Shown here piece by piece: positions 1 through 64,000 of a DNA stretch of 64,000 nt; positions within the stretch are counted from its first letter, which is position 1; every line of letters begins with the position of its first letter. Source of the DNA: a virus. The stretch is taken from positions 4,555 to 68,554 of the IMG/VR virus record IMGVR_UViG_3300045988_154140; one strand, written 5' to 3'. Below the pieces are notes generated by a model. That model made no database searches. It was not told the DNA's origin and saw only the letters and a program-made list of their open reading frames with translations. The translations under genes were made by a program, and so were the position numbers.

Positions 1-3000
1 GCCTGCACCTCCTCCGCGCTCATCTCTCGCCCGCCTGTCATTGGGTCGGTGAGTTCTGGAGTGGCCAGCACCCAGTCTGGCGCGTCTTCTGTGCCTCTGT
101 TCTCTACCCACATACTGTCTATGACAGCCAGGCCGTTGGTGTTGTGGGCGCTCACAAGGTTGTAGAAGTGTTGCAGAGCCATGTTCTTGTTACCGCTCGC
201 GATGCTTCGGTATGCCACGCTCAGCAGGCCACCCAGCGGGTTGTCAGCCTCGCTCTTTCTGCCCTTTGCTGTCTTGACGGGGTTGCCCAGCTCGCTGCGC
301 TGTCCGTCAAGGTAGTCGTACATCTCTTCTGCGGTCGGGTCAGCCCAGCCGCGCAAGGGTACGAAGAAGTCGTAGCGCCTGAGTTGATCATCCACGTACT
401 TCTTTGTCGTCAGTCCGCTGCTTCTCTGCTTCTCCAGGCTGTACCCGCTCATCGCGCGTATAGCCTCCCAGAGGTCATCAGTGTAGTGTGTGTTTTCGTA
501 GTTCTCTACACGCCTGTAGGCGGCTTCCGTGAAGTCCTCTTTCTCCTCAACGAGTGCCGACAGACCGCTGTAGTCTTCTGTCACGTCTGCCCCGAAGTCA
601 GCGGCTCTTCGTGTCAGCTCTTCCTGCGTCTCCCTCCAAGTCCAGCCGTTCTCCTCTGCATACTCCTTGATGAAGGAAGCGGTGCGGTACCAGTTGTCCA
701 GCTCGTCCTCGTAGAACTCGGCTTCAGTCTTCAACCCGTGTTTGTTTGGATGCTTCTTGATGCTGTCTATCTCTGCCTCTATTTGCTTCACACGAGCCTT
801 GATAGCGGCTTCAGTACCCAGCGTGCTTTCCTCGCCAGCCGCTATGCGCGTCAGTTCGGCAAGCAGTTGTGTGCGTTCCTCCTTCAGCTCTGCGGTGGCC
901 TCGTGTATCTGTTCCGCATAAGACTCATTAGCCTTCTCCTTCATCGCGGCGCGTATGGCCATGTCTCTGTTACGCTCTATGCCGTGTTTGGAGATGAGAT
1001 ACCAGGACAACTCAAGACCCTTGCCTTTCTTGAAGTCTTTGACAGCGCCTATGAGCCTGTACACGGCACGCTGTAGCGGGCGTGCAAACGCACTGTCAAA
1101 AAGCTTCATCTCGTTTGCGTTGCGGCTGCTCAGTTGCAGCATCGCCTTGTATGCGTTCTGCATGTCGCTCACCTTCTCTCCTGTAGCGCGTTCAACGAGC
1201 TTCTGGAACTCGTCAACGCTGGCAAGGTAGTCGAAGTAGCCCTCTTTGGCAAGGAAGGATGCTTTACTCATCACATCGTCCCATGCGCGTTGCATGGTCT
1301 CGCGGCTCCATCCTGCGCCCTCGCTGTCATTGTTCAGCGCACGGCTTATGTCATCCTCACGGAAGAGGTCTTCAGCCGCAGCGGACTCCTTGCCCTCGGT
1401 TTCGTACTGTCCTACTCCAAGTGTCTCCTGCATCTTCAAGTCCTCAGCCGTACCAAGGATGCTGCGGAACGAGCCAGGCTCTTCAAGGTTCTTGTAGCTT
1501 CTCCACAGGATATAGCGCAGTTCATTGTCGGTGAGTACGGGTCCCGCGTAGTCGAAGCCAAGCGTGTGCAGCATATCCAAGAAAGCCTCCTTGATAGCCG
1601 TCCAGAAGGTCGGGTCGGTTGTCTCGTAGTTCATATCCTCTGCAAGGCTCGCAAGATACTCCTCTGTGGCGGTACGCTGGTCGTAGCCCTTCTCCTCCAT
1701 GAGCGCGTCTATCTTCTGCCGTATCTTGTAGTCGCAGCTCTCGTACACGTTATCAAGGAACTGGTCGAAGTGCTCACCGAACAACTGACGCAAGCCGTGG
1801 TGGGCTACCGCCTCATGCAGTATTGTCTTCTCCACATCTGCCATGCTGGTGTGGTTGCCTATAACTACGGTTATCTTGCCAGTAGTCTTGTTGTAGAATC
1901 CTTTTGCCTTCTGTCTCTTGCCCGTGAAGCCCGAACCATCGGCCACTATCTCCACGTTGCTGAGATGCAGCTTCTCTGCCAGCTCCTGCGCGTGTGTGGT
2001 CATACGTTCCCGCATGTTCTCCGCGTATTCTACCTGTTGTCCTGCGCTGTATCGGCTCTTGCCTATCATCTTCGATACGGGGTCATTGGCAAGCGATACC
2101 TCCTCGTCTGTTGCTTGTCCTTCGCCTTCACGCTTGAGCCATTCGCCCCTGTATTCGCTGTTCAGAGCCTCTATGGCCGCATCGTCCATGTAGGCAGCGC
2201 CCTTATAGGCTTGCTGCTTCTCCTCGTCATCCACAACGCGGTAAAGGTCATCCTCAGAAACTTTTTCGTCAGAAACCTTTGGGTTCTCGAAATCTTGTAT
2301 TACCTTTGCCGCAGAAGAAAGTTCTGCGTTATCTGAGGCTTCCGCGATTGGTGCGGAGAGGTGCAGATAATTCAGGGCTTTCTTTTTATCTACAAACCTC
2401 ATATAACCCTTGTTAATCCAAGCGGCAACGCTGTGTCCTTTCTTTCCGAACACGCTGCTCACAATATCAAAGTCGGCCTCTGTTCCTTTCCCTAAGTCTA
2501 TTGCAACGAGGAAATTTCCATTCGCGGTTTTCAATTCCGTTAGCACGGAGCGATTACCTTCTTTCCCTAAGTTGTCAAATACTGCGATAGGATTTGCCAC
2601 GGCCTTTGGCAAGTCATGCAGCTCTTCAATGGAGAAGCCATGTTTTTTCATCTTCTTCGCAACCTTACTGCCATGAAGTCTTATCGGTTTATCAGCGACT
2701 CCCGCCGACAATAATTTTGCGGAGGGGCTTCCCAAATTGAAATTTATTTTGTCGGAATTATCCTCCGTAAATTTTGCGAGTTGTTCATTGAACTTCTCGT
2801 TCACCCTCTCCAGGCTTTCCCCGTCATTCATCATGCGGGGATCCACGCCGTCCAACAAATCCTTCATCACGCGGTCTGCCACTTCCTCGGCTGTGGTGTA
2901 GTGGATATGCAGGAAGTCAGCAACGCTCTTCCAGAACGTATCAAGCGCCTGCCGTATCTTCTGCATCGCGCTCATTGCTTCTGCCTTGTCGAAGATGCTT

Positions 3001-6000
3001 CCGTTCTTGGTAGCCTCCTCCATCTCCTTACGCAAGCGTTCCGCGCCTCTACGGCCTGAGTAGGTAGCCAGCACTTCATCTGCTATCTCGTCATCAGTCT
3101 TCAGCTCGGGGTAATGTTTCTTCACTTCCTCCCATACAGCGGTGTCCTTCATAAGGCCAACCACGTTTGCCCACTCTTTAGCGTTTGACTGTCTCAGAGC
3201 GCTTGCCCACAGGTGCGCATACTCATGCACAGGTGTTTCGCTGTTGGCTATCTTCGGGTCTATGTATATCTTCCCGTCAACGGTAAAGCCGTAAGCCTCA
3301 CCATCGGCGGTGCGGAAGAAGCGTACATGGTCAGTTATCTTAGCATCCTTCTCGTTGAAGATGACGTAGTTCGTATCGCCCTCTTTCGCGCCACCAAAGT
3401 TTCGCCCAGCCTTGTACCTGATGCCGACAAAGCCGAGGGAATACAAAAATTCGCTTGCGGCCTTATCGTCATTGAATGTTGCGTCATCATTAGGCATCCT
3501 AATTGACAAAGCCCTATACAAGTCGTTGCCGTCCAAAAATTTATACCTCTTGTCGAGTTCGGGGTTTATCGGTCTTTTGCCTTGTTGCTCTAATTGCCTA
3601 TTTACTTTGTTCAGCACTCTAGCACCAACCCTGGAATCCCAGTCAAGATAGTTCTTCCCGTTGTCATCGGTGATTTCCACCGTGTAGAGATGTCGGGAGG
3701 GTAAATCGTTCTCTTTTAGTTCACCAAGTTTCTCGTAGTCGTGGATAAAATCGTTATACCCGCTACCCTTTTCCTTGGCTTTATTGTACATCTCAGAATG
3801 GCTGTCAAGAAGTCTTTGTTTTTCCGACTCGAAACTTCTGCCATTATTTAATGCCTCGCGCAGCTTCTGGAGATAATAGTTTCCGAATTTACTTCTGAAA
3901 AGCTTATTATTTGCGTCCTCGGCATACGTTCTACCGATAGCCTTGCTGCTTGTCACATAAGTGCCCCAGCCAAAGGACTGACTCCCCTGACCCTCACCAA
4001 TGTGGCTGTGGTCGAAAGCCTCAAATTCAGCACCAGAACCGTGCCAAACACGATTTTCACGAATGCCCGCAGAACTTTTTTCGCTCTCTTCAAGCAATTT
4101 TTTGCCTTTATCGTAGGACTTTTCAACTCCTTTTAGTAACTTTGCAAGCGGATAGGATGAATCAAGTCTTAATTGGTTCTGGCTACCCACACCATTAGGA
4201 GTGCTTGGCAATTCGTTGTCGAGCACTTCTATTTTTTGTACCTCGTATGAGTGGATGCCATTATCTGTCGCCGCAGATTTTTCCTCGCGCATCAGCGTCA
4301 TCACCCTGCAAGGCACACCGTCAATCACAACAGCACCATAAAACCTGTGCATAAGGGCAATCGGATTTATCCTTGCCCCGCGTTTCCCGTCCTTTCCTTT
4401 GATATAGTCGGGATGCTCTTCCACCTCAACGCTATGGTTTATCACTTCGTCAAGATGTTCTGCCAAAGCCAGATGGGCTCCCTTATTTCCGCTCTTAGCT
4501 TGGTGCTTCGGGCTTAGACAAATCTCTATCGCGTTACCAGAGATTGTATAGTCAAACTCTGTGCCGTTATTGTCGTAATGAAGAACCTTGGCCTTTCCGT
4601 CAGGAGCGTATTTCTCCTTTGCTTTTTGGATAGCCTGCTTCGTGGCCTCAGCTATATTTCCTGTATAGCTATGCCTTGGGATGCCATCGAGCACCTTAAC
4701 TGACATGTCGTTTAAGCCTGGCATTACAATCCCTCGGTTTTCGACAGCCTGTTTCTGTCTTTCTGCAAAACTCTCTGGAGCGTCACCCATTTGGGTTCTT
4801 ACCTTGCCGTTAGCCTCGTCCATCACACGCTGCCCTTCTTCCTCGTTTGTTATGACATCCATGCCATTCTCCCGCATTCTGTCTATCACGGCATCGCGCA
4901 AGATAGCTTCCTCCTTCGTAACAGGAGCAGCATCTTTTCCGCGCTGGTAGCGCTCATCAGCCTTGCGAGAGTTGAAACGCTTTGATGGTGGGATAATATT
5001 GCCCTTGTCATCGCGTGTTACTAAGTCGTTCTGCTTTCTGTTGTTCTTCACATTCTTATACCTGTAGCTCTTGCCGTTGTCGTAGCCCCACTCGTTCACG
5101 TCGTTGCTGTCCCACCAAAGGTCACCAGCTGGCACCTCGTCTTCAATGATACGGTACTTACCCTCCAGACGGTTGTCGCCATGCAACTCAGCATACCTCC
5201 TCGAAGGAGTCACCCAATCACCATTGCGCAACTTGCCCTCCTTTACAGTTGTAGGCACGGCGCGATACACCTTTATCCTCACATCCTTCTTGCCGTTCCG
5301 TATGTCGTCAATGGCTGTCTGTATCGCCTTGCCGCTCTCCTTGCTTGTTGGCAAGCCTTGCGAGTATTTATCAGGATGCTTAAAGATGTCTTCTGGTTGG
5401 TTGCTGTAGCCTGCTGCCATATCCTCCACATTGAGGTCTGGCGAGTCTTCACCAACGGCATTGCGTCTCGCTTCGTCCGTCTCATAATCAGGCTTTGAAG
5501 GTGCGCCCCAAGCACCTACGCCCTGGTAGTCGCTCTCGACATCACCATACCCCTTACGTCTTGCAGCCTCGTCAAGCATCTCACGGGCAGTAGCCTCGTC
5601 ACCTTTCGCCAAGGCATCCGCATAGCGTTCGTCTATCTCGTCTTCTGTGAGTAAAGACAACTCTTCCAAGTGCTGCTGCCTTTTGGCTTCTTCCTCTTCG
5701 GCTTTCTTGCGTGCAGCCTCCATCATGCCACGCTCTATCTCCGCTTGCTTTCTGCGCTCCTCGATAAGCACGTCCACGTCGCCATACTTCGCCTTAATCG
5801 CTTGCTCTACAGGCTCAAACAGACGCTTGTTAGCAAGAAGACCGCTCACTCTATCACGCTCCATCAACGCCTTCTTCTCCGCTATATGCTCACGCAGATA
5901 TATAGCCTTTAGGTCATGAAGAGCCATTGCAGCCGCAGCTGAATTCCTTTCTCTCATACCCTCGGCATATCGGGAAAGCCACATACCATCCAAGCCATAC

Positions 6001-9000
6001 TCCGCTGCAAACTCTGAATATTCGTCTGCTTTCTGGAGACGAGCGTGTGGTTTTTGCCCTGCGGCTTCTTCGGTGCGGATTATCTCCTTAATGATAGCGG
6101 CTTCATTCGGTGCAAGTAGAATTTTGCCTTGTTCGTAGGCATTCCAAGCCCCTATATAGCCGCTATACATTTTTACCGCTAATTCTATCTGTCCCGTTTC
6201 GGCTTTGGTGCTTCCGTATCGTATCTTGCCTATCTTCCATTCGGTAGCGTGGCTATCAGCATGCTTACTCGCTCCCGTCTTATACTTCTCGGGTGCGGGT
6301 GTTGCCTCCCACTTCGTACCTTTGATGACCTCTTCCGTCTTTTGAGGGCGCGTGTCCTTTGCGGCTTTAGCGGCTTTCTTGTATGCGGCTTCCACCGCTT
6401 TATCGGCTTCCTCGTATTCGGCGTTCGCCTTCTCACGCAACTCCTTCAGTACGGGGTCGGCCTTCATTGCCTCACGCTCTTTCTGCCCTTTTTCGGATGT
6501 TGTCTCCGCAGACAAAGTGGCTTGCGTTGGGTAGTGCTCAAAGAGGTAGTCCTGTATCTTCTCCTCCCATTTCTGCTCCACGTCACGCGCATGGTCATTC
6601 GCTTTTATGAAGTCTGGATTGTTCTCTACGAGGTGGCTTTCTATCTCTTCTTTCTGCCCCTTTTCTATAGGCAGTATGGAAGAATTATTAAACACAACAA
6701 CCTCACCTCCATCAATCATATTATGTTCTACAGACCAAGCATTCATATAGTTAATGATGCCATCATATCCCTTACTCTTTAACAAGTTAGAGAACTGAAC
6801 GGCTTCACTCTCGTTAAAGCCTGGATTACCAAGCATGTAGAATGGTTTGGATAGCTTTACATGTGCTTCAAATACCTGTCCATTATAGCCGTATTCTTCT
6901 GCAACGTCCTTGTTTGGAGTAAAGTACACACCACTACCTGCGAAATCCGCACTTTCACCATCGGCGCGTTTGTGTCCTGCTTCAAGTTCTGACACACTGA
7001 TAGATTTATCTAATGTACCATGGTAAAGAGTAATTGGGTTACCTGCATTATCGGCAACGACACCTTCATCTGTCAAGTTTCTATGTTCCTGACTAATAGG
7101 TGTACATCCTCTCTCTCTCAATAGAGTTTGAATTTCCGAAGTGGTATCTTCATCGGCAGGTGCGTTGATTTCCACAACGTCCTTCTTCACTGACGAGTAC
7201 TCACCAAAAGGCTTAGTCTTACGCGTGCTTGACTCAATCCACTTCTCGAAGTCTTCGAGGTTCACAGCGGACACATCAATTCTGCGGCCATTCTCCCAGC
7301 CCTGCTCGTAATTGGCAAGGTAGTCGCTCTTAGCCTCGTCAGCATCATTGAAGCCAAGCATAACCTTGTGCTCGTCAAAACTACCGTCAGGGTTGTACTG
7401 GTCAACGACGAACACCTTGCGTCCGTCCCAACCGTCAATATCATTGGAGAGGAACACGTCAATGTGGTCGCCGTCAACACCCACTGTACCACGAATGTAG
7501 CCGTAAGTGTTGTTCATCTTGCTTTCCCACTGCTTGCCGTCAGCATCAGTGCCCCTACGCACGCTGCCCTGCGGCTGCTCAATGGTGATGTCGAACGTAC
7601 CAACTTGTACATGCCCCTTCTTATAGTTGCCAGCTTCCTTCTGCGCCTCTGTCGGTTCGGTATTCACTTCGGCTGAGGCCGCTTCAATCTGGTTACCAAC
7701 ACTTTTTTCGTCATTTCCTTGCTCAGTTGAAGCCTTCTCTTTACCTTTGCCCTCAGAAGAGGTCGTTGGAGTTTCAGCGTTAATCGTTTCCTCACCGCCT
7801 TGTTGGGGATTCTGAGGCTTTGAAACATCTTCTGCGGTAGAAGATTGTGTCGGTTCGCTCGGCTCGTAGTCTTCTTGATTAGAGTTATTGGTTTGTGGCG
7901 CATCCGTGCCCTCTGTAGCGAGGTCGGACTTATTCCCTTGCGAAGAGTACAAGCCATCTGCCACGTCCGAGGCAGTCGAAACGTCATCGGCGCGTTTCCA
8001 AACCAATTTACCATTAAGAAGGAGGTCCAATATCTTGGACTTCCTTTTTTCTTGATTTGAAATCACGACCTCACGACCATCCTTGCGAACTGTTACAGAT
8101 GTAAAATAATAGTATCGTGAGCCATCAGCCTTGTGGAATGTTTTTACAAATACATAAGAGCTGCCACGTTCGGTAATATCTCCTTCTTTAGCCTCGCTCT
8201 TATCTTCGACTATAAAGTCAGGATTTTCAAGCGTAGGTTTAAGCATACCGAGTTTGCCATTACGTCCTTGCCGCATTAGCTTTGCAAACTGGTTCTCGCC
8301 CATCTTGACATCGCCAACTGGAGTTGGGATCTGCGTACCCTCATCAAATAGGGCATCCCAATTCTCTATTGTCAACTCAATTTGGGGAGCGACTTCTGCT
8401 CGCTCCTCCATCTGAGCAATGAGCGTAATAGCCTCTTCTCTGTTCAGTGTGCCTTCGCCTGCAATTTCTTCTTGGCTGCTTCCACTTCCTGTCGCACTTT
8501 GCGCTCCTCCAGCATTCTCTTGTGCAGCCTCTGGTTTACCAGCGCCTTCATCGCCAGCATCTTCTTCTGCTCTGGTGTCTGCGCGCTCTTCACCTCCTCG
8601 GGTGTCATCAGTCCGTTCGCCAGGTTGTACTTGATGGCTTCCACCATCGCTCTGCTCTTCTCCTGCGGAGTCATTTCCTTCTGTTCCATTGCTCTGCTGT
8701 TTAGCTTGTTCTTCTCTTCTGCGTAAGTCCTCCTCTATCTCGTCTGCGTATAGCTTGGTGAACTCTTGCTCGTCAAAGTTACTATATCTTCTCAACATCT
8801 CGGGCATCTCCTGCTCGGTATATGCGATATAGTCCTCATAAGACATGCCGTAGCGCTCGTTATAGTACGCATCGCGCTGCGCGTTGTACTGCTCCACAAA
8901 CTCCTGCTCTTGGTCAGTCTTATCTCGTCCCGACTTGAGGAAGTCTATAATGGCATCCCTTGCGGCAGCACTGTCACCGCCGAAGAAGCGGCCACCGTTC

Positions 9001-12000
9001 TCAGTGTTGTCAAGGTCAACCAACTTTTCGGACAGGCGTTCTATGCTGTCTCCCTCCTTCGCGATACGTCCTGCCCACTGCTTCTGCTCCAGCGTTCCGC
9101 CTCCAGTCTCTTTTCTGAAGGACTCAGGTGCTATCTTGGCACTTGCCATGAAGTCGGCGATGAACTCCTGCTGTGTGGGTATGCCGTTCTCGGCCTTTCG
9201 CTGTGCTCGGTAGGCCGTGCGTGCGTTATCATCGTTCAGTTCGCCCTCCCAGCCTTGCGCGTCTGCGGGTGTGGTTATTCTCTCCACTTCGGCTTTTACA
9301 TCGTTCCAGTACTGAGCCTTGTGGCGGGCATCTTCCAGCTCGTCTTCCCACTTCTTCTTGCTGGCAAGGTACTTGGCCTTGTCAGTGCCTACCTTGGGCT
9401 TCCGCTTCTCCAGCTTCTTCACGTTCTTGTCGGCTTCCGCTATCTGTGCCTCTATGAACTCGCCCACCTCCTTGTCGTCAAGGGTACCGTCATACAGGTC
9501 TTCCACGGTGGCCTGCACAGGAGCCTTGTCGTACTGGGGTGCTCCGTCCTTATCCAGCGGTATCTTTGGAGTGGCCTTGCTCTCCACAGCGGGAGCGGCC
9601 TCACCCTCCACAACAGGAGCGGCTTCACCCTCCACTACAGCGGAAGACCCGCCAGTTGGCCCCTCCTCGTCTGGTGCGTCCTTGCTATCCACGTAGTCAT
9701 GCAGGAGTTGTTTCGTCTTGGCATCCCACTCAGACTCATCCACGAGGTCTATCCACTCATGGATTGTCTCGGCATCGTTCTCGTCACGCACCCAGCCGTC
9801 AACCATTGCGCGTGCGCTTCTTCCTTCCTCGGTAGCGTCCAACTGCGCGGCCACCTCGCTACGGGTAGGCACTGCTGTATCGGCAGGCGCGTCCTCCTCT
9901 GTAGCGGGAGTGCCCTCTATGACCACAGAAGAACCGTCAGTCGGTGTCTCCTCTGTTGCACCGCCCTCCGTAGTCTCCTCCACCGCGCTGCGCTCTGCAT
10001 CGCGCTGCGCTGCGTCTTCCTGCTCATACACGTAGTCCTGGGAAGACAGAAGCTCGTCAGCGGTGGCCTTGAAGGGTGTGCCGCTTATGGCTTCCTCCTC
10101 GCCTGCCTCGTTCATGCGTGTGGGCAGGAGATAGAAGTTACCCTCCTCATCCTCCTTCACGATGAGGAAGCGCTGTGTCTCGTTATCCTCGTCATCGCTC
10201 TTGCGCATGCTGATGCTGACCGTCTCACCCACGGCGGGCTGCACGGTCTTGTTATGGTGGTTGAGGTTCCAGCGTACTTCATCCTTCGCCTGCTCCCACA
10301 GCTGCTTGCGTCTGGCTTCTGTCTCCTCGCTGGCGTTGACGGCTGTCAGTTCTCCCGCCTCCTCACGCGGTATCATGCGCAGAGCGCCTGTCCCCATATC
10401 ACGCACCACCAGCGTATTGCCTTCGTCAGACAGAGAAGAGGGTACGACATATTCGTTCTCTCCAAGGTTAGAGCCGCGCCATGCGTTGCCCTCCTCGTCC
10501 GACATGAGGTTTAGCGTGTTGCCGTACTTGTCGGCTTCCTCGTCCACGCGGTCATGCGCCCCTGCCATGATACCGCTCAGTCGGACGCTGGACAGATACA
10601 CATCCGTAGCCGCCTTCTTCTGCTCCCAGTTCAGTGTCTTCAGTATCTCCTGGAACTGCGGCAAGTCCATATCCCGCACGGCCATCACGAAGTCCTTGCC
10701 CAGCATTTCGGTAGCGGTTGCCGCTGCATTGTCAAACTCTACAGCGGCATTGTGGCGCTCGTCAACGGCCATCTCATGCCCCGCGTCAAACGCGCTCTTA
10801 TAGCCACGCTGCACACGGTTTGCACTTATCTCCCCAGACATATCGCTTGTGTTTACGCTCTGGTAGGCCACCAGCTTACCAGCGTAGTCCATCAGCGCGC
10901 GCGCCTGCTCGCTGTCCTTCAGCCCGCCATCCTTGAGGACGGACATATACACGTCGCATATATCCTTGATGCTCTCTGCCTCGCGCATGCGGGTCATAAG
11001 AGGTACAGCGGTCTCCTCGCCCAACGACTTGCGCAGGGCATCGGCAGAGGTGTTCAGCTGGCGCTTGACGGTGTAGGAGTTGTAGCGCTTCTGGCCTTGC
11101 TCGATAGCGGCCATGGGCATAATCATCGCGGCCACCGACAAGAATGTCTCCAAGTTTGTCTCGGCGTTGAACATGGAGCCTTTCCAGTCGTTCACGGCTT
11201 TGTTGTAGTCCTCCTCGCTCTTGTAGTCCTCGCGCTTTGGCTCGAAGACACCTCCCGTCAGGTTCATGTCGCCTGTGAAAACCGCGTTCTCCAGGTTGTT
11301 TATCACTTCCTCTGCATACTCCCCGAAGAGGCCGCTTATGTGCGCTTTCTTGCGGAACTCGGCCAGCAGGGAAGCCTTCTGCTTCGGTGAGGATGCAATG
11401 AACCGCTCCACCATGCTGCGTGCCAAGGGCATATCCTTTGCGGCAAGGTTGGCAAAGTTCTTTATCGGGGAGAAGTATTCACCCACCAGCTCGGACTGGT
11501 TCTCGAAGTAGGAAGCCAAGCCCCCCTTGAGGTACGACTTAGCCCCTGTCTCTCTGTCCTCCACGCGGTCATACACTATGCGCCCGCTGTCATCCACACG
11601 GCCTATGAACGTACCCGTCTGCCTCTCGTTTATAGAGGCCATGGTACGCGGCAGGCCAGTGGTGAGTGTTGTACCCAGTGCCTCCACTCCATCACCTATC
11701 ACGCGCCCTGCGGTGTTCATCGCGCGCACGCCCCACTTGCCATATTTGTTCACGGCGGCTACGGTGAGGGCGCGCTGCATGCTCTGCTCGGCGGCGGTCA
11801 TGGTAGGCGCGCCAGTCACGTTCTTCATCACCGTCTTACCCGCTGTCTTCATCGCGCCCTTCAGCACTTCCTTCACGCCTCCCTTGGCAGCGTTAGCCGC
11901 TACTTGCTTCTCCACAGCCGCACCCAGTCCGTTGAGCGGGTTGATGTAGATGCTAGCGGCAAAGCCCGCAGAGGCAGGCACGCTCTGTCCTACGCGGTAG

Positions 12001-13298
12001 GACATCGGCACGTGCTCACTGAAGTTAGCGTCCAGCGTGCTTGATACCGCCATCGCGTCCAGCACTCTCTGCTCGGTTGCGGTCAGATGCTCCTCGGGTG
12101 TCTTGCCTGCCTCCTCGGCCTTGCGGATTCGCTCTGACTTATCTACAAGCTCAGCCAGGTTACGGCTGTCTGCCCAGTCGTTGGCACCGAAGTCCCACGT
12201 GCGTATATCGCGGGTAGCGTCCCACGCGCCACGTGCCACGTTGAAGGCTGTGTTGTTGGAAAAGCCTTCGCGTGTAGCCTGCTTGATGGTGTTTTCTGTG
12301 TCCTCCAGTGCCTGCTCTGCGGCCTTGGCCTTGCCATACTCGGGGTCTGTCCACCTACGTATGTAAGAGGTCACGTTGGGGAACTGGCTCTCAGCGAACT
12401 CCATAAAGCCCGACTTCTCGCCTCGTCTCTCCTCTATGTCCTTCAACGCGTTGGCCACCTCCTCCTTTGCAGCCTCGAGTTGTTCTCTGCCGCCTCCCAG
12501 CTCGTACTCGGCCTTCACATCGCGCCCGCGGTACTTCTTTTCTGCTGCGTCCCGCTGCTGCTGTAGGCGGTCTATGGCCTGCATGATATAGCCTTTGCGT
12601 GTCTCACTCGTCTGGTCGGTACCCTTAATGCGGTCATACTGCTCCCGCATGACGGTCAGCTGCTTGTCTATGCCTGCCAACTCCTCCTGCCGCTTGCGGT
12701 CTATCTCCTCTTGCGCGCGAGCCAGCTTACGCGCTTGCTCCTGCTGATTGTCCAGAGCGGCCTGCTCACGCTCGGCAGAAGCCTGCGAGGTGTACTCGTT
12801 GCCGCTCTGTGTTATGTAGGTTCGCTCCTGCTTGCCTGTCTTGGCATTGAACGTAGGAGCGGTGGCCACGGTACGACCCGACTTGCCAAGTCCAAGCTCT
12901 ACCTTCGGCACGTTAAGCCCGAAGTTGGCCTTCTGCCACTCCTGCGCGTTCTCTGCCTGGTGCAGCACATCGCGCCCGCGTGCTACCGCCAGAGCGTTGT
13001 TCTTAGCCGCTCTTGCGTAGTCATCCGCGTTGGGCTGTGCCGCTCCACCCTGCTCTTCGGCTGGATCCTCCTGCTTGGCTGGCTTCACGGCATGCAAGCC
13101 AAGGTTGGCAGCAAACTCCTCGTAGGTATTGCTCTCTACGGCGTTGTCCTGCTTCAGCGCAGTAAAGAGCGCGAGCCTGTTCTTGTAGCCTTCCTCACCA
13201 GGCGCAAGCATCTTAGCTCGGAAATTCTCTCTACCGCTTGTTACCGCGCCATCACGTTCCAGCGCATCGTATAGTATATCTAACTTATCTTGTGCCAT
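1..13298 (-). CDS. Giant multidomain polyvalent-type protein; N-terminus complete, C-terminus outside the window (at least 4432 codons)
   Basis: ATG at 13298-13296, 2 nt after the upstream stop. My spot translations at 13298, 7475, 7028, 4046, 3227, 1817 and 23 all fall in the same frame (coordinate mod 3 = 2). It is missing from the ORF track only because its stop lies off-window. The plus-strand ORFs here look like antisense shadows. Confidence 0.85.
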   Translation of the reverse strand, partial: MAQDKLDILYDALERDGAVTSGRENFRAKMLAPGEEGYKNRLALFTALKQDNAVESNTYEEFAANLGLHAVKPAKQEDPAEEQGGAAQPNADDYARAAKNNALAVARGRDVLHQAENAQEWQKANFGLNVPKVELGLGKSGRTVATAPTFNAKTGKQERTYITQSGNEYTSQASAEREQAALDNQQEQARKLARAQEEIDRKRQEELAGIDKQLTVMREQYDRIKGTDQTSETRKGYIMQAIDRLQQQRDAAEKKYRGRDVKAEYELGGGREQLEAAKEEVANALKDIEERRGEKSGFMEFAESQFPNVTSYIRRWTDPEYGKAKAAEQALEDTENTIKQATREGFSNNTAFNVARGAWDATRDIRTWDFGANDWADSRNLAELVDKSERIRKAEEAGKTPEEHLTATEQRVLDAMAVSSTLDANFSEHVPMSYRVGQSVPASAGFAASIYINPLNGLGAAVEKQVAANAAKGGVKEVLKGAMKTAGKTVMKNVTGAPTMTAAEQSMQRALTVAAVNKYGKWGVRAMNTAGRVIGDGVEALGTTLTTGLPRTMASINERQTGTFIGRVDDSGRIVYDRVEDRETGAKSYLKGGLASYFENQSELVGEYFSPIKNFANLAAKDMPLARSMVERFIASSPKQKASLLAEFRKKAHISGLFGEYAEEVINNLENAVFTGDMNLTGGVFEPKREDYKSEEDYNKAVNDWKGSMFNAETNLETFLSVAAMIMPMAAIEQGQKRYNSYTVKRQLNTSADALRKSLGEETAVPLMTRMREAESIKDICDVYMSVLKDGGLKDSEQARALMDYAGKLVAYQSVNTSDMSGEISANRVQRGYKSAFDAGHEMAVDERHNAAVEFDNAAATATEMLGKDFVMAVRDMDLPQFQEILKTLNWEQKKAATDVYLSSVRLSGIMAGAHDRVDEEADKYGNTLNLMSDEEGNAWRGSNLGENEYVVPSSLSDEGNTLVVRDMGTGALRMIPREEAGELTAVNASEETEARRKQLWEQAKDEVRWNLNHHNKTVQPAVGETVSISMRKSDDEDNETQRFLIVKEDEEGNFYLLPTRMNEAGEEEAISGTPFKATADELLSSQDYVYEQEDAAQRDAERSAVEETTEGGATEETPTDGSSVVIEGTPATEEDAPADTAVPTRSEVAAQLDATEEGRSARAMVDGWVRDENDAETIHEWIDLVDESEWDAKTKQLLHDYVDSKDAPDEEGPTGGSSAVVEGEAAPVVEGEAAPAVESKATPKIPLDKDGAPQYDKAPVQATVEDLYDGTLDDKEVGEFIEAQIAEADKNVKKLEKRKPKVGTDKAKYLASKKKWEDELEDARHKAQYWNDVKAEVERITTPADAQGWEGELNDDNARTAYRAQRKAENGIPTQQEFIADFMASAKIAPESFRKETGGGTLEQKQWAGRIAKEGDSIERLSEKLVDLDNTENGGRFFGGDSAAARDAIIDFLKSGRDKTDQEQEFVEQYNAQRDAYYNERYGMSYEDYIAYTEQEMPEMLRRYSNFDEQEFTKLYADEIEEDLRRREEQAKQQSNGTEGNDSAGEEQSDGGSHQVQPGERTDDTRGGEERADTRAEEDAGDEGAGKPEAAQENAGGAQSATGSGSSQEEIAGEGTLNREEAITLIAQMEERAEVAPQIELTIENWDALFDEGTQIPTPVGDVKMGENQFAKLMRQGRNGKLGMLKPTLENPDFIVEDKSEAKEGDITERGSSYVFVKTFHKADGSRYYYFTSVTVRKDGREVVISNQEKRKSKILDLLLNGKLVWKRADDVSTASDVADGLYSSQGNKSDLATEGTDAPQTNNSNQEDYEPSEPTQSSTAEDVSKPQNPQQGGEETINAETPTTSSEGKGKEKASTEQGNDEKSVGNQIEAASAEVNTEPTEAQKEAGNYKKGHVQVGTFDITIEQPQGSVRRGTDADGKQWESKMNNTYGYIRGTVGVDGDHIDVFLSNDIDGWDGRKVFVVDQYNPDGSFDEHKVMLGFNDADEAKSDYLANYEQGWENGRRIDVSAVNLEDFEKWIESSTRKTKPFGEYSSVKKDVVEINAPADEDTTSEIQTLLRERGCTPISQEHRNLTDEGVVADNAGNPITLYHGTLDKSISVSELEAGHKRADGESADFAGSGVYFTPNKDVAEEYGYNGQVFEAHVKLSKPFYMLGNPGFNESEAVQFSNLLKSKGYDGIINYMNAWSVEHNMIDGGEVVVFNNSSILPIEKGQKEEIESHLVENNPDFIKANDHARDVEQKWEEKIQDYLFEHYPTQATLSAETTSEKGQKEREAMKADPVLKELREKANAEYEEADKAVEAAYKKAAKAAKDTRPQKTEEVIKGTKWEATPAPEKYKTGASKHADSHATEWKIGKIRYGSTKAETGQIELAVKMYSGYIGAWNAYEQGKILLAPNEAAIIKEIIRTEEAAGQKPHARLQKADEYSEFAAEYGLDGMWLSRYAEGMRERNSAAAAMALHDLKAIYLREHIAEKKALMERDRVSGLLANKRLFEPVEQAIKAKYGDVDVLIEERRKQAEIERGMMEAARKKAEEEEAKRQQHLEELSLLTEDEIDERYADALAKGDEATAREMLDEAARRKGYGDVESDYQGVGAWGAPSKPDYETDEARRNAVGEDSPDLNVEDMAAGYSNQPEDIFKHPDKYSQGLPTSKESGKAIQTAIDDIRNGKKDVRIKVYRAVPTTVKEGKLRNGDWVTPSRRYAELHGDNRLEGKYRIIEDEVPAGDLWWDSNDVNEWGYDNGKSYRYKNVKNNRKQNDLVTRDDKGNIIPPSKRFNSRKADERYQRGKDAAPVTKEEAILRDAVIDRMRENGMDVITNEEEGQRVMDEANGKVRTQMGDAPESFAERQKQAVENRGIVMPGLNDMSVKVLDGIPRHSYTGNIAEATKQAIQKAKEKYAPDGKAKVLHYDNNGTEFDYTISGNAIEICLSPKHQAKSGNKGAHLALAEHLDEVINHSVEVEEHPDYIKGKDGKRGARINPIALMHRFYGAVVIDGVPCRVMTLMREEKSAATDNGIHSYEVQKIEVLDNELPSTPNGVGSQNQLRLDSSYPLAKLLKGVEKSYDKGKKLLEESEKSSAGIRENRVWHGSGAEFEAFDHSHIGEGQGSQSFGWGTYVTSSKAIGRTYAEDANNKLFRSKFGNYYLQKLREALNNGRSFESEKQRLLDSHSEMYNKAKEKGSGYNDFIHDYEKLGELKENDLPSRHLYTVEITDDNGKNYLDWDSRVGARVLNKVNRQLEQQGKRPINPELDKRYKFLDGNDLYRALSIRMPNDDATFNDDKAASEFLYSLGFVGIRYKAGRNFGGAKEGDTNYVIFNEKDAKITDHVRFFRTADGEAYGFTVDGKIYIDPKIANSETPVHEYAHLWASALRQSNAKEWANVVGLMKDTAVWEEVKKHYPELKTDDEIADEVLATYSGRRGAERLRKEMEEATKNGSIFDKAEAMSAMQKIRQALDTFWKSVADFLHIHYTTAEEVADRVMKDLLDGVDPRMMNDGESLERVNEKFNEQLAKFTEDNSDKINFNLGSPSAKLLSAGVADKPIRLHGSKVAKKMKKHGFSIEELHDLPKAVANPIAVFDNLGKEGNRSVLTELKTANGNFLVAIDLGKGTEADFDIVSSVFGKKGHSVAAWINKGYMRFVDKKKALNYLHLSAPIAEASDNAELSSAAKVIQDFENPKVSDEKVSEDDLYRVVDDEEKQQAYKGAAYMDDAAIEALNSEYRGEWLKREGEGQATDEEVSLANDPVSKMIGKSRYSAGQQVEYAENMRERMTTHAQELAEKLHLSNVEIVADGSGFTGKRQKAKGFYNKTTGKITVVIGNHTSMADVEKTILHEAVAHHGLRQLFGEHFDQFLDNVYESCDYKIRQKIDALMEEKGYDQRTATEEYLASLAEDMNYETTDPTFWTAIKEAFLDMLHTLGFDYAGPVLTDNELRYILWRSYKNLEEPGSFRSILGTAEDLKMQETLGVGQYETEGKESAAAEDLFREDDISRALNNDSEGAGWSRETMQRAWDDVMSKASFLAKEGYFDYLASVDEFQKLVERATGEKVSDMQNAYKAMLQLSSRNANEMKLFDSAFARPLQRAVYRLIGAVKDFKKGKGLELSWYLISKHGIERNRDMAIRAAMKEKANESYAEQIHEATAELKEERTQLLAELTRIAAGEESTLGTEAAIKARVKQIEAEIDSIKKHPNKHGLKTEAEFYEDELDNWYRTASFIKEYAEENGWTWRETQEELTRRAADFGADVTEDYSGLSALVEEKEDFTEAAYRRVENYENTHYTDDLWEAIRAMSGYSLEKQRSSGLTTKKYVDDQLRRYDFFVPLRGWADPTAEEMYDYLDGQRSELGNPVKTAKGRKSEADNPLGGLLSVAYRSIASGNKNMALQHFYNLVSAHNTNGLAVIDSMWVENRGTEDAPDWVLATPELTDPMTGGREMSAEEVQ
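9592..9639 (-). repeat. Tandem 24-bp in-frame repeat x2 inside the giant ORF (VVEGEAAP / AVEGEAAP)
   Basis: 9592-9615 and 9616-9639 are 22/24 identical; they lie in an acidic linker. Confidence 0.8.
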
Positions 13299-13300
13299 AT

Positions 13301-14449
13301 TTATAAACCAAGTGCTCTTGTATGTGACATATTATTGTTCGGCTTCTTCCCTGTCTTGGCCTTCTTCTTGGCCTCTTCTGCGGCTTTGCGTTCCTCCTTC
13401 TTCTTCCGCGTAAGTTCTGCAAGCTTCTGCTCTCCCGATTTACCGCGCTCTATCTTGGTAGTGCTCTTGCCGCCGAACTCGTTAACGTGTTCGGTCTCTC
13501 TTGTGCGGCTATCGTCCCCCATCTCAAGCCCCATTTGGTGTATCGCCTCATTCGGGGTGATATACAATCTCTCTAATTCGCCAGTAAGGGAATTGGCGAC
13601 GTCGTAAGGAACCCTGTATGCCCCACTACCACCGCTGCCAACGTGTCTTGCGCGTTGGTTATTCAGCCCTATCTGCGAGTCCATGAGCTGAAGCTTCTTC
13701 TGAGCAAGCGCCACGATGTTATCTGCTTCCTGCTCCAGCTTCTTTCTTGTGGCTTCGTCCTTTGCGGAAGCGGCCTGCATCGTCTTAATCTTGGCATCGG
13801 TAAGCATGTCTTGTATCTCCCAACGCTTATCCTCGGCGTTTACCTTACGCACCAAGTCCGCTCTCTTCAGACCAAGCTCCTCTCCCTTCTGCTGGAGCGC
13901 ACGGCCTTGCAGCAGGTTGTTAAGGTAAGCCTGCCTGCTCTTCTCCACCTGTGTGCGGAATGCCTGCACGTCCTTGTTAGCGTCTGGCAGGTCGGGTAGC
14001 TTCTGGCTTGGAGCCACACCGCCTGTAAAGGCAAGGTTGCTGAACGCGCTGAGCACGTTGCCCAGCGCGCCCACGCTCTGAGCGGCAGCAGCCCCGCGCT
14101 CTCTGCGCTTCTGCTCCTCCTCGGTCATCGGTGCAGAGGTGTACTGCTTGACCAACTCGGAGAAGTTGTCGTAGTCACTGACTGGCGGTATATCCAGGGA
14201 TGGCTTTTCCTCCTCCACAACGGGCGCTTCCGCTCTCTGCTCTTTCGGTGTCCACGGGGTCTGCGGTGTATAGTCTGCCGTTTTTCTCTGCAAGGCAGCT
14301 GGCACCTCATCCTTCACGGCAGGAGCATGGGCGGTCACAGCAGGGGCAGGAGTCGGGGTAGTAGCTACCGCTGGCTTAGGTGGGTAAGTCACACTCTTCT
14401 TCTCGTCATCGTCGAGAAAAGAATACATGTCTGATTCTGTTCTCTTCAT
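13301..14449 (-). CDS. Hypothetical 382-aa protein, Pro/Ala-rich N-part and charged coiled-coil-like C-part
   Basis: ORF track; ATG at 14449; its stop is 2 nt before the giant-ORF ATG. Confidence 0.65.
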   Translation of the reverse strand: MKRTESDMYSFLDDDEKKSVTYPPKPAVATTPTPAPAVTAHAPAVKDEVPAALQRKTADYTPQTPWTPKEQRAEAPVVEEEKPSLDIPPVSDYDNFSELVKQYTSAPMTEEEQKRRERGAAAAQSVGALGNVLSAFSNLAFTGGVAPSQKLPDLPDANKDVQAFRTQVEKSRQAYLNNLLQGRALQQKGEELGLKRADLVRKVNAEDKRWEIQDMLTDAKIKTMQAASAKDEATRKKLEQEADNIVALAQKKLQLMDSQIGLNNQRARHVGSGGSGAYRVPYDVANSLTGELERLYITPNEAIHQMGLEMGDDSRTRETEHVNEFGGKSTTKIERGKSGEQKLAELTRKKKEERKAAEEAKKKAKTGKKPNNNMSHTRALGL

Positions 14450-14451
14450 AT

Positions 14452-15063
14452 CTACTTCTTCTTAAACAGCCCCTCAAAGAGACCTTTACCGTTATTAAGT
14501 TTAGCCTGCATGTCTGCGCCCACTACGCCCATGCCTGCCTGCATGCCCGCAGAGGCGGCTGTCTGTGCGTTCTGTGCGGCCTGTGCGTAGTACTGCATAT
14601 TACGCGCTGCGTTGGCGCTTATATTTTGTTGGTTCTGCTTATCCACAGCGTCCTTGTAGGCTCCTGCCTGCGAGGCTATCTGTGCTGTAGCGTCAGCAAG
14701 CCCCGCATTAGCGGACTCCTGTGCCGCCATCACGCTCTCGTCTGTACCGCCAGACACGGCTTGCCTGGCGCGGGCGCTGTTAATCTGCCTCTCTGCGGCC
14801 TCACGTGAGCTGTTGAGGAGGCGCTGCACATCAGCGCGCTGTGTGTAGTCCTCGTTCATGCGCTGGTTGTACCAGTCGTTCTGCTTCTTGTTTAGGTCGG
14901 CCATCTCCTTCCTGTACTTCTTCTCGGCTTTGTGGGCTTTAATGCCTCCATAGATGCTTGAACCTATCGAGGTGGCCGCGCCTAATATTGCTCCTATCAT
15001 TGCAACGATTATTAAAAAGTTATGCCCACAAAGATAATCTCCGCGGGCATTCTCTCTTGACAA
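14452..15063 (-). CDS. Hypothetical membrane-anchored Q/A-rich protein (203 aa from TTG 15063; 182 aa if ATG 15000 is used)
   Basis: ORF track; N-terminal hydrophobic stretch FLIIVAMIGAILGAATSIGSSIYGG; 2-nt spacing to the next gene. Confidence 0.6.
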   Translation of the reverse strand: MSRENARGDYLCGHNFLIIVAMIGAILGAATSIGSSIYGGIKAHKAEKKYRKEMADLNKKQNDWYNQRMNEDYTQRADVQRLLNSSREAAERQINSARARQAVSGGTDESVMAAQESANAGLADATAQIASQAGAYKDAVDKQNQQNISANAARNMQYYAQAAQNAQTAASAGMQAGMGVVGADMQAKLNNGKGLFEGLFKKK

Positions 15064-15071
15064 TTTATCAT

Positions 15072-16433
15072 CTACCTGTACGTCTGTACCAAGCGCTTGA
15101 GTGCGCCCATGAGCGCGTTCTGCTCGTTGGCCTTGCTCTGTATGGCCTGCCAGGCTCTCTCATCCACAGTGTCGGAACACAGCAGATGATAGACTTGCAC
15201 GGGGTACTTCTGACCTTGCCTGTGCAGTCTCGCGCAGGCCTGCTGGTACAACTCAAGGTTGAACCCCACACCGAACCACACGATGACGTGTCCTCCTGCC
15301 TGCATGTTAAGGCCGTAGGCGCATGAGGCGGGATGGGCAAGCAGCACCTCCACCTCTCCCTTGTTCCATGCGCGCAAGTCCTGCTCGTTCTCGTAGGCTC
15401 TCAGCTTGTAGTCCTTGCCGAGCGCGTCCTTGATACGTGCAAGGTCGTGCTTGTACTGGTAGAAGACGAGCACAGGAGACCCTGCGGCCTCTACTATCTC
15501 TCTGAGGGCTTCTATCTTCTCCTGATGTATCTCCTCCACCATGTGTTCGTCTGTATAGACAGCGCCGTTGGCATACTGAAGCAGCTTACCCATGAGGGCT
15601 GCGGCACTCGCGGCAGTGATAGCCTCTGTGTCGCTTATGCTCATCACCATCTCACGCTCGAACTTGCGGTAGCGGCTCAGTATGCTGGCGGGCAGATGCA
15701 CTCTCTTCACGATGTCCTGCCTCTCTGGCAGTGTCAGATAGTCTCCTGCCTGCATGGTGAGGCAGATGTCGGACAGCAGCGCGTCTATCTGTTCCTTGGA
15801 TCCTTCCTTCAGCGTTGCCCTAAGCAGATAGCCCTGCGGACTTGTTGTCACGTTGAAGTAATTGCTCCTGTAGCGTGTCACGAACTTGCCAAGGCGCTGG
15901 CCTCCGTCTATGCAGAACACCTCTGCCCAGAGGTCAAGGTAGCCGTTAGGGGCTGGCGTGCCTGTAAGCCCTATGATATGGCTGAACTGGCTACGCACAA
16001 GCCGCATCGCCTTGAAGCGCTGGCTTGTGTTGCTCTTGAAGCTTGTCAACTCGTCTATGATGAGCATGTCAAACGGCATGCTGGCGTTGTAGTACTTGAC
16101 CAGCCACACCCAGGAGTCGCGGCCAAGCACGTAGAGGTCGGCATCCTGCTCCAGAGCCTTTATGCGCTGCTTCTCTGTGCCTATGACGCGGCTCACGCGC
16201 AGACCCGACAGATGCTCCCATTTCTCTACCTCGTCTGACCATGTGGATTCTGCCACCTTACGTGGGGCGATGACAAGCGCCTTGCTGACCTCCATGTCTG
16301 CAAGCATCCTGCCCAAGGCAGTAAGCGTTATAAGGCTCTTGCCCAAGCCCATCTCAAGCAGAAGCGCGCAGCGCGGCGTGTCTTCCACAAACCGAACCGC
16401 GCGCTTCTGGTAATCATGCAGGACTGCTTTCAT
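15072..16433 (-). CDS. SNF2-family helicase
   Basis: Motifs GLGKSL (I), IIDELTSFK (II), LTGTPAPNG (III), QQACARLHRQGQ (VI). Confidence 0.9.
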   Translation of the reverse strand: MKAVLHDYQKRAVRFVEDTPRCALLLEMGLGKSLITLTALGRMLADMEVSKALVIAPRKVAESTWSDEVEKWEHLSGLRVSRVIGTEKQRIKALEQDADLYVLGRDSWVWLVKYYNASMPFDMLIIDELTSFKSNTSQRFKAMRLVRSQFSHIIGLTGTPAPNGYLDLWAEVFCIDGGQRLGKFVTRYRSNYFNVTTSPQGYLLRATLKEGSKEQIDALLSDICLTMQAGDYLTLPERQDIVKRVHLPASILSRYRKFEREMVMSISDTEAITAASAAALMGKLLQYANGAVYTDEHMVEEIHQEKIEALREIVEAAGSPVLVFYQYKHDLARIKDALGKDYKLRAYENEQDLRAWNKGEVEVLLAHPASCAYGLNMQAGGHVIVWFGVGFNLELYQQACARLHRQGQKYPVQVYHLLCSDTVDERAWQAIQSKANEQNALMGALKRLVQTYR

Positions 16434-16645
16434 CTCTCCGTCAACTTAGCGTTGAAGAGGATGCTGCGTGAGGCTTCCATCAGCTCGTCACGCTTGCGGA
16501 AGTAGTCTCGCGCGTTAGCGCGTACCTCTTCCTTACTCGCTCCCGAGCGTATGCTGCCAGTGTAGCACAGATGAGCGTCTATCATATCCATTGCCATCTT
16601 GGCAAGCTCCTCCCTACTCTTCAGATTGTTCTCCTGATACTCCAT
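16430..16645 (-). CDS. Hypothetical 71-aa protein
   Basis: ORF track; ATG at 16645; 4-nt overlap with the SNF2 start. Confidence 0.5.
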   Translation of the reverse strand: MEYQENNLKSREELAKMAMDMIDAHLCYTGSIRSGASKEEVRANARDYFRKRDELMEASRSILFNAKLTER

Positions 16646-17084
16646 CTTTATTTACCTTTTGTTTGCGTTTTCGTTTTCTCAGACTTTCGCGTAGATGGGC
16701 AACTCGCTTTTCTTCTATTTCCTTGCTGAGCACTCTGCCCTTCTTGTAGCCGTGTGTCGGTACGTGTCCGCTCTTATAACAGCCAGGGTTTAGTCCCCTC
16801 CTCGTGCAGCTGTAAGCTATCCTCCTACACTCCTCTCTGTTCTTTGCCAGCCATTGCGGGTTCTTCTTTATACCCAGTTCCTTTGCCTTGCGTTCCAGCG
16901 TGCGCTTACACATCTGTAGCATGCCAGCCAGTTCCTCGCTGTGCATGATGGGGAACCTAGCTCTCAGTTCCCGCAACATGTTCTCTGTCCACAGCAGGCG
17001 CTTGGACTTGCCGTTGTGCTCCCAGCATCGGCCTGTGGCGAAGTCGTAGAAGATGCCGTCTTCCTTCTTTCTATTCTTGCTCAT
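16614..17084 (-). CDS. Putative DNA-binding protein (HTH-like segment, basic tail)
   Basis: HSEELAGMLQMCKRTLERKAKELGIKK resembles an HTH; lysine/arginine-rich C-terminus. Confidence 0.55.
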   Translation of the reverse strand: MSKNRKKEDGIFYDFATGRCWEHNGKSKRLLWTENMLRELRARFPIMHSEELAGMLQMCKRTLERKAKELGIKKNPQWLAKNREECRRIAYSCTRRGLNPGCYKSGHVPTHGYKKGRVLSKEIEEKRVAHLRESLRKRKRKQKVNKDGVSGEQSEE

Positions 17085-17274
17085 CTTCCTCCTCCTCGTT
17101 AGGCTTGCAACAATCTGGGCAGTACCAATACTCTCCTTGCTTCTCCCAGCCTGACTCGCGTGCTACGAACTCAGCCGACTCCATATCTGTCCAGCCTGTT
17201 ATGCTGTCATCTTCTGTGAGTCGTGTCCCGCAGCAATCGCAGAACACCGCAAACATCTTTTCTTCTTTAATCAT
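17071..17274 (-). CDS. Small zinc-ribbon protein (CxxC ... CxxC), acidic tail
   Basis: CDCCG ... GW ... YCPDCC; paralogous architecture to the next gene. Confidence 0.55.
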   Translation of the reverse strand: MIKEEKMFAVFCDCCGTRLTEDDSITGWTDMESAEFVARESGWEKQGEYWYCPDCCKPNEEEEDEQE

Positions 17275-17486
17275 GTTTTTTGGCTGTTATTGTCATACTT
17301 CAACTTGCATTGCTCGCAGTAATGCTTGCCATTTCTTACCTTCCAGCCGAGTAGCCGTAGGTGGCGTTCTATGTCTTCCTTGCTGTCCATCGTTGCAATG
17401 AAAGACTCGTGTAGTATGCACAGGCATCCATCACAGTAAACATGTGTGTTTGGGTAGCCATCGCGGTGGTGTATAAAGTTAATCAT
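17271..17486 (-). CDS. Small zinc-ribbon protein (CxxC ... CxxC)
   Basis: CDGC ... GW ... YCEQC; 4-nt overlap with the downstream paralogue. Confidence 0.55.
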   Translation of the reverse strand: MINFIHHRDGYPNTHVYCDGCLCILHESFIATMDSKEDIERHLRLLGWKVRNGKHYCEQCKLKYDNNSQKT

Positions 17487-17489
17487 ATT

Positions 17490-18722
17490 CTATAATTCCT
17501 CCCCAAAGTCGAATTTCATCTGTTGGAACTTCTCGGCATACCATCGTTTGTATGATTTACCCGAAATCCACCAGTCATAGATATTCTCCGCTATTTCGTT
17601 TTCTTGCTCCTCTGTCAAGCGGTCAGAAGAGGAGCTGGATGAAAACCCCGATTGTCTCTCTCCACATTTCGTGCCATTCGATCGTTTGGTATCGCTCTCC
17701 AAATGTCCTTTTGGTAGGAATTGAGGCGTTTTGCCCCCTGTCCAATGCCCTGGGTCGGGATGCTTGATGTAGCCCGCATCTGTTTTTCTGAGCAATCCTC
17801 TTACGTTGCTTGAAGGAACCTTGTCTTCGCGGATATTCCACCAGACATATTCCTCTTTGAACCCAGTATTCCTACGGATGGCCTTAATAGCCCTTATCCA
17901 ACCTCGCTTGACGTGCGGATAGCGAGCGTTTTCGAGCATTTTCTGCTTGTATGAACTCATTGGGCAACTTATACAGCCTATGCGGTGCCAGCCTTCATCG
18001 TAGAGGGAGCAGTGCGGTACCTTCACCACATCGTTGAGAAATTCCCACACGTCTTGCTCCGTCCAGTAAATGATGGGTGATACAAGTAGAGTCTCTTTGC
18101 CGTGGATGCAGCCTAATGTCTGTTCCTCGTCAGCATTGGTGATGTTCACTCCCTCCTTCTTCGACTTTCGCCTCAGGCGTTTAGCCTTCTGTTCCTGTCG
18201 GTACTTCTCCAGCTCGTCGAGGTCGCCACTAAACTTTCGGTTGCTCGTCTCAACCTCGTTGCGCTTGGCTCGGCGCGAACTCTCTGCCTTGCGGATGCCG
18301 ATGAGCGTTACCTTTCCAGCGCCTGCCAGCTCCTTGTATTCGGCGCAACACCATCGCACACGCTTTGTGGGTAATATCCGTTTTTCGATGGCAATCTGAA
18401 AGATGCTCTTCTTCGGCTTTATGAGTTCAACTTCTGGATAGTTCCTCTTTACGAAGCGTATCACTTCGGGAGGGTCAACGCTCGTGAGATTCATGTGGCC
18501 TTGAAATTTCACTCCTGCTAACTGCGCCATGTGGTAGAGAGCCTGCGAGTCCTTGCCGCCGCTAAACGCAAGGTAATAGCCTTGCTCGGCATCATAGTTG
18601 AGCGCAATCTTCTCTGCCTTTTGCAGCAACTCAAACGAGTGAAGCATCTTCTTTCGCAGTCGAGCCGAAGCACGGGCTAATGCCTCGTCAAGTAGAATTT
18701 TTGTATTCAAGTCTTTTAACAT
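17490..18722 (-). CDS. PAPS-reductase / PP-loop ATP-pyrophosphatase family protein (DndC/IbrA-like)
   Basis: PP-loop AFSGGKDSQ, a WCC..YK segment, and a C-terminal CISCP cysteine cluster. Confidence 0.85.
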   Translation of the reverse strand: MLKDLNTKILLDEALARASARLRKKMLHSFELLQKAEKIALNYDAEQGYYLAFSGGKDSQALYHMAQLAGVKFQGHMNLTSVDPPEVIRFVKRNYPEVELIKPKKSIFQIAIEKRILPTKRVRWCCAEYKELAGAGKVTLIGIRKAESSRRAKRNEVETSNRKFSGDLDELEKYRQEQKAKRLRRKSKKEGVNITNADEEQTLGCIHGKETLLVSPIIYWTEQDVWEFLNDVVKVPHCSLYDEGWHRIGCISCPMSSYKQKMLENARYPHVKRGWIRAIKAIRRNTGFKEEYVWWNIREDKVPSSNVRGLLRKTDAGYIKHPDPGHWTGGKTPQFLPKGHLESDTKRSNGTKCGERQSGFSSSSSSDRLTEEQENEIAENIYDWWISGKSYKRWYAEKFQQMKFDFGEEL

Positions 18723-19917
18723 TCTATAATTATATAAGGCGTAGTATTACATAAGCCGTCTGCTTCGGTGAAGCCGTTTTTACCCGTAAACCTTGTAAGG
18801 GTATTGGCTATCTCCTTGCGTGGTCTCTTGATCACGTTTCCATGGCTGTCTCTCACCCAGCCGATGTAATACTTGTCAGTCATACTCTCATCCTTCTTCA
18901 TCTTCATATTCTCCTTGAACATCTTATAGAAACCACGCCAATACTCTACATCCATTTTCTTAGGGTTCTCCTTGAACTTTTCGTAGAGATGGGCGATGGC
19001 AGGGCGATGATAGCTCAGCTCCTTTTCGTTCCATTCTACGCCCTTGTCCCATCCATCGTGGCGTTCCATGAATATCTGAAGCACGGTCTTTATGAACATT
19101 GCGGCCTCGTGTGTCGTCGGCAGGTCGAACTGCATGAAGAGGGCGTTGTCGGAATCGTTTGCCTTGAAGAACTTGCTCACGGCATCGTCCTTGAGGAAGT
19201 ACCGCTCTTCTGCCTCGTCCAGCAGCACATCCTCCAACCGCTTGTCCAAGGCGATAGTCTCTGGAAACTGGAAGTCAAAGGCCACATCGCTCCGCATGGA
19301 CAGACAGAATACCCTGTCTCTGTTCTGTGGCACGCCGTAGTTCTTTGCGTTGAGCCGCTGCCACCTCGATACGTAGCCAAGCCGCCACAACTTATTGAGC
19401 CACGCCTGGAAGTCGGGAAGGAAGTTCTTGTTTACCAGCGCCGCCACGTTCTCCCACAAGAGGAACTTAGGGCGCAAAACTCCCACCGCGTCTGCTACAT
19501 GCCACAGCAGGGACGAGCGCGTACCGCTGCCCTCCTTCATGCCCATCTGCTTGCCAGCGTTGCTGTGGTTTGGCATTTCGGGCAGCTCTTCGTCTGGGAA
19601 GAGGCTCATCTGTCCGCTTGGTTCGCGGTGTTTAGGGTACCACAGCTGCTCGTAGATATAGGCAAGCACATCAACGACAATGCTGTTTCCTGCTTGTCTG
19701 TACTGCTGTGCTGCTGTGCTGCTGACACCGCCATTTCGTCCTTCTTGCCCTTTGGTTTGAAGCCTGCTATACGCTTCTCTGCCTGTGCGTTCGTGCTCTG
19801 CATCGTGTGTATCACATCATCGCGCACGCCCATCAGCCTGAAACACTCAAAGGGTGTAAGCTTGCGCATCGCGTAGGACTTAATGCTTCGGTCCCTGTAG
19901 TTCAGTTTCAATATCAT
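18716..19917 (-). pseudogene. C5 cytosine-methyltransferase-like gene, motif order permuted (IX-X before IV-VIII-TRD), frameshifted, no motif I, PCQ replaced by PNH
   Basis: Frame A (19917-19606) has RKLTPFECFRLMG. Frame B (open from further upstream; read from about 19750 down to 18716) has QAGNSIVV, then PNHSNAGKQ..GSGTRSSLLW, ENV, QNRDR and a long TRD. Confidence 0.7.
19701..19724 (-). repeat. 8-bp tandem repeat x3 (TACTGCTG TGCTGCTG TGCTGCTG) at the frameshift point of the MTase-like gene
   Basis: Read directly. Deleting one 8-bp unit joins ..DEMAVSAAQQ to YRQAGNSIVV.. in frame. Confidence 0.9.
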
Positions 19918-20263
19918 CGTGTAGTTGCTTTAGCACCCTCCTTTGATTACATGTTCCGTGCATCTTTATTAGTTGCCACAGAAATTCCTCTGTTTTGAAA
20001 CGTACTCGGTATTTTATCTCCCGATAGGAAATTATGTTTTTATCTGGAAAACCAGGTTTAATGTGGTCCCATCTTTCGAGGACGTTTAGGTAGGAGAAAT
20101 ACCCCTTATCTATCTCAACGGTTAGTTCTGTGTAAGCATCCGAGTCCTCTAACGAATCTGGCCAATCTTCCAAATCTACTTCCATAAAGAAGTATTTATC
20201 TCGGTTCGAGTCTGTTTTGAAACCAAGTTCTAATAGGGTCTTTCTTATCTTCTCTTTATCCAT
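19880..20263 (-). CDS. Hypothetical 127-aa protein
   Basis: ORF track; its 3' end overlaps the first 38 nt of the MTase-like fragment. Confidence 0.5.
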   Translation of the reverse strand: MDKEKIRKTLLELGFKTDSNRDKYFFMEVDLEDWPDSLEDSDAYTELTVEIDKGYFSYLNVLERWDHIKPGFPDKNIISYREIKYRVRFKTEEFLWQLIKMHGTCNQRRVLKQLHDDIETELQGPKH

Positions 20264-20264
20264 A

Positions 20265-21071
20265 TCACTTACCCGTTAGCATCTTCTTTACTCTCTGCCA
20301 CAAAGAGGGCTTGCGGTCTCTCTTAATCTGCTCTACGTACTTTACCACTCTTTCATATTCTCTCCCGCTCACATTGCTGTCCTTGTAGGCTTTAGCAATT
20401 AGCTCCTTGCCCGTGCCATAGAAGCATCCAACGCGCCACATGTCATTGCTGCGTGTCCATGTAAAGTACCTACCCGATGTCCACCAATTCTTAAAGACAA
20501 TATAGTCGTAGTTGGATTCTATCACCGCGTCACCGCCAATTTTGGCCCAACCACTTATGCCCAAGGTCTGAGGATTTCTTTGTCTTATAACAGCAAAATC
20601 GTAAATCGCAGCGCTACCACATATACATACCCAGCCACGAACAGAAGCAGAATCCTCAACAGTAGCTTTTTCGGCAATAACCGCACTATTGCTTACGCAA
20701 GCCATGCCAGAAACGCGCGCACGTTGGCTAACAATTGCGCCATTATAAACCTTAGCCTCGTCAGCTACCCAAGCGTGGTCTCTAACAATTGCGCCATTAT
20801 AAACCTTAGCCTCGTCAGCTACCCAAGCGTGGTCGCGTAGGTTTTCATAGCTTTCAACAAAACCGCCCAGAGTGCCTTTCGTTATATTCGGGAAATCCTC
20901 TGTACATCTTATGCGGTGCAGCGTATGCCCGTCAAACTCAATGGTCTCATCGGTCAACTCATAATGCCTATTTTCTTTCATAATTTTATCTTTCATAATT
21001 TTATTATAACCCCGAATTGTGTCACATATTCTATTGATAAGTCCATACAGGCTTGCTCTCTCGTTCTCCAT
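20265..21071 (-). CDS. YdcK-like left-handed beta-helix (hexapeptide-repeat) protein, paralogue 1
   Basis: HRIRCTEDFPNITKGTLGGFVE followed by imperfect hexapeptide repeats; the C-terminal WTRSNDMW domain is shared with the neighbour. Confidence 0.7.
   Translation of the reverse strand: MENERASLYGLINRICDTIRGYNKIMKDKIMKENRHYELTDETIEFDGHTLHRIRCTEDFPNITKGTLGGFVESYENLRDHAWVADEAKVYNGAIVRDHAWVADEAKVYNGAIVSQRARVSGMACVSNSAVIAEKATVEDSASVRGWVCICGSAAIYDFAVIRQRNPQTLGISGWAKIGGDAVIESNYDYIVFKNWWTSGRYFTWTRSNDMWRVGCFYGTGKELIAKAYKDSNVSGREYERVVKYVEQIKRDRKPSLWQRVKKMLTGK
20728..20835 (-). repeat. In-frame 54-bp tandem duplication (18 aa, RDHAWVADEAKVYNGAIV x2)
   Basis: 20728-20781 and 20782-20835 are identical at 53/54 positions. 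Confidence 0.9.
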
Positions 21072-22039
21072 CAGCCAAGCTCCTTAATACTTTCTACATA
21101 CTTCACGAGCAGCTCTCGGTTCTTGCCGTGTAGCTCTCCCTTCTCGTAGCCCTTCTTGATGAACTCCTCTGCTGGGCAGGGGCTGTTTATGCTAAGACCG
21201 TCGCAATGCCACATGTCGTTGCTGCGTGTCCAAACAATCTCGTACCCCTCATGGAGCCAATCGGTGAACACCACATAGTCCCTGCTACTTATCACCTTCG
21301 CATCCCCGCATATACGGAAGGTTCCCTTTATAGGGATAAACACCTTTTTAGGCCCTGGAAGCCCCTCACATCTGACCTCTGCTTCGTCTGTAACGTAAAG
21401 AGCGCCCATAGAATATGTCATGCCACCTACAACGGCATACCCGTCCACCATTGTATTGCCCATAAGCCAGGCGTGGTCACATACCAAAGCACAGCCGCCC
21501 ACATGAGCGCACTCCCCTAAATTGGCATGGTCACAGACACGTGCGTCCATGCCTACACAGGCATATTCTGTCACCCTTGCATGGCCTTCTATCCTTGCAT
21601 TGTCTGTTATTTCCGCGTTGTCTTTAACAACAGCGTGGTCTGTGACAACGCAGTTACCCTTGACCTCGGTGCAGTCGCCAACACCTGCGTTACCGCTTAC
21701 CTCTGCATCCATGACGAAAGCATGGTCGCCTACATAAGCGTTACCGCTTATCGTGGCCGTTCCGCAGACCTTTGCAAAGCCAAATACCATCGCAGTCTCC
21801 TTGATGATTGCGGATCCTTTTACCTTTGCGTACTCACATACAACTGCTTCATCCTCCACCCAGGCCTGTTCACTTAGGTTCTTGTAGTCTTCTATCCAAC
21901 CACCGACATCCCCTGCCTTGTAATCGCGGAAGTCCTTTGTGCATCTGATACGGTGTACTACGCGGTTATAAAACTTCTTGGTTTCGCCCGTAAACTCGTA
22001 ATATCTCTCTTCTTCCATATCTCTATTCTGTTTAACCAT
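21071..22039 (-). CDS. YdcK-like left-handed beta-helix protein, paralogue 2 (true start may be ATG 22018)
   Basis: HRIRCTKDFRDYKAGDVGGWIE plus hexapeptide repeats plus WTRSNDMW. The first 7 codons match the leader of the neighbouring paralogue pair. Confidence 0.7.
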   Translation of the reverse strand: MVKQNRDMEEERYYEFTGETKKFYNRVVHRIRCTKDFRDYKAGDVGGWIEDYKNLSEQAWVEDEAVVCEYAKVKGSAIIKETAMVFGFAKVCGTATISGNAYVGDHAFVMDAEVSGNAGVGDCTEVKGNCVVTDHAVVKDNAEITDNARIEGHARVTEYACVGMDARVCDHANLGECAHVGGCALVCDHAWLMGNTMVDGYAVVGGMTYSMGALYVTDEAEVRCEGLPGPKKVFIPIKGTFRICGDAKVISSRDYVVFTDWLHEGYEIVWTRSNDMWHCDGLSINSPCPAEEFIKKGYEKGELHGKNRELLVKYVESIKELG

Positions 22040-22620
22040 TATAGGAACACCTTGTTGTAAAGGTCGGCGAATTGCTTGCCAAATTGTTCAGCTCGCTCCT
22101 GAGTCTTAAAGCAAAGCCGAGAACCTATATTTGCAAACGCACTCGCAGGCGTGTAAACCGTACTCGAAAAGACGAACCTCTCAGTAGCCTTCTCATAGGT
22201 GAACCAAGGGAACCATTTTTCTTGCCCGCGATTCGAGAAATCAGGTACAAATCCGTCCATAATATTCCACGCCTGCGCGATTGTGAACAACTTGTTCAGC
22301 GCATCCAAAGCTTCAAAGTGCTTCGGATTGAGGCTCCCCAAAAAATCACATGGGCGTATTTCCTTATGCAGTAAGTCTCTTGCTTGTAGAAACGCTATGG
22401 CGCTCACAAAGTCGGGAATACACTCGCACGCGTCATCCTCTTCTACTTTTTCAACCATGTAATCTACGAGAAGTCCTACGCTGCAATCATCCTTCCCGTC
22501 TTCAACACTCTCGGTTGCGTAGCGCAAGATAGTCAGCATTGCCTCCTTGCGGGTATCGTGGGCAGCAGGCATTACATTCTGCTCGCTTCCATCCGCATTT
22601 TTGATGACATACTTTTTCAT
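22039..22620 (-). CDS. Hypothetical 193-aa protein, paralogue A of a tandem pair
   Basis: Shares MxKYxIKxxDGSEQxVMPA.. and GFVPDFSN..KW.PW....CFKT..RA.QF..QF.DLYNKVFL with the next gene. Confidence 0.7.
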   Translation of the reverse strand: MKKYVIKNADGSEQNVMPAAHDTRKEAMLTILRYATESVEDGKDDCSVGLLVDYMVEKVEEDDACECIPDFVSAIAFLQARDLLHKEIRPCDFLGSLNPKHFEALDALNKLFTIAQAWNIMDGFVPDFSNRGQEKWFPWFTYEKATERFVFSSTVYTPASAFANIGSRLCFKTQERAEQFGKQFADLYNKVFL

Positions 22621-22639
22621 ATCTATTCTTGTTTAGTTG

Positions 22640-23173
22640 TTATAGGAACACCTTGTTGTAAAGGTCGATGAACTGTTCACAAAATTGTTTCGCGCGCTTT
22701 GATGTCTTAAAGCAAATCCGAGGACTGAGATACGCACGTGCATTCGCAGTTATGCTAAACGTACCCGCATACACGAACCCCGCGGCATCCTGGTCATACC
22801 TAATCCAAGGAGACCACTTGGCTTGTTTCGGATTCGAGAAATCGGGGACGAATCCATCTTCCTTATTCCAGGCTTCGGCCATAGCAACCAACTTATTCAA
22901 GGTAAGCTGCGCTTCAATGCGCTTTGGATTGATGTCTTCTACAAGTCTTGCGACACCCTCAAACGGAAGGTTGCTTTCGGAAATTTTTTCCTTCTCATCC
23001 ACCTCCTCGATAGCGTAGTTGAAAGGGTCTTCCATGCTGTCATCATCCATATCTTCGGCTACTCCTGTAAGGTAGTGCGAGAGAGTCAGCAGCGCATCCT
23101 TGAGCGTGTTGTGAACGGCAGGCATCACATGCTGCTCACTGCCATCTTTCATCTTGATAATGTACTTACTCAT
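22640..23173 (-). CDS. Hypothetical 177-aa protein, paralogue B of a tandem pair
   Basis: See paralogue A. The last 28 nt of both genes are identical (22039-22066 vs 22640-22667). Confidence 0.7.
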   Translation of the reverse strand: MSKYIIKMKDGSEQHVMPAVHNTLKDALLTLSHYLTGVAEDMDDDSMEDPFNYAIEEVDEKEKISESNLPFEGVARLVEDINPKRIEAQLTLNKLVAMAEAWNKEDGFVPDFSNPKQAKWSPWIRYDQDAAGFVYAGTFSITANARAYLSPRICFKTSKRAKQFCEQFIDLYNKVFL

Positions 23174-23185
23174 TTTTGTTCTTGT

Positions 23186-23476
23186 TTAGTTGTCGGTATT
23201 CTCTTTCTTTTCAGGCTCCAGTAACTTGCTTACGTCATGCAGTAATCTGCACAGCTCTTCCACCATCTTCTTCCTGTCGTTAGGAGAGACCACCTCGAAA
23301 CTGGCCACTATGCCCAGCGACAGCCCAGCCAAGAGCTCGTCCGTGTATATACCGCCCGTCTGGCATGCCTTTTCAATAGCCTGTGCTACATCCTCGCTCA
23401 GCATCTTCACTTTTGCGATATCTTTTTTGGGGTTTTTAGTTTGAAGCTTCAACCAAAATTCATCATAGCCACTCAT
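23186..23476 (-). CDS. Hypothetical 96-aa protein
   Basis: ORF track; ATG preceded by the ACAACTAAACA leader motif. Confidence 0.6.
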   Translation of the reverse strand: MSGYDEFWLKLQTKNPKKDIAKVKMLSEDVAQAIEKACQTGGIYTDELLAGLSLGIVASFEVVSPNDRKKMVEELCRLLHDVSKLLEPEKKENTDN

Positions 23477-23494
23477 CTCAATTCTGTTTAGTTG

Positions 23495-23896
23495 TTAATT
23501 TTCTCTTTCTTTCTCACTCTTGATAATCTCAAGCCGCATCTCAAGGATTCTGACGTATGCGCGCAGCATATCATGCTGTAATCTCCACAGGTTCTCCTCA
23601 TTCGGCTTTGGAACTGGCTCGTCGAAAAGCATCCACGACTGGATACGGCGCTGGACTTCTGTAATCTCTACGCGCAGTCTGTCTTCCGAACTATTGAATT
23701 GCGTGTAGCAGCGGTTGAACGTGTCTTCATCCACCCAATACTCAAGAACTCTCCCGTTTGGGACAGGCTGTGTTATCTTGTAGCCAGCTTTGAGTACATG
23801 CCCGTCTTCTGACTTGGGATGTATGCCTGCCGCAATAGCCTCGTACTCCGTCATAGGATGTGCCCATACCTCTCTTGGGCCGATATACTTATTCAT
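23495..23896 (-). CDS. Hypothetical 133-aa protein sharing the N-terminal domain of the DUF2829 protein
   Basis: I chose ATG 23896 (MNKYIGPREVWAHPM..) over the TTG at 23929 because the leader motif lies at 23906-23917. Confidence 0.6.
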   Translation of the reverse strand: MNKYIGPREVWAHPMTEYEAIAAGIHPKSEDGHVLKAGYKITQPVPNGRVLEYWVDEDTFNRCYTQFNSSEDRLRVEITEVQRRIQSWMLFDEPVPKPNEENLWRLQHDMLRAYVRILEMRLEIIKSEKEREN

Positions 23897-23937
23897 ATCT
23901 TTGGTTTGTTTAGTTGTCACTCCGTCCAATTCGCGTC

Positions 23938-24510
23938 TCAGTACATCTTTCCGTTAAGCCGTGGCCGCTGCCCGTTGTATGCCATTTTCTCGTGTATATG
24001 CCACTCGATGTCTATACCGTTGCGCTCGGCATAGGAAAGCAGCATGTTTAGAGCCTTTTGGCAGGCGTATATCTCTCCGTGCGGAGCCATCAGAGCCTCT
24101 GTTACTCGGAAGCAGAACTCGCACAACGGCTTGTCAAGGTCGGAAGTAAACGTATTGTCACGAATGAAGGAAATCTTGTAGTAGCCCATCATGTCCATGA
24201 GGCGTATGCAGGCATCGGCCAGCTCGTCCTCCACGGTGTCCTTGATGTAATCCTTGAATGCCGTCTTGCGTCCCTTGATACGGTCATCAAGGGTTATTAT
24301 ATATTTACCCACGAAGGCACACCCCATCTCATATTCATCCGTATCGGCGTGTCTGTCGTGTCTGTCCGCGTCTATCGCCTCACTGAGTTCGGTGATGACG
24401 AGCATGGCCAGATGCTCGTAGTTTGGGGTGTCATCCCAGAAGCCGTGCTCCACGGCTGTCTTGTGCGCGAGGCTTATCACCTCGTCCCAGTTAAATTCCT
24501 TGTTGTTCAT
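23938..24510 (-). CDS. MazG-like all-alpha NTP pyrophosphohydrolase
   Basis: Acidic helix motifs ITELSEAIDADR and TVEDELADACIRLMD. Confidence 0.75.
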   Translation of the reverse strand: MNNKEFNWDEVISLAHKTAVEHGFWDDTPNYEHLAMLVITELSEAIDADRHDRHADTDEYEMGCAFVGKYIITLDDRIKGRKTAFKDYIKDTVEDELADACIRLMDMMGYYKISFIRDNTFTSDLDKPLCEFCFRVTEALMAPHGEIYACQKALNMLLSYAERNGIDIEWHIHEKMAYNGQRPRLNGKMY

Positions 24511-24531
24511 ATCGTCTCGTTACGGTGTCTG

Positions 24532-24720
24532 TCACTCCATCCAGTTAGCGTCTCTATACTTTGACCGCGTACGTGCGGTGCTGAAGCCTCGTCTCACGTA
24601 TGCCTTGCACCCCCCGCTCTGACTGCTCATCGTGCATGGTCGGTCGTAATACTCTCTGTTAAGCGCCTCGTTGGTGTACTCGTCATCGTGGCAGCTATAT
24701 GATTGGTTGTCCCGTTTCAT
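24532..24720 (-). CDS. Hypothetical 62-aa protein (weak call)
   Basis: ORF track, internal ATG; overlaps the upstream gene by 26 nt. Confidence 0.3.
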   Translation of the reverse strand: MKRDNQSYSCHDDEYTNEALNREYYDRPCTMSSQSGGCKAYVRRGFSTARTRSKYRDANWME

Positions 24721-24934
24721 TTCTCCCCTCCTTCCTCTCACTAAGAATACGCATTGCGGCGCGTGTCTCCTTCAACTCTTTCTGAAGCAGCACAATCTCT
24801 TCCTCCTTGTCGGAGAGGTGTGCCGTCCAGCGCGCGTTGGTCTCCTGTTCTCCCCTCGTGTAGCCGTAGTTGGCTCCTGCGACACCCGCTATAAGCGCCA
24901 CAGCGATAAATGCAATACAAATTCCCATCGTCAT
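24695..24934 (-). CDS. Small single-pass membrane protein (79 aa from MTMGICIAF..)
   Basis: Hydrophobic N-terminus ICIAFIAVALIAGVAGA; I chose the internal ATG because the longer ORF overlaps the upstream gene. Confidence 0.5.
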   Translation of the reverse strand: MTMGICIAFIAVALIAGVAGANYGYTRGEQETNARWTAHLSDKEEEIVLLQKELKETRAAMRILSERKEGRNETGQPII

Positions 24935-24956
24935 TTCTTTATTTTTAGAATCCTTA

Positions 24957-25664
24957 TTACTCTGTAACCAGTTCCCAGTCCTCCGCAAATACATCGCTGG
25001 ACGATGGAACCCATGAATCAGCGCGTCCGTCTTGGTTAATGATGAGCATCTGGTTTATGTATTTCAGGCATGGTTTCTGACGCTTCATCAGGATGTCCTT
25101 CGCAATCTGAGGCAGCGACTGCATATTAGGGATGGTCTCGCTTATAATATGAGCGGGAACTTGCTTAATAACAAACATACCCTTGCCATTCCAGCCAGCT
25201 CTACGGATAGCACCACCCGCTTTAAGGAACTTGATAGCCGTACCGAAGTCATAGTTGTTGAGAGATTCCTTCCCATCAGACATCCGTTCGAGTCTATCAT
25301 TCAACAGATAGGAATACTCCCTCTCTGTTTCAACCTGTGCTGAAAGAAGTGCCTTCGTGGGGTGTATGAGGGCATAACCTTCGTTTGCCAAAAACTCCAT
25401 TCCCTTCGCAAAGCGCGTATTCAATTCTTCAAGCTGAATCTTAATATGGTCAGCAGGAGCCTCAGCAACTCTATAGGCTTTCTCAAAAACAGACTTTGGA
25501 GACCAAGAGTCGTAGATGCTACCGTCTGGGTTGGTGTACTGCACATGATAGCCTTCACGCCATTCGTGGTTGTCCTCGTTCTTGCGGGCGTAACCTTTCT
25601 CTACTGCGGCCAATTCGTTCATCGGCATGGCCTTTACCGTTTTTGTTCCTACATAAGTTTTCAT
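24957..25664 (-). CDS. Two-domain protein: phage N-domain plus C-terminal DUF2829 (Tad2-like) domain
   Basis: FGTAIKFLKAGGAIRRAGWNGKGMFV ... WVPSSSDVFAEDWELV matches the DUF2829 pattern as I remember it. Confidence 0.75.
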   Translation of the reverse strand: MKTYVGTKTVKAMPMNELAAVEKGYARKNEDNHEWREGYHVQYTNPDGSIYDSWSPKSVFEKAYRVAEAPADHIKIQLEELNTRFAKGMEFLANEGYALIHPTKALLSAQVETEREYSYLLNDRLERMSDGKESLNNYDFGTAIKFLKAGGAIRRAGWNGKGMFVIKQVPAHIISETIPNMQSLPQIAKDILMKRQKPCLKYINQMLIINQDGRADSWVPSSSDVFAEDWELVTE

Positions 25665-25684
25665 AGCTTCTCTTATATTTTTAG

Positions 25685-25993
25685 TTAAACATTATCTATC
25701 ATCCTCTCTATCTCGTCTCTTGAACTCACCACATACACGGCCTGCCCAAGCTTGTGCAGCTGCTGGATCCTCGCTTGCTGTACCGCCCTCGGCTTCTTGC
25801 CTCTGGACTTCAGCTCGCACCATGCTGCCCTGCCGCCTGGCAGGAGAAGCAGTCTGTCGGGGAAGCCTGTGCATGTCGGGTTGCTGTACTTGAGGGCGAC
25901 GCCACCGAGCATCTTCACCCGTTTCACCAGGTAGGCCTCCAACGCTTTTTCGCTCAGCAGAGAGTGGCCTGCTATCTCGTCTATCCTTCTCAT
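25685..25993 (-). CDS. VRR-NUC domain nuclease
   Basis: GFPDRLLLLPGGRAAWCELKSRGKKP...Q is a PD-(D/E)xK pattern typical of VRR-NUC. Confidence 0.8.
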   Translation of the reverse strand: MRRIDEIAGHSLLSEKALEAYLVKRVKMLGGVALKYSNPTCTGFPDRLLLLPGGRAAWCELKSRGKKPRAVQQARIQQLHKLGQAVYVVSSRDEIERMIDNV

Positions 25994-28404
25994 AAGTCAT
26001 CATCCGTTAGTATCTCGTCCTGACTGCTGCGCACCCATAGGCGCTGCCTGCCGTAGCCAGATATTATCTTTCTATCTCCTTTCTCCCAGCCTGGAATCCA
26101 CTCGAAGAGCGCGTTTATCTCTCGGGACTTATAGCGCAACTTCTCGTCCAACGACTCACCGAACAGCTCGTATAATATCTCCACCGTGCTAACCTCCGTG
26201 CGGGTGAGAACCCCCTCGGCCTCAAGCGGGTCTGTCTGCTTGAAGTAGGCTCTGCGTCTCTCCAGGCTTCTTGTCTCCCAGTCGGCAGGAAGTGGCGTGT
26301 CGAGGTATCGCTGTATGAGTCCTATGCGCTCATCCTTGGCAACGTCGTTAAACTCCTTCTGCATCTTACGCGCCTGCATCTCCAGGTCTCGGGACAGGAA
26401 CAGCGGCTCTCCTTGCTCGTATCGCGTCTTGGCTTCTGCCCATACTTGGTCTCTATATTCGCTGTTAAGTTCTGTCCATATCGTCTTGGTCGGCACCTCT
26501 ACGCCAGCCTCCACTACCCAGAAGCGTCTGTTACCGTTTGCGCCCTTGAGGAAGTTCGTCTCGTTGGTTGTGCCGAAGAACACGCACTGCCTCGGGTACT
26601 CCTCTTCTCTGCGTCCGTAGGCGGGTCTGTACTTGTCAACGCTGCGTGAGAGGTACTGCTTCACAGCCTCCACCTCACTGCGCTTGATGCCTGCCAGCTC
26701 GCCCAACTCTATGAGCCAGGCCTTGCGCAGGCTTGCCATGCCTTCCTTGCCTTCCACCGTCACCACACTGTCACTGAACCACTCACCGCCCATCCTTGCC
26801 AGCAGGGTGCTCTTGCCTATACCTTCGGGTCCTGTGATGACCAGCGTGTAGTCGTACTTACAGCCTGGTCTTGTCGCGCGTGCCACAGCGGCAGTGAACT
26901 GCTTGCGTGTCTGCGCTCTTGTCAGTTCTGTGTCTCTTGCGCCGAGGAAGTCTATCAGCAGGGTGTCAAGGCGCTCTGTACCGTCCCAGTGCAGGCCGTT
27001 CAGATACTCTCTCACGGGATGCTTCCTCCTGCTGTTGAAGACAGCTGTCAGCGCGTCTGTTATGCGGTCTTTACCCGTAATGCCATACCGCTCCTCCAGG
27101 AAGCAGCGCAGGCAGCAGTCGTCCGAGTTCGTCCAGATGCCGAGTGGCCGTCCAACCGTCCAAGGCAGCTTGCCTTCGTAGCAGTCCATGCCGCTAAAGT
27201 CGTTCCTCCAAAGCTTGCCCTTGAAGCACTGGCCATTCTCCAGCACAAGGCGTATGTTCTTGATGGTGCTTGCCACAAGCCCCGCCCTTGTGAAGTCCAT
27301 GAGTTTCACCCATCCTTCATCCTCCGCGCCTGCCCCTACATTCTTGAAGTCTCCTTCGGCCGAGGCGTTGCGCTCCTCCATCAGCGCGAGGCGCACCTGA
27401 GCGTCCGAGGCGGCAAACTCGCTCATCTTCTTGTAGGAGGGAAGCGAGGTGATGGAAGTACCCTCTTGGGCGTGCTCGTCATCCTTGCCGAATTTATGCA
27501 GCCTCACAAGGTCAAAGGAATTGACCAGATGCTGCGAGCAGGGGTCGGTGGCGTTATGGCTGTAGGCAAACAGGCCTCCCTCATATACCACCAGTCCAGC
27601 TGCTACGCTTCCCTGTGTATAGGTGTAGCGCTCTGTGTCCCCGCATTGCTCATATACGTCAGACAGGAAGGTCGCTATGGCCTCGTGTATGTTGTAGCAG
27701 CGGCAGAACGCGCCCACGATACCCTTCTTCTCTGTCGGGTCTCCCTGCTTCTTGGAGGAGGTGTGTATGCAGGCGGCTACGCGGCTGCTGTAAGGCCACT
27801 CGCTCACATCGCGCCAGTTATGGTAGGTGGCAAGCACCTCGTCAGGATCCAGGGCTTCACCCTCTGTATGCTTGAAGTAATACTCTACATCACGGGGGCT
27901 GCTCGGCCAGTACATCAGCCGCTCGGCCTCGTAGGTTGTATCATCGAAGAGGTCTATGCCTATCCGTGCGGCCAGCGCTCTGCCTACGGCCTCGTACTCC
28001 TCGCTTGTCACGCTGCGGCTCAGCAGTACCACAAGCCTCATGCGGGGTGCTTCGGGTGTGTAGGTGTGCGTTCCATACACAAACGCCTCATTGCCGTACA
28101 ACAGACAGTACTGCTCCCAGGTATCGGCCTTCGCGTAGTCTATGTCCAGCGTTAGCACATCGCGGAACTTCACGCTGCCTTTCCTGCGTTGCCCTTCTAT
28201 GAGGTAGCCACCCACGAAGCCTCCCACGTCCTTACGCTGACTTTGGTCGGGCTTGCTCATTGCCTTGTACTCCGCAAGGCTCTCGCCTGTCTGGGCGGTC
28301 TGTGAGCAACGCTTCACCAGCTTCTTCCAGTGCGTCTGTTTATTGCTCCAGCGCGTTGCGGTTCGCTTGGGCGCTGTGGCTATATATATTTGTCGGTCTG
28401 CCAT
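25990..28404 (-). CDS. Primase-polymerase / VirE-type P-loop helicase fusion
   Basis: N-terminal LTLDIDY prim-pol-like motif; Walker A VITGPEGIGKSTLL; 804 aa. Confidence 0.85.
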   Translation of the reverse strand: MADRQIYIATAPKRTATRWSNKQTHWKKLVKRCSQTAQTGESLAEYKAMSKPDQSQRKDVGGFVGGYLIEGQRRKGSVKFRDVLTLDIDYAKADTWEQYCLLYGNEAFVYGTHTYTPEAPRMRLVVLLSRSVTSEEYEAVGRALAARIGIDLFDDTTYEAERLMYWPSSPRDVEYYFKHTEGEALDPDEVLATYHNWRDVSEWPYSSRVAACIHTSSKKQGDPTEKKGIVGAFCRCYNIHEAIATFLSDVYEQCGDTERYTYTQGSVAAGLVVYEGGLFAYSHNATDPCSQHLVNSFDLVRLHKFGKDDEHAQEGTSITSLPSYKKMSEFAASDAQVRLALMEERNASAEGDFKNVGAGAEDEGWVKLMDFTRAGLVASTIKNIRLVLENGQCFKGKLWRNDFSGMDCYEGKLPWTVGRPLGIWTNSDDCCLRCFLEERYGITGKDRITDALTAVFNSRRKHPVREYLNGLHWDGTERLDTLLIDFLGARDTELTRAQTRKQFTAAVARATRPGCKYDYTLVITGPEGIGKSTLLARMGGEWFSDSVVTVEGKEGMASLRKAWLIELGELAGIKRSEVEAVKQYLSRSVDKYRPAYGRREEEYPRQCVFFGTTNETNFLKGANGNRRFWVVEAGVEVPTKTIWTELNSEYRDQVWAEAKTRYEQGEPLFLSRDLEMQARKMQKEFNDVAKDERIGLIQRYLDTPLPADWETRSLERRRAYFKQTDPLEAEGVLTRTEVSTVEILYELFGESLDEKLRYKSREINALFEWIPGWEKGDRKIISGYGRQRLWVRSSQDEILTDDDL

Positions 28405-28421
28405 TATATCGTGTATAAATC

Positions 28422-30353
28422 TTAGTCCTTCATATAGTAGGGTGTCGTATAGCCTGCGCCTTTAAGCGGCAGTCCAGGGCACCAGTCTATCGGTTCTGCG
28501 AACAGAGCCTCTATCTCTGCAAGCGCGTTGGGGCGCTGTGAGTCCACGATTATCTCGTCATGTACGTGGAACACTATCTTATGCCCCTGCTTCTCGGCCT
28601 TGAGCATCACGTGGCAGAGGATGTCACGCGCGATTGCCTGCACGATGTTCTCCACAAGCTTGCCTCCCCAAGTGTCTGCGGTCTCCCACTTCTTCGTTGT
28701 CTGGTTCTGACGCTCGTAGGTGATACGCATGCCCTTGAAGGTCTCTGTAGCATCCACTCTCGGGTAGGCAATGCGCCTGCCGCTGGGCAGGGTGACGAAC
28801 AGCATGCCGTACTGCTTCTGCATACGTATGCCTCTGTTGATGGCTATCACGCGTCCCGTCTGTATGGCTGCAATGGCTGCACGCTCCACCACACTCCACA
28901 GGTTTACGGTGTGAGGGTTAGCGCGTCTCCACTGGCGCACGTAGGTTTCCTTCTCCTTGTCAGTGAAGTTCAGTCCGTAGTTCCTTGCCATACTGTCGAA
29001 GGCAGCGGGGCCACCGCCATAACCGCAGGCAAGCACGGCCACCTTGCCTGGCTGTCTGAGGTCTCCATGGGGGCCATGCTTGGTAACCTCCACGCCGAAC
29101 ATCCTGCTGGCTGTCACGCAGTAGATGTCTCCTCCCTTGGCAAAGGTGTCCAGCACCCACTGCTCACCGCTCACCCATGCCGTTACTCTCGCCTCGATGG
29201 CTGAGAAGTCACACACGTGCAGCACTCCTCCCTCTGAGGGGATGAAGGCTGTCCTTATGAGCTGTGACAGGGTATCGGGTATGCTGTCGTAGCAGAGAGA
29301 CATCATCTCGTAGTCACCGCCTCGCAGTATCTCACGCGCAAGGCTAAGGTCACTGAGGTGGTTCTGCGGCAGGTTCTGTGTCTGCACACCCCGTCCGCTG
29401 AAGCGCCCTGTAAAGGTGCCGTAGTACTGCGTGAGGCCGTGGGCGCGACCGTCCTTGCAACGCCACTGAAGCATGGTCTCGTACTTCTTCACACTTGTCT
29501 TGCCAAGGTCAAGCCGTATCTCCAGCATCCTGCGTACTCGTTCGGGCAGATAGGGGTTCTTAAGCAACTCCTTCACAACAGACTTGTCAAGGGCTTCTGT
29601 CTTCACTCCCCAACTGGCAAGCCAAGGCCGCAACTGGGCGATGCTACTTGGGTTCTCAAGGCCTGTTATCTTCTTTGCTTCCTCGCTAAGCTCCGCAGAG
29701 CATCGTTCCCAGAAGCGCAAGGCGTTACGTGCTAGTGTAGCATCCACAGCCACACCGCGCTGGTTGATACGGAAGTCAAGCAGCTGCACCTCACGCTCCC
29801 AACGTGGTTGCCAAGCTTTATCCACAAGCCTGCGGCCTATCTCCACCTCGCTATCTACATCACGGCGGCAGTACTGCTTGAAGAGTTCCCAGCGCTCCTT
29901 GTGTTGCTCACGTGTCCTCCTCGCACCTTTATAGGGCTTGCAGAAGAACGTGATGAGCGCCTTGCCTTCTCTCATCTTCTGCTTGTCCTCTGCCAGCCCA
30001 AGGACTTCTCCCAGCTGGCCAAGGGCAAGGGGCAGGCCAAGGTACGCGCCCATGATCATGGTGTCGTACCACTGCGTCTCGTCCATCTTCTGACCGAAGT
30101 GCTTGCTGAGGCACACTATCTCGAACGACATGTTATGTGCCAACTTCTTTACTGAGGGGTCAAGCAGCGCGTGCCTGACCTCGGCAGGCAACTCCTCGCC
30201 AGCCTCGAAGTCAACTATCTCAGCGGGAGTGCCGTCTATGCTGTAGCTGAAGAGCAATACCTTGAAGTTGTCACTCTCCACGTACTTATACAGACCGCAG
30301 GCACTCAAGTCCACGTCCGAGTATGTCTCTATATCTATCAGTAATGAAGTCAT
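28422..30353 (-). CDS. Family-A DNA polymerase with 3'-5' exonuclease domain
   Basis: LIDIETYS (Exo I), DFSAIEARV (motif A), RQPGKVAVLACGYGGG (B), VHDEIIV (C). I set the start at MTSLL (ATG 30353). Confidence 0.9.
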   Translation of the reverse strand: MTSLLIDIETYSDVDLSACGLYKYVESDNFKVLLFSYSIDGTPAEIVDFEAGEELPAEVRHALLDPSVKKLAHNMSFEIVCLSKHFGQKMDETQWYDTMIMGAYLGLPLALGQLGEVLGLAEDKQKMREGKALITFFCKPYKGARRTREQHKERWELFKQYCRRDVDSEVEIGRRLVDKAWQPRWEREVQLLDFRINQRGVAVDATLARNALRFWERCSAELSEEAKKITGLENPSSIAQLRPWLASWGVKTEALDKSVVKELLKNPYLPERVRRMLEIRLDLGKTSVKKYETMLQWRCKDGRAHGLTQYYGTFTGRFSGRGVQTQNLPQNHLSDLSLAREILRGGDYEMMSLCYDSIPDTLSQLIRTAFIPSEGGVLHVCDFSAIEARVTAWVSGEQWVLDTFAKGGDIYCVTASRMFGVEVTKHGPHGDLRQPGKVAVLACGYGGGPAAFDSMARNYGLNFTDKEKETYVRQWRRANPHTVNLWSVVERAAIAAIQTGRVIAINRGIRMQKQYGMLFVTLPSGRRIAYPRVDATETFKGMRITYERQNQTTKKWETADTWGGKLVENIVQAIARDILCHVMLKAEKQGHKIVFHVHDEIIVDSQRPNALAEIEALFAEPIDWCPGLPLKGAGYTTPYYMKD

Positions 30354-30354
30354 G

Positions 30355-30452
30355 TGAGGCTCTGTGGAATCGAACCACAGAAGCAGGCCATACGCCGCAC
30401 TCGCAACCACAAAGGAGTGCTCCAATCCTGCTTTGACTGACCAGTCAGCCCC
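30355..30452 (-). ncRNA. tRNA-like element 2 (98 nt), non-canonical cloverleaf
   Basis: Minus strand: GGGGCT...TGTGG-TTCGATT-CCACA-GAGCCTC-A. It has a T-arm consensus, a 6-7 bp acceptor pairing, and a 7-bp stem AAGCAGG/CCTGCTT enclosing 39 nt. Confidence 0.35.
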
Positions 30453-30607
30453 GTGTGGCCAGCTCTATATCCTCGCGGACAGTGGGCTTGGCCTCCATTG
30501 TCTATAAAAAGAAATTTCCAATGTGCGAGGCAGGCTTGCCCTCACGGGATTGCCTACCTAAGTAAAAATAGTAATGAATCTAAAACAATGTACATTAAAG
30601 AGTCTTG

Positions 30608-30665
30608 CTCCCGCGGGGTGAGTCGAACACCCAGACATCAAGATAAGACCATCCGTGGCGCGGGA
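30608..30665 (-). ncRNA. tRNA-like element 1 (58-nt acceptor/T-arm minihelix)
   Basis: Minus strand: TCCCGCG-N26-GGGTG-TTCGACT-CACCC-CGCGGGA-G. I could not find an anticodon or D arm. Confidence 0.3.
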
Positions 30666-30686
30666 GGGAGTTACTGGGACTACTCC

Positions 30687-31256
30687 TTATAAATCGTCAT
30701 CGTAGGCGGGTATGTTCACCCCTGCGAAGTCTGCGGCGGCATCCGTCTTGGCATTACCCAGAGGCTCACCGTCTCTTGACTTCATCAGATTGTTCAGATA
30801 CACGCTGATGCCCATCTTGCCGTTGTTGAGGTAACCTCTGAAGGCGATGCTCGCGTAGCCGTAGCAGCCGCTATACATCTCGTCAGGGTTAAGTATGGGC
30901 TGCTTGTTGCGGTCTATGATGCCTGGCTGGCTCTTGCCCTTAGAGTTGAGGAACCAGTGGTTCTCGTAGGCTTCTCCTCTGTCTGTGCCGTCATTCTTAG
31001 GCTCGTCACCGTCATGCAGAGGGGTCACGTTCTTCAGAGGAGGACGCTTGCCGCCCCATATCTCAGTGACTGCTGACTCGTATGCCTGCTTGATAGCCTT
31101 GTCTATAAGTGCGTTCAGCTGCGCGTTGTCCTTCGGGATGAGCAATGTTGCCGTGTAGTTCTTGTTGGCTCCTTCCTCTGCCGCCCAAGGCTCAAACACA
31201 TGGAGGTAACTGAAGCGTACCTCGCCGATAACTAAAGAAATTGCTTTTGTTGCCAT
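30687..31256 (-). CDS. DUF2815-type phage ssDNA-binding protein
   Basis: N-terminal GEVRFSYLHVFEP...YTATLLIPKD pattern and acidic C-terminal tail PAYDDDL. Confidence 0.75.
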   Translation of the reverse strand: MATKAISLVIGEVRFSYLHVFEPWAAEEGANKNYTATLLIPKDNAQLNALIDKAIKQAYESAVTEIWGGKRPPLKNVTPLHDGDEPKNDGTDRGEAYENHWFLNSKGKSQPGIIDRNKQPILNPDEMYSGCYGYASIAFRGYLNNGKMGISVYLNNLMKSRDGEPLGNAKTDAAADFAGVNIPAYDDDL

Positions 31257-31289
31257 CTTGTTTACTCGTTTAATCGTTAATAATCTTGT

Positions 31290-32480
31290 TTACTCGTCTA
31301 TCTCAATCTTCTCAAAATCCTTCTGCGCGCTGCTGTAGTCATTGCACTCCTCTCTGTCATCCGATGAAGGAGCAAGCGTAGGTTTACCTTTAGGCTTAAC
31401 AACGCAATTGGGTGACATCGCGGTGAACTTTTTTTTACCCACCATCTTTTCCAGTTCTCCTATACCCTTCAACTCCTGCGGCTTGTATATGTCTGTAGCA
31501 CCAGCCTCCAGCAGTCGCTCGATAAGAAGATTTTGGTTGATAATGGTACGGTTGCTTTTACCTTCCACCACTTTCCAGCCCTTATACTTTGTTCCCTCTA
31601 TTGCCTTAGCAAGCGCATACTCCTCTACAGCAGTGCACCACTTCTTGATGGTGGGTATCACCTCCAGGATAGCGGGCATCTGCTCGGCAGTTATCAAGCC
31701 CTTGTCCTTGTGCTCGGAGTGTACCGATAGGGCTTGCTCGGCCAGCTTGGCACACTGAGCCTGCACCTTGCAGAACCTGCACCACTCACCTGGCTTCTGC
31801 TCGCCCTCGCCCTTGTTGGCCTTGCGGGCAGCGGGCGTAAGCTTCTCCTCCTGCCACTTGGCCAGTTCCTCCACCGACAGCTCGTATTCGCTTATGTTCT
31901 GCTTGCGGGGCTGTATGATGGTCATGCGCACACACCGTATGTCGTACTCCCAGGAGTAAGCGTCCAGCGCGCCAAGCGCGTATATCATCATCTGTGTGTT
32001 TTCGGTAGCGCTCACCTCCACACCTTTGCCATACTTGAAGTCTATCACCTCCATCATCCCATCGGCTATGATGATGGCATCAGCCGTGCCGAAGGAGTCG
32101 GGGATATACTTGGTAAAGTCAAGCCGCTTCTCCACGAACAGCTGGGCATCAGCGGTACTCTTCAGCGCGTCCCTGTACTTTTCCCACACCACACTCACGT
32201 AGAGGTCGGTCGCTTCCTTCATCTCATCGGTAGAGTACTTCTCGCGACCTTGCTCGAACTCATCCCTCGCGGCTTTCAAAGCCTGCTCGTACTTACCGCC
32301 TGTCTCCACGTTGAGATAGTGCAGAAGCTTGGACTCGCACAAGGCATGCGCGCAGGATCCTTCTTCGGCATATACGCTTCCCTTGTCTGGCACTCTCTCC
32401 TCCAGCCTGGCAGAGGGAGTGCAGTTTATCCATCTATGGCTGCTGCTCGGTGAAAGCAGCGCGTGTCCTGTAGCCGACAT
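31290..32480 (-). CDS. DUF2800-type PD-(D/E)xK (Cas4/RecB-like) nuclease
   Basis: LLSPSSSHRWINCTPS N-terminus and C-terminal cysteine cluster CRFCKVQAQC. Confidence 0.8.
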   Translation of the reverse strand: MSATGHALLSPSSSHRWINCTPSARLEERVPDKGSVYAEEGSCAHALCESKLLHYLNVETGGKYEQALKAARDEFEQGREKYSTDEMKEATDLYVSVVWEKYRDALKSTADAQLFVEKRLDFTKYIPDSFGTADAIIIADGMMEVIDFKYGKGVEVSATENTQMMIYALGALDAYSWEYDIRCVRMTIIQPRKQNISEYELSVEELAKWQEEKLTPAARKANKGEGEQKPGEWCRFCKVQAQCAKLAEQALSVHSEHKDKGLITAEQMPAILEVIPTIKKWCTAVEEYALAKAIEGTKYKGWKVVEGKSNRTIINQNLLIERLLEAGATDIYKPQELKGIGELEKMVGKKKFTAMSPNCVVKPKGKPTLAPSSDDREECNDYSSAQKDFEKIEIDE

Positions 32481-32483
32481 AAC

Positions 32484-33161
32484 TTAGAATGGTATAGGGC
32501 CTTCAAAATCCGTATGGTCTGCGTTCCATGTGAGGTTCATCATCTCGTTATGGACAAACTCATACAACTTATCTCCAGGCAGAGTGCTCGGCTTGGTAGT
32601 GCCGTACAGATGGTTGCAGCGTGCGCTTATGGTACGCGACAGCTGTAATGCTTGGGGAGTCTCCATTTCCACACCAAGCTGCGCTCTCAGCTCCACAAGC
32701 TTCTGACGGAACTCAGCGGCTGTCATGGTAGGCACAGTAGGCTGTGGTGCGGGCTCTGGCTGTGGCACTGGCGCGGTTTCGGGCTTTGGCTCTGGCTTGT
32801 TCTCCTCTCCTTCAGCAAAGGGCAGGTCGGACTGCTCCTGCTCGGTCTGCGGGGCTTCACCTTTTCCCTCGCTATCAGCGGGGGACTCGGCAGACAGGGC
32901 TGGCTCGGCCTCCTTCCTCTCCGTCTTAGTGCTCTTACGTGGCTTGCGTGCCTTGGGCTGAACCACTAAGGGCTTCTCTTCTACGGGTGCAACAGCTTCC
33001 GCGCTCACCTCTTCAAGAGCATCGCCCTCAGCCGCTGGCTCGCTCGTCACGTCTTCACTGCTAAGATGGTTCAACAGACAGCGCGACATGGCTGTCATCG
33101 CGCCTTCAAGCATGCGGCAGTCCAATTCCTGCCCAGTGCTAAATTCGAGTGTAATCTTCAT
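32484..33161 (-). CDS. Hypothetical 225-aa protein with a long P/E/A-rich disordered middle
   Basis: ORF track; sits between regulators and the nuclease in the early operon. Confidence 0.55.
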   Translation of the reverse strand: MKITLEFSTGQELDCRMLEGAMTAMSRCLLNHLSSEDVTSEPAAEGDALEEVSAEAVAPVEEKPLVVQPKARKPRKSTKTERKEAEPALSAESPADSEGKGEAPQTEQEQSDLPFAEGEENKPEPKPETAPVPQPEPAPQPTVPTMTAAEFRQKLVELRAQLGVEMETPQALQLSRTISARCNHLYGTTKPSTLPGDKLYEFVHNEMMNLTWNADHTDFEGPIPF

Positions 33162-33179
33162 TTTAAGTAGTATTATGGA

Positions 33180-33377
33180 TTATAAGCAAAACTTGCGGTA
33201 GCGTATAAGAGCGGCGCCAAGGAACAGCATGTGGCCTTTCGGGCTGGTAAGGAAATCTACTATACCACTCCTGGCATCCTTACGCAGCGTGTTGGCACTT
33301 ATGCCCAACAACTCAGCGGCTTCTCCTATCCTGTAGGACATATCCGCGTCTATCTCGTGGTATTCCCTCCGTCTCAT
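33180..33377 (-). CDS. Small HTH DNA-binding protein (MerR/excisionase-like)
   Basis: YRIGEAAELLGISANTLRKDARSG. Confidence 0.6.
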   Translation of the reverse strand: MRRREYHEIDADMSYRIGEAAELLGISANTLRKDARSGIVDFLTSPKGHMLFLGAALIRYRKFCL

Positions 33378-33607
33378 AAGCCCTCCTTCTGTATGTAGTA
33401 GTCGGCTACTTCTGAGCGTGTAGCCATTCGGCCTATGCTGTCACTCACATGCTGCTTGATAGCGAAATAGGTATTCTCGTCCATACCGCGCAACACGTAT
33501 TCCCTGCGGTCGCACCGCTGCTCAAGCGTTCCGACCACTCCAAGGAGGAATACCAGCACCACGACTCCCAGTGTCGTAGTGATAAAATTCTTTGTTCTCT
33601 TATTCAT
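33374..33607 (-). CDS. Small membrane protein (77 aa)
   Basis: TM segment FITTTLGVVVLVFLLGVVG. Confidence 0.5.
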   Translation of the reverse strand: MNKRTKNFITTTLGVVVLVFLLGVVGTLEQRCDRREYVLRGMDENTYFAIKQHVSDSIGRMATRSEVADYYIQKEGL

Positions 33608-33627
33608 ATCTTGATTCTTTTAAGTTG

Positions 33628-33837
33628 TTAATCCTCGTAGATTTTCACATGCACCTTCAGATTGAGTTTCTTGAACTCCTCGCTGATGCAGTTGGCAAGC
33701 TCGGGCTTTCTCGTCTTCACCCGAATGAAATCCTTGCTGTAGTAAAAGGCCAGGTGCATCTCCATCAGCACGGCAGTGGCCTTAACGAGGCTGTCCCTTC
33801 TACCCCGCCCATAAACCAGCTTCACCGACTGCTTCAT
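33628..33837 (-). CDS. Hypothetical 69-aa protein
   Basis: ORF track only. Confidence 0.45.
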   Translation of the reverse strand: MKQSVKLVYGRGRRDSLVKATAVLMEMHLAFYYSKDFIRVKTRKPELANCISEEFKKLNLKVHVKIYED

Positions 33838-34070
33838 TCGTCCTCCTTCTTGTCTGGGTTCTCAATGCCAAGCATCTCACAAGCCTTCTCGCGGATGGCA
33901 AGGAAGTTGCCAAGATAGGGGCTGAACTCGCTGAACTCCCCAGCAATCGCTCTCGATACCGTCATTCGGCTGTAGGGCTTGCCAATCTCGCGTGCCAAGG
34001 CAGTGATGAAGCCGTAGGGCTTCACAGGAATTGCCTGGTAACGCTTTCTCTTAGTCCTCTCTTCTGTCAT
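33834..34070 (-). CDS. First gene of the leftward early operon, Cro-like position (78 aa)
   Basis: Its position is divergent from the XRE repressor; FITALAREIGKPYSRMTVSRAI resembles an HTH. Confidence 0.5.
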   Translation of the reverse strand: MTEERTKRKRYQAIPVKPYGFITALAREIGKPYSRMTVSRAIAGEFSEFSPYLGNFLAIREKACEMLGIENPDKKEDE

Positions 34071-34136
34071 ATCACATCTTCAATTAAGAAGAGCCAGCCG
34101 CGCGTACCAGAGTATTAAATCTAAAAGGTGATACGC

Positions 34137-34144
34137 CAAAACTA
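34137..34144 (-). promoter_or_regulatory. Candidate -7 box TAGTTTTG (TAnnTTTG) of the leftward early promoter
   Basis: The forward strand reads CAAAACTA, 67 nt upstream of ATG 34070. Confidence 0.4.
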
Positions 34145-34180
34145 GTCTATTAACAAGCATTCTTGCACGGCCAGCTCTTC

Positions 34181-34258
34181 TATATTTTTTTCTTATCTTT
34201 TACTATCTTTTATCGTCTTTTCTTATCTTTTATCAACTTTTACTATCTTCTGTATCTC
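34181..34258 (-). repeat. Array A: about seven 10-bp-phased TATCTTTT-type repeats (AAAAGATA on the sense strand of the early operon)
   Basis: TATCTTTT occurs at 34194, 34204 and 34224, with variants at 34214, 34234, 34244 and 34253. Confidence 0.8.
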
Positions 34259-34401
34259 AAAAAGTTGGCTACGCAGGAACACTCATAATAAAAAAAAGCT
34301 ACCAACAATTTAGTTAAATGAAAAATTCACCTGCGCAACCAAACTTTTTTAATACCTTTGTCGAACCAACGATTTATAAAGATGAGAAGTTATAAGAACA
34401 A

Positions 34402-34421
34402 GCACTCGTATATACAAGTGC
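34402..34421 (-). terminator. Hairpin GCACT-N10-AGTGC followed by T-rich tract on the minus strand, directly after the small ORF
   Basis: Read directly; the stop codon of the small ORF is at 34424-34426. Confidence 0.4.
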
Positions 34422-34423
34422 AA

Positions 34424-34603
34424 TTAACTATTCGTACCCGATACGTACAACTCCGAGTTCGTTCCTTCATCTGTCTCAGGAGGATCCTGCTCTTCGTGTA
34501 GTCGGTCACCATATTCATGCGGGAGATTCTGTCCAGCCTTTAGGCGGTCTCCCTCATATCTCCGCGAGATGTTTTGCTCCTCGTGTGGCCTGTTCTCCAT
34601 CAT
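34424..34603 (-). CDS. Small charged 59-aa ORF with internal repeat (MMENRPHEEQNISRRYEGDRLKAGQNLPHEYGDRLHEEQ..), below the ORF-track cutoff
   Basis: My own translation. It is a GC-rich island in AT-rich DNA with its own -7 box (34710-34717) and hairpin (34402-34421). Confidence 0.3.
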   Translation of the reverse strand: MMENRPHEEQNISRRYEGDRLKAGQNLPHEYGDRLHEEQDPPETDEGTNSELYVSGTNS

Positions 34604-34668
34604 ATCTTTTTCCTATCTTTTATTAACTTTTATCCGTTTTTATCATGTTTTACCATCTTTTTCCTTAA
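34601..34668 (-). repeat. Array B: six to seven 10-bp-phased TATCTTTT-type repeats abutting the small-ORF ATG
   Basis: catatctttt tcctatcttt tattaacttt tatccgtttt tatcatgttt taccatcttt. Confidence 0.8.
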
Positions 34669-34673
34669 CTTTG
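34666..34673 (+). promoter_or_regulatory. Candidate -7 box TAACTTTG for the repressor operon
   Basis: Matches TAnnTTTG, 128 nt upstream of ATG 34802. Hairpin GCGGCA-N17-TGCCGC (34682-34710) lies in the leader. Confidence 0.35.
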
Positions 34674-34801
34674 CGGTTGAGGCGGCAGATGTCTGAGCAA
34701 CTGATGCCGCAAAGATAAATACTTTCATAGGAACAATACAAATGTTTTCATGGATTTTACGAGTTAATTAACAAGTTTTAACTTTACGCGTCAATACTTC
34801 T

Positions 34802-35182
34802 ATGACTGGAAAGGAATTAAAGGACAAACTATCTACTTGCGGTATTTCGCAAGCGGAAATCGCAAGGCGATTAGGAATGTCAACTCAAAGTATGTCGCAA
34901 GCGCTTAATGTTGCGGACATAAAAACAGGCTTTCTTGAGAAGATTGCAAACGTTCTTGGTGTGCCTATGTCAAGGTTTTACCCAAACGATGCCGCTACCA
35001 TCACCAACGAGAGTAGCGAGCTACACGTGCGCAACAATAGCGGCGTTGTATCGGGTACAAACAATGGCAGCATCAGCGCAGTGCAGGACGCGCAGAGACT
35101 TGTAGAGATACTGGTCGAGGCAAATGCCAAGAAAGACCAACAGATAGATAAACTGATAGCCTTACTATCTAAACAACAATAA
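34802..35182 (+). CDS. XRE-family HTH repressor (CI-like position)
   Basis: ISQAEIARRLGMSTQSMSQAL HTH; divergent from the early operon; heads the integrase-side operon. Confidence 0.85.
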   Translation: MTGKELKDKLSTCGISQAEIARRLGMSTQSMSQALNVADIKTGFLEKIANVLGVPMSRFYPNDAATITNESSELHVRNNSGVVSGTNNGSISAVQDAQRLVEILVEANAKKDQQIDKLIALLSKQQ

Positions 35183-35184
35183 CT

Positions 35185-35583
35185 ATGGAAGCGAAGTTTT
35201 ATATCATCTTCGGTACGTTCTTCCTGCTGTCCGTACTGCTTATGATACACGTCAACTCACGCCTTATGCGACATGCCGACAAGCGCCTGGAGTCCGTGCA
35301 TAAGATGGTGGACAGAATGGCAGGAAGTGCCGACAAACTCGCAGAGAGCATCTGCCGCATGAAGGACATCATATCTGAGATGAAGGAGGAGGACAACAGC
35401 CGTATCAAGCAGCTCATCAAAAACCGCGATGACTTCCGAGAGGCCTACAACAAGCTGCTTCAGACCTACAAGGTGGAGAGGACGAAGAAGGAAGAACTCT
35501 ACAACTCCTACATCACCGCCCTCAAAGACCTTGCCTCCCGACCGACAATAAATAACACGCACAGCACAACGGAGATAGTATAA
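35185..35583 (+). CDS. Membrane-anchored coiled-coil protein (132 aa)
   Basis: N-terminal TM FYIIFGTFFLLSVLLMI, then a charged helical region. Confidence 0.6.
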   Translation: MEAKFYIIFGTFFLLSVLLMIHVNSRLMRHADKRLESVHKMVDRMAGSADKLAESICRMKDIISEMKEEDNSRIKQLIKNRDDFREAYNKLLQTYKVERTKKEELYNSYITALKDLASRPTINNTHSTTEIV

Positions 35584-35585
35584 AA

Positions 35586-35840
35586 ATGTCTAACTTTGCA
35601 GAGAAGCGTATGAGACGGGAGAAACAGGAGAAGCATGACAGCGAACGCAGGACAGCCCTGAGCAAGTTCCTCTACAACCTTGCCCTGGCCTGCTTCACCA
35701 TAATGGTTCTGAGTAACGATGCCCCGCTCATCAACGAAGACACCAAAGAGTACAACACCTATAACGCGATTGCTATAGCAATGGGGTTAGTCTCCACAAT
35801 AGTACTCGCGTATTTGGCAAACAATATAATGCGTAAATAA
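35586..35840 (+). CDS. Small two-TM membrane protein (84 aa)
   Basis: TM segments LYNLALACFTIMVL and IAIAMGLVSTIVLAYL. Confidence 0.55.
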   Translation: MSNFAEKRMRREKQEKHDSERRTALSKFLYNLALACFTIMVLSNDAPLINEDTKEYNTYNAIAIAMGLVSTIVLAYLANNIMRK

Positions 35841-35841
35841 C

Positions 35842-35940
35842 ATGGCACTATTCACCTACACACTCATCACCGTTATAGGCATAGCCTTCGCGATTTGGCT
35901 CCACACAAAGAGCGGAAAGAGATGGCTGGACAACCTATAG
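35842..35940 (+). CDS. 32-aa single-TM peptide (MALFTYTLITVIGIAFAIWLHTKSGKRWLDNL), below the ORF-track cutoff
   Basis: My own translation; the ATG lies 1 nt after the preceding stop. Confidence 0.4.
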   Translation: MALFTYTLITVIGIAFAIWLHTKSGKRWLDNL

Positions 35941-35973
35941 CCCTCAGTATTGGTAAACGGAAATAGCATAAAT

Positions 35974-36495
35974 ATGAAGAAGCTGCTTATCATTATAATG
36001 GTGCTCACCATGAGCATCAGCCTACACGCACAGCAATTTGCGGGTGTGTCATTTGGCATGCCCTACGACAAATGCAAAATCATCCTGGACAGAAGGTTCA
36101 ATGATGGAGTGGAAAGCGAGCAACTTGAAAAAGGCCTCCTCATATACCCAGATGTAAACTTCGCGGGTAGATATTTTAGCGCTGCGGCTTTCTTTTTCAA
36201 ACAAACAACAGTTGGCCGTTGTTTACATTGTGCATCCTTCACATGCGCAATGGGCAGCGCGAATAAAGAAGGAAACCTACGTAAGGCGCGGCAAGGGCTA
36301 AACGAACTTTACGAAAAATATGTAGCAAAAAAGCCAAACTACTACCCCATCAAAGAAAACGATGGGTCATTTACAATGTATGACGAGGAGGACAATCCGC
36401 AGATCGAGGGCTGTATAATGAGGAGTGACGGCAAGATATACTTGGTTCTTAGCTATGGCCCCGTAAAGATTGCAGGAGAAGATGACGACATATAG
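35974..36495 (+). CDS. Secreted protein with cleavable signal peptide (173 aa)
   Basis: MKKLLIIIMVLTMSISLHAQQ signal-like N-terminus; ATG at 35974. Confidence 0.65.
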   Translation: MKKLLIIIMVLTMSISLHAQQFAGVSFGMPYDKCKIILDRRFNDGVESEQLEKGLLIYPDVNFAGRYFSAAAFFFKQTTVGRCLHCASFTCAMGSANKEGNLRKARQGLNELYEKYVAKKPNYYPIKENDGSFTMYDEEDNPQIEGCIMRSDGKIYLVLSYGPVKIAGEDDDI

Positions 36496-36499
36496 ACAC

Positions 36500-36835
36500 G
36501 TGCGCAAAAAGCAAAACAATGCTCAAAACCGTGCAACAACGAAATTAGAATAATCACATAAAGAGTTATATAACAAAGAGTTACAAGGTGTTATGCACAC
36601 CTTTGTAGCGGGACTGTATGCCAAAAGCGGCAACAAACTTAAAAACTCACTGAGCAGCAGCACAATGCGCACACAACAGCATAAACCTCAATAAGATAAA
36701 GAATGAGAAAACATAATAAAAGATGAGAAAACATAATAAAAGATAGCAATAAATCCATGCGCTATTGCACGAAAATTGGGGTAAACCGTGCTCAAAACCG
36801 TGCATAAATACATGCTCATTTTCTTATACCTTGAT
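36500..36835 (+). other. Candidate attP / integrase control region
   Basis: 15-bp direct repeat GCTCAAAACCGTGCA at 36521 and 36790; AAAGAGTTA x2 at 36560 and 36575; hairpin AAGGTG-TTATG-CACCTT near 36585; A-tract array C. Confidence 0.35.
36690..36753 (+). repeat. Array C: exact 20-bp tandem repeat ATGAGAAAACATAATAAAAG x2 within phased A-tracts (same motif family as arrays A/B, sense to int)
   Basis: 36703-36722 and 36723-36742 are identical. Confidence 0.85.
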
Positions 36836-38068
36836 ATGGCAACCATAAAACTATACTTAGACGCAAGAGTGATTAACAAGAATGGCAGCGCGCCGTTAAA
36901 GTTAGCCGTGAGAAATAAGAACGAAGTAGCGTATCTCTCACTCGGAATTAGTGTGCCTCCCTCATGCTGGAAGAATGGAAAAGTATATGCGGGGAAAGAT
37001 GCTCCACGCCTTACGCATCCACCCAAAATATTAAACCAAAGGATTGCCAACATATTGGCAAAATGCGAACTTGCGTTTGAAAAGGAGTGTGGGCTTCGCA
37101 CAAACATCAGTGCAAGAGTACTGCGTGACAAGATACTAATCCTGCTAAAGGGAGAAGAGCAACCCGAAGAGATACGTACACTGGAAAGCCTGTTCAAAGA
37201 GGTTGCCGATAACTCTGGCTCTACCGAAAAAACAAAGCGAAGATATATGACCGCATACAAGAAGCTTCTTTCCCTCATTCCAGGCACTAAAGCAATGCCA
37301 CCCGACCTTGTGGACACTAAATATGTGGAAAAGTTCTATGAGGGAATGCGCAAAGAGGGGCTACGTGACACGACCATCTCGCTATATCTGCAACAGCTGC
37401 GAACGGTGTATAACTATGCAGTCCAAAAAAGGTTATGCCACCCAACCGAAAACCCATTCAAAAGCAAGAAGTTGAAGACAAGTTATTCCGTTGTCCACCG
37501 AAACATCCTTATCGATGATTTCCGTATAATATGGAATACACGCGTGCGGGACCTTAATATATCAAGACCAACATCCGTGGCAAAGGTGGCTATGGCGCTT
37601 GACATCTTCAAGCTCATGTTTTGTTTGTGTGGGCTAAATCTAAAAGACCTTGTTAGACTTACAGACAAAGACATAATCAATGGCCGCATCGAAACGTACA
37701 GAGCAAAGACCAATACGCGCATATCAATTAAACTGGAGCCAGAGGCTCTTGAGCTGATAAAAAGACTGCGCAAAGGAGAGCGACTTATCGGTAAGGCCTT
37801 AAGCCACAAATCGTATGACTCATTTATTGGATTGATGAATAAAAGGCTGTCTCTTATAAGTCCAGAGCTGACCACCTACTACGCGAGGCACACATGGGCT
37901 ACGCTGGCCTTCGACCTCGACATACCAGACCACGTTATAGCAATGGGGCTGTCGCATTCCTATCAGACGAGGAACGCAAACATGTTTTATATCAACAACG
38001 ACTACAAGAAGCTGGATGTGGCAAACAGGAAGATACTGGACTATGTGAAGGGCGAGATAGAACTGTAG
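36836..38068 (+). CDS. int: Tyrosine recombinase / phage integrase (Bacteroidota IntDOT-like type)
   Basis: N-terminal IKLYLDARV..GSAPLKL arm-binding-type domain, ARHTWAT, GLSH, C-terminal Tyr region. I set the start at ATG 36836. Confidence 0.85.
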   Translation: MATIKLYLDARVINKNGSAPLKLAVRNKNEVAYLSLGISVPPSCWKNGKVYAGKDAPRLTHPPKILNQRIANILAKCELAFEKECGLRTNISARVLRDKILILLKGEEQPEEIRTLESLFKEVADNSGSTEKTKRRYMTAYKKLLSLIPGTKAMPPDLVDTKYVEKFYEGMRKEGLRDTTISLYLQQLRTVYNYAVQKRLCHPTENPFKSKKLKTSYSVVHRNILIDDFRIIWNTRVRDLNISRPTSVAKVAMALDIFKLMFCLCGLNLKDLVRLTDKDIINGRIETYRAKTNTRISIKLEPEALELIKRLRKGERLIGKALSHKSYDSFIGLMNKRLSLISPELTTYYARHTWATLAFDLDIPDHVIAMGLSHSYQTRNANMFYINNDYKKLDVANRKILDYVKGEIEL

Positions 38069-38085
38069 CCTATCCCGCCCTACTG

Positions 38086-41000
38086 TCAGTGCATCTTGTC
38101 ACCGAAGCGCTCCACGTACTGAAGAACAACACCGTTCAGCGCGTCCAGCTCGTTGAAGTTAGTGACCACAAGTATGCGATACCACTTCGCCGAGAAAGCC
38201 TTGAGCGAGGTGAGCCTATACCAGTTCACACGGTCATTGCTTGCGAAGACTGCCACACGCAGCACGCTCGTTGCACTTGTCTTCTGCGCGAGCGTGCGTA
38301 GGTCATATATCATCTTACGCGCAGTCGGGTCATCCAAGGACAGCGGCCTTGTGAGTGCGTAGCCTATGCTGTGCTCCTCCAGCTGCTTCTGCGTGCTCGT
38401 AACGTCCTCATACCCGTAGAGTGTAGCATCACCACCCTGCATAAGCATGCTTGGGTAGTCAGACACGATGCTTGCAACAGAGAAGGGAAGCGTCTGCATT
38501 GCCCACTCACCCGACTTCACATCCATCACGTAGTGCCACTTCTCACCGTCTATGAACACATGCAGGAGATTACGTGGGTAGTCGTAGGCTATACGTGCTG
38601 TCTGCAACCGCTCCACAAACACCTTCTCATCCTGTACTGAGGGTGCCGTACCGCTGAACTCTGTAGCAATGGACTGCACCGCGGGCTGTATGTCGGGGTT
38701 GCTCTCTGATACGTTGAAGCCGTTAAGTTCGTCTCCCACTGACCGCACGCCCTGCCCGCTCAGCATCTTCAGACCAGATGCCGTGACGAACGCCACAGAG
38801 CCGTCAAGCATGGTGACAGAGGAGACGTTAGTCAACACATCACGGCTTGTCGGGTTCTTGCAGAGATAGCGCCCCGTATCGGCCACCTCAAGTTCCCAGA
38901 TGCCATCTGTGCAGAACGCCTGCACAGCATTACGGCCGTAGGTGTTCTGCGAGAATGCCACAGCCGTTGTGGCAAGCGCGAGGATAGTGCCGTTTCCTAC
39001 GCTTATACGCTGTGTGGTGGGAAACAGCACTGGATTGTCTGTCTCTGACACGTACAACTTGTTTGGCAGATGAAGCGAGTTATCTGCCACGCTTGCCGTT
39101 GCCTCCTCCTCGGTGCAGGACTCGTAGGCAGGGCTATTGTAGTCATTGAACCAATACGCGCCCTCCAGGAACTTGTGGGCAGTAAGAGGCAGCTTGCATT
39201 TGTCATAAACGTAGGATCCGTCTCCAAGCGGTGTGCGCGTATAGACTACCGCCTCACGCGCATCAGCGTCTGGGTAGAAGAGCCATGCTACATCCAAGCC
39301 CGCTATCTCGTCGCCCCAGCCGCTATCCGCATATACAGCCATGCCGTTCTTGACAAGAGACACCACCACGCGCGCAGCGTGAGTCCAGATGTCCGCTTCC
39401 TCATTCCTGCCCCTATCCTCGGCATACCCCGTCATCAGCTCAAGCACAGAACCTCCCCAGACGCGCTCTGTCACATCCGCAAGGTGAAGCTTGGAGTTAT
39501 ACGAGAACAAGACAGACGCGGCCAACTTATTGTGGGAGTGGTTATCGTCCTCAACGCGCTCAAGACTCGGTATGCTGAACAAGTCCTTACCCTCAGTATC
39601 TACGGTTGTCCACCCAGCCTTAATCTCCTCAATGGGGTACTCACCTATAACGTGGAAGTTACTCTGTTCAACTATATTGCTCCTTGTTGTCTTGTCATCG
39701 AAGCGTGGGAGCGCTATCTGCATGAGATACGCACCATCCGACTTAAACTCTCCTGAGCGCGCAAGAAGCCCACCGATGGGCTGCTTGAGATAGCCCGCAT
39801 ATTGCGCCTTGGTGACGTAGAACGAACCTTTGCTGAGGTTGCCATACATATCTTCCCCACCTACGCAATACGTTCCATCCTCTTCCACCGTGTATGTACG
39901 CTTGCTCTCTGCCGTGCTGATGTAGTCCTTGCGCACGATGTTGCCGTTCGCCTCCTTCTTGAAGATGATAATATCACCTGGTTCACTGCTTCCGTGCGTC
40001 AGCACGTCACCTTTGGACAAGTCCAGCATCACGCTGCTGTCATACCATCCACCTGCTGACGGGGCTTCGTTAGACACCTCGTAGGTCATTGCCTGGCCAA
40101 GCGAGGCTATCTTAGATGCCGTAAATGGGTCATCAGTCAGCCCAGAAGCATACTCCCCGTCTATGTAGATGGTATTACTCTCCAACTTGGTCTTGTCCTT
40201 ATCGAACGTATAGCCCTCATTGTAGCGGTAAATGGCAGGAGTGACCGCCACAACGACGGACTGTATCAAGTCCTTCCAGGCGTTGAGGTTCTGCACGTCA
40301 GTATCGGACAGATAGAACTGAAGACGACAGCGGCAACCAAACACATTGCTCGGGTATTCGCCTGCATTGGAGCCTTGTACAAGGAAGTAGGGTGCGCACC
40401 CTGAGTTAGGGGTGAGCAAGGCTGGGCAGGACAGATGGGTTATCGAGCCATCGAAGAGACGCAAGCCTACGCGCGCAAAGAAGGGAAGCACGAACTTGCC
40501 AGCATCCTTCATCGCATCGGAGAGGAACTTGTTAGCCGCTCCCATGATAGCCTGTAGGTTGTCGCTTGTATTGTCGGGCGCAATGCCCGTCTTGCCATCA
40601 ACGCTGTTGGCGTACACCTTCACGTTACAGAAGAAAGTCTCTCCATTGGAATGGCTGGCGTTGCTTCTGTAATAGAGCGCAGAGGTGTTCATTGGTATCT
40701 TTATATCCTTATAAGCGTTCTTACGCAGGACGTACTCATACGCAAACTGCCCGGAAACGTCAAGACGGATATACACGTCATATTTGGAATAGTTGAAGAA
40801 CCGATATGTCTTGCCCCTCTGTAGTGTCTCCTTAGCCGCGAGTGTCTTCTTCTTTCCCTTATAAGACCCGTCCATGCTGTTCCAATAGGCAGGAGCCGCA
40901 GGGTCGCTGATGGTAAAATGCAGCGTGCTGTAGTCGGCGATGGAGCCCGCTGTAACCATCTTCACAATAGTGCTGCCTTGATCAATGTAGAACTCTCCGT

Positions 41001-41775
41001 CCAAAGCCACCTGTGCATCTATCTCGGGTATAGCGCCACCAAGGTTGATATACTTGCCGTCCTTCCACAGCAGATAGCGCACCTCGTCCTCAAACTTTAC
41101 AACAAGCATGTTGCCGAACGGCAGCACCTGTAGAATGCGTGAAGAGTCCGACAGTATCTCCTGCCGCTCCATATCAACCTCGGTGAACCACATCAGAGAG
41201 TAATGGGCTATCCTCGTAGGGGAGCCTGAATAAACATACGGTTCCTGCCTGCTATCTACAACCTCTATGCTCACGGTGTCCCATTTGCTGCCTATGCCTG
41301 CTATCTCTGCGCCAGTAACCACGTGCGAGCGCATGTAGTTCTTAGACCTTACACGCGCCACATTACCCGTCATCGTGACAGGCAACACCTCTTTTGCACC
41401 GTTGTCGAAAGTAAGGGTAAGGGTAAGCTCTCTGCCCTGGAAAGAGTAGTTGCAGTAAAGCTGGAGCAGCCAGAACTGCTGCATCACAACCTTAAACTCA
41501 AAACTCATGTTAGGACGGCGCACACCCCAGTTGTCCATGATGCTTATGTAGTGCTTCTCTGTCTGCACCATGTGTATGCAGGCAAGGCTCTCCTTCTTCT
41601 TGTTGCTCTCAAAGGAGATACCTGTACTCACGGGCTGCGGCAGTCCTGTAAGCTCCTCGCCCCTTGGCCAGAGGTTTACACACTCGCTCAGCTCTCCCTC
41701 CTGTGGTGTAGAGGGGCTTCTGTGCATGCCCTTACCAAAGGGTATGATGCTGCGCTGTAGATTCTTCGTTGCCAT
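38086..41775 (-). CDS. Large virion-associated protein of unknown function (1229 aa)
   Basis: ORF track; 3 nt downstream of the portal gene; beta-rich composition, no motif recognised. Confidence 0.75.
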   Translation of the reverse strand: MATKNLQRSIIPFGKGMHRSPSTPQEGELSECVNLWPRGEELTGLPQPVSTGISFESNKKKESLACIHMVQTEKHYISIMDNWGVRRPNMSFEFKVVMQQFWLLQLYCNYSFQGRELTLTLTFDNGAKEVLPVTMTGNVARVRSKNYMRSHVVTGAEIAGIGSKWDTVSIEVVDSRQEPYVYSGSPTRIAHYSLMWFTEVDMERQEILSDSSRILQVLPFGNMLVVKFEDEVRYLLWKDGKYINLGGAIPEIDAQVALDGEFYIDQGSTIVKMVTAGSIADYSTLHFTISDPAAPAYWNSMDGSYKGKKKTLAAKETLQRGKTYRFFNYSKYDVYIRLDVSGQFAYEYVLRKNAYKDIKIPMNTSALYYRSNASHSNGETFFCNVKVYANSVDGKTGIAPDNTSDNLQAIMGAANKFLSDAMKDAGKFVLPFFARVGLRLFDGSITHLSCPALLTPNSGCAPYFLVQGSNAGEYPSNVFGCRCRLQFYLSDTDVQNLNAWKDLIQSVVVAVTPAIYRYNEGYTFDKDKTKLESNTIYIDGEYASGLTDDPFTASKIASLGQAMTYEVSNEAPSAGGWYDSSVMLDLSKGDVLTHGSSEPGDIIIFKKEANGNIVRKDYISTAESKRTYTVEEDGTYCVGGEDMYGNLSKGSFYVTKAQYAGYLKQPIGGLLARSGEFKSDGAYLMQIALPRFDDKTTRSNIVEQSNFHVIGEYPIEEIKAGWTTVDTEGKDLFSIPSLERVEDDNHSHNKLAASVLFSYNSKLHLADVTERVWGGSVLELMTGYAEDRGRNEEADIWTHAARVVVSLVKNGMAVYADSGWGDEIAGLDVAWLFYPDADAREAVVYTRTPLGDGSYVYDKCKLPLTAHKFLEGAYWFNDYNSPAYESCTEEEATASVADNSLHLPNKLYVSETDNPVLFPTTQRISVGNGTILALATTAVAFSQNTYGRNAVQAFCTDGIWELEVADTGRYLCKNPTSRDVLTNVSSVTMLDGSVAFVTASGLKMLSGQGVRSVGDELNGFNVSESNPDIQPAVQSIATEFSGTAPSVQDEKVFVERLQTARIAYDYPRNLLHVFIDGEKWHYVMDVKSGEWAMQTLPFSVASIVSDYPSMLMQGGDATLYGYEDVTSTQKQLEEHSIGYALTRPLSLDDPTARKMIYDLRTLAQKTSATSVLRVAVFASNDRVNWYRLTSLKAFSAKWYRILVVTNFNELDALNGVVLQYVERFGDKMH

Positions 41776-41778
41776 TAC

Positions 41779-43680
41779 TTACTCCTGTGTTTGTGGTTGT
41801 GTCTCCTGTTGGCTTCTCTGCTGCATTGCGGCCATCGCCTGCTCAAGCTGCTTCCTCACCGTACTGCTTGCGGGGAGATAACTCATCTGAAGCATCTGCG
41901 CGGCATCCACCGCTCCTGCCTGCCACATCTGCGAAACAAGGTCGTTCATCGCCATGCGGAACACTGGGTTCTCAGGTGACATGAGGATACGCACACCGAA
42001 CTTCACATCCTGCACCTCCACTGGGTCATACTTGGTGACCTCGCTCATGCCGTTGGAGCGCATCACACTTATGTTCCCCTCTCGGTAGTACTGATGTATG
42101 ACCTGCATCTTCTTCTCTGCCACTTGCTGCTCAAACGAGCCGAACTTCAGCAGGAGTGCGCTCACGCTCGTAGTGCTGTTCTGCGACTCCAGCGCGTAGC
42201 GGCTTGCCGATGTCCCGCTCTTGGCAGTCTTACCTTGCAGCGCCTCGCTCACACTCGTTATGTCGGGGATGAAGCCAAGCTGCAACTGGAGCATATCGGT
42301 GATACCCGTCATGTTGGTGTTGCTAACCACCACCTCGGGCTTGTTCATACTGCGGCCTTCCTTGTCATCGTAGAATATGAAGTTGCCCGTCTCGCGTATG
42401 CTTCGCGCAAACTCTGCCTCGGTCATGTTGCTAGGCACGCAAGACTTCGGTATCATGGTTATGCCCTTCGCGCTTGCCTGTATGACAATATCGAACAGCG
42501 TCACCAGTCTGTTGATGTAACGCTGCTGGTCAATGACAGGACTCATGTAGGGTATCACATCACCGTTGACATACTCATATATCTTGAACGTGTAGGGGTA
42601 CGAACCGTGCTCGTAGGGGCTGTCGTACTCCTCCAGTATAAGGCCACCTGGGGCGAGCGCCTGGTAGTGCCAGTATGTGTCAAAGACGGGCGTGTACTCG
42701 ATAAGAGGCACGTCCTCGCGTGCCATGCCAGCGGCCTCTGCCTGTGCAAGCCTTGCCTCGTTCTCTGCTGTAACGAGAGGCAGCTGCTCTGGTTCTATGC
42801 GGTAGAGCGGCTGGTCAAAGTCCATGATGTCCTTGCATCTGTACCTCAGCTTATGCTCCTTAGTCCAGACATGATACACCCTGCACATATCCCTATCCGA
42901 TACATCCCAGTACGGATCCTTCAGCTTGTCTGTCTGCTGTCCGTTGGGGAGGATAGACTGCTGACGCGCTATATAGGGTGCGTAGATGTACTCCAGCTGC
43001 TTGTAGTCATACTTGCTGCGCGCGAATCTTGCTGCCAACGCTCCAAGGCTGTAGTCCTCGAAGTGGCCTATGAGCTCCACATCCCTGTGCAGCGGGTCTA
43101 TGCCCGCACTCTCGAAGTAGAAGTGGCTCGGCTCGATGACGAACGTGTAGGCATCCTCAACACCGTTGATGGTTGTCCACTCCTCCATGACCACAGACAT
43201 ACCTCCATACAGCATCTCCTCCATCTCACTCACGAGTATGTCGGGCATCATGTTGTTCTGCCAGTTGGCTTGCAGGGCGTTCGTCATCACGTCAGCCTTC
43301 TCATCGCAGTTAGGACTACGTGCAAAGCACACAGGCTCGGTGCTCTGCTTGCTGTAGAGTCCGCTCAAGGAGTGAACTATCTTGATGAGGTGGTTGTTCT
43401 GCAAGGCTACACCGCCTGTACGCTTGGCTATACGCGAGCTCTCGCGCACCAGTTTGCCCTTCTCGTCATACACCCAGTCGCTCCACTGGTCGATGAAGCA
43501 GTAGTTGATATTGCGCTCTCTACGCTTACGCAAGTCATACAGAGCCTGCCACGCATTCTCTGCGCGCGTAAGCAGTTGTAGGTTGGTCTTGTCTGCGCCC
43601 TTCTGCCGCAAGCGCGCCTTAACGCTGTCACTGTTGTCCTTCTTACCGCGGAAACGGGACACGGGTATGAGTCTCTTCAT
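41779..43680 (-). CDS. Probable portal protein (633 aa)
   Basis: Size, position at the head of a late operon, and Q-rich C-terminal tail. This is general resemblance only; no diagnostic motif. Confidence 0.55.
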   Translation of the reverse strand: MKRLIPVSRFRGKKDNSDSVKARLRQKGADKTNLQLLTRAENAWQALYDLRKRRERNINYCFIDQWSDWVYDEKGKLVRESSRIAKRTGGVALQNNHLIKIVHSLSGLYSKQSTEPVCFARSPNCDEKADVMTNALQANWQNNMMPDILVSEMEEMLYGGMSVVMEEWTTINGVEDAYTFVIEPSHFYFESAGIDPLHRDVELIGHFEDYSLGALAARFARSKYDYKQLEYIYAPYIARQQSILPNGQQTDKLKDPYWDVSDRDMCRVYHVWTKEHKLRYRCKDIMDFDQPLYRIEPEQLPLVTAENEARLAQAEAAGMAREDVPLIEYTPVFDTYWHYQALAPGGLILEEYDSPYEHGSYPYTFKIYEYVNGDVIPYMSPVIDQQRYINRLVTLFDIVIQASAKGITMIPKSCVPSNMTEAEFARSIRETGNFIFYDDKEGRSMNKPEVVVSNTNMTGITDMLQLQLGFIPDITSVSEALQGKTAKSGTSASRYALESQNSTTSVSALLLKFGSFEQQVAEKKMQVIHQYYREGNISVMRSNGMSEVTKYDPVEVQDVKFGVRILMSPENPVFRMAMNDLVSQMWQAGAVDAAQMLQMSYLPASSTVRKQLEQAMAAMQQRSQQETQPQTQE

Positions 43681-43730
43681 GCTATCTTATATATGTACAA
43701 GCGCAAAGATAGACTGCCGTGTAACTCGTT

Positions 43731-43747
43731 TTTGATAATTTGTCATT
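43731..43747. promoter_or_regulatory. 17-bp palindrome-type site TTTGATAATTTGTCATT shared by two divergent late promoters
   Basis: It lies 19 bp from -7 box TATCTTTG (minus, 43704-43711) and 19 bp from TACCTTTG (plus, 43767-43774). Confidence 0.6.
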
Positions 43748-43793
43748 TTGGGCGCGTAACTGAGGCTACCTTTGCCCTTGTACATAAGACGCA

Positions 43794-44195
43794 ATGATGG
43801 ATATAGAATTTGACAGCATGTTTACAAGATGCCAGGAGTTGTCTTCCTTCGAGGGGAGAAGGCTTACTGACGGGCAGGGCAACAGCATGTACGAGCAAGC
43901 GCACATCACTGACCAAGACAAACCCCTCATACAGGGCATGGTGCGCAAAGCAGTTGAGATGGCAAACAGCCGCCTCAGCAGCTCAGTGGGTGAGATAGGC
44001 TTCAGCCTTACACCCTCACAGCAAGTACAGACTGGTGCGCTGAAGCTGCTTGAAGAGATAGTCGCCGCATACGTCATGTACCTGTGGCTGGAGGACAAGT
44101 CCAAGGAACGCAGCGACTGCTATCTGGCTATGACAGAACAGATGGTGTCGGCATTCCGTTCGCGTGTCCGACCGACACTCATGGATGATTACTGA
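43794..44195 (+). CDS. Small helical protein, paralogue 1 of 4 (133 aa)
   Basis: C-terminal pattern LLEEIVAAYVMYLWLEDKS.. is shared with the next three genes. Confidence 0.65.
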   Translation: MMDIEFDSMFTRCQELSSFEGRRLTDGQGNSMYEQAHITDQDKPLIQGMVRKAVEMANSRLSSSVGEIGFSLTPSQQVQTGALKLLEEIVAAYVMYLWLEDKSKERSDCYLAMTEQMVSAFRSRVRPTLMDDY

Positions 44196-44208
44196 TATAT
44201 AAGTACGC

Positions 44209-44694
44209 ATGGATATAACGATTTACAGAAACCAGCTCAAGTTAGATGCCGACATCGAAACAAGAAAGGCGGGCATGTTCCAAATCAACAAAGACCGCCC
44301 CGAAGAACTCAACGAGGCTCAGATGGGTATGGAGGAGAGCGACCTTAGCTATTTCGAGCGTCAGTGCCAGCAGGGAGTTGATGACCTTCTCACCGTGCTG
44401 CACCGCTTCGTGACTGGATGCACAGGAGAGACGCCTATGGGGGAAGCGGGTAACAACAAGCTGGAGAACACAAAGCAGTGGGTCATATCGCTCTCGTTCG
44501 ACTCAAGGCGCAACGTCATCGCGCGTGCGCTGGCTGGAGCATGCCACCGCTTCGTGCTTATGACAGCGCTGCACGCATGGGCTGTAATGACTATGCCTGC
44601 AATGGCAGAGCAATATCTTGCACGCAGGAATGATGCTGCCGCTGCCATTAGGGAAATGATATACCGCAAGGAACCACCAACACTGCAAGAATGA
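44209..44694 (+). CDS. Small helical protein, paralogue 2 of 4 (161 aa)
   Basis: ALAGACHRFVLMTALHAWAVMTMP.. pattern. Confidence 0.65.
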   Translation: MDITIYRNQLKLDADIETRKAGMFQINKDRPEELNEAQMGMEESDLSYFERQCQQGVDDLLTVLHRFVTGCTGETPMGEAGNNKLENTKQWVISLSFDSRRNVIARALAGACHRFVLMTALHAWAVMTMPAMAEQYLARRNDAAAAIREMIYRKEPPTLQE

Positions 44695-45197
44695 TTATAG
44701 AACTGCTGTATAAATACCTCGACCATGATGCTAGGCAGCTTACCACGCGCTACGCGGAAGCAAGGACTAACGACCCAGAGCTGAGAGACCTGTCACAACT
44801 GGGGGACGGAACAAGCGACCAACAGCTTATAAGGAGGCTCATCGTCACTGGTGTTGGCAAGCTCCGTGCTGTTCTCAGGAACAAACTGGTAAACAGCACC
44901 GAGAATGCCGATGACAAGCTGCCCGTAGTCACCTCCTGGGAGTTCAACTTCAAGGAGGCCGATGCTGACAGTCGGGCGCTTGCTGAACTCATGCACTGGT
45001 TCATCGTGAGAGCGGCCATCGTGGAGTGGTGCAGGATGTTCTCACCAAGCGACCTGTCAGAGGTGAAGTCGGCGGTAGAGGATGCAGCAGACGAGCTGGA
45101 CGAGTTGCTGTCTAGCTCGGGCATGCCTACGAAGGAGAGACGCACGCTCATAAGCGAGGACGGCCCCGCTGAAGTCAAATTCACATACATACCATAA
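44691..45197 (+). CDS. Small helical protein, paralogue 3 of 4 (168 aa)
   Basis: ALAELMHWFIVRAAIVEWCRMFSP.. pattern; 4-nt overlap with the upstream gene. Confidence 0.65.
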   Translation: MIIELLYKYLDHDARQLTTRYAEARTNDPELRDLSQLGDGTSDQQLIRRLIVTGVGKLRAVLRNKLVNSTENADDKLPVVTSWEFNFKEADADSRALAELMHWFIVRAAIVEWCRMFSPSDLSEVKSAVEDAADELDELLSSSGMPTKERRTLISEDGPAEVKFTYIP

Positions 45198-45694
45198 TGG
45201 ACGCATCGGTTAAGCTTCTCCTCAGTGAGATAAAATATGAAGTGAAGTTCGACTCCTGGTTGAAGAACAGGGTGACGAATGCAGAGCAACGCAATGCCAA
45301 CAAGAAGGCGTACAAGTCTGTCGAGTATGCCTTCAAGGACGACAAGGCAGAGGACTGGCTTGTGCGTCAGATACAGGATGCCGTGGATAGCGTGTACGGA
45401 CGGCTTCGCTGGTGCCTACATGATGACAGCCGTATGCAGTCAGATGAGATATGGAAGAACCCTACAGAGTGGTCGCTGCACTTCCGCTTCTCTGAGATGT
45501 GGCGGGGCAGTGTACGCTCACTGAAAGCGCATATACACCGCTATGTATGCGACTACGTTATATCGCAGTGGTATCGTGCCATGAATGACGAGCGCGCGCA
45601 ACAAAACTATACTATATCCGCAGAAAACCACCTTGCGAAGGCTTACAATGAAGCGCGCTCTGAGGTGGTTCGGATTGAACCCTGGAGGTTATGA
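45197..45694 (+). CDS. Small helical protein, paralogue 4 of 4 (165 aa)
   Basis: SLKAHIHRYVCDYVISQWYRAMND.. pattern; 1-nt overlap upstream, 4-nt overlap downstream. Confidence 0.65.
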   Translation: MDASVKLLLSEIKYEVKFDSWLKNRVTNAEQRNANKKAYKSVEYAFKDDKAEDWLVRQIQDAVDSVYGRLRWCLHDDSRMQSDEIWKNPTEWSLHFRFSEMWRGSVRSLKAHIHRYVCDYVISQWYRAMNDERAQQNYTISAENHLAKAYNEARSEVVRIEPWRL

Positions 45695-45996
45695 GCAAGA
45701 AGACAGCGGACAAAAGCACAAAGACTTCAGTAGTCAAGGAGAAGATACGCGACTATCTGGACAAGAACTGGGAGAAGCTTATCAAGGATATAGATTCCCT
45801 CGACCCGAAGGAGCGTGTAGATAGACGCATGAAACTCTTGGAGTATGTCATGCCGAAAGCCGCCGCTGCAAAGACAGAGGAGAAGGCACCGCAGTCAATA
45901 GCACAGATAATACTCAGCAAGGAAGCCCAATTCGATGACTACGTGGAAGAGGAAGACTTGCAGGAGAAAGAAATAATAAGGGATGAAGACTTGTAG
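45691..45996 (+). CDS. Lys/Glu-rich 101-aa protein
   Basis: ORF track; last gene of the plus-strand cassette. Confidence 0.55.
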   Translation: MSKKTADKSTKTSVVKEKIRDYLDKNWEKLIKDIDSLDPKERVDRRMKLLEYVMPKAAAAKTEEKAPQSIAQIILSKEAQFDDYVEEEDLQEKEIIRDEDL

Positions 45997-46068
45997 TTTA
46001 AGGTTTGTTTAGTGAGATTAGTGAGAAAGGTTACACACTCATTTGTTTTTTGTTAGTTTTCATGGTTT

Positions 46069-46100
46069 AAGCCCCGCCGTCCGTGAGGATAGCGGGGCTT
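46069..46100. terminator. Bidirectional hairpin AAGCCCCGC-N14-GCGGGGCTT between convergent genes
   Basis: A 9-bp perfect stem read directly; it lies between stop 45996 (+) and stop 46105 (-). Confidence 0.7.
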
Positions 46101-46104
46101 GTCA

Positions 46105-46524
46105 TTACAGCAGGTCTTCCCAGTCAACGGGTATTCCACGGGCTACCATCTTGGCATACCAGCAACGCATTACCTCTCCGTCCCCTGCATCCGCATCATC
46201 AAGAATATCTCTGATAATCTTAGCCAGATGCACCTCGTCAGAGATGCTGCTGCCCAGGTAGTCGCTCCTGCACATGGTAGCGACATACACCATATCGTAG
46301 CCCACATCATTCTCTATCTGCACTCCTGTACGACTCAAAAGCTCATCCACCTGTTCGCGTGTCAGTGCAGTAGTACGTTCCAAGGATCCAGACTCCGCGC
46401 GTCTGTACATGTGCCTTGCGGCAAACTCACAAGCCTTACGGTTGAAGTGCCACCCGTAGTTGCGCAAGTACGAACGCATGCCGTCGGGCATCCTGTCATA
46501 AGTATCAAGGCTTGTCCGTCTCAT
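46105..46524 (-). CDS. Hypothetical 139-aa protein
   Basis: ORF track. Confidence 0.6.
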   Translation of the reverse strand: MRRTSLDTYDRMPDGMRSYLRNYGWHFNRKACEFAARHMYRRAESGSLERTTALTREQVDELLSRTGVQIENDVGYDMVYVATMCRSDYLGSSISDEVHLAKIIRDILDDADAGDGEVMRCWYAKMVARGIPVDWEDLL

Positions 46525-46528
46525 AAGG

Positions 46529-46765
46529 CTACCTCATATAACGGCCAGAGTGCTTCTGCTTCCTCGCACCCATACGGCCGTAGCGTCCGTAATCATCTTC
46601 CTCCTCGTACTCGTTATCGTCCCAGTCGTCCCTGTCTCCACCTCTCTGGTTGCCCTCGAGGTCTTCAAGGCACTGCATGAGCTTACCGCCTGCACTGAGC
46701 ATCTTTTCGCAAAGCTCCGACATCTTATTGCGCTTGTCTTCGCTTATCTGTACCATATATCCCAT
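46529..46765 (-). CDS. Hypothetical 78-aa protein with acidic D/E/Y-rich tail
   Basis: ORF track. Confidence 0.5.
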   Translation of the reverse strand: MGYMVQISEDKRNKMSELCEKMLSAGGKLMQCLEDLEGNQRGGDRDDWDDNEYEEEDDYGRYGRMGARKQKHSGRYMR

Positions 46766-46771
46766 AATCTT

Positions 46772-47284
46772 CTACTTTTTATTTGCTTCTGACATGGAGA
46801 GCAACAAGCCCTTAATATCCGAGAGGTCTGTGCGCATGCCGTTCATCTCCTTCTCCAGATTCTGTATCTTCTGCTCCTGCTCACGCTCCTTGGCTATCTG
46901 TGGGTTGAGGAGGGCAAGGAACTCACCGCAGCGACCGACTACCTGCTGGTTATGCTCCATGCTGTCAAGGATGGACTGACTCGCCCTTCTCATGCTCTCC
47001 ACCTCGGCGCTCATCGCGTCACGGCTCTCGCTTATCACCACATTGCCTGTGCCGAAGTTGGCTATACTAAGGTTTGCTGGCACCTGCTTGAACTCCAAGG
47101 ACTCGTCACCGCACTTGGCAGTAATATCCACTATCATCTCCTGACCGAAGTTAGGAGTGAAGTTGCCTGTCTGGAACTTCGGTGTAGGCGCACTCACAGA
47201 TGACACCTCTGCTATCTTCAGCTTGATGTCGCTGCCCTTCTCCAGTATATAGAAGGGGCTTCCTGCTCTCAATGTCTGAAACAT
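46772..47284 (-). CDS. Hypothetical 170-aa protein, C-terminal coiled coil
   Basis: ORF track. Confidence 0.6.
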   Translation of the reverse strand: MFQTLRAGSPFYILEKGSDIKLKIAEVSSVSAPTPKFQTGNFTPNFGQEMIVDITAKCGDESLEFKQVPANLSIANFGTGNVVISESRDAMSAEVESMRRASQSILDSMEHNQQVVGRCGEFLALLNPQIAKEREQEQKIQNLEKEMNGMRTDLSDIKGLLLSMSEANKK

Positions 47285-47314
47285 AATTCTACCTTTTAAT
47301 TCTTACTCTCTTCT

Positions 47315-47653
47315 TCACGCTACTGGACTCATCAGAGTAAGCGTGTTGGCGCTCTTGTTGAACAGCACCTCTATGTAGGTCACGCCCACAAGGGAGGCCG
47401 CAGTCACGGCTGCGCCTGTCACACTCACCAGAGGAAGACTTGCCCCGTTCGTGCTCACAAGGACGGGCAGCGTGCCTGTAGTCCCTGTGGGTATAACGGG
47501 AGTGGCCTCCACGATGATTATGCCCTTGGCTCCGAGAAAACGGAACACGTGGTTGGGAAGGTCAATAGTCACGTCGGCCGTCCCTACCGTAGCGGGGGCA
47601 GTCACAATAGGTGTGCCACCCCTGTTCGCAATGAACACGCTCCTGTTAGTCAT
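47315..47653 (-). CDS. Hypothetical 112-aa beta-rich protein
   Basis: ORF track. Confidence 0.6.
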   Translation of the reverse strand: MTNRSVFIANRGGTPIVTAPATVGTADVTIDLPNHVFRFLGAKGIIIVEATPVIPTGTTGTLPVLVSTNGASLPLVSVTGAAVTAASLVGVTYIEVLFNKSANTLTLMSPVA

Positions 47654-47671
47654 ACCACGTTCTCCTATCCG

Positions 47672-48568
47672 TTATCCCCAGAATCCGTTTTGCTGCCCAA
47701 TGCCATACTGCCATGCCACACAAGAGGGCATCAGCACACCCTGCGGGTTAGGCACAGTCACGGTAGCGGGCATCGCGGACTTGATGGCATTCAGCTCGCT
47801 CTGCATGGGAGCCAGCATGGACGCAAAGGTTGCGTTCTGATGCTCCTGGCTTATCTGTGCCTTCAAGGTGGCTATCTCGCAGGCCTGTCCCGCAATCTTG
47901 TCCTGCATTGCTGCGTTCTCCATTGCGTCAAGCTTGGCGATTATGGCCTGTGTGTTGGCATTACCAGTGTCCTTCAGAGTCTGCACGCCGTTGGCCATAC
48001 CCTGCTGGATAGCACAAGTCTGAGCCTGCGTTTCGTAGGCAACATTACTGAAGCCTCTCTCCTGCCCAGTGGCTACATAGTTGATAGCGTTCTGAAGGGT
48101 GTTGGTCTGATTGCAGATGGCAAGTTGGTTGTCGCAGCAACACTTGCTCAACTGGCTTGCAAGACTGGTGTTGCCTGCCTGTATGGCATTGATGACCTGC
48201 TGGCCAGTAAGGCCAACCTGATTGCCCACTCCCTGTATGGCACTCTGCACGCTGCATATAGCAGTTCGGATGCTGTTTGCATCACAGTTCAGAGTCGTTG
48301 CCAGCTGACTGATGGCATTGCCGTTGCCCTGTATAGCACTCATCAGAAGCTCACGCTCTGCCGTGCCTGCTACAGAACCACCGCCGTTACCGCCAAACAG
48401 ACCGTTGCGGTTCCATCCATAAAGGAAGAAAAGGAAGATTACCCAAATCCAGTTTCCGTTTGCACCGAAACCGCCTCCATTGTTCATCATCGCAAGCAGT
48501 GCGTTCGGGTCAAGGCCACCGCTACGGGTTCCCGAGTCAGGGAACATGAAAGTCTTTACATCACTCAT
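47672..48568 (-). CDS. Membrane-anchored Gly/Asn/Gln/Cys-rich protein (298 aa from MSDVKTF)
   Basis: GGGFGANGNWIWVIFLFFLYGWNRNGLFGGNGGG, then Q/N/A-rich repeats with scattered Cys. ATG 48568 was chosen over the longer ORF. Confidence 0.65.
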   Translation of the reverse strand: MSDVKTFMFPDSGTRSGGLDPNALLAMMNNGGGFGANGNWIWVIFLFFLYGWNRNGLFGGNGGGSVAGTAERELLMSAIQGNGNAISQLATTLNCDANSIRTAICSVQSAIQGVGNQVGLTGQQVINAIQAGNTSLASQLSKCCCDNQLAICNQTNTLQNAINYVATGQERGFSNVAYETQAQTCAIQQGMANGVQTLKDTGNANTQAIIAKLDAMENAAMQDKIAGQACEIATLKAQISQEHQNATFASMLAPMQSELNAIKSAMPATVTVPNPQGVLMPSCVAWQYGIGQQNGFWG

Positions 48569-48718
48569 GATATAGATTTTTAAGGCTTGTTTCGTTCCAC
48601 TATTGGAACTTGTTGCAAAGTTCAACCGATTTATTATATGACGCAAAAAGGTGGCAATGGTAATACGTACCAAATGCCACCTATTATGCTTTCACGTTGT
48701 TTTCTAATTACTTACTCA

Positions 48719-49123
48719 TTAGCCAAGAAAGTTCTTCTTGTCTTTTGGCTTGAACAATTTTGAGTGCCTTGCCAGCTGCAAAATCTCATTCACATGCTCC
48801 TCTTTCATTAAGGCTTTGAAGATAGTTTGCCCTTTCTCCATATCGCTCTCTATCTTGCTTATGGGTATCTTCAGCAATTCCTGAGCAGCAAGAAAAGAGT
48901 CATACCGTAGGAAGCCATAATCTGCCTTTCGCATAGGGTACTGCATCGCAAGCATTTCTTCCTTTCCTTGGATCCACTTGTTGATTCCTGAATTGATGAA
49001 GAAGAAACCCGCTACCTCACCATGAGAAACACCCATTATGACAAAGAACTTTCCGTGGTCAACGAAGTCAAAAGTCTCAGAGTGAAGTATCGCTCCCCTC
49101 TTTATCAAGTCTCTATTTGCCAT
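48719..49123 (-). CDS. Unknown 134-aa protein, candidate toxin partner of the Panacea-domain protein
   Basis: The ATG overlaps the upstream TGA by 1 nt (TGATG). It starts MANRDLIKRGAILHSETFDF.. Confidence 0.6.
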   Translation of the reverse strand: MANRDLIKRGAILHSETFDFVDHGKFFVIMGVSHGEVAGFFFINSGINKWIQGKEEMLAMQYPMRKADYGFLRYDSFLAAQELLKIPISKIESDMEKGQTIFKALMKEEHVNEILQLARHSKLFKPKDKKNFLG

Positions 49124-49677
49124 CAGTAGCCACAAAGTACTTCCTCGTACTTCAGTTTTTGGGATATATAATTGGCATACTCCTCTGTGTCCCCAGCCTC
49201 GCAGAGTATATCCTTAACCGAAATTTCCCTGTCTGGTCGGGTGTTATTATAGGCCAGACCATGAGACATTTCTGTAAGTTCTATAAAACTTTTATCGCGG
49301 CATTTCGCAATAGCATTATCAAGGCATTCCTTATCGGAATCGGAGAGGCTGTCTGGGTCGTAGTCAGCCGCAGCACAGATAATAAACCTATTTGCAAAAT
49401 GGAATAACTCCTTCAATTCGTTTGCATTTTCTGACTGAGAGAAATAGCTATCACCCTTTACAGCCTTTGTAATATCATATATCATAGACGGCACGGGGCC
49501 ATACTGCATAGCAATGTAAGTGTCACCTGTTATTGAACGGCCATACTTACTCAGATGCTCCTGGTCTGCAAAATAGAGAGTCTTGTAAACCTTGTGCATG
49601 TCGGCCTGTCCTCCAAACGCAGAAAGGATATAGAGGATAGCATTAACAGATGCGTCCTTGTCAAACAGGTTATTCAT
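49123..49677 (-). CDS. Panacea (DUF4065 / SocA-like) antitoxin-domain protein
   Basis: VNAILYILSAFGGQADMHKVYKTLYFADQEHLSKYGRSITGDTYIAMQYGPVP. An own -7 box TAACTTTG lies at 49703-49710 (forward strand reads CAAAGTTA). Confidence 0.75.
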   Translation of the reverse strand: MNNLFDKDASVNAILYILSAFGGQADMHKVYKTLYFADQEHLSKYGRSITGDTYIAMQYGPVPSMIYDITKAVKGDSYFSQSENANELKELFHFANRFIICAAADYDPDSLSDSDKECLDNAIAKCRDKSFIELTEMSHGLAYNNTRPDREISVKDILCEAGDTEEYANYISQKLKYEEVLCGY

Positions 49678-49779
49678 ATTACTTACATTTCGGTTTCGCC
49701 TGCAAAGTTATGAATAAATACTCAGTTGTAGCACCAAATGTGGCTACAAGTTTTACGTATGACTCGTAAAAAGAGCTTT

Positions 49780-50121
49780 TTATACCCCGCTTGGCTCAAA
49801 ATTCCTGCACAGAAGCACGGCTTCTGCCTCTGCTATCCTATAGGCTCTTGAGGTTCTGTGGTACTGATAACCGAGTTCCTGCAAGTGCCGTATGGCCTGC
49901 GGGGTACGGCCTAAGAGCTGTGCGGCTGTGGTCACGCTATACCCCGCACCAGATATTTCGCCTACCAGTATGCAGCGCGCCATAAGCACGTTCTCTGCCC
50001 TACTCTTGCCAAGCACATCCTCCGCCGTGAGGTTCACGTGACCCTCCGCATCTATCTGTGTGGCGCAACAGCTAACCACACTATCTACTATTCTGTACAA
50101 CTCTGTCTCCTTGTCGTTCAT
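49780..50121 (-). CDS. DnaA domain-IV-like HTH protein (113 aa from MNDKETEL)
   Basis: KSRAENVLMARCILVGEISGAGYSVTTAAQLLGRTPQAIRH resembles the DnaA C-terminal HTH. The internal ATG was chosen because the long ORF overlaps the upstream gene. Confidence 0.5.
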   Translation of the reverse strand: MNDKETELYRIVDSVVSCCATQIDAEGHVNLTAEDVLGKSRAENVLMARCILVGEISGAGYSVTTAAQLLGRTPQAIRHLQELGYQYHRTSRAYRIAEAEAVLLCRNFEPSGV

Positions 50122-50134
50122 GGTATTTGTTGTA

Positions 50135-50707
50135 TTATAAGAAGTCCACAAACGTGAACCTCTCTTCGTTGAACTTATGCGGCCTCTTATAGAGCCTGTC
50201 CCACAGCCAGGGGATAGGAAGATAGGTATGCCAGCTTCTACCGTCAAGCGGCAAGAAGCCCTGCACACCTCCACTGTAGCCTACCTCTGCGGGCAGAACA
50301 GACACGTAATCCACCTTAACGCTGGCATACTTGGCATACTTACAGCAGGCGCTTCCCCATATTATCCACTGAAACCAATGCCGTAAGTTGGTTGCGAACT
50401 GACGGAAGTCTTCTATGTTCTCACTCGTCCCCTCGTAGGTCAGGCATACCTGGCATCTGTCGGGGAAACGGTCTATCATGCCAAGAATGTCATCTGCGCT
50501 CCGCTCGCTCTCCCACAGCCCATGCGCGCATACGTAGCCCTTGCGTCTCCCACGCGCAGGCCGCACACGTATGTCGAAACTCCTGCACCCAGCGGCATAC
50601 TGCTCCGCTATGGTCTTGCTCTGTGTCTTCGCAAAAGGCGTGACCAGCCAAGAGAGGAGACCATGCCCTCTCTCGCCAGTCGCGCTGTCATGTGTCGCTA
50701 TCTTCAT
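50135..50707 (-). CDS. PI-PLC X-domain-like phosphodiesterase (190 aa)
   Basis: IATHDSATG, GCRSFDIRV and CAHG match the two catalytic-His and Arg/Asp segments of PLC-like phosphodiesterases. Confidence 0.6.
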   Translation of the reverse strand: MKIATHDSATGERGHGLLSWLVTPFAKTQSKTIAEQYAAGCRSFDIRVRPARGRRKGYVCAHGLWESERSADDILGMIDRFPDRCQVCLTYEGTSENIEDFRQFATNLRHWFQWIIWGSACCKYAKYASVKVDYVSVLPAEVGYSGGVQGFLPLDGRSWHTYLPIPWLWDRLYKRPHKFNEERFTFVDFL

Positions 50708-50716
50708 TATTATCTA

Positions 50717-50743
50717 TATATATATTAAAGGGGCGACAGCCCC
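50717..50743 (-). terminator. Hairpin GGGGC-TGTC-GCCCC followed by TTTAATATATATA (minus strand) after the antitoxin gene
   Basis: Read directly. Confidence 0.55.
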
Positions 50744-50800
50744 ATTCGTTCATTGCCGTGGAACTGCCGCCCCTTCAGTAGGGCATTGGCTTCGGTTTGC

Positions 50801-51067
50801 CTATATCTTACCGACTACATCCTCGTCCAGTGCTGACGATATTAGCGCGAGCGTTGACAAGGTGAAATTGTGTGTACCACCAAGCCAGCGGGAAACCTCC
50901 GCGCGGGAGCGCCCCATAAGCCTGGCCAGGTCGGCCTGGTTCATTCCCCTCCGCTCCAGAATCACCGCGAGCCTGTCAGATATGGCCATGGACATCTCCA
51001 CCTGCCTGCGTGTGCTGTCTGGTACAGAGGCAAGAGCCTGTGCAAAGAATGGTTCTGAATGTGTCAT
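50801..51067 (-). CDS. XRE-family HTH antitoxin (HigA-like)
   Basis: MNQADLARLMGRSRAEVSRWLGG; 4-nt ATGA overlap with the upstream gene. Confidence 0.8.
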   Translation of the reverse strand: MTHSEPFFAQALASVPDSTRRQVEMSMAISDRLAVILERRGMNQADLARLMGRSRAEVSRWLGGTHNFTLSTLALISSALDEDVVGKI

Positions 51068-51537
51068 AGGCTAAAATCTTTTGTCTCAATTCCTTTTACC
51101 GAGCGTTCCTCTATGATGACTTCACCCTTTCTTATGGCCAGCCTTAATGCGTCATCAAGTTTTTGAAGGGTGAGTACGTAACCGTTTAGTTCATCACAAT
51201 CTTCGTATCGTCTTACCGACTTCACGCCTCCGTTGCCCGCTATTAGAACGCTGTCGCTCAAACGAAGGCAATAAAGCCGAAGCCTTCCAGACTCTATGGG
51301 CAGGGCGCACACATTGTCTCTGAATTTTCCTTCAGGTCGGAAATACCGTTCAAGAAAACCACCCGCGTTCATCATGTGCTGTATGGCAGTCAATATTACT
51401 CCCAGGTCTTTACTATAGTCATCCCTGTGCTCCTCAATGAACTTTTGGAATTCAGTGAAGCTATCACCCTCAAAGCATATTGAGAATAACCCCGCGCGCT
51501 CCGTTTGAGCTACCGATTGTATTTTAACGTTTGGCAT
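51064..51537 (-). CDS. Gp49/HigB/RelE-superfamily-like toxin candidate with N-terminal extension (157 aa)
   Basis: GRLRLYCLRLSDSVLIAGNGGVK resembles the Gp49-like core; the toxin-first gene order is HigBA-like. Confidence 0.5.
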   Translation of the reverse strand: MPNVKIQSVAQTERAGLFSICFEGDSFTEFQKFIEEHRDDYSKDLGVILTAIQHMMNAGGFLERYFRPEGKFRDNVCALPIESGRLRLYCLRLSDSVLIAGNGGVKSVRRYEDCDELNGYVLTLQKLDDALRLAIRKGEVIIEERSVKGIETKDFSL

Positions 51538-51559
51538 AAGTCTATGTAGGTTTGCATCG

Positions 51560-51591
51560 CAAAGATACTACAAACTACCGTCTTTGTGTAG
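51560..51591 (-). promoter_or_regulatory. -7 box TATCTTTG plus adjacent inverted repeat CTACA-N14-TGTAG (candidate TA operator)
   Basis: The forward strand reads CAAAGATA at 51560-51567, and the IR spans 51568-51591, upstream of ATG 51537. Confidence 0.4.
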
Positions 51592-51759
51592 CCTTTTAAG
51601 GTAACATTTTCCAAGCGTTAACAACTTTTAGCCTTTTTGCCTCTTTTAGTTGTCAGTTCCACAAATAAAGTCAAAGTTCACTTTTGCCTTACTGGCGTTT
51701 TTACATGCCTCCTCAGTGCAGTACAACTCAGAGTACTTGCGATTGCAAGGCACGTCAGG

Positions 51760-52020
51760 TCATACTACATATAATATAACCAGCCCTATGGTCGCCGCAG
51801 CACCGCCTATCGCGGTGGCCAGCAAGTCCTTCCAATCAAAGCGCTCGTCAAACAGTTCTTTAACAACTCCAGCCACTATAGATAGACCGAAACCTGTCGC
51901 GAGGGATGCCGCTTCTGTCGCGCCAGCCATGCAGGCAACAAGGTAGGCCATGACGGCTACCAGTGCGCCTGCGAGGAAGTGCGTCACCTTGTCGAGCCCC
52001 CACTTGTCAACGGCCTTCAT
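51760..52020 (-). CDS. Small membrane protein (86 aa, 3 predicted TM)
   Basis: Hydrophobic segments FLAGALVAVMAYLVACMAG, GFGLSIVAGVV and IGGAAATIGLVILYVV. Confidence 0.6.
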   Translation of the reverse strand: MKAVDKWGLDKVTHFLAGALVAVMAYLVACMAGATEAASLATGFGLSIVAGVVKELFDERFDWKDLLATAIGGAAATIGLVILYVV

Positions 52021-52291
52021 CGCGCACCTCCTCTCCTGCTGGATCCCGCCACATCATCTCGTCATCCTCCACTTCGGTAGTGGCGATAATGTTCCCCTCC
52101 GCCTCCAGCGTGTTGTACTCCTCACGCGCTGCCTCGTAGGCTGTGTATTCCTCTGGGTACTCCTCTCTGAAGGTGAGCCCCATCTTGATACATTTTGCTG
52201 CATGTGCGTCACTCTCGGCCATGATGGCCTGCAAGGCCATCTTGCGCTCTGCTATACGCTGCAGGGCGCTTTGCTTATCTTCTCTTGTCAT
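52007..52291 (-). CDS. Hypothetical 94-aa protein (MTREDKQSAL..)
   Basis: I chose the internal ATG because the longer ORF overlaps the RBP gene. Confidence 0.5.
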   Translation of the reverse strand: MTREDKQSALQRIAERKMALQAIMAESDAHAAKCIKMGLTFREEYPEEYTAYEAAREEYNTLEAEGNIIATTEVEDDEMMWRDPAGEEVRDEGR

Positions 52292-52301
52292 GCTCTGTGT
52301 G

Positions 52302-53546
52302 TTAATCAAAGGTGAGTGTTTGTTGAGAGACCCGGGAAGCCACAAGCCAGGAGATGCACACGGGCGTGGCGTACAGGCAGCCGTACATGCCGCGGCAATT
52401 CCAAGCGTTGCTGGGATTGCCGCGCACACACGTCCACTGCGTAGAACCGTTACTTATAGCCTGGCCTCCCGCTGCTATCATAGTTCGACTAAACACGTCA
52501 GGCGTTCCCGTTCCTTGCGTTATATCTCTCATAAGCTCTACAAGTTCCTTGGGTGTAGGAATATGCCATGAACCAGCTGGCAGGCAGGAGGTTGAGAAGT
52601 TGGCACACCATCCGCTTGCAGGGAACATGTATTTCGGTTTGGCCACCTTGCGCGAGGTGTAGGTGAAGGACGAGAGCCGCTTGCTCATCTCTATACCGTC
52701 GTACATCATGATGCCACCATCAGTGTCGGTGACAGACATACAGCTGTGCATGAATCGAAGCCAGCCCTCCTCGCCCTCGCCGTACACATCGCGCAATGCC
52801 TTGCAGAAGTCGCCTGGATTCTTGGCTGATGTTCCGAGCCAAGTAGGCAAGTTAATTGGCCATACCTGATTGATGCTCGTCTGTTCAGCCGTGCGCCCGC
52901 CTTGCTCTATCGAAGTGCCGTTGTCGTTACGGTAGTAGGCCAGCGAACTATGCCAAGAGCAGATGCCGCCGATTTGCGTCGCCTGTCCGCTCTTACGCCT
53001 TAGACGTGTGCATTGCTTGAACTCGGGCATACTGTTGGTCTTTGTGATACCTGATTTGGCAATGAAGTTGTAGTTCTGCCATGCGGCGAACACATAATGC
53101 ACGCGGACGCGCCCGTCAGCCGTGAGGTCGGCATACCAGTCCTGGTCGGTGAAGTCGGCATCCGCTTCAAAAGCGGCATTGAGCGCACTGATGAACTCCT
53201 CTACGGTGTTTGCCGTGTAGGTGATTGTCTTTTCCACACTCTTATCCCAGTTTGCCTTGGTGGGTATAGCCAGCACTATGGTGTGCTCCGCGCCGTCCAG
53301 CGTATAGCCGCTCAGATAGTACCACACACGGTCGCAGAATGCGATGGGACCCGAATTGTCCAGCCCGACAATAGTGACCTTCTTGCCTTCTCGATGAGAC
53401 ACCACACCCTGCACCTCCCACTCGCTCTTGTCCAGCTCGGACAAGACGAGCGTGTCACCCTTGATGTAAAATAGCTTCTTGTCGGAGAGCCGCCCTACGC
53501 ATGCGTCCCCGCGTTCTGGTATCTTAACGAATACATTATTTGCCAT
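52302..53546 (-). CDS. Receptor-binding / tail-fibre tip protein with DUF1566-like C-terminal domain
   Basis: GSWHIPTPKELVELM ... NAWNCRGMYGCLYATPVCISWLVASRV matches the W-x-L/I-P-T..EL pattern of DUF1566. Confidence 0.6.
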   Translation of the reverse strand: MANNVFVKIPERGDACVGRLSDKKLFYIKGDTLVLSELDKSEWEVQGVVSHREGKKVTIVGLDNSGPIAFCDRVWYYLSGYTLDGAEHTIVLAIPTKANWDKSVEKTITYTANTVEEFISALNAAFEADADFTDQDWYADLTADGRVRVHYVFAAWQNYNFIAKSGITKTNSMPEFKQCTRLRRKSGQATQIGGICSWHSSLAYYRNDNGTSIEQGGRTAEQTSINQVWPINLPTWLGTSAKNPGDFCKALRDVYGEGEEGWLRFMHSCMSVTDTDGGIMMYDGIEMSKRLSSFTYTSRKVAKPKYMFPASGWCANFSTSCLPAGSWHIPTPKELVELMRDITQGTGTPDVFSRTMIAAGGQAISNGSTQWTCVRGNPSNAWNCRGMYGCLYATPVCISWLVASRVSQQTLTFD

Positions 53547-53557
53547 ATCATTCTATC

Positions 53558-54031
53558 TTAAAAGTTCTTCCACACAAGCGAGCCTTCCTCGCGGCCGCGC
53601 ACAGCGATGTAGCGCCCGCCTGTAGTCGCGGTCGTGTTGATGTACTGCTGCCCGATGGCTGACGGTTCTCCATTCCAGTTGTAACCCTCCCCTGTGTCGG
53701 AATCAAACTGCTTCCAGTTGTCGGGTACGATGGCCTCCTGTGGGGTGCCTGCCCCGAACAGGATGCTGGGCTGGCCGCACAACAGGGGGAGCTCGCTGAA
53801 GTCGGTACTGGTGGCATCCTTGGCAAGCGCGTTGATGTCGTGCTCGGTAGCCTCCTTATGTGCATCCACTATCCCTTGCAATTCAGTCAGCAGTCCTTGC
53901 AGATTGGTCAGGCCTATCAGCAACACGTCCAGCTTTTCATATATGGGGCGCAGGTCAGCAGACGAGCCAGAACCACTGCCACTGCCTCCTCCAGCCTGCA
54001 TGCCTATGACGGGCAAGTTTATCTTATCCAT
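53558..54031 (-). CDS. Fibre-associated protein (157 aa), Gly/Ser linker then helical segment
   Basis: ORF track; GGGSGSGSGSS linker. Confidence 0.55.
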   Translation of the reverse strand: MDKINLPVIGMQAGGGSGSGSGSSADLRPIYEKLDVLLIGLTNLQGLLTELQGIVDAHKEATEHDINALAKDATSTDFSELPLLCGQPSILFGAGTPQEAIVPDNWKQFDSDTGEGYNWNGEPSAIGQQYINTTATTGGRYIAVRGREEGSLVWKNF

Positions 54032-54043
54032 ATCCGCTCCTCC

Positions 54044-54325
54044 TTACTCTACACCGTCCTGGCACAGCACGCAGGACTCTACTTCTGTTTCACTCTCCAT
54101 GCGCAGCGTCACACCCACGGGAAGATAGCCCGTCAGAAACGCGGTTACCCTCTGTTGGGTAACATGCACAGTCACTGGCTTCTTGCCTGCCGCGTAGGCA
54201 TACACACGCAGCCAGCCCATTTCCTTACGCTCTACCTGCACGTATGCCATGTTTGGTGATACTACCTCATCGCTTTGCCAGCAAGCCTTATCCTTGTTGT
54301 AGGTGAATTTTATATCCTTTACCAT
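54044..54325 (-). CDS. Hypothetical 93-aa protein
   Basis: ORF track. Confidence 0.55.
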   Translation of the reverse strand: MVKDIKFTYNKDKACWQSDEVVSPNMAYVQVERKEMGWLRVYAYAAGKKPVTVHVTQQRVTAFLTGYLPVGVTLRMESETEVESCVLCQDGVE

Positions 54326-54337
54326 AATCTCCTATAA

Positions 54338-55234
54338 TTATGCCATACTACTATTCTCCAGCGCCGAAAGTCTATTCTTTATGCTCTCCAGCATATCTAC
54401 GGTAGCAATCTCCTTAGTACCGACCTTAGCCTTATAGCCAGGGCCAGGCAAAAGCACAATATCGTCGAGTCCGCTCTTCACCACCACTTTATAGCCCTCG
54501 AGTTGGAGACATTTGCCGCTTCCCTCGGCATACACGCGAATGCTGTCGGCATGTATCTCGACAGAACCGTCTCCCTCCGTATAATAGCGGAGAGAGGTTC
54601 GTTTCTTCTCAGCCGCCTGCCGCGCATTCTCGTTCTGCTGTCTTACAATCTCTGAGCTGACACGCTTGCCCTCTGCGGACGAGCGGGATGCCTCTGCTGT
54701 CTGCCTCAGGGTCTCTGCGCTCTCAATCTCACTGATACGCTCGTTAAGCTCGGTGATGTTGGACACCCACTCGCTCTGACGCAGTGCGGTCTGCCCGCTT
54801 ATAACGGCTATCTCGTATGCGGACAAGCCATCATACCCATACGTAGCCACCATGCTGCGCACTTCGATATTGACAGCGCTTGACTCTGAGTAGTCGGCCT
54901 CGTTAGACACAGCAGTGATGCCAAACAGATCATCAACCTGTGAACGGCTCATCCTGCCAAGAGGCGGCAAGCTGGCATCGTTTCCTCCCTCAAAGGGATT
55001 GCAGGCCGACTTGAACCACACGGCAAGCAGGCCATACACTCCTTCTGGTAACCCAGTAGGAAGCGTTGTCGTTATGACGTTCTCACTCAGCGTATAGTTG
55101 AGTGGTATCTGCTCGTTGTTACTCGTCAGGAACACAAACAGAGACGAACGCCTAAAATCCTCCTTGACCTTAGACGCGCCTCTGCTTATTGTCCATGACA
55201 GATTTATTCTCTGATTACTGCCTACATACTTCAT
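54338..55234 (-). CDS. Tail-fibre-like protein (298 aa)
   Basis: YGYDGLSAYEIAVISGQTALRQSEWVSNI motif, common in phage fibre proteins, followed by a coiled coil. Confidence 0.6.
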   Translation of the reverse strand: MKYVGSNQRINLSWTISRGASKVKEDFRRSSLFVFLTSNNEQIPLNYTLSENVITTTLPTGLPEGVYGLLAVWFKSACNPFEGGNDASLPPLGRMSRSQVDDLFGITAVSNEADYSESSAVNIEVRSMVATYGYDGLSAYEIAVISGQTALRQSEWVSNITELNERISEIESAETLRQTAEASRSSAEGKRVSSEIVRQQNENARQAAEKKRTSLRYYTEGDGSVEIHADSIRVYAEGSGKCLQLEGYKVVVKSGLDDIVLLPGPGYKAKVGTKEIATVDMLESIKNRLSALENSSMA

Positions 55235-55280
55235 ATCGTAATGTTATATGCCGCAAAGTTAATCCGCACAGCCATAAGGG

Positions 55281-55297
55281 TTTGACGAATTATCAAA
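55281..55297 (-). promoter_or_regulatory. 17-bp palindrome TTTGATAATTCGTCAAA (minus-strand reading), 19 bp upstream of -7 box TAACTTTG (55254-55261)
   Basis: Identical 18-mer to 60298-60315; upstream of the fibre operon ATG 55234. Confidence 0.6.
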
Positions 55298-55676
55298 TCT
55301 TCCTTCGCAAGACGAGCACAACAGCCGCGCCTGCCACAAGCATCGCCCAGCCGCCCCAGTCTTGCTTGGTACGCTGCCACCGCGTAAGCGTGCGCTCCAC
55401 GGGGTAGGGCTTGGGGATGCTGTCGGTCTTGTTGATATAGAGGGTGTCGCATGTCTTATGCCGTTCCACACGCACATGCCATCTGTCCATCCACACCGTA
55501 TCACGCCCCTCACGCACGTGTACGCTGTCATACATCCACACGCTATCCACACGCTCCTTGTATTGTATAAGCGTGTCTGAGCGTGTCTGCATGATGGGAA
55601 CATACTCTGTGCGTACAGAGCGGCAGGAACACAGACAGAGAGCGCAGAGGAGCGCTATCAGACAGCCCCTGCCCAT
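55293..55676 (-). CDS. Unimolecular-spanin-like protein (N-terminal lipoprotein signal plus C-terminal TM)
   Basis: MGRGCLIALLCALCLCSC.. and C-terminal WAMLVAGAAVVLVLRRKI; directly after the lysozyme gene. Confidence 0.55.
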   Translation of the reverse strand: MGRGCLIALLCALCLCSCRSVRTEYVPIMQTRSDTLIQYKERVDSVWMYDSVHVREGRDTVWMDRWHVRVERHKTCDTLYINKTDSIPKPYPVERTLTRWQRTKQDWGGWAMLVAGAAVVLVLRRKI

Positions 55677-56095
55677 CGTGCAGCCTCCCATGCTCTGCGT
55701 CTCACAAGGCCAGGCAGCTTCTTGTTGCCCGCCTTCACCCATCTTCCGAACTCATGGTAAATGGTTGGATTAGCAGGATTGGCAAGTATCTTCTTGGCCA
55801 TCGTGCTGCGCTTGAAATTACCGATGCCCACGTTATAGGCAAAGCTTACTATGGCATCCCACTGGTTATCGGTCAGTTTCACGTCTCCCAAGAACCTGCC
55901 CAATGCCTCCTCCTCAAGTTCGATGAACTCCTCAAGGTCTTTGTCAGCCTGCTCTTGCGTGATGGTCATACCCATCTCCACCCCGCGAGTCCTCCCGTAG
56001 CCTATGGTTGGAATACCCACGGCATCGCGGTATGCCTTAAGCTTGCAACCCTCAAAGGTCTTCATCTTCTCAAGTGCTTCTCTTGTAAACCTCAT
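55658..56095 (-). CDS. GH24 (T4-type) lysozyme / endolysin
   Basis: FEGCKLKAYRDAVGIPTIGYGRT, then NQWDAIVSFAYNVG. Confidence 0.9.
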   Translation of the reverse strand: MRFTREALEKMKTFEGCKLKAYRDAVGIPTIGYGRTRGVEMGMTITQEQADKDLEEFIELEEEALGRFLGDVKLTDNQWDAIVSFAYNVGIGNFKRSTMAKKILANPANPTIYHEFGRWVKAGNKKLPGLVRRRAWEAARWAGAV

Positions 56096-56598
56096 TCGCT
56101 CTCCCCCTCTTTCTTCTTATAAATCTTATTACGTCTGTCATTGGTGAGATACTGCACTATAGCCTGAGCTATCTCCTCGGGATCCGCGCGATGCTTGGCT
56201 ATCTCACTTGCAAGATGCGCCACTTGCTTCATCTCCTTCTTCTCCTTGTCGCTGGCAGGCTCCATGATGCTCTTGACCTCAATGACACCAACGAAGAACG
56301 CACCAGCAAAGGTGAACCAGGGAAACAGCGGCCAATGCCAGTCCGCGTAGTTGTTCAGATACCACAAGCCTATTATCTGCATCCCGTCCATGAGGAGCAG
56401 TGCAAACAGCATGTTGTAGTATCTGCCTATCTTAGCCACCGTCCGCTGCCATCCGTTGCTTGTTATGACCTCACCGCGCTGCCTGGCCTTGCGTATGCCC
56501 GCCCAGAAGTCGGACGCAACGAACAAGAGTGGAAGCAGCATGATAAGGCACTCCACGAAAAGCATCGCCACCAAGGGCTCTGTATTACTCGCCATCAT
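56092..56598 (-). CDS. Holin (phage_holin_4-like, 3-4 TM)
   Basis: SDFWAGIRKARQRGEVITSNGWQRTVAKI motif, several TM segments, 4-nt overlap with the lysozyme gene. Confidence 0.65.
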   Translation of the reverse strand: MMASNTEPLVAMLFVECLIMLLPLLFVASDFWAGIRKARQRGEVITSNGWQRTVAKIGRYYNMLFALLLMDGMQIIGLWYLNNYADWHWPLFPWFTFAGAFFVGVIEVKSIMEPASDKEKKEMKQVAHLASEIAKHRADPEEIAQAIVQYLTNDRRNKIYKKKEGESE

Positions 56599-57269
56599 AC
56601 TCCTCCTTTCTCTTGCTTCTCCTGCGCGCTAACACCCATGAGAGCCATCGCAAGGTTAAACATATCATCAGCATGCTGGTCGTTGAGTACGGTAAGCACA
56701 AGGCCTGACAGATAGTAGATATAAGCATCCTCAAGTTTCGCGCTGACATCTATGCCGTCATCAGCCCCTGTGTCCTCGACAAAGGTCATATACTCCACGC
56801 GCACGCTTGAGTCTATCTTCGGCAGGCTGTACAACTCAATCTGCCGCTCGCCGTTCTCAAGATTGACCGAGAGGAAAGCGGAAGGACGCTCAGGCGTTCC
56901 GCAAGCGTAAGGGTCGGACTGCTTGGCATACTCGTCCTCCTCATCGCTCTGCATCTCTGTCAAAGCCTTTGACCACCCTTGCACGCGGAGACTCTTCAGC
57001 CTCAGATAGCCAGGAACGGCCACCACACCCACGAAGTAACTGCCAAGTTCCCTCGTTCCTGTCACATGCGTTGCAGTCTCGCCTGCGTCCAGCAAGTCGG
57101 GGTCAGCCGTACCATGCACGAAGTTCAACGCCTCAAGGACATGCGCAGCGATGATGCTGTCAAGCTCTGCCTCGTCTGCCCCCGTGTAGAACTCCGAGTC
57201 GTTCACTCGTGCCTCGTTGATTGTCCTGCGCACACGAGACACTATATCCGCTCCCGTCAGGTGTGTCAT
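56595..57269 (-). CDS. Hypothetical 224-aa head-associated protein
   Basis: ORF track; position between the capsid genes and the lysis cassette. Confidence 0.6.
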   Translation of the reverse strand: MTHLTGADIVSRVRRTINEARVNDSEFYTGADEAELDSIIAAHVLEALNFVHGTADPDLLDAGETATHVTGTRELGSYFVGVVAVPGYLRLKSLRVQGWSKALTEMQSDEEDEYAKQSDPYACGTPERPSAFLSVNLENGERQIELYSLPKIDSSVRVEYMTFVEDTGADDGIDVSAKLEDAYIYYLSGLVLTVLNDQHADDMFNLAMALMGVSAQEKQEKGGV

Positions 57270-57276
57270 ACCGTTC

Positions 57277-57669
57277 TCAGTATCTCAGGTTAGGGAACTC
57301 AACGTTATACTGCTCCATCAGTGTCTTCAGGTCTCCCTCGCCTGTCACGTTGGCTCCAAGCTGGGTGAAGTAAAGCAGGGCATCGTTGACGCTCTTCACC
57401 TTGGTTATCTTGCGGGTCTTGGTTTTCTCGTTGGCAATCCTTGCCTCCACATCCTTAGTGCTGTCTGAATAGCTCTTCTTCAGGATGTAGAGACTACCAA
57501 AACGCGGGTCATGCTCCAGAGCGTCCTGCACGAACAGGCTGTCTGTCACAAGGCGGGCGCGGTTGCGTCTCTGGTCTCCTCCCTTGAAAGAAGCCATGAT
57601 TACCTGGCCGCAGTATGAAATGCGAAGGGTCATCGCATCGAAACGAGAAAGTTCATATATTTTCAGCAT
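57277..57669 (-). CDS. Hypothetical 130-aa protein
   Basis: ORF track. Confidence 0.6.
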   Translation of the reverse strand: MLKIYELSRFDAMTLRISYCGQVIMASFKGGDQRRNRARLVTDSLFVQDALEHDPRFGSLYILKKSYSDSTKDVEARIANEKTKTRKITKVKSVNDALLYFTQLGANVTGEGDLKTLMEQYNVEFPNLRY

Positions 57670-57698
57670 ACTTTCTTGAATTATTGTTAAGATTGAAG

Positions 57699-57731
57699 AA
57701 TGCCCGCCCCGTAGTTAGCGAGACGGGCATT
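57699..57731 (-). terminator. Hairpin AATGCCCG-N17-CGGGCATT directly after the capsid gene (attenuator/terminator)
   Basis: An 8-bp stem read directly; no clear T-run follows. Confidence 0.45.
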
Positions 57732-57762
57732 CAGGCTATTATACTAATCCCCTTAGAACTTG

Positions 57763-59427
57763 TCAGCCTACGAAGATGCTCTTGCCAGAGTAGGGCTTCC
57801 ACTCAGTACCGCTGTACTCGTACAGACCCATGGGCTTGCCAGACTCGTCGTTGATGAGATAGACAATATCCCCAGCAGCAGGAGCCGTCACGTCGGACAG
57901 AGTGTTCACGCTCTTCAGCACGGCATCCAAAGCGCTCAGCTTATAGCCTCCTACCAGAGTGGTGGGACCTACAATCATGCTGTTGAAGGTGTCGAGCTTC
58001 ACGCAGTCATCCTTGATGTAGTACTGAGACTTGGCCTCGCGTACTTCGCCGCCCTCTCCCTTCTCGTGGTTGATGTTGATGGTCTTGCCCGACTGATAGT
58101 AGAAGTGCTTGGCCTCCTCAACAGAGAAGATGATGGCGCACTCGCTGTAGCCGATGTCGTTCAGGCCGTACTCATGGACGAAGTTGAACTTGCCGAAGTT
58201 ACTCTCAAACGAGGTAATCTTAATCTTCGTGCTCTCGTCCGTGTAGTTGCGCACCGTATATTCCTTATGCTTGGAGAAGTCGATGTTCAGCAGGCGCTGG
58301 ATGAACTTGGTACCGCAGTAGGCAGTCAGCTCGTTGGGCGTGTCGTACTTGCCGCACAGCATAGCCTGTATGCCTATCAAGTCCTCAAAGTCTATCTGGC
58401 CATCGCTCAACTCGTAGCCAAGGCGCAGCTGACGCATGATACCATTCTCCGTGTAGGCGGTCTCAGTACCTGTACGCTCGTTGTGCTTGTAGAACTTGGC
58501 GGGAGCGCTGATGAGCATACTACGGGTACACTCTCTGCGGAACATCTCAAGGTTCCAGTCCTTAATGTCCTGCACGTTCCACTGAGCCTTCTTCTTGATA
58601 CGCTCGAACAGCTCGGTATAGGTGATGGCGCATACCTTCTTCTGCAAGTAGCACTGGGTCTCGATGGGCAGAGCGTTGTTGGGCTCCACCTCCACCTCGC
58701 TCTCACTCAAGGCGGGAGCCATGGGGAAGAAGGTCGTGCCAGCTGCTATCTCAGGAACGGTGGTAGTGGGGTCGCTGGCGCTCTTGCTGGGTCCGTTCAG
58801 CGCGCGAACGGTGATACCAGTAGTGCTCTTGTCAACAACGAACAGCACCAGAGGGGTGTTGTCCTTCACCTGTCCCTTGTAGCCAAGGGGAGCGCCTACC
58901 ATGATGGTAGCGTTGCGGCGGATGAGTTTCCAGTCATTCTTGGCAATCTCGGTAGAGGTAAGGGTAACCTCCTCTTCACCGCCAGTAATCTTGCCGATGC
59001 TGGTAAACTCCATGACGGCCTCGCCTACCTCCCAGTTCGTGGGCTCCTTGGTGTCAACCTTGATTTGCCTTGCCTTACGCAGAATGTCGGTGTGCAAGGG
59101 AAATCGGTACGCGCGAAACTTCGACACATAGTCATCGATGTGGTTTTCAGTCACGCCTGCCTGGTCAAGAGCACTGCCTGTAGCGGCGGCACTCTGCTGG
59201 TCAAGTCCCTTCTGTGGGCTGTCGGGGGTAGCACCCTCCAGCGGGGTATCCGCGTTGGGGTCGTTCTTCACCGCCTCATCAGTGCCGTCAGGATCCGCGG
59301 TGGTGCGGCCTACATCATCAAGGCCGACTGCTGCCATAGCCATGCCGCCGCTGGCGAAGGAAGCCAGAACACTAAGCACCAGCACAAGGAAGTGAAGGGG
59401 CTTGAACTCTCTCAGAATTTGCTTCAT
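57763..59427 (-). CDS. Probable major capsid protein (554 aa)
   Basis: Follows the scaffold-like gene and is followed by a strong hairpin. Composition is typical of large HK97-fold capsid proteins, but no diagnostic motif was recognised. Confidence 0.5.
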   Translation of the reverse strand: MKQILREFKPLHFLVLVLSVLASFASGGMAMAAVGLDDVGRTTADPDGTDEAVKNDPNADTPLEGATPDSPQKGLDQQSAAATGSALDQAGVTENHIDDYVSKFRAYRFPLHTDILRKARQIKVDTKEPTNWEVGEAVMEFTSIGKITGGEEEVTLTSTEIAKNDWKLIRRNATIMVGAPLGYKGQVKDNTPLVLFVVDKSTTGITVRALNGPSKSASDPTTTVPEIAAGTTFFPMAPALSESEVEVEPNNALPIETQCYLQKKVCAITYTELFERIKKKAQWNVQDIKDWNLEMFRRECTRSMLISAPAKFYKHNERTGTETAYTENGIMRQLRLGYELSDGQIDFEDLIGIQAMLCGKYDTPNELTAYCGTKFIQRLLNIDFSKHKEYTVRNYTDESTKIKITSFESNFGKFNFVHEYGLNDIGYSECAIIFSVEEAKHFYYQSGKTININHEKGEGGEVREAKSQYYIKDDCVKLDTFNSMIVGPTTLVGGYKLSALDAVLKSVNTLSDVTAPAAGDIVYLINDESGKPMGLYEYSGTEWKPYSGKSIFVG

Positions 59428-59472
59428 ACTTCTAACTTATCAAATTAACAACTAAAAAATGTTTCTCACTCT

Positions 59473-60243
59473 CTAATACTCGTCCTCGTCTCCTGCAAGG
59501 AACATGTTGCGCGAACGCTTCTGCTTAGGCTCGGGGCGCTTGATGGGGGACTGCTTGCCCGACACACGCTCCTGACTTGCCTCAAGGCTGCGCAGCTTGT
59601 CATCCACCTTCTTGCTAAGCCCTGCGGCCATACCCTCCTCATGAGCCTGGTCAACGTCCTTGTCGTGGGTCATACCCTTGGCAACCATCGCGAAATACTC
59701 GGGGTCAAGGATGCCATGCACCATGTCGTCCATGCCCTGGTACATCTTACCCACTATCTCCTGCGTCTGCTCCTCGCTCAGGCCAAGCTCCTCGGACTTC
59801 TTGCGGATAGCCTCGATGCTCTTGGGCATGTTCTCGGCCATCGCGTCATCAATCTTCTTGTTCTCGGCCTCACGCTCCAGATACTTGGAGTGAGCCTGTG
59901 CCAACTTGTCCGCATACTCGGGGTCGTCCTGAAGAGCCTTGAGGTCAAGGCCGCGCTGCTCGGTGAGGTAGATGATAGGGTCGAAGTCGTCCTGCTTGCC
60001 TGCCGCTATCACCATATCGCGGAATGCGGGGCTGGCCTTCATGCGGTCAGTAAGCTGCTTGCTGTTCTTCTCGTAACCCTCGTACTCATCGAATGCCTTG
60101 CCCATCTGGTCGTAGTAGGCATCCTCATCGTCCAGGTTCAAGTCGGGGTAACGCTTGCTCATGCGCCCACGGAACAAGTCGCGCTTGCTCTCCTTCGCGG
60201 GTTCAGCGGCAGTAGCCGCCTGTGGTGCTGTTGCTTGTGCCAT
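59473..60243 (-). CDS. Probable scaffolding protein (256 aa, acidic, helical)
   Basis: Charged helical composition, directly upstream of the capsid gene. Confidence 0.5.
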   Translation of the reverse strand: MAQATAPQAATAAEPAKESKRDLFRGRMSKRYPDLNLDDEDAYYDQMGKAFDEYEGYEKNSKQLTDRMKASPAFRDMVIAAGKQDDFDPIIYLTEQRGLDLKALQDDPEYADKLAQAHSKYLEREAENKKIDDAMAENMPKSIEAIRKKSEELGLSEEQTQEIVGKMYQGMDDMVHGILDPEYFAMVAKGMTHDKDVDQAHEEGMAAGLSKKVDDKLRSLEASQERVSGKQSPIKRPEPKQKRSRNMFLAGDEDEY

Positions 60244-60298
60244 ATATGTCTCTCGTGAATTTTATTCATCGCAAAAGTAGGAAGCGCGGCAACTAAAG

Positions 60299-60315
60299 TT
60301 TGACGAATTATCAAA
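60299..60315 (-). promoter_or_regulatory. 17-bp palindrome TTTGATAATTCGTCAAA (minus-strand reading), 19 bp upstream of -7 box TACTTTTG (60272-60279)
   Basis: Upstream of the scaffold/capsid operon ATG 60243. Confidence 0.6.
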
Positions 60316-60384
60316 ATCGCTATTGTGTGACCAATTTACAGAACGTCCTTTGTGCAATACAAACACCGAAAACTATTATTACAC

Positions 60385-60813
60385 ATGCCAAAAGACACTT
60401 GCAACTACAGACGAATGAGGGACGAAGCGCTCTATGCGGCCTTCAAGAGAGCACTCGCCGATGACCCGAGACTTACCGAAAACGAGGCGCTGAGGATAGC
60501 GCTCAGAGAGAAGCAGCCGCGTCTGTGGCTGTCCTTCTACGGGGCATACAGGATAGTGCTGGAGATAGCCAAGGGGAAGGACAAGCCGCAGAAGCACCTC
60601 GCAAGGGACGGTGTTGTGGAGAGCATACGCAGGAAGTATCTGCGGCTACGCTCGCACCGAACGTTCAAGAACTCATCCTCGCTCTTCATCACATCGTTCA
60701 TCATCACAGAACCAGCGGACGGATTCTATCTGTCCATGTCATACGCTAAACGGATTATATGGAAAATGCGAAAACAAAAGCAAAGCCTCTGGCGAAGACC
60801 GAGGACTATCTGA
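60385..60813 (+). CDS. Hypothetical basic 142-aa protein (MPKDTCNYRR..), first gene of the terminase operon
   Basis: ORF track with the start moved from GTG 60352 to ATG 60385. A small-terminase role is possible but unsupported. Confidence 0.5.
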   Translation: MPKDTCNYRRMRDEALYAAFKRALADDPRLTENEALRIALREKQPRLWLSFYGAYRIVLEIAKGKDKPQKHLARDGVVESIRRKYLRLRSHRTFKNSSSLFITSFIITEPADGFYLSMSYAKRIIWKMRKQKQSLWRRPRTI

Positions 60814-61232
60814 TGCTGTGCGTCCTCGTCATCTGCTGCCTGGCAGTGCCGAGAGCTTACGTAACCCCGCACACAAGCCTGCTGTCAGCACTCACCTATC
60901 ACTTCACACATGCGAACGCCTGGCACGTAGCACTCAACTTTCTCTTCCTGCTGAGGTACAAGCCGAGATGGAAGAGCGCGCTGTCGGGATGGCTCTGCGC
61001 CTCTGTGGCAGCGCTGTCACCGCTTGCCGCATGCACGATGCCCACGTGCGGGCTGTCAGGCATGTGCTACGCGATGATAGCGCGCAGCGATGTATGGTAT
61101 GGCAGGCCTAACTGGGTGCTGCTCCTCAGCAACGTGCCGCTGGCACTCTGGGGAGGCTTCAACTGGAAAATACACTTATTGTCTTACACTTTATCGTACA
61201 TACTATGGACTATACTCCACCGAAGAAAATAA
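60759..61232 (+). CDS. Minimal rhomboid-like intramembrane serine protease (157 aa, 6 TM)
   Basis: LTYHFTHANAWHVALNFLF (TM2 H..H...N), CGLSGMCYAMIA (GxSG) and NWKIHLLSY (TM6 His). Confidence 0.65.
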   Translation: MENAKTKAKPLAKTEDYLMLCVLVICCLAVPRAYVTPHTSLLSALTYHFTHANAWHVALNFLFLLRYKPRWKSALSGWLCASVAALSPLAACTMPTCGLSGMCYAMIARSDVWYGRPNWVLLLSNVPLALWGGFNWKIHLLSYTLSYILWTILHRRK

Positions 61233-63712
61233 TAAAGCCGCTCTCGGGAACCAGCACACTGGCCGAGCGTGTGGCGAAGAAGGAGGCTGACGCGCAGGAG
61301 GTCAAGGGGAACTCTGATGCCTTCAAGGTCTTCTCCGAAGAGCCTGACAAGAAGAAAAAGAAACCCTACGTGCGGACGCACGAACAGAAGCTCATGCCCA
61401 CCAACCCGAACATGGAGGAGGGGCGTGAACCTACGCATGCCAGAAAATCGCTCCTTGAGGCCATAGGAGGAGACTTCTCGCCAGAGGTGGAACAAGTACC
61501 CGCCGAAGAGGAGAAACGCGCCACGGAGGCCGAAAACGAGGAAAACAGCGCTACCCTGCCCGACTTGCAGGACGAGATAGAGCGTGAGGCGGCACGCGCG
61601 AAGGAGGAGCCGACCCTTGATGCCATCATGCAGGAGGACGAGAGGAGGATGGCAAGACTCACCCTGCAGGGCATTGACCAGATAACGGGAGAGGGCATGC
61701 CCGCCCACACAGAGCGCGTGGAGATACCCGACTACCCGATACCCGTGCAGTGGCTCACCAGGGAGGTCGCCTTGCAGCCGATGTACCAGAAGGTGATGGC
61801 GCTCGGCAGCATCAGCGCCTATGTGGAGTGGTTCAACCTGGTTCACAAGAGAGAACTGGAAGGCTCGGCCATCAACGAAGAGGATGTCATGCGCCAGCTC
61901 TTCCTGCTGCGCTTGCAGAGAGACCCGTCCTTCGCGTTCGCCAAGTGCTTCTACATCGCACACAAGCAGAGCGGAAAGAACGTGCCGTTCATCCTCAACT
62001 ACGCACAGATAATACTGCTGGAGAGACTGGAGCGCATGCGCAGGCAGGGAAGGCCTATAAGACTGGTGCTCCTCAAGGCGAGGCAGTGGGGAGGCTCAAC
62101 GCTGGTGCAGCTCTACATGGCGTGGATCCAAATCTTCATAAGGCAGGGATGGAACTCCGTCATCATCGCACAGACGAAAGACACGGCAAGGCGTATCAAG
62201 GGAATGTACTCCCGAACGCTCATGCACTTCCCTGCCGATGTCGTCTTCAACGTACCTAAGCTGCGCTTCTCGCCCAAGGAAGGCTCGTCGTCCGACTCCA
62301 CCATCACGGACGAGCAAGGAAAGGTGGTGCGCGACAACGTGGTCACCATCGCCTCGTTCGAGAACTTCGAGGCTACGCGAGGCTCCAACTTCGCTATGGC
62401 GCACTTCTCAGAGGTAGCCTACTGGACGACCACCCAGGGAAAGACAGCAGAGTCCGTCATCACGAACATCGCAGGAGGAATGCTGATAGCGCCTCTCACG
62501 CTGGAGGTCATGGAGTCAACGGCCAACGGTATGTCGGGCTTGTTCTATGATGCCTACCAACTTGCAAAGGACAGAAAGAAGAAGTCTTCGCGTGAAGCGC
62601 TCTTCATCCCGTTCTTCTACATCGCACACGACACCATACCGTTCAGGAGCGTCAACGAGAAGCTGGCCTTCGCAAGAGAGCTGCTACTTAATCGCTACGA
62701 TGAGACAGAGACACCGACCACCGAGTCAGGTCACTACCTGTGGTCTCTCTGGCAGAAAGGCGCATCGCTGGAGTCCATCAACTGGTACATAGCAGAGCGC
62801 GCGGGACACCACAGCCACGCGGGTATCGCCTCAGAGGCACCGTCCGATGACGTGGAATGCTTCAAGCACTCTGGCCACACCATCTTCGACCAGTACCTCG
62901 TTGACCGCTACAGGCAGGAGTACGCACGCGACCCCGACTATATGGGGGACATCATGCAGGGTGATGACAGGGTGCCGCGTCTCCTGCCGCAAGACCCCAA
63001 GGGGCTTCTGTGGATATGGCAGCGCCCAGACAACGCCCCGACCTGTGACCGCTATATCGTGGTGGTCGATGTGGGAGGACGCTCCACAAAGGCGGACTTC
63101 TCAGTGATTACGGTGGTTGACCGCTGGCCGCTGCGCTTCGGGGGCAAGGCAGAGGTGGTAGCCCGCTGGCGAGGACACATACGCTACGACTTCCTGGCAT
63201 ACAAGGCGGTCATGGTGGCTACCTACTACCAGAAAGCGCTCCTTGTCTTCGAGTCCAACACATACGACAAAAAGAAAGCAGAGGCTTCCGAGTTCGTTGA
63301 CCAGGGAGACCACACACGCGGCATCCTCGAGACCATCGAACACACCTACCAAAATCTTTACATGCGTGCTTCAACCTCTCCTGAAGACATCCGCAACGGA
63401 CGATACAAAAAAATAGGGTTTCAAACGAACGTGAAAACCAAACAGGATATGGTTGACCACTTCATTGTGTCCTTCGAGGACAACGTGCGTTTCCTTGACC
63501 CCGATTACAGAGCCTACGAAGAGATGGCAATCTACGAACAGAGGGAGGATGGTTCATACGGAAACATCGAAGGACGCGACAACCACGATGACATTCTGAT
63601 GACAGACATGATTGCAGACCTCATCTCAGACCGCATGCCACTGCCGTCAACGGCCAAGCCTGCCGCACGTGAGGGGATGAACTTCGAGACCATCAACGAG
63701 TCGTTCCTGTAG
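61205..63712 (+). CDS. terL: Large terminase subunit with an acidic N-terminal extension of about 230 aa
   Basis: LLKARQWGGSTL ATPase motif and IVVVDVGGRSTKADFSVITVVD nuclease motif. The N-terminal 230 aa are E/K/A-rich. Confidence 0.8.
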   Translation: MDYTPPKKIIKPLSGTSTLAERVAKKEADAQEVKGNSDAFKVFSEEPDKKKKKPYVRTHEQKLMPTNPNMEEGREPTHARKSLLEAIGGDFSPEVEQVPAEEEKRATEAENEENSATLPDLQDEIEREAARAKEEPTLDAIMQEDERRMARLTLQGIDQITGEGMPAHTERVEIPDYPIPVQWLTREVALQPMYQKVMALGSISAYVEWFNLVHKRELEGSAINEEDVMRQLFLLRLQRDPSFAFAKCFYIAHKQSGKNVPFILNYAQIILLERLERMRRQGRPIRLVLLKARQWGGSTLVQLYMAWIQIFIRQGWNSVIIAQTKDTARRIKGMYSRTLMHFPADVVFNVPKLRFSPKEGSSSDSTITDEQGKVVRDNVVTIASFENFEATRGSNFAMAHFSEVAYWTTTQGKTAESVITNIAGGMLIAPLTLEVMESTANGMSGLFYDAYQLAKDRKKKSSREALFIPFFYIAHDTIPFRSVNEKLAFARELLLNRYDETETPTTESGHYLWSLWQKGASLESINWYIAERAGHHSHAGIASEAPSDDVECFKHSGHTIFDQYLVDRYRQEYARDPDYMGDIMQGDDRVPRLLPQDPKGLLWIWQRPDNAPTCDRYIVVVDVGGRSTKADFSVITVVDRWPLRFGGKAEVVARWRGHIRYDFLAYKAVMVATYYQKALLVFESNTYDKKKAEASEFVDQGDHTRGILETIEHTYQNLYMRASTSPEDIRNGRYKKIGFQTNVKTKQDMVDHFIVSFEDNVRFLDPDYRAYEEMAIYEQREDGSYGNIEGRDNHDDILMTDMIADLISDRMPLPSTAKPAAREGMNFETINESFL

Positions 63713-63783
63713 CCGTTACACACGTGTAGCGTTTTCTTACCATATTTTATAGGGGAGGCAGAGCAGCTGAACCAGTAGAAAAA

Positions 63784-63819
63784 GAGTGGCGAGGGCAGCG
63801 TGTCGTCGCCACTCTTTTT
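63784..63819 (+). terminator. Rho-independent terminator GAGTGGCGA-N13-TCGCCACTC-TTTTT (A-run upstream, so possibly bidirectional)
   Basis: A 9-bp stem plus T5, read directly, 72 nt after the terL stop. Confidence 0.7.
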
Positions 63820-64000
63820 GCGTCTGGGCATACCGACACGGGAGGCAGGGTGGCGAGCGCAGCGATGGGTCGAAAATGGAGAGAAAAGAGGGCAAACATA
63901 CGGTTTCGGGACAATGGGGACAACCGAAAATCTGTATGTCCACCTATAACATGCTGGCATATTGTACGTTAGGTGTATTTTGGACAAATGCGGCCAAAAA

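Follow-up and report, generated by a model that had tools for sequence, protein, structure and literature searches.

What kind of gene occupies one end of this phage genome, and what would its product do during infection? In the 64,000-nt stretch of viral DNA analysed here (the window), a single minus-strand frame fills positions 1..13298 and runs off the left edge still open. A first-pass annotation had read it as an uninterrupted ORF at the distal end of an early operon, encoding a mostly unannotated polyvalent protein of a Bacteroidota-type temperate phage, and had named it the window's best candidate for an undescribed system. Below we ask whether the frame is a real gene, how its product is organized, in what genomic setting it lies, and whether its product is best understood as a packaged, ejected protein. 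Amino acid positions refer to the giant protein, and the nucleotide coordinates of its domains all lie on the minus strand of the window.

Extent and integrity of the giant frame

Translation of the minus strand from the ATG at 13298 down to position 3 gives 4432 stop-free codons, an openness with a probability of (61/64)^4432 ~ 1e-92 in random sequence. Bases 1–60 of the window match two near-identical IMG/VR contigs exactly, and in both of these the frame goes on for 710 codons before a stop; the full-length protein is therefore about 5142 aa, with aa 1–4432 inside the window and the last 710 aa past its edge. This supplies the true C terminus, which the first-pass annotation had suggested be sought by extending the contig. 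The gene measures about 15 kb, around 22% of the ~68.6-kb genome, and its product has only 6 cysteines in 5142 aa. Its ATG sits 2 nt past the TAA of an upstream 382-aa ORF and is the start in relatives as well: P0121 and P0271 open with MAQDK, and other family members open with the same M..D..LY motif.

The extreme length of the frame and its mosaic GC content are the sole grounds for considering an assembly chimera or a decaying pseudogene, in which the long open frame would be accidental. By contrast, several lines of evidence point to an intact gene. First, the frame is open across 4300–5200 codons in at least four independent assemblies, where stops or a chimera inside 1–13298 had been named as the outcome that would overturn the gene. 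Contig 118237, assembled independently, has an open allele of 4699 aa; P0121 is a complete allele of 4317 aa; and at the same position in a Logan contig the called product is 5221 aa long. Second, comparison of the window with contig 118237 gives dN/dS values of 0.12 (aa 468–1598), 0.07 (aa 3203–3504) and 0.14 (aa 3704–4432), and the giant frame is therefore under purifying selection. Third, every difference between alleles is in frame. Fourth, hundreds of homologues share the same architecture. The chimera or pseudogene reading is effectively refuted, with a negligible probability left to it, and the earlier call of an uninterrupted ORF of at least 4432 codons from ATG 13298 is borne out.

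The window also encodes portal, TerL, PolA, VapE, an exonuclease, an integrase (domains Arm-DNA-bind_5 and Phage_int_SAM_5) and, near the integrase, an HTH repressor; no T4SS or relaxase genes were seen in it. The genomes of relatives are almost all from Bacteroidales, the closest in Prevotella. Judged by this gene content and these relatives, the element is a temperate phage of Bacteroidales/Prevotella type, in keeping with the Bacteroidota-type temperate phage proposed at the outset. PHROGs gave no tail-type assignment on the remaining virion-region ORFs, and tRNA and Rfam scans of the window were both empty.

Conserved ends and a variable middle

Megablast found no near-identical DNA of the giant gene in annotated phage and plasmid collections, and the 5′ end of the gene has no exact DNA match in IMG/VR. 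Searches for homologues were run with protein segments. An exhaustive phmmer search with aa 1–1200 as query returned 227 clusters, and 59 of the best 150 matches are giants of 3193–6399 aa, referred to here as the giant relatives; a word-indexed search with the N module described below found only 3 proteins.

Two long segments recur throughout this set. The N module (aa ~300–1000, 10299..12401), mostly alpha-helical, occurs in 55–59 of the 59 giant relatives and includes an LPD14 match (aa 639–680, 11259..11384; Pfam 43 bits). The C module (aa ~3750–5000, with aa ~3750–4432 in the window at 3..2051) occurs in 47–54 of the 59; past the window edge it holds a hydrophobic stretch (aa 4742–4775) followed by LPD38 (aa 4786–4966; Pfam 72.8 bits, in the 710-aa continuation). 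Ahead of both lies an N-terminal domain of about 90 aa (13029..13298) with two LYxxLxxxGY...F..F-like repeats, which is also found at the N termini of many shorter proteins (aligned 1–90 to 1–90). All 54 giants that carry both modules have them in the order N, C: the N module begins no later than residue 446, the C module stops at most 280 aa short of the C terminus, and 1052 to 4644 aa lie between the two. A domain scan of 13 relatives found LPD14 in 13, LPD38 in 10 and InPase in 9; LPD3, PBECR5, MuF_C, ART, LPD23, ddrB-ParB, LPD13 and a kinase were variable. By these alignments, the giant is a member of a large family of 3200–6400-aa proteins with conserved ends and a variable middle.

AF2 models of the two modules (pLDDT 76.4 for N and 78.9 for C) predict an all-alpha C module with very long helices. 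Foldseek found no PDB analogue of either model at E < 0.001 and nothing significant (E > 0.02) when the modules were compared with internal virion, ejection and tape-measure proteins. A search of BFVD with the module models recovered only fragments of homologous giants from 'Podoviridae sp.' contigs, and a sequence search of the PDB matched the InPase domain only, in the portal protein of phage Pa193, to which such a domain is fused (PDB 9b41). As modelled, the N and C modules are without a solved structural relative.

Acidic or low-complexity linkers, noted in the first-pass annotation, are present at aa 1104–1242 (9573..9989), at aa 1509–1617 (8448..8774), where an allelic mosaic zone starts, and at aa 2518–2591. 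The domains of the middle look largely enzymatic. They comprise PBECR2, a predicted RNase domain (aa 1659–1768, 7995..8324; Pfam 49.8 bits); InPase, a type-I inorganic pyrophosphatase-like domain (aa 1884–2022, 7233..7649; Pfam 183.7 bits) that is found in 40 of the 59 giant relatives; a first ART-PolyVal domain (aa 2083–2181, 6756..7052; Pfam 39.4 bits); a phrog_2579 match ('ParB C-terminal domain') without a Pfam match (aa 2614–2744, 5067..5459); LPD3 (aa 2892–3007, 4278..4625), at 25 bits slightly below the Pfam cut-off; a second ART-PolyVal domain (aa 3083–3186, 3741..4052), at 28.5 bits below the 31.2-bit cut-off and perhaps with Asn where the catalytic Glu would be; and MuF_C, a PBECR-family domain (aa 3547–3641, 2376..2660; 66 bits; PMC5512222). 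The InPase, PBECR2 and first ART matches are full-length and above cut-off, and LPD14 and LPD38 too score above theirs. Altogether eight Pfam polyvalent-protein matches, including the two ART-PolyVal domains, lie along the protein, yet just ~1000–1400 of its 5142 aa are assigned, so 'mostly unannotated' holds in Pfam terms; searches of Pfam at E ≤ 1 and of NCBIfam added nothing credible in the unassigned parts.

Two metallopeptidase-like motifs follow. HEYAH (aa 3358–3362, 3213..3227), the only HEXXH motif, marks a candidate metallopeptidase site in a region with no Pfam match. The second, HEAVAH (aa 3828–3833, nt 1800–1817), is nearly invariant and lies in a domain that we call C1 (aa 3741–~3965, 1404..2078): among 57 sequences it is at least 90% conserved, and E139/E140 of C1 are invariant. 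The AF2 model of C1 places helices (H) and strands (E) at H12–36, E42–45, E60–63, E68–72, H79–94 (the motif helix) and H134–148 (the Glu helix), giving a predicted topology of a helix, three strands, the HEXXXH helix and a helix with the conserved Glu. A HEXXXH metallopeptidase clade has been described among polyvalent proteins (PMC5512222), and C1, through its motif and predicted topology and with no Pfam match, fits this zincin-like clade. What the giant has, then, is one motif of each kind, HEXXH and HEXXXH, rather than two classical zincin motifs.

Polyvalent proteins were described as a class by Iyer, Burroughs, Anand, de Souza and Aravind (J Bacteriol 2017; PMC5512222), who list PBECR2, InPase and LPD38 as exclusive to phage-type members. 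LPD14, PBECR2, InPase, ART-PolyVal, MuF_C and LPD38 of the giant all match Pfam families from that work, which agrees with the class first proposed and supports its assignment, at the level of sequence, as a phage-type polyvalent protein of an LPD14...InPase...LPD38 family. Unrelated predicted activities are joined in one ORF (ART-PolyVal, InPase, the RNase-fold PBECR2/MuF_C and the HEXXH/HEXXXH motifs), so the tiles matched enzymatic families where structural families alone would have spoken against the proposal. The list of ART, zincin, pyrophosphatase, nuclease, methylase and helicase modules that the earlier reading gave for the class nevertheless needs trimming for this protein: no methylase or helicase family was found in the giant by Pfam (E ≤ 0.01 on all tiles, E ≤ 1 on unassigned tiles), and a C5-methylase and an SNF2 helicase are encoded by separate genes upstream.

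The variability of the middle can be followed among close relatives. Four alleles from ~97%-identical phages, W (5142 aa), A (4699 aa), B and P0121 (4317 aa), have flanks that are 96–97% identical and differ in the middle by in-frame, domain-sized blocks; they differ, that is, by whole-domain cassettes. In the contig 118237 allele, the block at aa 2062–2212, which holds the first ART-PolyVal domain, and the block at aa 2829–3063, which holds LPD3, are both missing. GC content is 0.485–0.50 in the middle against 0.54–0.59 in the flanks, and no internal DNA repeats able to explain the domain indels were found.

A three-gene cassette and its possible role in ejection

The giant gene closes a conserved cassette of three genes. 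Gene 1 (14452..15000, minus strand) encodes a homologue of gp70 of Bacteroides phage BF1-TP2, 182 aa long and with a Gly-rich hydrophobic helix at its N terminus. Gene 2 (13301..14449, minus strand) encodes the 382-aa protein, Pro/Ala-rich and then coiled-coil, and is translationally coupled to the giant gene. Profile comparison could not demonstrate homology of gene 2 across lineages: hhalign reached 56% probability (27 columns) against BF1-TP2 gp69 and found no match to 933W L0133. The order of the three genes is identical in all 17 IMG/VR loci with a gene for the small protein (two lineages), and is the same in BF1-TP2 (gp70-gp69-gp68) and in the Logan contig.

Hairpins flank the cassette. 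One of them, with a T-run (15022..15050, minus strand), separates it from the SNF2 gene and is overlapped by a Bacteroidetes-type TAnnTTTG promoter-like motif, TATCTTTG (15029–15036), 29 nt upstream of the ATG at 15000; the promoter-like and terminator calls are consensus matches only. Upstream, co-oriented and contiguous, are the SNF2, PAPS-reductase, C5-methylase, VapE and PolA genes, and in the circular map the giant gene converges on the TerL gene across ~2.8 kb. A place at the distal end of an early operon, as first described, is not established: the hairpin and TAnnTTTG motif part the cassette from the replication genes, and on the circular map the giant gene points towards the terminase. 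The same strand block also includes a Tad2-like anti-defence gene.

Polyvalent proteins as a class probably travel in the virion and enter the host together with the DNA, and it seems rather probable to us that the giant is one of them: an LPD14...InPase...LPD38 polyvalent protein, packaged and ejected, with fixed ends and swappable effector cargo. The cassette would yield a small membrane-anchored protein, a ~380-aa coiled-coil protein and the giant, which would enter the capsid and, on infection of a Bacteroidales host, be ejected into the cell before or along with the DNA. The N module (aa ~300–1000) and C module (aa ~3750–5000) might serve virion incorporation, ejection or envelope crossing, and the variable middle (aa ~1600–3700) would be the effector cargo, made up of PBECR RNase-like domains, LPD3, a ParB-C-like domain, InPase and two ADP-ribosyltransferases. 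Release of the effectors may fall to the two metallopeptidase-like sites, and the cargo would be traded between closely related phages as whole-domain cassettes. Packaging, ejection and proteolytic processing are what we infer for the giant, as are the activities and targets of its domains. Observations on other phages bear on this reading. The giant gp47 of phage phi24B, with which the C-terminal half of our protein is colinear, is abundant in virion proteomics; it has been put forward as a protein that is encapsidated and ejected (bioRxiv 10.64898/2026.04.10.717836). The InPase domain fused to the Pa193 portal is a further link to the virion. PTXU04_00025, in which LPD38 is the only confident annotation, is needed for efficient infection.

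A different account would keep the protein inside the cell that makes it, as a non-packaged polyprotein transcribed together with the replication genes or shortly after them, and self-cut into anti-defence or takeover enzymes. The co-oriented, contiguous SNF2, PAPS-reductase, C5-methylase, VapE and PolA genes would suit it, as would the Tad2-like gene on the same strand block, the two metallopeptidase-like motifs and the outcome of the Pfam scans, which gave the giant neither a MuF/SPP1-gp7 head-association domain nor DarA nor any other domain known to target capsids. We nonetheless consider such a polyprotein unlikely. In phi24B the relative with LPD38 is part of the virion, the Stx-phage homologue ends a late operon, and the BF1-TP2 cassette lies away from replication genes; a promoter-like motif and a hairpin stand between the cassette and the SNF2 gene here. 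Nor does such a polyprotein account for the conservation of N and C modules that span ~2000 aa and keep strictly to their positions.

These same modules, with their long-helix, all-alpha predicted folds, could instead argue for a mainly structural ejection or conduit protein, analogous to T7 gp16 or a tape measure, whose enzyme-like domains would be accessory, partly inactive and not host-directed. A single hydrophobic segment adjoins LPD38, and the three genes, one of them for a small membrane protein, are laid out in a way reminiscent of the ejection-protein sets of podoviruses. The rest of the window has no recognised candidate for a tape measure or another ejection protein, and the second ART and LPD3 matches are below threshold. 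Set against this, InPase (184 bits), PBECR2 and the first ART domain are full-length and above threshold, the middle is under purifying selection (dN/dS 0.07), rapid whole-domain swapping fits arms-race cargo better than a ruler, and the Foldseek matches to internal virion or tape-measure proteins are non-significant. A mainly structural role appears quite improbable to us.

A stronger form of the packaged-and-ejected reading can be put forward tentatively, at something below an even chance. On this view, temperate phages of Bacteroidales, and at a greater distance Stx-like/GP4-like phages, would have in the cassette a distinct kind of ejection apparatus. The N and C modules (~700 and ~1250 aa), with new folds and functions, would form an envelope-crossing device together with the two partner proteins, and the middle would be a swappable magazine of host-directed enzymes, like a polymorphic toxin delivered by a capsid.

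With ~22% of the genome in one gene, in a lineage common in Prevotella/Bacteroides gut communities, the role of the giant would be central to infection. Fixed ends, an exchangeable middle and fixed partners narrow the polyvalent question to packaging, delivery, and cargo versus machinery. The cultured relative BF1-TP2, together with natural alleles that differ by single domains, offers a defined experimental system, and the allelic domain swaps amount to a catalogue of candidate anti-defence effectors for Bacteroidales.

Comparison with known systems

Among podovirus ejection (internal core) proteins, T7 gp14/gp15/gp16 and P22 gp7/gp20/gp16 form envelope-crossing sets, and the N4 virion RNA polymerase is a giant ejected protein. 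The cassette resembles the T7 and P22 sets as three consecutive genes of growing size, the first with a membrane helix, and in its proposed part in envelope crossing, but the giant is without a lytic transglycosylase or RNA polymerase domain and the likeness is one of functional analogy only. Neither sequence nor significant structural similarity to T7/P22-type ejection proteins turned up: Foldseek gave no PDB match at E < 0.001 for the module models, and BFVD matches to internal virion proteins had E > 0.03. A tape-measure label was rejected: no TMP families were found (Pfam, PHROGs), the tiles match enzymatic families and the gene context is wrong. A MuF/SPP1 gp7 fusion was set aside as well, there being no Phage_Mu_F match and MuF_C only, in mid-protein. 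P1 DarB and DarB-like antirestriction proteins are large, capsid-carried phage proteins that protect incoming DNA, and a PHROG profile of this kind (phrog_10089) matches the giant; the match covers the InPase region only, and the defining methylase-helicase pair is absent from the giant.

Closer likenesses are found in two phage groups. The giants of Stx phages, phi24B gp47 (vb_24B_48, 2807 aa) and 933W L0134 (2806 aa), are about half the size of the giant described here. Its aa 4262–4953 align with residues 2021–2666 of the phi24B protein (E = 1.2e-25), and the MuF_C region aligns colinearly; the identity is ~24% over ~700 aa, in the C-terminal part only. The Stx giant carries LPD5 and LPD1, with no N-module similarity detected. 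In these temperate phages, too, the gene ends a same-strand block after a ~400-aa protein and small proteins, although that block is a late morphogenesis operon, unlike the setting in the window. The closest relative in a cultured phage is gp68 of BF1-TP2 (PQ571263.1, 3633 aa, 'hypothetical protein'), whose C module is 37% and whose InPase is 63% identical to that of the giant. BF1-TP2 is a temperate Bacteroidales phage on which we found no publication in the library searched; the window has homologues of its TerL, portal and capsid genes. Its gp68 is 1500 aa shorter than the giant and has a different middle, and its cassette adjoins the lysogeny module, not replication genes.

With polyvalent proteins at large (PMC5512222), the giant has the signature domains LPD14, PBECR2, InPase, ART-PolyVal, LPD3, MuF_C and LPD38 and the HEXXH/HEXXXH metallopeptidase motifs in common, and it is likewise phage-encoded alongside a portal-terminase packaging system. 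At ~5142 aa it stands near the top of the size range, with relatives of up to 6399 aa. Phage versions are expected near late or virion genes; the giant gene borders replication genes on one side and faces TerL on the other. Whereas polyvalent proteins have no fixed organisational theme (PMC5512222), the sub-family is strict in its order of N module, variable middle and C module. The locus is not an undescribed system, as was first proposed it might be, and it adds no new class: the one it belongs to dates from 2017. What is new is the bookend architecture, the allelic cassettes, the three-gene cassette, the C-terminal colinearity with phi24B gp47 and the unusual size.

An intact reading frame of about 5142 codons

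Several observations establish that the giant open reading frame (ORF) is a real gene under constraint. First, translation confirmed the uninterrupted frame reported in the first-pass annotation: on the minus strand, 4432 stop-free codons run from the ATG at 13298 to the window's left edge, and a chance origin is excluded because such a frame has a probability of ~1e-92 among random codons. Second, this ATG sits 2 nt past the stop codon of the preceding 382-aa ORF, to which the giant gene is translationally coupled, and the start residue is the same in close and distant relatives. Third, the frame could be extended to its C-terminus, as the annotation had advised: window bases 1–60 are matched exactly in two IMG/VR contigs, both of which continue for 710 further codons to a stop followed by a perfect 13-bp hairpin, so that the window phage encodes a full-length product of ~5142 aa. 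Fourth, independent assemblies preserve the frame, which is open in a 4699-aa allele from a closely related phage (contig 118237), complete in a 4317-aa allele (P0121) and called as a 5221-aa product in a Logan assembly. These assemblies show no sign of the chimaera or internal stop codons that the annotation had named as refuting its reading, and an assembly artefact is now extremely improbable. Fifth, dN/dS against contig 118237 is 0.07–0.14 in three separate blocks of the gene.

Conserved ends around a variable middle

We assigned domains by tiling the protein against Pfam and, in addition, PHROGs and NCBIfam, the last of which added nothing. As anticipated, the protein is mostly unannotated, with ~70% of its residues outside any Pfam family. 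LPD14 (aa 639–680), PBECR2 (aa 1659–1768), ART-PolyVal #1 (aa 2083–2181), MuF_C (aa 3547–3641) and LPD38 (aa ~4786–4966, outside the window) score above the Pfam cut-off, InPase (aa 1884–2022) reaches 184 bits, and LPD3 (aa 2892–3007) and ART-PolyVal #2 (aa 3083–3186) fall just under the cut-off; PHROGs assigns aa 2614–2744 to a domain of 'ParB C-terminal' type. The acidic linkers noticed earlier lie at aa 1104–1242 and 1509–1617, and the protein has one hydrophobic segment (aa 4742–4775) and only six cysteines. Two motifs are present in single copy: an HEXXH (HEYAH) at aa 3358 and a nearly invariant HEXXXH (HEAVAH) at aa 3828. The HEAVAH unit, with a predicted topology of helix, three strands, motif helix and Glu helix, matches, as modelled, the HEXXXH metallopeptidase clade of polyvalent proteins described by Iyer et al. 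(PMC5512222). Residues 1–90 (13029–13298, minus strand) comprise two ~35-aa repeats of the form LYxxLxxxGY...F..F; in a representative search, domains of this type recur at the extreme N-termini of many proteins of 77–6000 aa, and might serve in targeting or as adaptors.

An exhaustive HMMER search with aa 1–1200 returned 227 clusters, and 59 of the best 150 hits are 3193–6399 aa long. By BLASTP of the full giant against these 59 relatives, the N module (aa ~300–1000) is common to 55–59, the C module (aa ~3750–5000) to 47–54 and the InPase region to 40; aa ~2050–3700 are shared by only 1–22. Among the giants so compared, the N module always starts inside the first 446 residues and the C module always ends ≤280 residues from the C-terminus, with 1052–4644 aa between them. 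A Pfam census of 13 relatives found LPD14 in all 13, LPD38 in 10 and InPase in 9, with LPD3, PBECR5, MuF_C, ART, LPD23, ddrB-ParB, LPD13, kinase and SprT-like domains varying. AF2 models of the N and C modules (pLDDT 76 and 79) are nearly all-helical, with very long helices; Foldseek gave no significant match to either in the PDB, and matches in BFVD were only fragments of homologous giants from 'Podoviridae sp.' contigs. Across 185,000 species genomes, C-module relatives are nearly all from Bacteroidales, the closest (56–58% identity) from Prevotella/Segatella, and several lie within megabase-sized chromosomal contigs and are therefore prophages. C1, the HEXXXH-bearing domain, also terminates ~1150-aa proteins (ART-PolyVal + LPD3 + C1; P0112/P0117) found widely among genomes of Prevotella pallens (for example, ATCC 700821; one cluster comprises 118 contigs), so modules circulate as short polyvalent proteins too.

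Four alleles, from phages with 96–97% identity across the DNA they have in common, differ by whole, in-frame, domain-sized blocks in the middle of the giant. The contig 118237 allele is without aa 2062–2212 (ART #1) and aa 2829–3063 (LPD3); P0121 carries LPD13 in place of the whole PBECR2–InPase–ART #1–LPD3 stretch, giving the order LPD14–LPD13–ART–MuF_C–LPD38. GC content is 0.485–0.50 in this mosaic zone (aa ~1600–3700) versus 0.54–0.59 in the conserved ends, and a search for internal DNA repeats in the gene found none accounting for the breakpoints.

A three-gene cassette in a temperate phage genome

The giant gene closes a cassette that begins with a 182-aa ORF abutting the 382-aa ORF. The 182-aa protein, which has a Gly-rich hydrophobic N-terminal helix, is homologous to gp70 of the cultured Bacteroides phage BF1-TP2 (5.5e-26). 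The order small protein, ~380–440-aa protein, giant ORF holds in 17/17 IMG/VR loci encoding the small protein, which span two lineages, and also in BF1-TP2 and one Logan contig; for the middle gene, cross-lineage homology was sought and none was demonstrable. The 72 nt from the SNF2 stop codon to the cassette hold a terminator-like hairpin and, 29 nt 5′ of the cassette ATG, a motif, TATCTTTG, that fits the Bacteroidetes −7 type perfectly. The same motif stands 20–30 nt 5′ of the portal gene and of four further genes in the virion region, and recurs in the lysis–lysogeny switch region. Minus-strand TAnnTTTG motifs (often TATCTTTG) lie at 15029–15036, 34710–34717, 43704–43711, 49703–49710, 51560–51567, 55254–55261 and 60272–60279. 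The window total of 31 is not a significant excess over shuffles (23.7 ± 4.8); it is the placement 20–30 nt before several minus-strand gene starts (portal, cassette), not the count, that is suggestive. Given the hairpin and motif before the cassette, and the motif before virion genes, the cassette looks like its own transcription unit. Its earlier placement as the early operon's last part is not established, as these signals part it from the SNF2 gene.

Most of the genome of a temperate phage lies in the window. Its lysogeny module, of low GC (0.43), encodes an HTH repressor and, with Bacteroidota-type Arm-DNA-bind_5 and SAM_5 domains, a tyrosine integrase, at 34.8–38.1 kb. Arrays of 10/20-nt ATCTTTTAYC-type repeats flank the divergent switch between minus-strand small genes and the repressor, with a related array just 5′ of the integrase (34188–34249, 34606–34661 and 36691–36745 in all); these arrays resemble operators or arm sites. 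Minus-strand replication and DNA-metabolism genes encode an exonuclease, Enc34-type SSB, PolA, VapE, Tad2-like protein, C5-methylase, PAPS-reductase-like protein and SNF2 helicase, and on the virion and packaging side BF1-TP2 has homologues of the portal, a capsid-like protein and TerL. The SNF2, PAPS-reductase-family and C5-methylase genes (15072–16433, 17490–18722 and 18716–19669, minus strand) lie directly 5′ of the cassette; the second may point to DNA modification. Within this replication block, a 235-aa ORF (24957–25664, minus) ends in a Tad2-like domain (Thoeris anti-defence 2, PF11195; E = 1.3e-18), and a weak similarity links an ORF at 23495–23929 (minus) to the same DUF2829 gene of BF1-TP2; both are candidate anti-Thoeris sponges. 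ORFs 20265–21071, which contains a 54-bp perfect tandem duplication (20728–20834), and 21071–22039 weakly match hexapeptide repeats (left-handed β-helix). Immediately downstream of the portal gene, a 1229-aa ORF (38086–41775, minus) matches phrog_32516 (unknown function) and no Pfam family, is homologous to BF1-TP2 gp33 and is probably a second large uncharacterized virion-associated protein. A 151-aa ORF (63532–63987, minus) is probably not a gene: it overlaps the TerL 3′ end antisense, with an odd Cys-rich composition in a relative.

A relative's contig (IMGVR_UViG_3300045988_145510) shows genome closure, with the giant gene convergent with TerL across ~2.8 kb missing from the window; the genome is therefore ~68.6 kb, ~22% of it the giant gene. 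This segment (positions 7420–10180 of that contig) bridges window positions 1 and 64000 of the circular map. It contains a single 174-aa ORF plus ~2 kb without a credible ORF, dense in direct repeats: a 55-nt unit ×5 (core TGTACGCGGAAGGYTCGTTTT ×6), ATACGCGCC-type ×4, G-rich 40-mers ×3 and TGTAACGGCTAT ×3. It has no Rfam match and could be an iteron/origin or pac region.

Proposed role and relation to known systems

Over its C-terminal half, the giant runs colinear with a 2807-aa giant protein from the Stx phage phi24B: aa 4262–4953 align to residues 2021–2666 (E = 1.2e-25), and the MuF_C region aligns too. According to a 2026 preprint (bioRxiv 10.64898/2026.04.10.717836), mass spectrometry finds this phi24B protein (gp47, with LPD5, LPD1, LPD38 and MuF-C) in abundance in purified virions, yet it is invisible in the cryo-EM map; its authors put it forward as an encapsidated ejection protein. 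Packaging and injection of phage polyvalent proteins were argued by Iyer et al. (PMC5512222), a CRISPRi-ART study found that efficient infection requires PTXU04_00025, in which LPD38 alone is confidently annotated, and in phage Pa193 an InPase domain is fused to the portal protein. Beside this virion evidence, an unpackaged intracellular polyprotein seems unlikely. Long helices in both modules might suit a conduit protein, mainly structural with accessory domains, a reading we consider less likely again, set against the catalytic-type domains of the middle. We lean towards the cassette products being virion-internal proteins, in which the conserved N and C modules would serve both incorporation and the later ejection or envelope crossing, effector cargo would make up the variable middle, and the two putative metallopeptidase sites could free that cargo.

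Tape measures were ruled out because their defining features are lacking here, MuF fusions because the giant has no MuF domain, and T7/P22 ejection proteins for want of homology. A DarB-like protein was also ruled out, as the polypeptide has no methylase or helicase; the neighbouring SNF2 helicase and C5-methylase genes are an unfused counterpart of the methylase–helicase pair within DarB-type polyvalent proteins. The giant shows those defining features of phage-type polyvalent proteins that were tested, the class to which it had been assigned; rather than the undescribed system first suspected, it is a new, very large member of that known class. Our literature search found no paper on its family in Bacteroidales phages. 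To the class it adds, modestly, a strictly bookended architecture, alleles that differ by domain cassettes among near-identical phages, a conserved three-gene cassette and ~2000 conserved residues related to no solved structure.

Follow-up and report, generated by a model that had tools for sequence, protein, structure and literature searches.

The window, a 64,000-nucleotide stretch of viral DNA, carries on its minus strand sequence resembling a DNA cytosine-5 methyltransferase in which motifs IX and X come first, the AdoMet loop appears to be missing and PNH stands where the catalytic PCQ would be expected. An earlier note took positions 18716–19917 for one gene and asked whether it was a decayed rearranged gene, a pseudo-enzyme reused for DNA binding or anti-restriction, or one half of a split enzyme. 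Every peptide string quoted there was recovered from the minus strand at its place, and the absence of an FxGxG-type AdoMet loop and of PCQ in the window gene was confirmed. The single gene did not hold up: three-frame translations show a change of frame between motifs IX and X, and the region contains two ORFs rather than one 400-aa gene. The analysis below indicates that the locus is very probably a pseudogene: the allele of an orphan phage gene for a DNA cytosine-5 methyltransferase of a naturally permuted family, inactivated by two slippage lesions.

The first ORF (ORF1, 103 aa; 19606–19917, minus strand) is the 5′ fragment of the methyltransferase gene and encodes the N-terminal hairpin and motif IX. 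Motif coordinates given here are approximate, as they were read by hand from the sequence ruler. Motif IX (RKLTPFECFRLMG; 19828–19866, minus) is read in frame A, which starts at 19917, and is conserved at residue 18 in the family. Motif X (QAGNSIVVDVL; 19664–19696, minus) lies in frame B, the frame of 19918, and is not in frame with motif IX; ORF1 is out of frame past an 8-bp duplication and ends at a TGA (19608–19606). On the 3′ side of motif X, a linker of 27 aa precedes PEMPNHSNAGKQ. The second ORF (ORF2; 18716–19609, minus) has 297 aa from an ATG at 19609–19607, or 317 aa from a GTG at 19669, and comprises the linker, a deletion junction, the remainder of motif IV, motifs VI and VIII, a helical insert and a target recognition domain (TRD). 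Motif VI reads W-E-N-V (19445–19456, minus; ENV at 19453–19445) where the orthologues have Q-E-N-V, a CAG codon having become TGG in the window; motif VIII, PQNRDRVF (19307–19330, minus), is conserved at residue 288 in the family. The helical insert region (18884–19138, minus) corresponds to the C-terminus in the "core-only" relatives considered below, and the C-terminal TRD (MTDKYYIGWVRDSHGN...NTTPYIIIEC; 18719–18883, minus) forms the last 55 residues before the stop at 18718–18716. Both flanking genes are conserved neighbors. Upstream, a 127-aa ORF (19880–20263, minus) extends 38 nt past the methyltransferase start; relatives have it in the same place. Downstream, the ATG of a 410-aa PAPS-reductase-like gene (17490–18722, minus; PF01507, E = 4.4e-19; phrog_424) overlaps the methyltransferase stop (ATGTTAA), in a gene order common to relatives. 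Elsewhere in the window, a minus-strand frame without stops over positions 1–13300 belongs to one giant ORF that continues beyond the edge of the window; stop-codon recoding, suspected since no ORF of at least 110 aa was listed in 2336–6249, was rejected by a codon-usage scan.

Comparison with orthologues in related phages, proposed in the earlier note, revealed both lesions against intact syntenic copies. Three orthologues (P0001–P0003; 479–491 aa) are 81–85% identical to the window gene and lie in the same gene neighborhood, and the match of the window to full-length orthologues goes far past chance (E-values down to 1e-187). ORF1 is 93% identical to residues 1–70 of P0002, and ORF2 is 84% identical to residues 209–481. 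The start of the orthologues lies 17 codons 5′ of motif IX, and their motifs follow the order IX-X-linker-I-II-III-IV-VI-VIII-helical insert-TRD (IX at residue 18, X at 74, I at 126, PCQ at 204, ENV at 246 and QxRxR at 288). The same IX-X-first order was found in 120 of the 120 best database matches, with motif X near residue 74 and motif I near residue 126. Because all of these share it, circular permutation is an ancestral trait of a large family of intact gut-phage genes, and the order is not a lesion of the window copy. The circular permutation suspected earlier is thus real, with a TRD end that would run into the N-terminus, but it is not peculiar to this copy.

Profile and structural comparisons were used to place the family. 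De-permuted P0002 aligned with PF00145 in one stretch (profile positions 23–322 of 324), and the AlphaFold model of P0002 (pLDDT 82) gave M.MpeI, M.HhaI and M.HaeIII as its top Foldseek matches. The model contains helices at residues 334–429 (pLDDT about 80); its C-terminal TRD (residues 427–483), whose last strand is proposed to dock on the N-terminal hairpin, has a pLDDT below 50. In the window itself, the PF00145 alignment suggested as a check recovered the frame-B product at 108.9 bits over profile positions 74–227, against a cut-off of 22, with motifs VI (ENV) and VIII (QxRxR) present and motif I, the P-C-Q of motif IV and a single uninterrupted frame absent. The motif IX piece in ORF1 scored 16.3 bits (profile positions 270–306), below the 22-bit cut-off. 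Motifs IX and X come before what is left of motif IV and before VI and VIII, which makes the window gene permuted as well. Among GenBank phages, megablast returned no match to window positions 18000–21000, and tblastn of a core methyltransferase (P0033) returned matches all below 60% identity; the family is therefore without a close annotated representative in that collection.

Two lesions separate the window copy from its intact orthologues. The first is a tandem duplication of 8 bp in the tract CAGCAGCA-CAGCAGCA-CAGCAG (19703–19724, minus), which appears as an 8-column gap in L001, L002 and L007 in DNA alignments. The intact orthologues carry CAGCAGCA-CAGCAG, so that the window has one extra copy of the 8-mer (2.75 copies vs 1.75 in L001, L002 and L007). 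The duplication shifts the frame between motifs IX and X and splits the gene into the 103-aa and 297-aa ORFs. The second lesion is an in-frame deletion of 279 bp (93 codons), whose junction, TGCCAAACCACAGC (19562–19575, minus), was located by DNA alignment to the intact orthologues. At this junction two 14-nt imperfect direct repeats have merged into one: TGCCAGACCACAGC, from the linker (M-P-D-H-S), and TGCCAAGACCTCAGC, from P-C-Q-D-L-S. The deleted stretch corresponds to P0002 residues 116/117–208/209, running from motif I (TFSGYDS at 126) to Cys205; with it went the coding for strand 1 and the AdoMet loop (motif I), motifs II and III, and the motif IV strand with its P-C-Q. In the P0002 model, residues ~116–209 cover strand 120–124 through strand 198–201. 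The earlier reading of PNH as a substituted PCQ, with the catalytic Cys changed to Asn, must be given up: the whole PCQ is deleted, and PNH is the linker M-P-D-H-S (D to N) joined by the deletion to the ...S-N-A-G-K-Q that follows PCQDL.

These lesions suggest how the gene was lost. Replication slippage in the CAGCAGCA-CAGCAG tract would have produced the 8-bp tandem duplication and the frameshift between motifs IX and X; slippage between the 14-nt imperfect direct repeats would have removed 279 bp, or 93 codons; and the remnant has presumably been drifting since. Slippage is inferred from the repeats, and loss of function from the missing parts: with neither an AdoMet site nor a nucleophilic cysteine, methyl transfer would be impossible. 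The substitution pattern is consistent with decay. Codon changes specific to the window lineage comprise 8 nonsynonymous and 2 synonymous (pN/pS is about 0.2 among the intact orthologues), a pattern with P = 0.02 under an omega of 0.2 that fits an omega of 1, on 10 codon changes in total. The closest relative, L009, has a different, independent deletion/replacement in the same gene plus a 3′ frameshift, and P0016 has a third distinct lesion there; these independent lesions hint at recurrent loss of the gene. Of the "decayed rearranged gene" proposed originally, the decay is borne out by the 8-bp duplication, the 93-codon deletion and the relaxed substitutions, and the rearrangement is not, the IX-X-first order being ancestral.

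The alternative that fares best is continued production of the 297-aa ORF2 protein, which would bind DNA sequence-specifically or act as an anti-restriction decoy. The frame of ORF2 stays open over 297 codons with 84% identity to intact proteins, its TRD is complete, and its ATG overlaps the ORF1 stop as ATGA, an arrangement that permits coupled reinitiation. A truncated protein could still be made from ORF2 in this way, which counts against the pseudogene verdict; the ATGA itself is coincidental, because it is also present in the intact orthologues. Against a pseudo-enzyme, the Rossmann fold lacks everything from strand 1 through the motif IV strand, about half of it, and the large domain is therefore unlikely to fold. 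Constraint looks relaxed, the 8:2 excess of nonsynonymous changes including the Q to W next to ENV, and the different lesion and 3′ frameshift of the sister phage L009 fit decay rather than a selected new form. A role in DNA binding or anti-restriction is thus unsupported and seems improbable.

Still less credible is the idea that the window gene is half of a split enzyme that receives motifs I–IV in trans from another gene, after the manner of M.AquI or M.EcoHK31I. Cytosine-5 methyltransferases that are split, or whose fragments complement one another, are known (PMC5944983), and half-proteins occur among the relatives, for example P0127. A tblastn search with P0002, however, left residues ~116–208 (motifs I–IV) unmatched elsewhere in the 64-kb window, and this part of the earlier proposal gained no support. 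The missing piece lies inside the gene between direct repeats, and syntenic orthologues have it at the same position, which indicates a deletion and not a gene split.

Equally remote is an assembly or sequencing artefact concealing a gene that is intact in the real phage, a possibility that the earlier note had raised against its own reading. The window comes from a metagenome assembly and both lesions lie in repeated sequence, but the repeats are only 8 and 14 nt long, and assembler k-mers are typically longer than that. A contig of 1,123 bp assembled from a second sample (L091) matches the window at 100% identity across positions 20053–19333, a stretch that includes both lesions. The exact ORF products were called on 3–4 contigs: the 103-aa product was found in contigs of two samples and the ATG-start 297-aa product on 3 contigs, with no match to the exact GTG-start 317-aa product in the same kind of look-up. 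The record names of both allele-bearing samples carry the prefix COST17-1, and the two may be less than fully independent. Finally, a reversible phase-variable switch, with the methyltransferase on or off according to whether the 8-bp tract has slipped to 1.75 or 2.75 copies, would account for a unit change in a short tandem tract within a methyltransferase gene but is very doubtful, given that known phase-variable tracts are much longer than the two or three copies here, that all intact relatives carry the same 14-nt tract, and that the 279-bp deletion is irreversible, so switching could not restore activity.

With the pseudogene reading retained, the relatives of the window gene raise a further question about its TRD. 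Outside the window, ~75 related viral contigs carry permuted "core-only" relatives of ~440 aa followed by arrays of genes of 45–63 aa, with 2–13 such minigenes per contig (median 8). The minigenes are translationally coupled, under purifying selection and homologous to recognition domains of multispecific cytosine methyltransferases. Each is a predicted free-standing TRD ending in a shared hydrophobic-E-Y-D/E strand, and the core methyltransferase has both termini at the TRD position. Minigene family 2 matched the window by tblastn (61% identity, E = 6e-18) from minigene residue 1, and also matched the C-termini of P0002–P0031. The window TRD still begins with the minigene Met (…KKDES-MTDKYYIGW…). 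Since the homology to family 2 starts at this first Met, the C-terminal TRD of the window looks like a minigene that has been fused on. More distant relatives (P0130, P0164 and P0228) have N-terminal TRDs. A regex screen that had pointed to many disrupted cores among 80 related loci was not sustained by tblastn, which found 5′ frameshifts in L047, L071 and L076 only; the rest were regex misses. Artificial constructs of core, TRD and IX-X scored 175–182 Pfam bits throughout, with or without the TRD, and Pfam therefore cannot test TRD identity; a phmmer search of PDB sequences with two minigene TRDs gave nothing useful. No account of free-standing TRD genes turned up in searches of the literature. 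It is about an even chance that the window gene is what remains, fused and now dead, of an undescribed modular system, in which minigene TRDs would plug into the core in trans and one catalytic subunit would methylate many sequences with exchangeable specificity.

Known systems share parts of this organization. Natural permuted C5-methyltransferases include M.BssHII, M.Alw26I, M2.Eco31I, M.Esp3I and M2.BsaI, with 22 REBASE entries; permutation was recognized in that search by motif X preceding motif I, and most natural cases in the 2018 REBASE survey were assigned to a topology other than a C-terminal TRD (PMC5944983). Like these enzymes, intact members of the phage family keep all catalytic motifs; they differ in that the N-terminus lies 17 residues ahead of motif IX and the TRD is C-terminal (Type J-like), and the window copy differs further in being inactivated. 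The window gene is not of Type H (M.BssHII-like), as motif IX follows after only 17 residues and the TRD makes up the last 55. The engineered Class J permutants cp361 M.MpeI and cp357 M.SssI show the same arrangement, their new N-terminus following the TRD, and Class J is among the topologies with detectable activity (PMC5944983). Those proteins are man-made, whereas the phage family is natural and carries ~90 aa of additional helical insert ahead of the TRD.

The multispecific C5-methyltransferases of Bacillus temperate phages hold multiple TRDs in one polypeptide, according to a passage of PMC12707154 that cites Trautner et al. 1996. The minigene families are homologous to the tandem TRDs of long canonical enzymes, with a module of ~50 aa in both, and five of them match successive positions in one such enzyme, the 777-aa P0160. 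The classical TRDs, however, lie inside one polypeptide between motifs VIII and IX, whereas the window's relatives encode every TRD in its own translationally coupled ORF, placed downstream of a permuted core; the window has a single fused TRD rather than a tandem series. M.AquI and M.EcoHK31I provide a precedent for a C5-methyltransferase that works when divided, in or near its variable region, into two polypeptides, but their halves together hold all ten motifs, and the window locus is without motifs I–IV, nothing within the window matching P0002 residues 116–208 as a partner gene.

Taken alone, the window locus is a dead gene, and its phage lineage has probably lost protective cytosine methylation; hosts with methylation-dependent restriction are a speculative cause of the recurrent loss. 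The family offers a clear case from nature of a C5-methyltransferase whose permutation places the TRD at the C-terminus, and in most of its members the recognition domains are separate minigenes. Should these minigenes act in trans, C5-methyltransferases would have their first known specificity subunits, and the minigenes would offer a ready-made toolkit of ~50-aa DNA-recognition modules.

Three-frame translation of the minus strand of 18716-19917 revealed two overlapping ORFs instead of a single gene. The frame A ORF (19917-19606, minus strand; 103 aa) reads MILKLNYRDRSIKSYAMRKLTPFECFRLMG..., includes motif IX, and then enters unrelated sequence. The frame B ORF (minus strand, ending at 18716) contains ...QQYRQAGNSIVVDVL (motif X), a 27-aa linker, PEMPNHSNAGKQMGMKEGSGTRSSLLW, LLWENV, PQNRDRVF, and a long tail closing with NTTPYIIIEC*. 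In Pfam searches, PF00145 matched frame B with 108.9 bits (profile positions 74-227) and frame A weakly (positions 270-306). An earlier note had described one permuted cytosine-5 methyltransferase (C5-methyltransferase) gene lacking motif I, with PNH in place of PCQ. The frame translations and the PF00145 match confirm that all of its quoted peptide strings are real, and the observation as a whole is largely right but was misread in two places. The single-gene view overlooked the fact that motifs IX and X lie in different reading frames. The start of the gene is overlapped by an upstream 127-aa ORF (19880-20263).

A protein-collection search with the window gene returned 6090 matches, the best being 479-491-aa proteins with 81-85% identity to the window product. 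These have the same MILKLNYRDRSIKSYAMRKLTPFECFRLMG start, then AVSAAQQYRQAGNSIVVDVL and the same linker ending ...ELPAMPDHS, after which motif I (DDEKVICTTFSGYDSQ) and, further on, motif IV (DLFTYSSPCQDLSNAGKQ) appear; QENV and PQNRDRVF come next, and the proteins close with ...NTTPYIIIEYD. The genes for two intact proteins, P0001 and P0002, are orthologues of the window gene; both have its neighbourhood, with a 127-aa ORF overlapping the start and an SNF2 helicase gene further downstream. The gene downstream of P0002 on its contig (L001) is PAPS-reductase-like, and an unrelated 340-aa gene occupies that position in the P0001 contigs. In all 120 of the best 120 of the 6090 matches, motif IX lies at ~residue 18, X at ~74, I at ~126, PCQ at ~204, ENV at ~246, and QxRxR at ~288. 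P0002 matched PF00145 in two separate stretches as is, and in one (positions 23-322 of 324) once its first 92 residues were moved to the end. The top structural matches of its AlphaFold model (pLDDT 82) were M.MpeI, M.HhaI, and M.HaeIII. Together, the motif order across these 120 matches, the de-permuted profile match, and the model matches show that the permuted order is an ancestral, functional trait of the family; the proposal of a rearranged gene was not supported, the IX-X-first order being ancestral.

Lesions were placed by DNA alignment of the window with L001, L002, and L007, related contigs with the intact gene. The first is an 8-bp tandem duplication, CAGCAGCA-CAGCAGCA-CAGCAG in the window (19724-19703) versus CAGCAGCA-CAGCAG in the three contigs, which changes the frame between motifs IX and X. 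The second is an in-frame 279-bp gap (93 codons). Two imperfect direct repeats hold its ends: TGCCAGACCACAGC, at the linker codons M-P-D-H-S, and TGCCAAGACCTCAGC, at P-C-Q-D-L-S; the window has one merged copy, TGCCAAACCACAGC (19575-19562). Given these boundaries, PNH is not a substitution for PCQ: it is the linker P-D-H (D to N) joined to S-N-A-G-K-Q, and the catalytic P-C-Q was deleted. The lost residues are 116/117-208/209 of P0002, which in the AlphaFold model include strand 120-124 with motif I, then helices and a further strand (148-153), and the strand (198-201) that leads into PCQ; the deleted part comprises the nucleophile and the half of the fold that binds AdoMet. Both lesions bear the signature of replication slippage, which would be the likely mechanism.

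Of the readings offered by the earlier note, that of a decayed gene is correct. Codons changed only in the window lineage comprise eight nonsynonymous (R37H, A111E, E236G, Q245W, D265N, E268W, P311T, and V326A) and two synonymous; pN/pS between intact orthologues is ~0.2, and this 8:2 split, a small sample, has P = 0.02 under that level of constraint and is compatible with neutrality. Two window-specific double-nucleotide changes of the same tandem-base type, within 70 nt, both give Trp: CAG to TGG at 19456-19454 (minus strand; Q to W, immediately before ENV) and GAG to TGG at ~19387-19385 (minus strand; E to W in KLERLGY). In L009 (IMGVR_UViG_3300045988_118237), to which the window phage is most closely related (flanks 92-96% identical in nucleotides), a stretch of ~470 bp that begins just past motif IX and ends just ahead of CQDLS has been swapped for ~55 unrelated bases (L009 3140-3200), and a 1-bp insertion lies close to the methyltransferase stop (~4040); this lesion is independent of, and unlike, those in the window. 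A third lesion, an in-frame deletion removing motif X, was found in the database protein P0016. The suggestion of a pseudo-enzyme was not supported, and that of a split enzyme fails because, when all of the window was searched with P0002 by tblastn, the deleted part turned up nowhere else; a Pfam or PHROGs scan of 17 other ORFs in the 13.3-33.2 kb replication region found no further methyltransferase. An assembly artefact is very unlikely, given that L091, a 1,123-bp contig assembled from another sample, is 100% identical over 20053-19333, both lesions included, and that the slippage repeats are much shorter than the k-mers typical of assemblers. Both products, of 103 and 297 aa, are on record in exactly this form, and a 68,554-bp ENA contig that matches the window at 100% identity is probably its source. 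L091 lacks ~42 bp at window 20054-20095, inside the upstream 127-aa ORF, and is otherwise identical, which indicates strain-level indel variation adjoining the methyltransferase remnant. The family is an unusual one, and the window feature itself is an ordinary pseudogene.

Elsewhere in the window, a single giant ORF (2-13298, minus strand; 4,432 aa or more) runs off the left edge. Its Pfam domains (InPase, MuF_C, ART-PolyVal, PBECR2, and LPD14) mark it as a phage "polyvalent protein"; long plus-strand ORFs in this region are probably spurious, because they are antisense to it and had no PHROG match. In a 235-aa ORF (24957-25664, minus strand), the C-terminal domain resembles Tad2 (Thoeris anti-defence 2; E = 1.3e-18). 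ORF 20265-21071 encodes a hexapeptide-repeat-like protein in which an exact 53-bp repeat of 54-bp period (20728-20834, minus strand) doubles the peptide RDHAWVADEAKVYNGAIV; the adjoining ORF 21071-22039 looks like a paralogue.

Natural permuted C5-methyltransferases include M.BssHII, M.Alw26I, M2.Eco31I, M.Esp3I, M2.BsaI, and 22 REBASE entries (PMC5944983). The present family, with just 17 residues before motif IX and a C-terminal target recognition domain (TRD), unambiguously has the Class J topology, made artificially as cp361 M.MpeI (PMC5944983). Among distant relatives in the same clade, a representative search found every architecture: the Type H permutation, with either two TRDs at the N terminus (P0130) or one, the core's internal Met being kept (P0164 and P0228); the canonical form (P0126); and a half-protein, the N-terminal half of a canonical enzyme, that ends at the same KENMERKKDEN (P0127).

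Most family members, ~440 aa long, end with ...KMFKENMERKKD(GV), ahead of any TRD. Downstream of one such core-only gene, in the related locus L005, are nine short plus-strand ORFs (L005 4322-6057), and arrays of these minigenes also follow the core gene in related loci L010-L089. Across the 75 viral contigs in which a core could be recognised, the 45-63-aa ORFs form at least 17 families, 16 of which recur (7-66 loci each; the smallest, with 7 members, in 6 loci). The median is 8 per locus (range 0-13), in arrays of 2-13. The array minigenes are translationally coupled; 76% of adjacent pairs overlap or are at most 10 nt apart, most commonly through an 8-nt ATGAATAA-type overlap. They share a C terminus of three hydrophobic residues and E-Y-D/E, and, with pN/pS of 0.06-0.36 (pS up to 0.58), the families are under purifying selection. 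Family 1 has 112 relatives in the database, every one of them 35-83 aa long and, where named, called "hypothetical protein", as are the arrays' minigenes in public sources where named at all.

The minigenes share homology with the TRDs of multispecific C5-methyltransferases. Five families match successive positions of P0160 (777 aa), and two align with the TRD at the N terminus of Type H relatives. The TRD fused in the window gene and P0001-P0031 is family 2, and the window gene still has the minigene Met (...KKDES-MTDKYYIGW...). A search of the whole window for further minigenes of this type found none, and a full-text literature search found no report of free-standing TRDs. The AlphaFold model of P0002 has low confidence for the TRD. 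The minigene proteins may dock on the core in trans, and the interest lies in the relatives of the window gene, not in the window feature itself.

Follow-up and report, generated by a model that had tools for sequence, protein, structure and literature searches.

The DNA analysed here, a stretch of 64,000 nucleotides (hereafter the window), is phage DNA, as evidenced by a P22-like portal, a family A DNA polymerase, a VapE-like primase-helicase, an exonuclease, and a giant polyvalent protein, and its source is an uncultured gut phage. By protein comparison, the nearest isolated phages were Bacteroides phages, with portals 31-36% identical, and a nucleotide search with the methyltransferase locus described below against 50,697 GenBank phages returned no match. 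A scan of bacterial genomes for the methyltransferase family recovered only one distant match (39% identity, in a Clostridium MAG), and one homologue of the mini-ORFs treated later was found in a Prevotella MAG. Outside the locus, a stop-free frame of more than 4,443 codons (3-13331, minus strand) runs past the window start and carries the Pfam domains MuF_C, ART-PolyVal, InPase, PBECR2, and LPD14; judged by these domains, it encodes the giant polyvalent protein, of a kind linked to phage counter-defence. In ORF 20265-21071 (minus strand), a perfect in-frame tandem duplication of 54 bp (18 codons) was detected at 20728-20834, and the hexapeptide-repeat matches of this ORF were weak and below threshold; next to it are ORFs 21071-22039 and 22039-22620, and a segment with 74% identity (approximately 22019-22254 and 22619-22855) is common to at least two adjacent genes, which suggests tandem paralogs. 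Furthermore, clusters of a 10-bp phased repeat (consensus approximately TATCTTTTAY), direct at 34186-34250 and 34600-34667 and inverted at 36690-36753, flank a small plus-strand gene block in a low-GC (43%) region where the strand bias flips, and this region may be an origin or regulatory region.

The locus of interest is a broken methyltransferase-like gene on the minus strand, with the following features in coding order:

19606..19917, minus strand: 5' ORF fragment of 103 aa, with the N-terminus and motif IX in 69 in-frame residues, followed by 34 out-of-frame codons
19828..19866, minus strand: motif IX (RKLTPFECFRLMG)
19701..19724, coding strand minus: 8-bp tandem tract, CAGCAGCA CAGCAGCA CAGCAGTA
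19673..19702, minus strand: motif X (YRQAGNSIVV), read in the same frame as the 3' ORF fragment
19682-19702, minus strand: the YRQAGNS of motif X
18716..19669, minus strand: 3' ORF fragment, 317 aa from a GTG at 19669 or 297 aa from an ATG at 19609 (the ENA call)
19562..19575, minus strand: junction of a 279-bp (93-codon) in-frame deletion, TGCCAAACCACAGC
19445-19453, minus strand: motif VI (ENV), in the 3' ORF fragment
19313-19327, minus strand: motif VIII (QNRDR), in the 3' ORF fragment
18719..18883, minus strand: C-terminal 'type H' recognition module (MTDKYYIGW...NTTPYIIIEC), fused to the core

The 103-aa ORF (19917..19606) reads MILKLNYRDRSIKSYAMRKLTPFECFRLMG...KKDEMAVSAAQQ before the frame is lost, and the 3' fragment comprises motif X, a linker, the tail of motif IV (SNAGKQMG), motifs VI and VIII, a helical insert, and the C-terminal recognition module. 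The repaired translation matched Pfam PF00145 (C-5 cytosine DNA methylase) with E = 4.5e-35, in agreement with the preliminary description, which had called the gene methyltransferase-like; the match begins at profile position 74 and is accompanied by a second, smaller matched stretch. Among the motifs that define C5-methyltransferases, VI (ENV), VIII (QxRxR), IX, and X (GNS) are present in the window, motif I (the FxGxG-type AdoMet-binding loop) has been deleted, and the Pro-Cys of motif IV is missing, the window reading PNHSNAG without Cys where relatives have SSPCQDLSNAG. The sequence is homologous to the PF00145 family, yet on these motifs it would be no functional member of it. Immediately downstream lies a PAPS-reductase-like gene (PF01507; phrog_424; 17490-18722, minus strand), and because its ATG overlaps the methyltransferase stop, the window protein ends in ..IIIEC in place of the elsewhere invariant ..IIIEYD.

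On the plus strand, the tract at 19701-19724 reads TACTGCTGTGCTGCTGTGCTGCTG, i.e., TACTGCTG TGCTGCTG TGCTGCTG, of which two units are perfect and the third (TACTGCTG on the plus strand, CAGCAGTA on the minus strand) is one base off. Tandem Repeats Finder reported it at 19698-19724 with period 8, 3.4 copies, and 94% matches, so that the three 8-bp copies noticed earlier were confirmed by both the sequence and the program. When at least three copies with at most one mismatch were required for periods of 5, 7, 8, 10, or 11, this was the sole instance in the 64 kb, and no comparable repeat stretch occurred in 100 dinucleotide-preserving shuffles of the window; the repeat thus exceeds chance expectation. 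Immediately upstream of motif X on the coding strand, its extra CAGCAGCA unit puts the frame off by +8 nt. Upstream of the tract the frame reads ..KKDEMAVSAAQQ and then continues out of frame (HSSTDKQ...) for 34 codons until the stop at 19606, and the frame with motif X (19702-19673) reads YRQAGNSIVVDVLAYIYEQL... and runs on to 18716, exactly the split between a motif-IX and a motif-X frame that had been described. In silico deletion of one 8-bp unit yielded a single 397-codon ORF containing ..AVSAAQQYRQAGNSIVV.., as predicted from the sequence alone, and intact relatives encode ..AVSAAQQYRQAGNS.., the same as the window after loss of one unit.

A search of 5.8 billion clustered proteins recovered thousands of homologues, the best of which were 479-491 aa long and covered only 71% of the query, including P0001 (485 aa, 85% identity) and P0003 (491 aa, 81%). 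Both present the motifs in the order IX (RKLTPFECFRLMG), X (QQYRQAGNS), linker, I (TTFSGYDS), IV (SSPCQDLSNAGKQMG), VI (QENV), and VIII (QNRDR), with a helical insert of approximately 100 aa 3' of motif VIII and then a C-terminal segment running to ..NTTPYIIIEYD. Comparison with solved structures aligned residues 170-344 of P0003 with residues 102-288 of M.MpeI, and residues 14-50 of P0003 with residues 332-368 of M.MpeI; since the alignment is split in two in this manner, the circular permutation was confirmed. By sequence and alignment, the intact relatives can therefore be classed as circularly permuted C5-methyltransferases, with motifs IX-X placed N-terminal to motifs I-VIII in one polypeptide, and the window retains this permuted order for its surviving motifs. 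An AlphaFold2 model of intact P0003 was unusable (mean pLDDT 38, pTM 0.29) because the 25-sequence alignment behind it was too shallow.

Comparison with these homologues uncovered a second lesion, which the preliminary description does not mention. The window protein passes directly from ..ELPEMPNH to SNAGKQMG at a point where P0001 and P0003 read ..ELPAMPDHS-DDEKVICTTFSGYDS....SSPCQDLS-NAGKQMG, and in DNA alignments the BLAST segments of L001, L021, L022, and L023 all break at one point, 19562-19575. At the junction, two imperfect direct repeats of 14-15 bp, TGCCAGACCACAGC and TGCCAAAACCTCAGC, are merged into the hybrid TGCCAAACCACAGC; they lie 279 bp apart in L001 and the intact relatives. 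The deletion took the last part of the linker, the AdoMet-binding motifs I-III, and the motif IV Pro-Cys. In an alignment of 25 intact homologues, 250 columns are invariant, and 71 of these are lost with the deletion, including F126-S127-G128 (motif I) and P204-C205-Q206 (motif IV). Motif I is the AdoMet-binding element of C5-methyltransferases and the cysteine of motif IV their catalytic nucleophile, and from this knowledge of the family a protein without both would be unable to methylate DNA. Thus, the preliminary statement that two copies of the repeat would restore the gene holds for the reading frame and fails for the enzyme: because motifs I-III and the motif IV Pro-Cys are deleted, the two-unit 'ON' state would still be a dead enzyme. 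Either lesion by itself would presumably abolish methyltransferase activity. A search of IMG/VR for the deletion junction gave no match and hence no genome with the deletion plus two units, and the in-frame 397-aa form of the deleted gene was not found among the 5.8 billion clustered proteins.

To compare unit numbers, 17 related loci were taken from IMG/VR with an intact homologue as query and aligned across the tract region. The extra unit was absent in all related loci that retain this region (19/19), and the region was in frame in every aligned IMG/VR locus that has it; one locus, L012, lacks it. The closest locus, L001, reads GGCGGTGT CAGCAGCA CAGCAGTA C, which makes two units, and the window has one CAGCAGCA more; the remaining, more distant loci read TCTGCCTCACAGCAGTAC, with one recognisable unit. 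A pattern scan for two to five units returned two-unit copies only, namely L018 in IMG/VR, which is the same contig as L001, and the metagenome contigs L021-L023, all of which carry full-length genes. The two-unit form is therefore a mere AAQQY coding sequence (GCA GCA CAG CAG TAC) in one subclade, the third unit being confined to the lineage of the window; counting units in related genomes, a check proposed at the outset, hence gave at most two in every relative.

Within the lineage, the exact 103-aa frameshift product was found on four contigs and the 297-aa product on three. Three units together with the deletion junction were read on L019, a 68.5-kb ENA contig 100% identical to the window and presumably its own origin, and on L020, a contig of 1.1 kb that the same study obtained from another sample; the two contigs come from one study and pipeline, and their samples may be related. 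The source samples have the ENA assemblies ERZ28578322 (SAMEA4545294) and ERZ28577038 (SAMEA4545319). L020 lacks approximately 42 bp at window 20054-20095 (ORF 19880-20263, minus strand) and is otherwise essentially identical over its 1.1 kb. Because of this indel, at least two genotypes exist in the lineage, both with the methyltransferase lesions. The lineage is thus fixed, at contig level, for three units plus the deletion, and the occurrence of the same three units on contigs from two samples argues against both assembly error and rapid switching. The preliminary description had named a fixed three-unit state combined with other disabling lesions as the mark of a plain pseudogene, and this is essentially what the contigs contain.

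Damage to the gene was also observed elsewhere in the family. In the close relative L012 (4001-5060; the same as L026), where the flanking genes are as in the window, the stretch from motif X to just before the motif IV Cys has been replaced by approximately 60 unrelated bases, and an additional 1-bp insertion is located near the 3' end of the methyltransferase gene. P0040 (400 aa) has a different internal deletion, and L010 has a 1-nt frameshift within motif IX (approximately 4035-4066). In L015, an ORF resembling an HNH homing endonuclease (..HVLVAEAFIPKGNPHFVQVNHKDGNKLNNSVSNLEW..; approximately 4352-4891) is inserted in the linker between motifs X and I, splitting the permuted methyltransferase precisely at the junction of its two halves. 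Since the lesions differ among the window lineage, L012, P0040, and possibly L010, they suggest that the methyltransferase may be dispensable or counter-selected in some hosts, e.g., those with methylation-dependent restriction. In the window lineage and in L012, and nowhere else, the PAPS-reductase-like gene adjoins the methyltransferase, which is broken in both, and its acquisition was considered as a cause of the decay; this was not supported, as the two are related and amount to a single case (n = 1), and homologues of the gene sit elsewhere in many related phages with intact methyltransferases.

Taken together, these results are best explained, with a probability of roughly 85%, by a recently pseudogenised, circularly permuted orphan phage C5-methyltransferase gene with two independent repeat-mediated lesions, in which the tract is no switch. 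The ancestral sequence GCA GCA CAG CAG TAC (AAQQY) would have held two imperfect 8-bp units, CAGCAGCA CAGCAGTA, from which a slipped-strand event presumably made three, so that the frame is lost between motifs IX and X and translation would end 34 codons on; a 279-bp in-frame deletion between the imperfect 14-15-bp direct repeats has removed motifs I-III and the catalytic Pro-Cys. The tract would then be a mutational scar and no regulatory device, because the lineage is fixed at three units and reversion to two restores no enzyme. Relative to L001, L021, L022, and L023, with which it has flanking genes in common, the window carries both the +8 frameshift and the 279-bp deletion. Both lesions were observed directly, as were their lack in relatives and their occurrence in independent assemblies; we infer slippage as the mechanism, loss of function as the outcome, and a recent date for these events. 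A fresh inactivating slippage was among the options raised at the outset, and it fits an extra unit that occurs in no relative and is the same in assemblies from two samples.

The other two options raised there fared less well. A phase-variable ON/OFF switch, in which the tract would grow and shrink by frequent slippage and thereby toggle methyltransferase expression, could draw on a unit length that is no multiple of three, on the position of the tract inside an ORF, on the exact restoration of the frame by loss of one unit, and on the well-documented repeat-driven switching of methyltransferases in bacteria (PMC7383803). However, the tract has just three units, one of them imperfect, against a cut-off of at least five units for repeats of at least 4 nt (PhasomeIt; PMC6321876); it is not conserved, relatives having two or one recognisable unit without variation; both lineage contigs that were read, from two samples, have three units, without length polymorphism at contig level; and the 'ON' frame would yield a 397-aa protein minus 93 residues, devoid of motifs I-III and the catalytic Cys, of which no in-frame version occurs in the protein collection. 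The length, the length variation (at contig level), the intact product at one length, and the conservation as a tract that characterise phase-variable simple sequence repeats are thus all lacking, and with relatives free of the extra unit, a short imperfect tract, and a deleted catalytic core, the probability of a switch is close to negligible. A sequencing or assembly artefact, with a true genome of two units, is very improbable: mis-assembly of short tandem repeats is possible and every contig of the lineage comes from one project, but the three-unit sequence is identical in separate assemblies from two samples, one of which is a different genotype marked by an indel close by, a tract of 24 bp with an 8-bp insertion fits well within read length, and the gene would be dead regardless owing to the deletion.

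The remnant might instead have kept a function: the 297/317-aa C-terminal product (motifs VI and VIII plus the recognition module), or both fragments, could bind DNA or regulate without catalysis, and the frameshift would be tolerated or even selected. Consistent with this, the deletion is in-frame, both ORFs are reported by gene callers, and pairwise dN/dS against relatives was below 1 (0.09-0.46), although most of the underlying divergence is older than the lesions. Substitutions at invariant columns numbered three in the window (Q245W, P311T, and Y490C) compared with zero to eight in intact members (leave-one-out), and this absence of a clear excess of damaging substitutions fits recent inactivation and also a retained non-catalytic role. 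On the other side, the codon changes specific to the window in the 200 codons past the junction comprised five non-synonymous and three synonymous ones, including Q245W, which adjoins ENV, and Y490C, in the invariant C-terminal EY, and L012 has lost another part of the gene and carries a 1-bp frameshift at its 3' end. Pairwise dN/dS, the lineage-specific changes, and the invariant-column count yielded no clear-cut sign of relaxed constraint apart from the two lesions. Because L012 is broken in another part of the gene, the pattern resembles decay and no new conserved architecture, and a functional remnant is improbable. Under the preferred pseudogene reading, the phage probably does not methylate its own cytosines by this enzyme, and window 18716-19917 should be annotated as a pseudogene of a C5-methyltransferase, with a frameshift and an internal deletion. 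A frameshift by slippage in a gene that is already crippled is an ordinary, known kind of event. More generally, a tidy non-triplet repeat in a methyltransferase gene is insufficient to call a phase switch, and comparison with intact homologues can reveal a second, less visible lesion.

What is more novel was found in the related loci and not in the tract. Most homologues were 'core' forms of 433-442 aa that end at ..YKMFKENMEKK, and the last approximately 55 residues of the fused form are encoded in relatives 0.3-2.2 kb downstream of the core. After the 441-aa core, arrays of small ORFs (hereafter mini-ORFs) were found in the following related loci:

L007, 5316-7738: mini-ORF array
L010, 5496-6895: mini-ORF array
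L017, 1743-2780: mini-ORF array
L006, 5503-6844: mini-ORF array
L002, 5584-6197: mini-ORF array

These arrays hold up to seven mini-ORFs of 45-61 aa, each with its own ATG, in eight sequence types (A-H). The mini-ORFs end in [IV]-x-x-E-[YF]-[DE]-stop, as the fused enzyme does at its C-terminus, and adjacent ones often overlap by 8 nt, the next ATG lying inside ..GAGTATGAnTAA... Within-type pN/pS was 0.07-0.31, indicating that the mini-ORFs are genuine coding sequences. Many contain a segment resembling the 'sPTLTa' of target-recognition domains (e.g., IALCIAGGG, TTNTLTSVG, and YSTALSARY); IALCIAGGG compares with GIAITLSAYGGG in M.HhaI. Type C occurs as a free-standing ORF of 33-83 aa in 121 protein clusters, never fused and always annotated as hypothetical. 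Type H stands alone in many loci; P0001, P0003, and the window (18719-18883) have it fused to the core. A chimera of type C and the core N-terminus aligned across the join, weakly, with a canonical Dcm-type enzyme (3lx6 residues 313-353). An intron between the core and the last small ORF was considered and rejected: Rfam gave nothing at the gathering threshold in six loci and nothing at E <= 1 in two intervening regions, and the intervening DNA turned out to encode mini-ORFs. Searches of the eight mini-ORF types against Pfam and PHROGs matched no family, and no description of such arrays was found in the literature, which does not by itself prove novelty.

It is plausible, at odds that reach even at best, that the mini-ORFs are separately encoded target-recognition modules for one permuted catalytic core. 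More tentatively, the 8-bp scar could be a symptom of an unusually plastic locus, in which a permuted core and up to seven separately translated mini-proteins, their ORFs linked by the conserved stop/start overlap, would form a modular, multispecific methyltransferase. Recombination between repeats would repeatedly rebuild, fuse, or discard it when hosts change, and the window copy would be a fused one that was recently discarded. This interpretation concerns the gene family in the related loci and does not rescue a phase switch at the tract. The family architecture of the relatives, in which recognition mini-genes accompany a permuted core, may merit separate study.

Several known systems bear comparison. 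M.AquI and M.EcoHK31I are two-subunit C5-methyltransferases in which the variable region or motif IX lies on a separate polypeptide and the enzyme works (PMC3404938); they have one fixed small subunit with conserved motifs, whereas the relatives of the window have up to seven alternative ORFs of 45-61 aa without a conserved catalytic motif, and this precedent bears on the split forms of the relatives and not on the window copy. The multispecific methyltransferases of the Bacillus phages SPR, phi3T, rho11s, and H2 (Wilke et al. 1988; Lange et al. 1991; both cited in PMC8936443), a further precedent, carry their recognition domains in one polypeptide. Like them, the present family comprises phage C5-methyltransferases without a partner endonuclease, presumably shielding phage DNA from host restriction, and its relatives have several alternative recognition modules in tandem; unlike them, the modules of the relatives are separate mini-ORFs, and in the window copy, as read here inactive, a single module is fused to the core.

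Naturally permuted C5-methyltransferases include M.BssHII, M.Alw26I, M2.Eco31I, M.Esp3I, and M2.BsaI (PMC5944983). The window gene is circularly permuted, like the M.BssHII type, but it is a deleted, frameshifted relic. The phage family has just approximately 17 residues before motif IX and a C-terminal recognition region behind the helical insert of approximately 100 aa; its topology is 'J-like', whereas the majority in that study are 'H'.

Finally, the phasevarions of Haemophilus, Neisseria, Helicobacter, and Campylobacter (Type III mod, Type I hsd) likewise have a non-triplet tandem repeat within a methyltransferase ORF, whose copy number sets the frame. Known phase-variable tracts typically have at least five units for repeats of 4-5 nt (PMC6321876), and those of phasevarions are long, conserved among strains, and length-polymorphic, with an ON state that is an intact enzyme. 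In contrast, the window tract has three units, is absent or shorter in relatives, shows no length variation within the lineage (contigs), and has an ON frame without a catalytic core.
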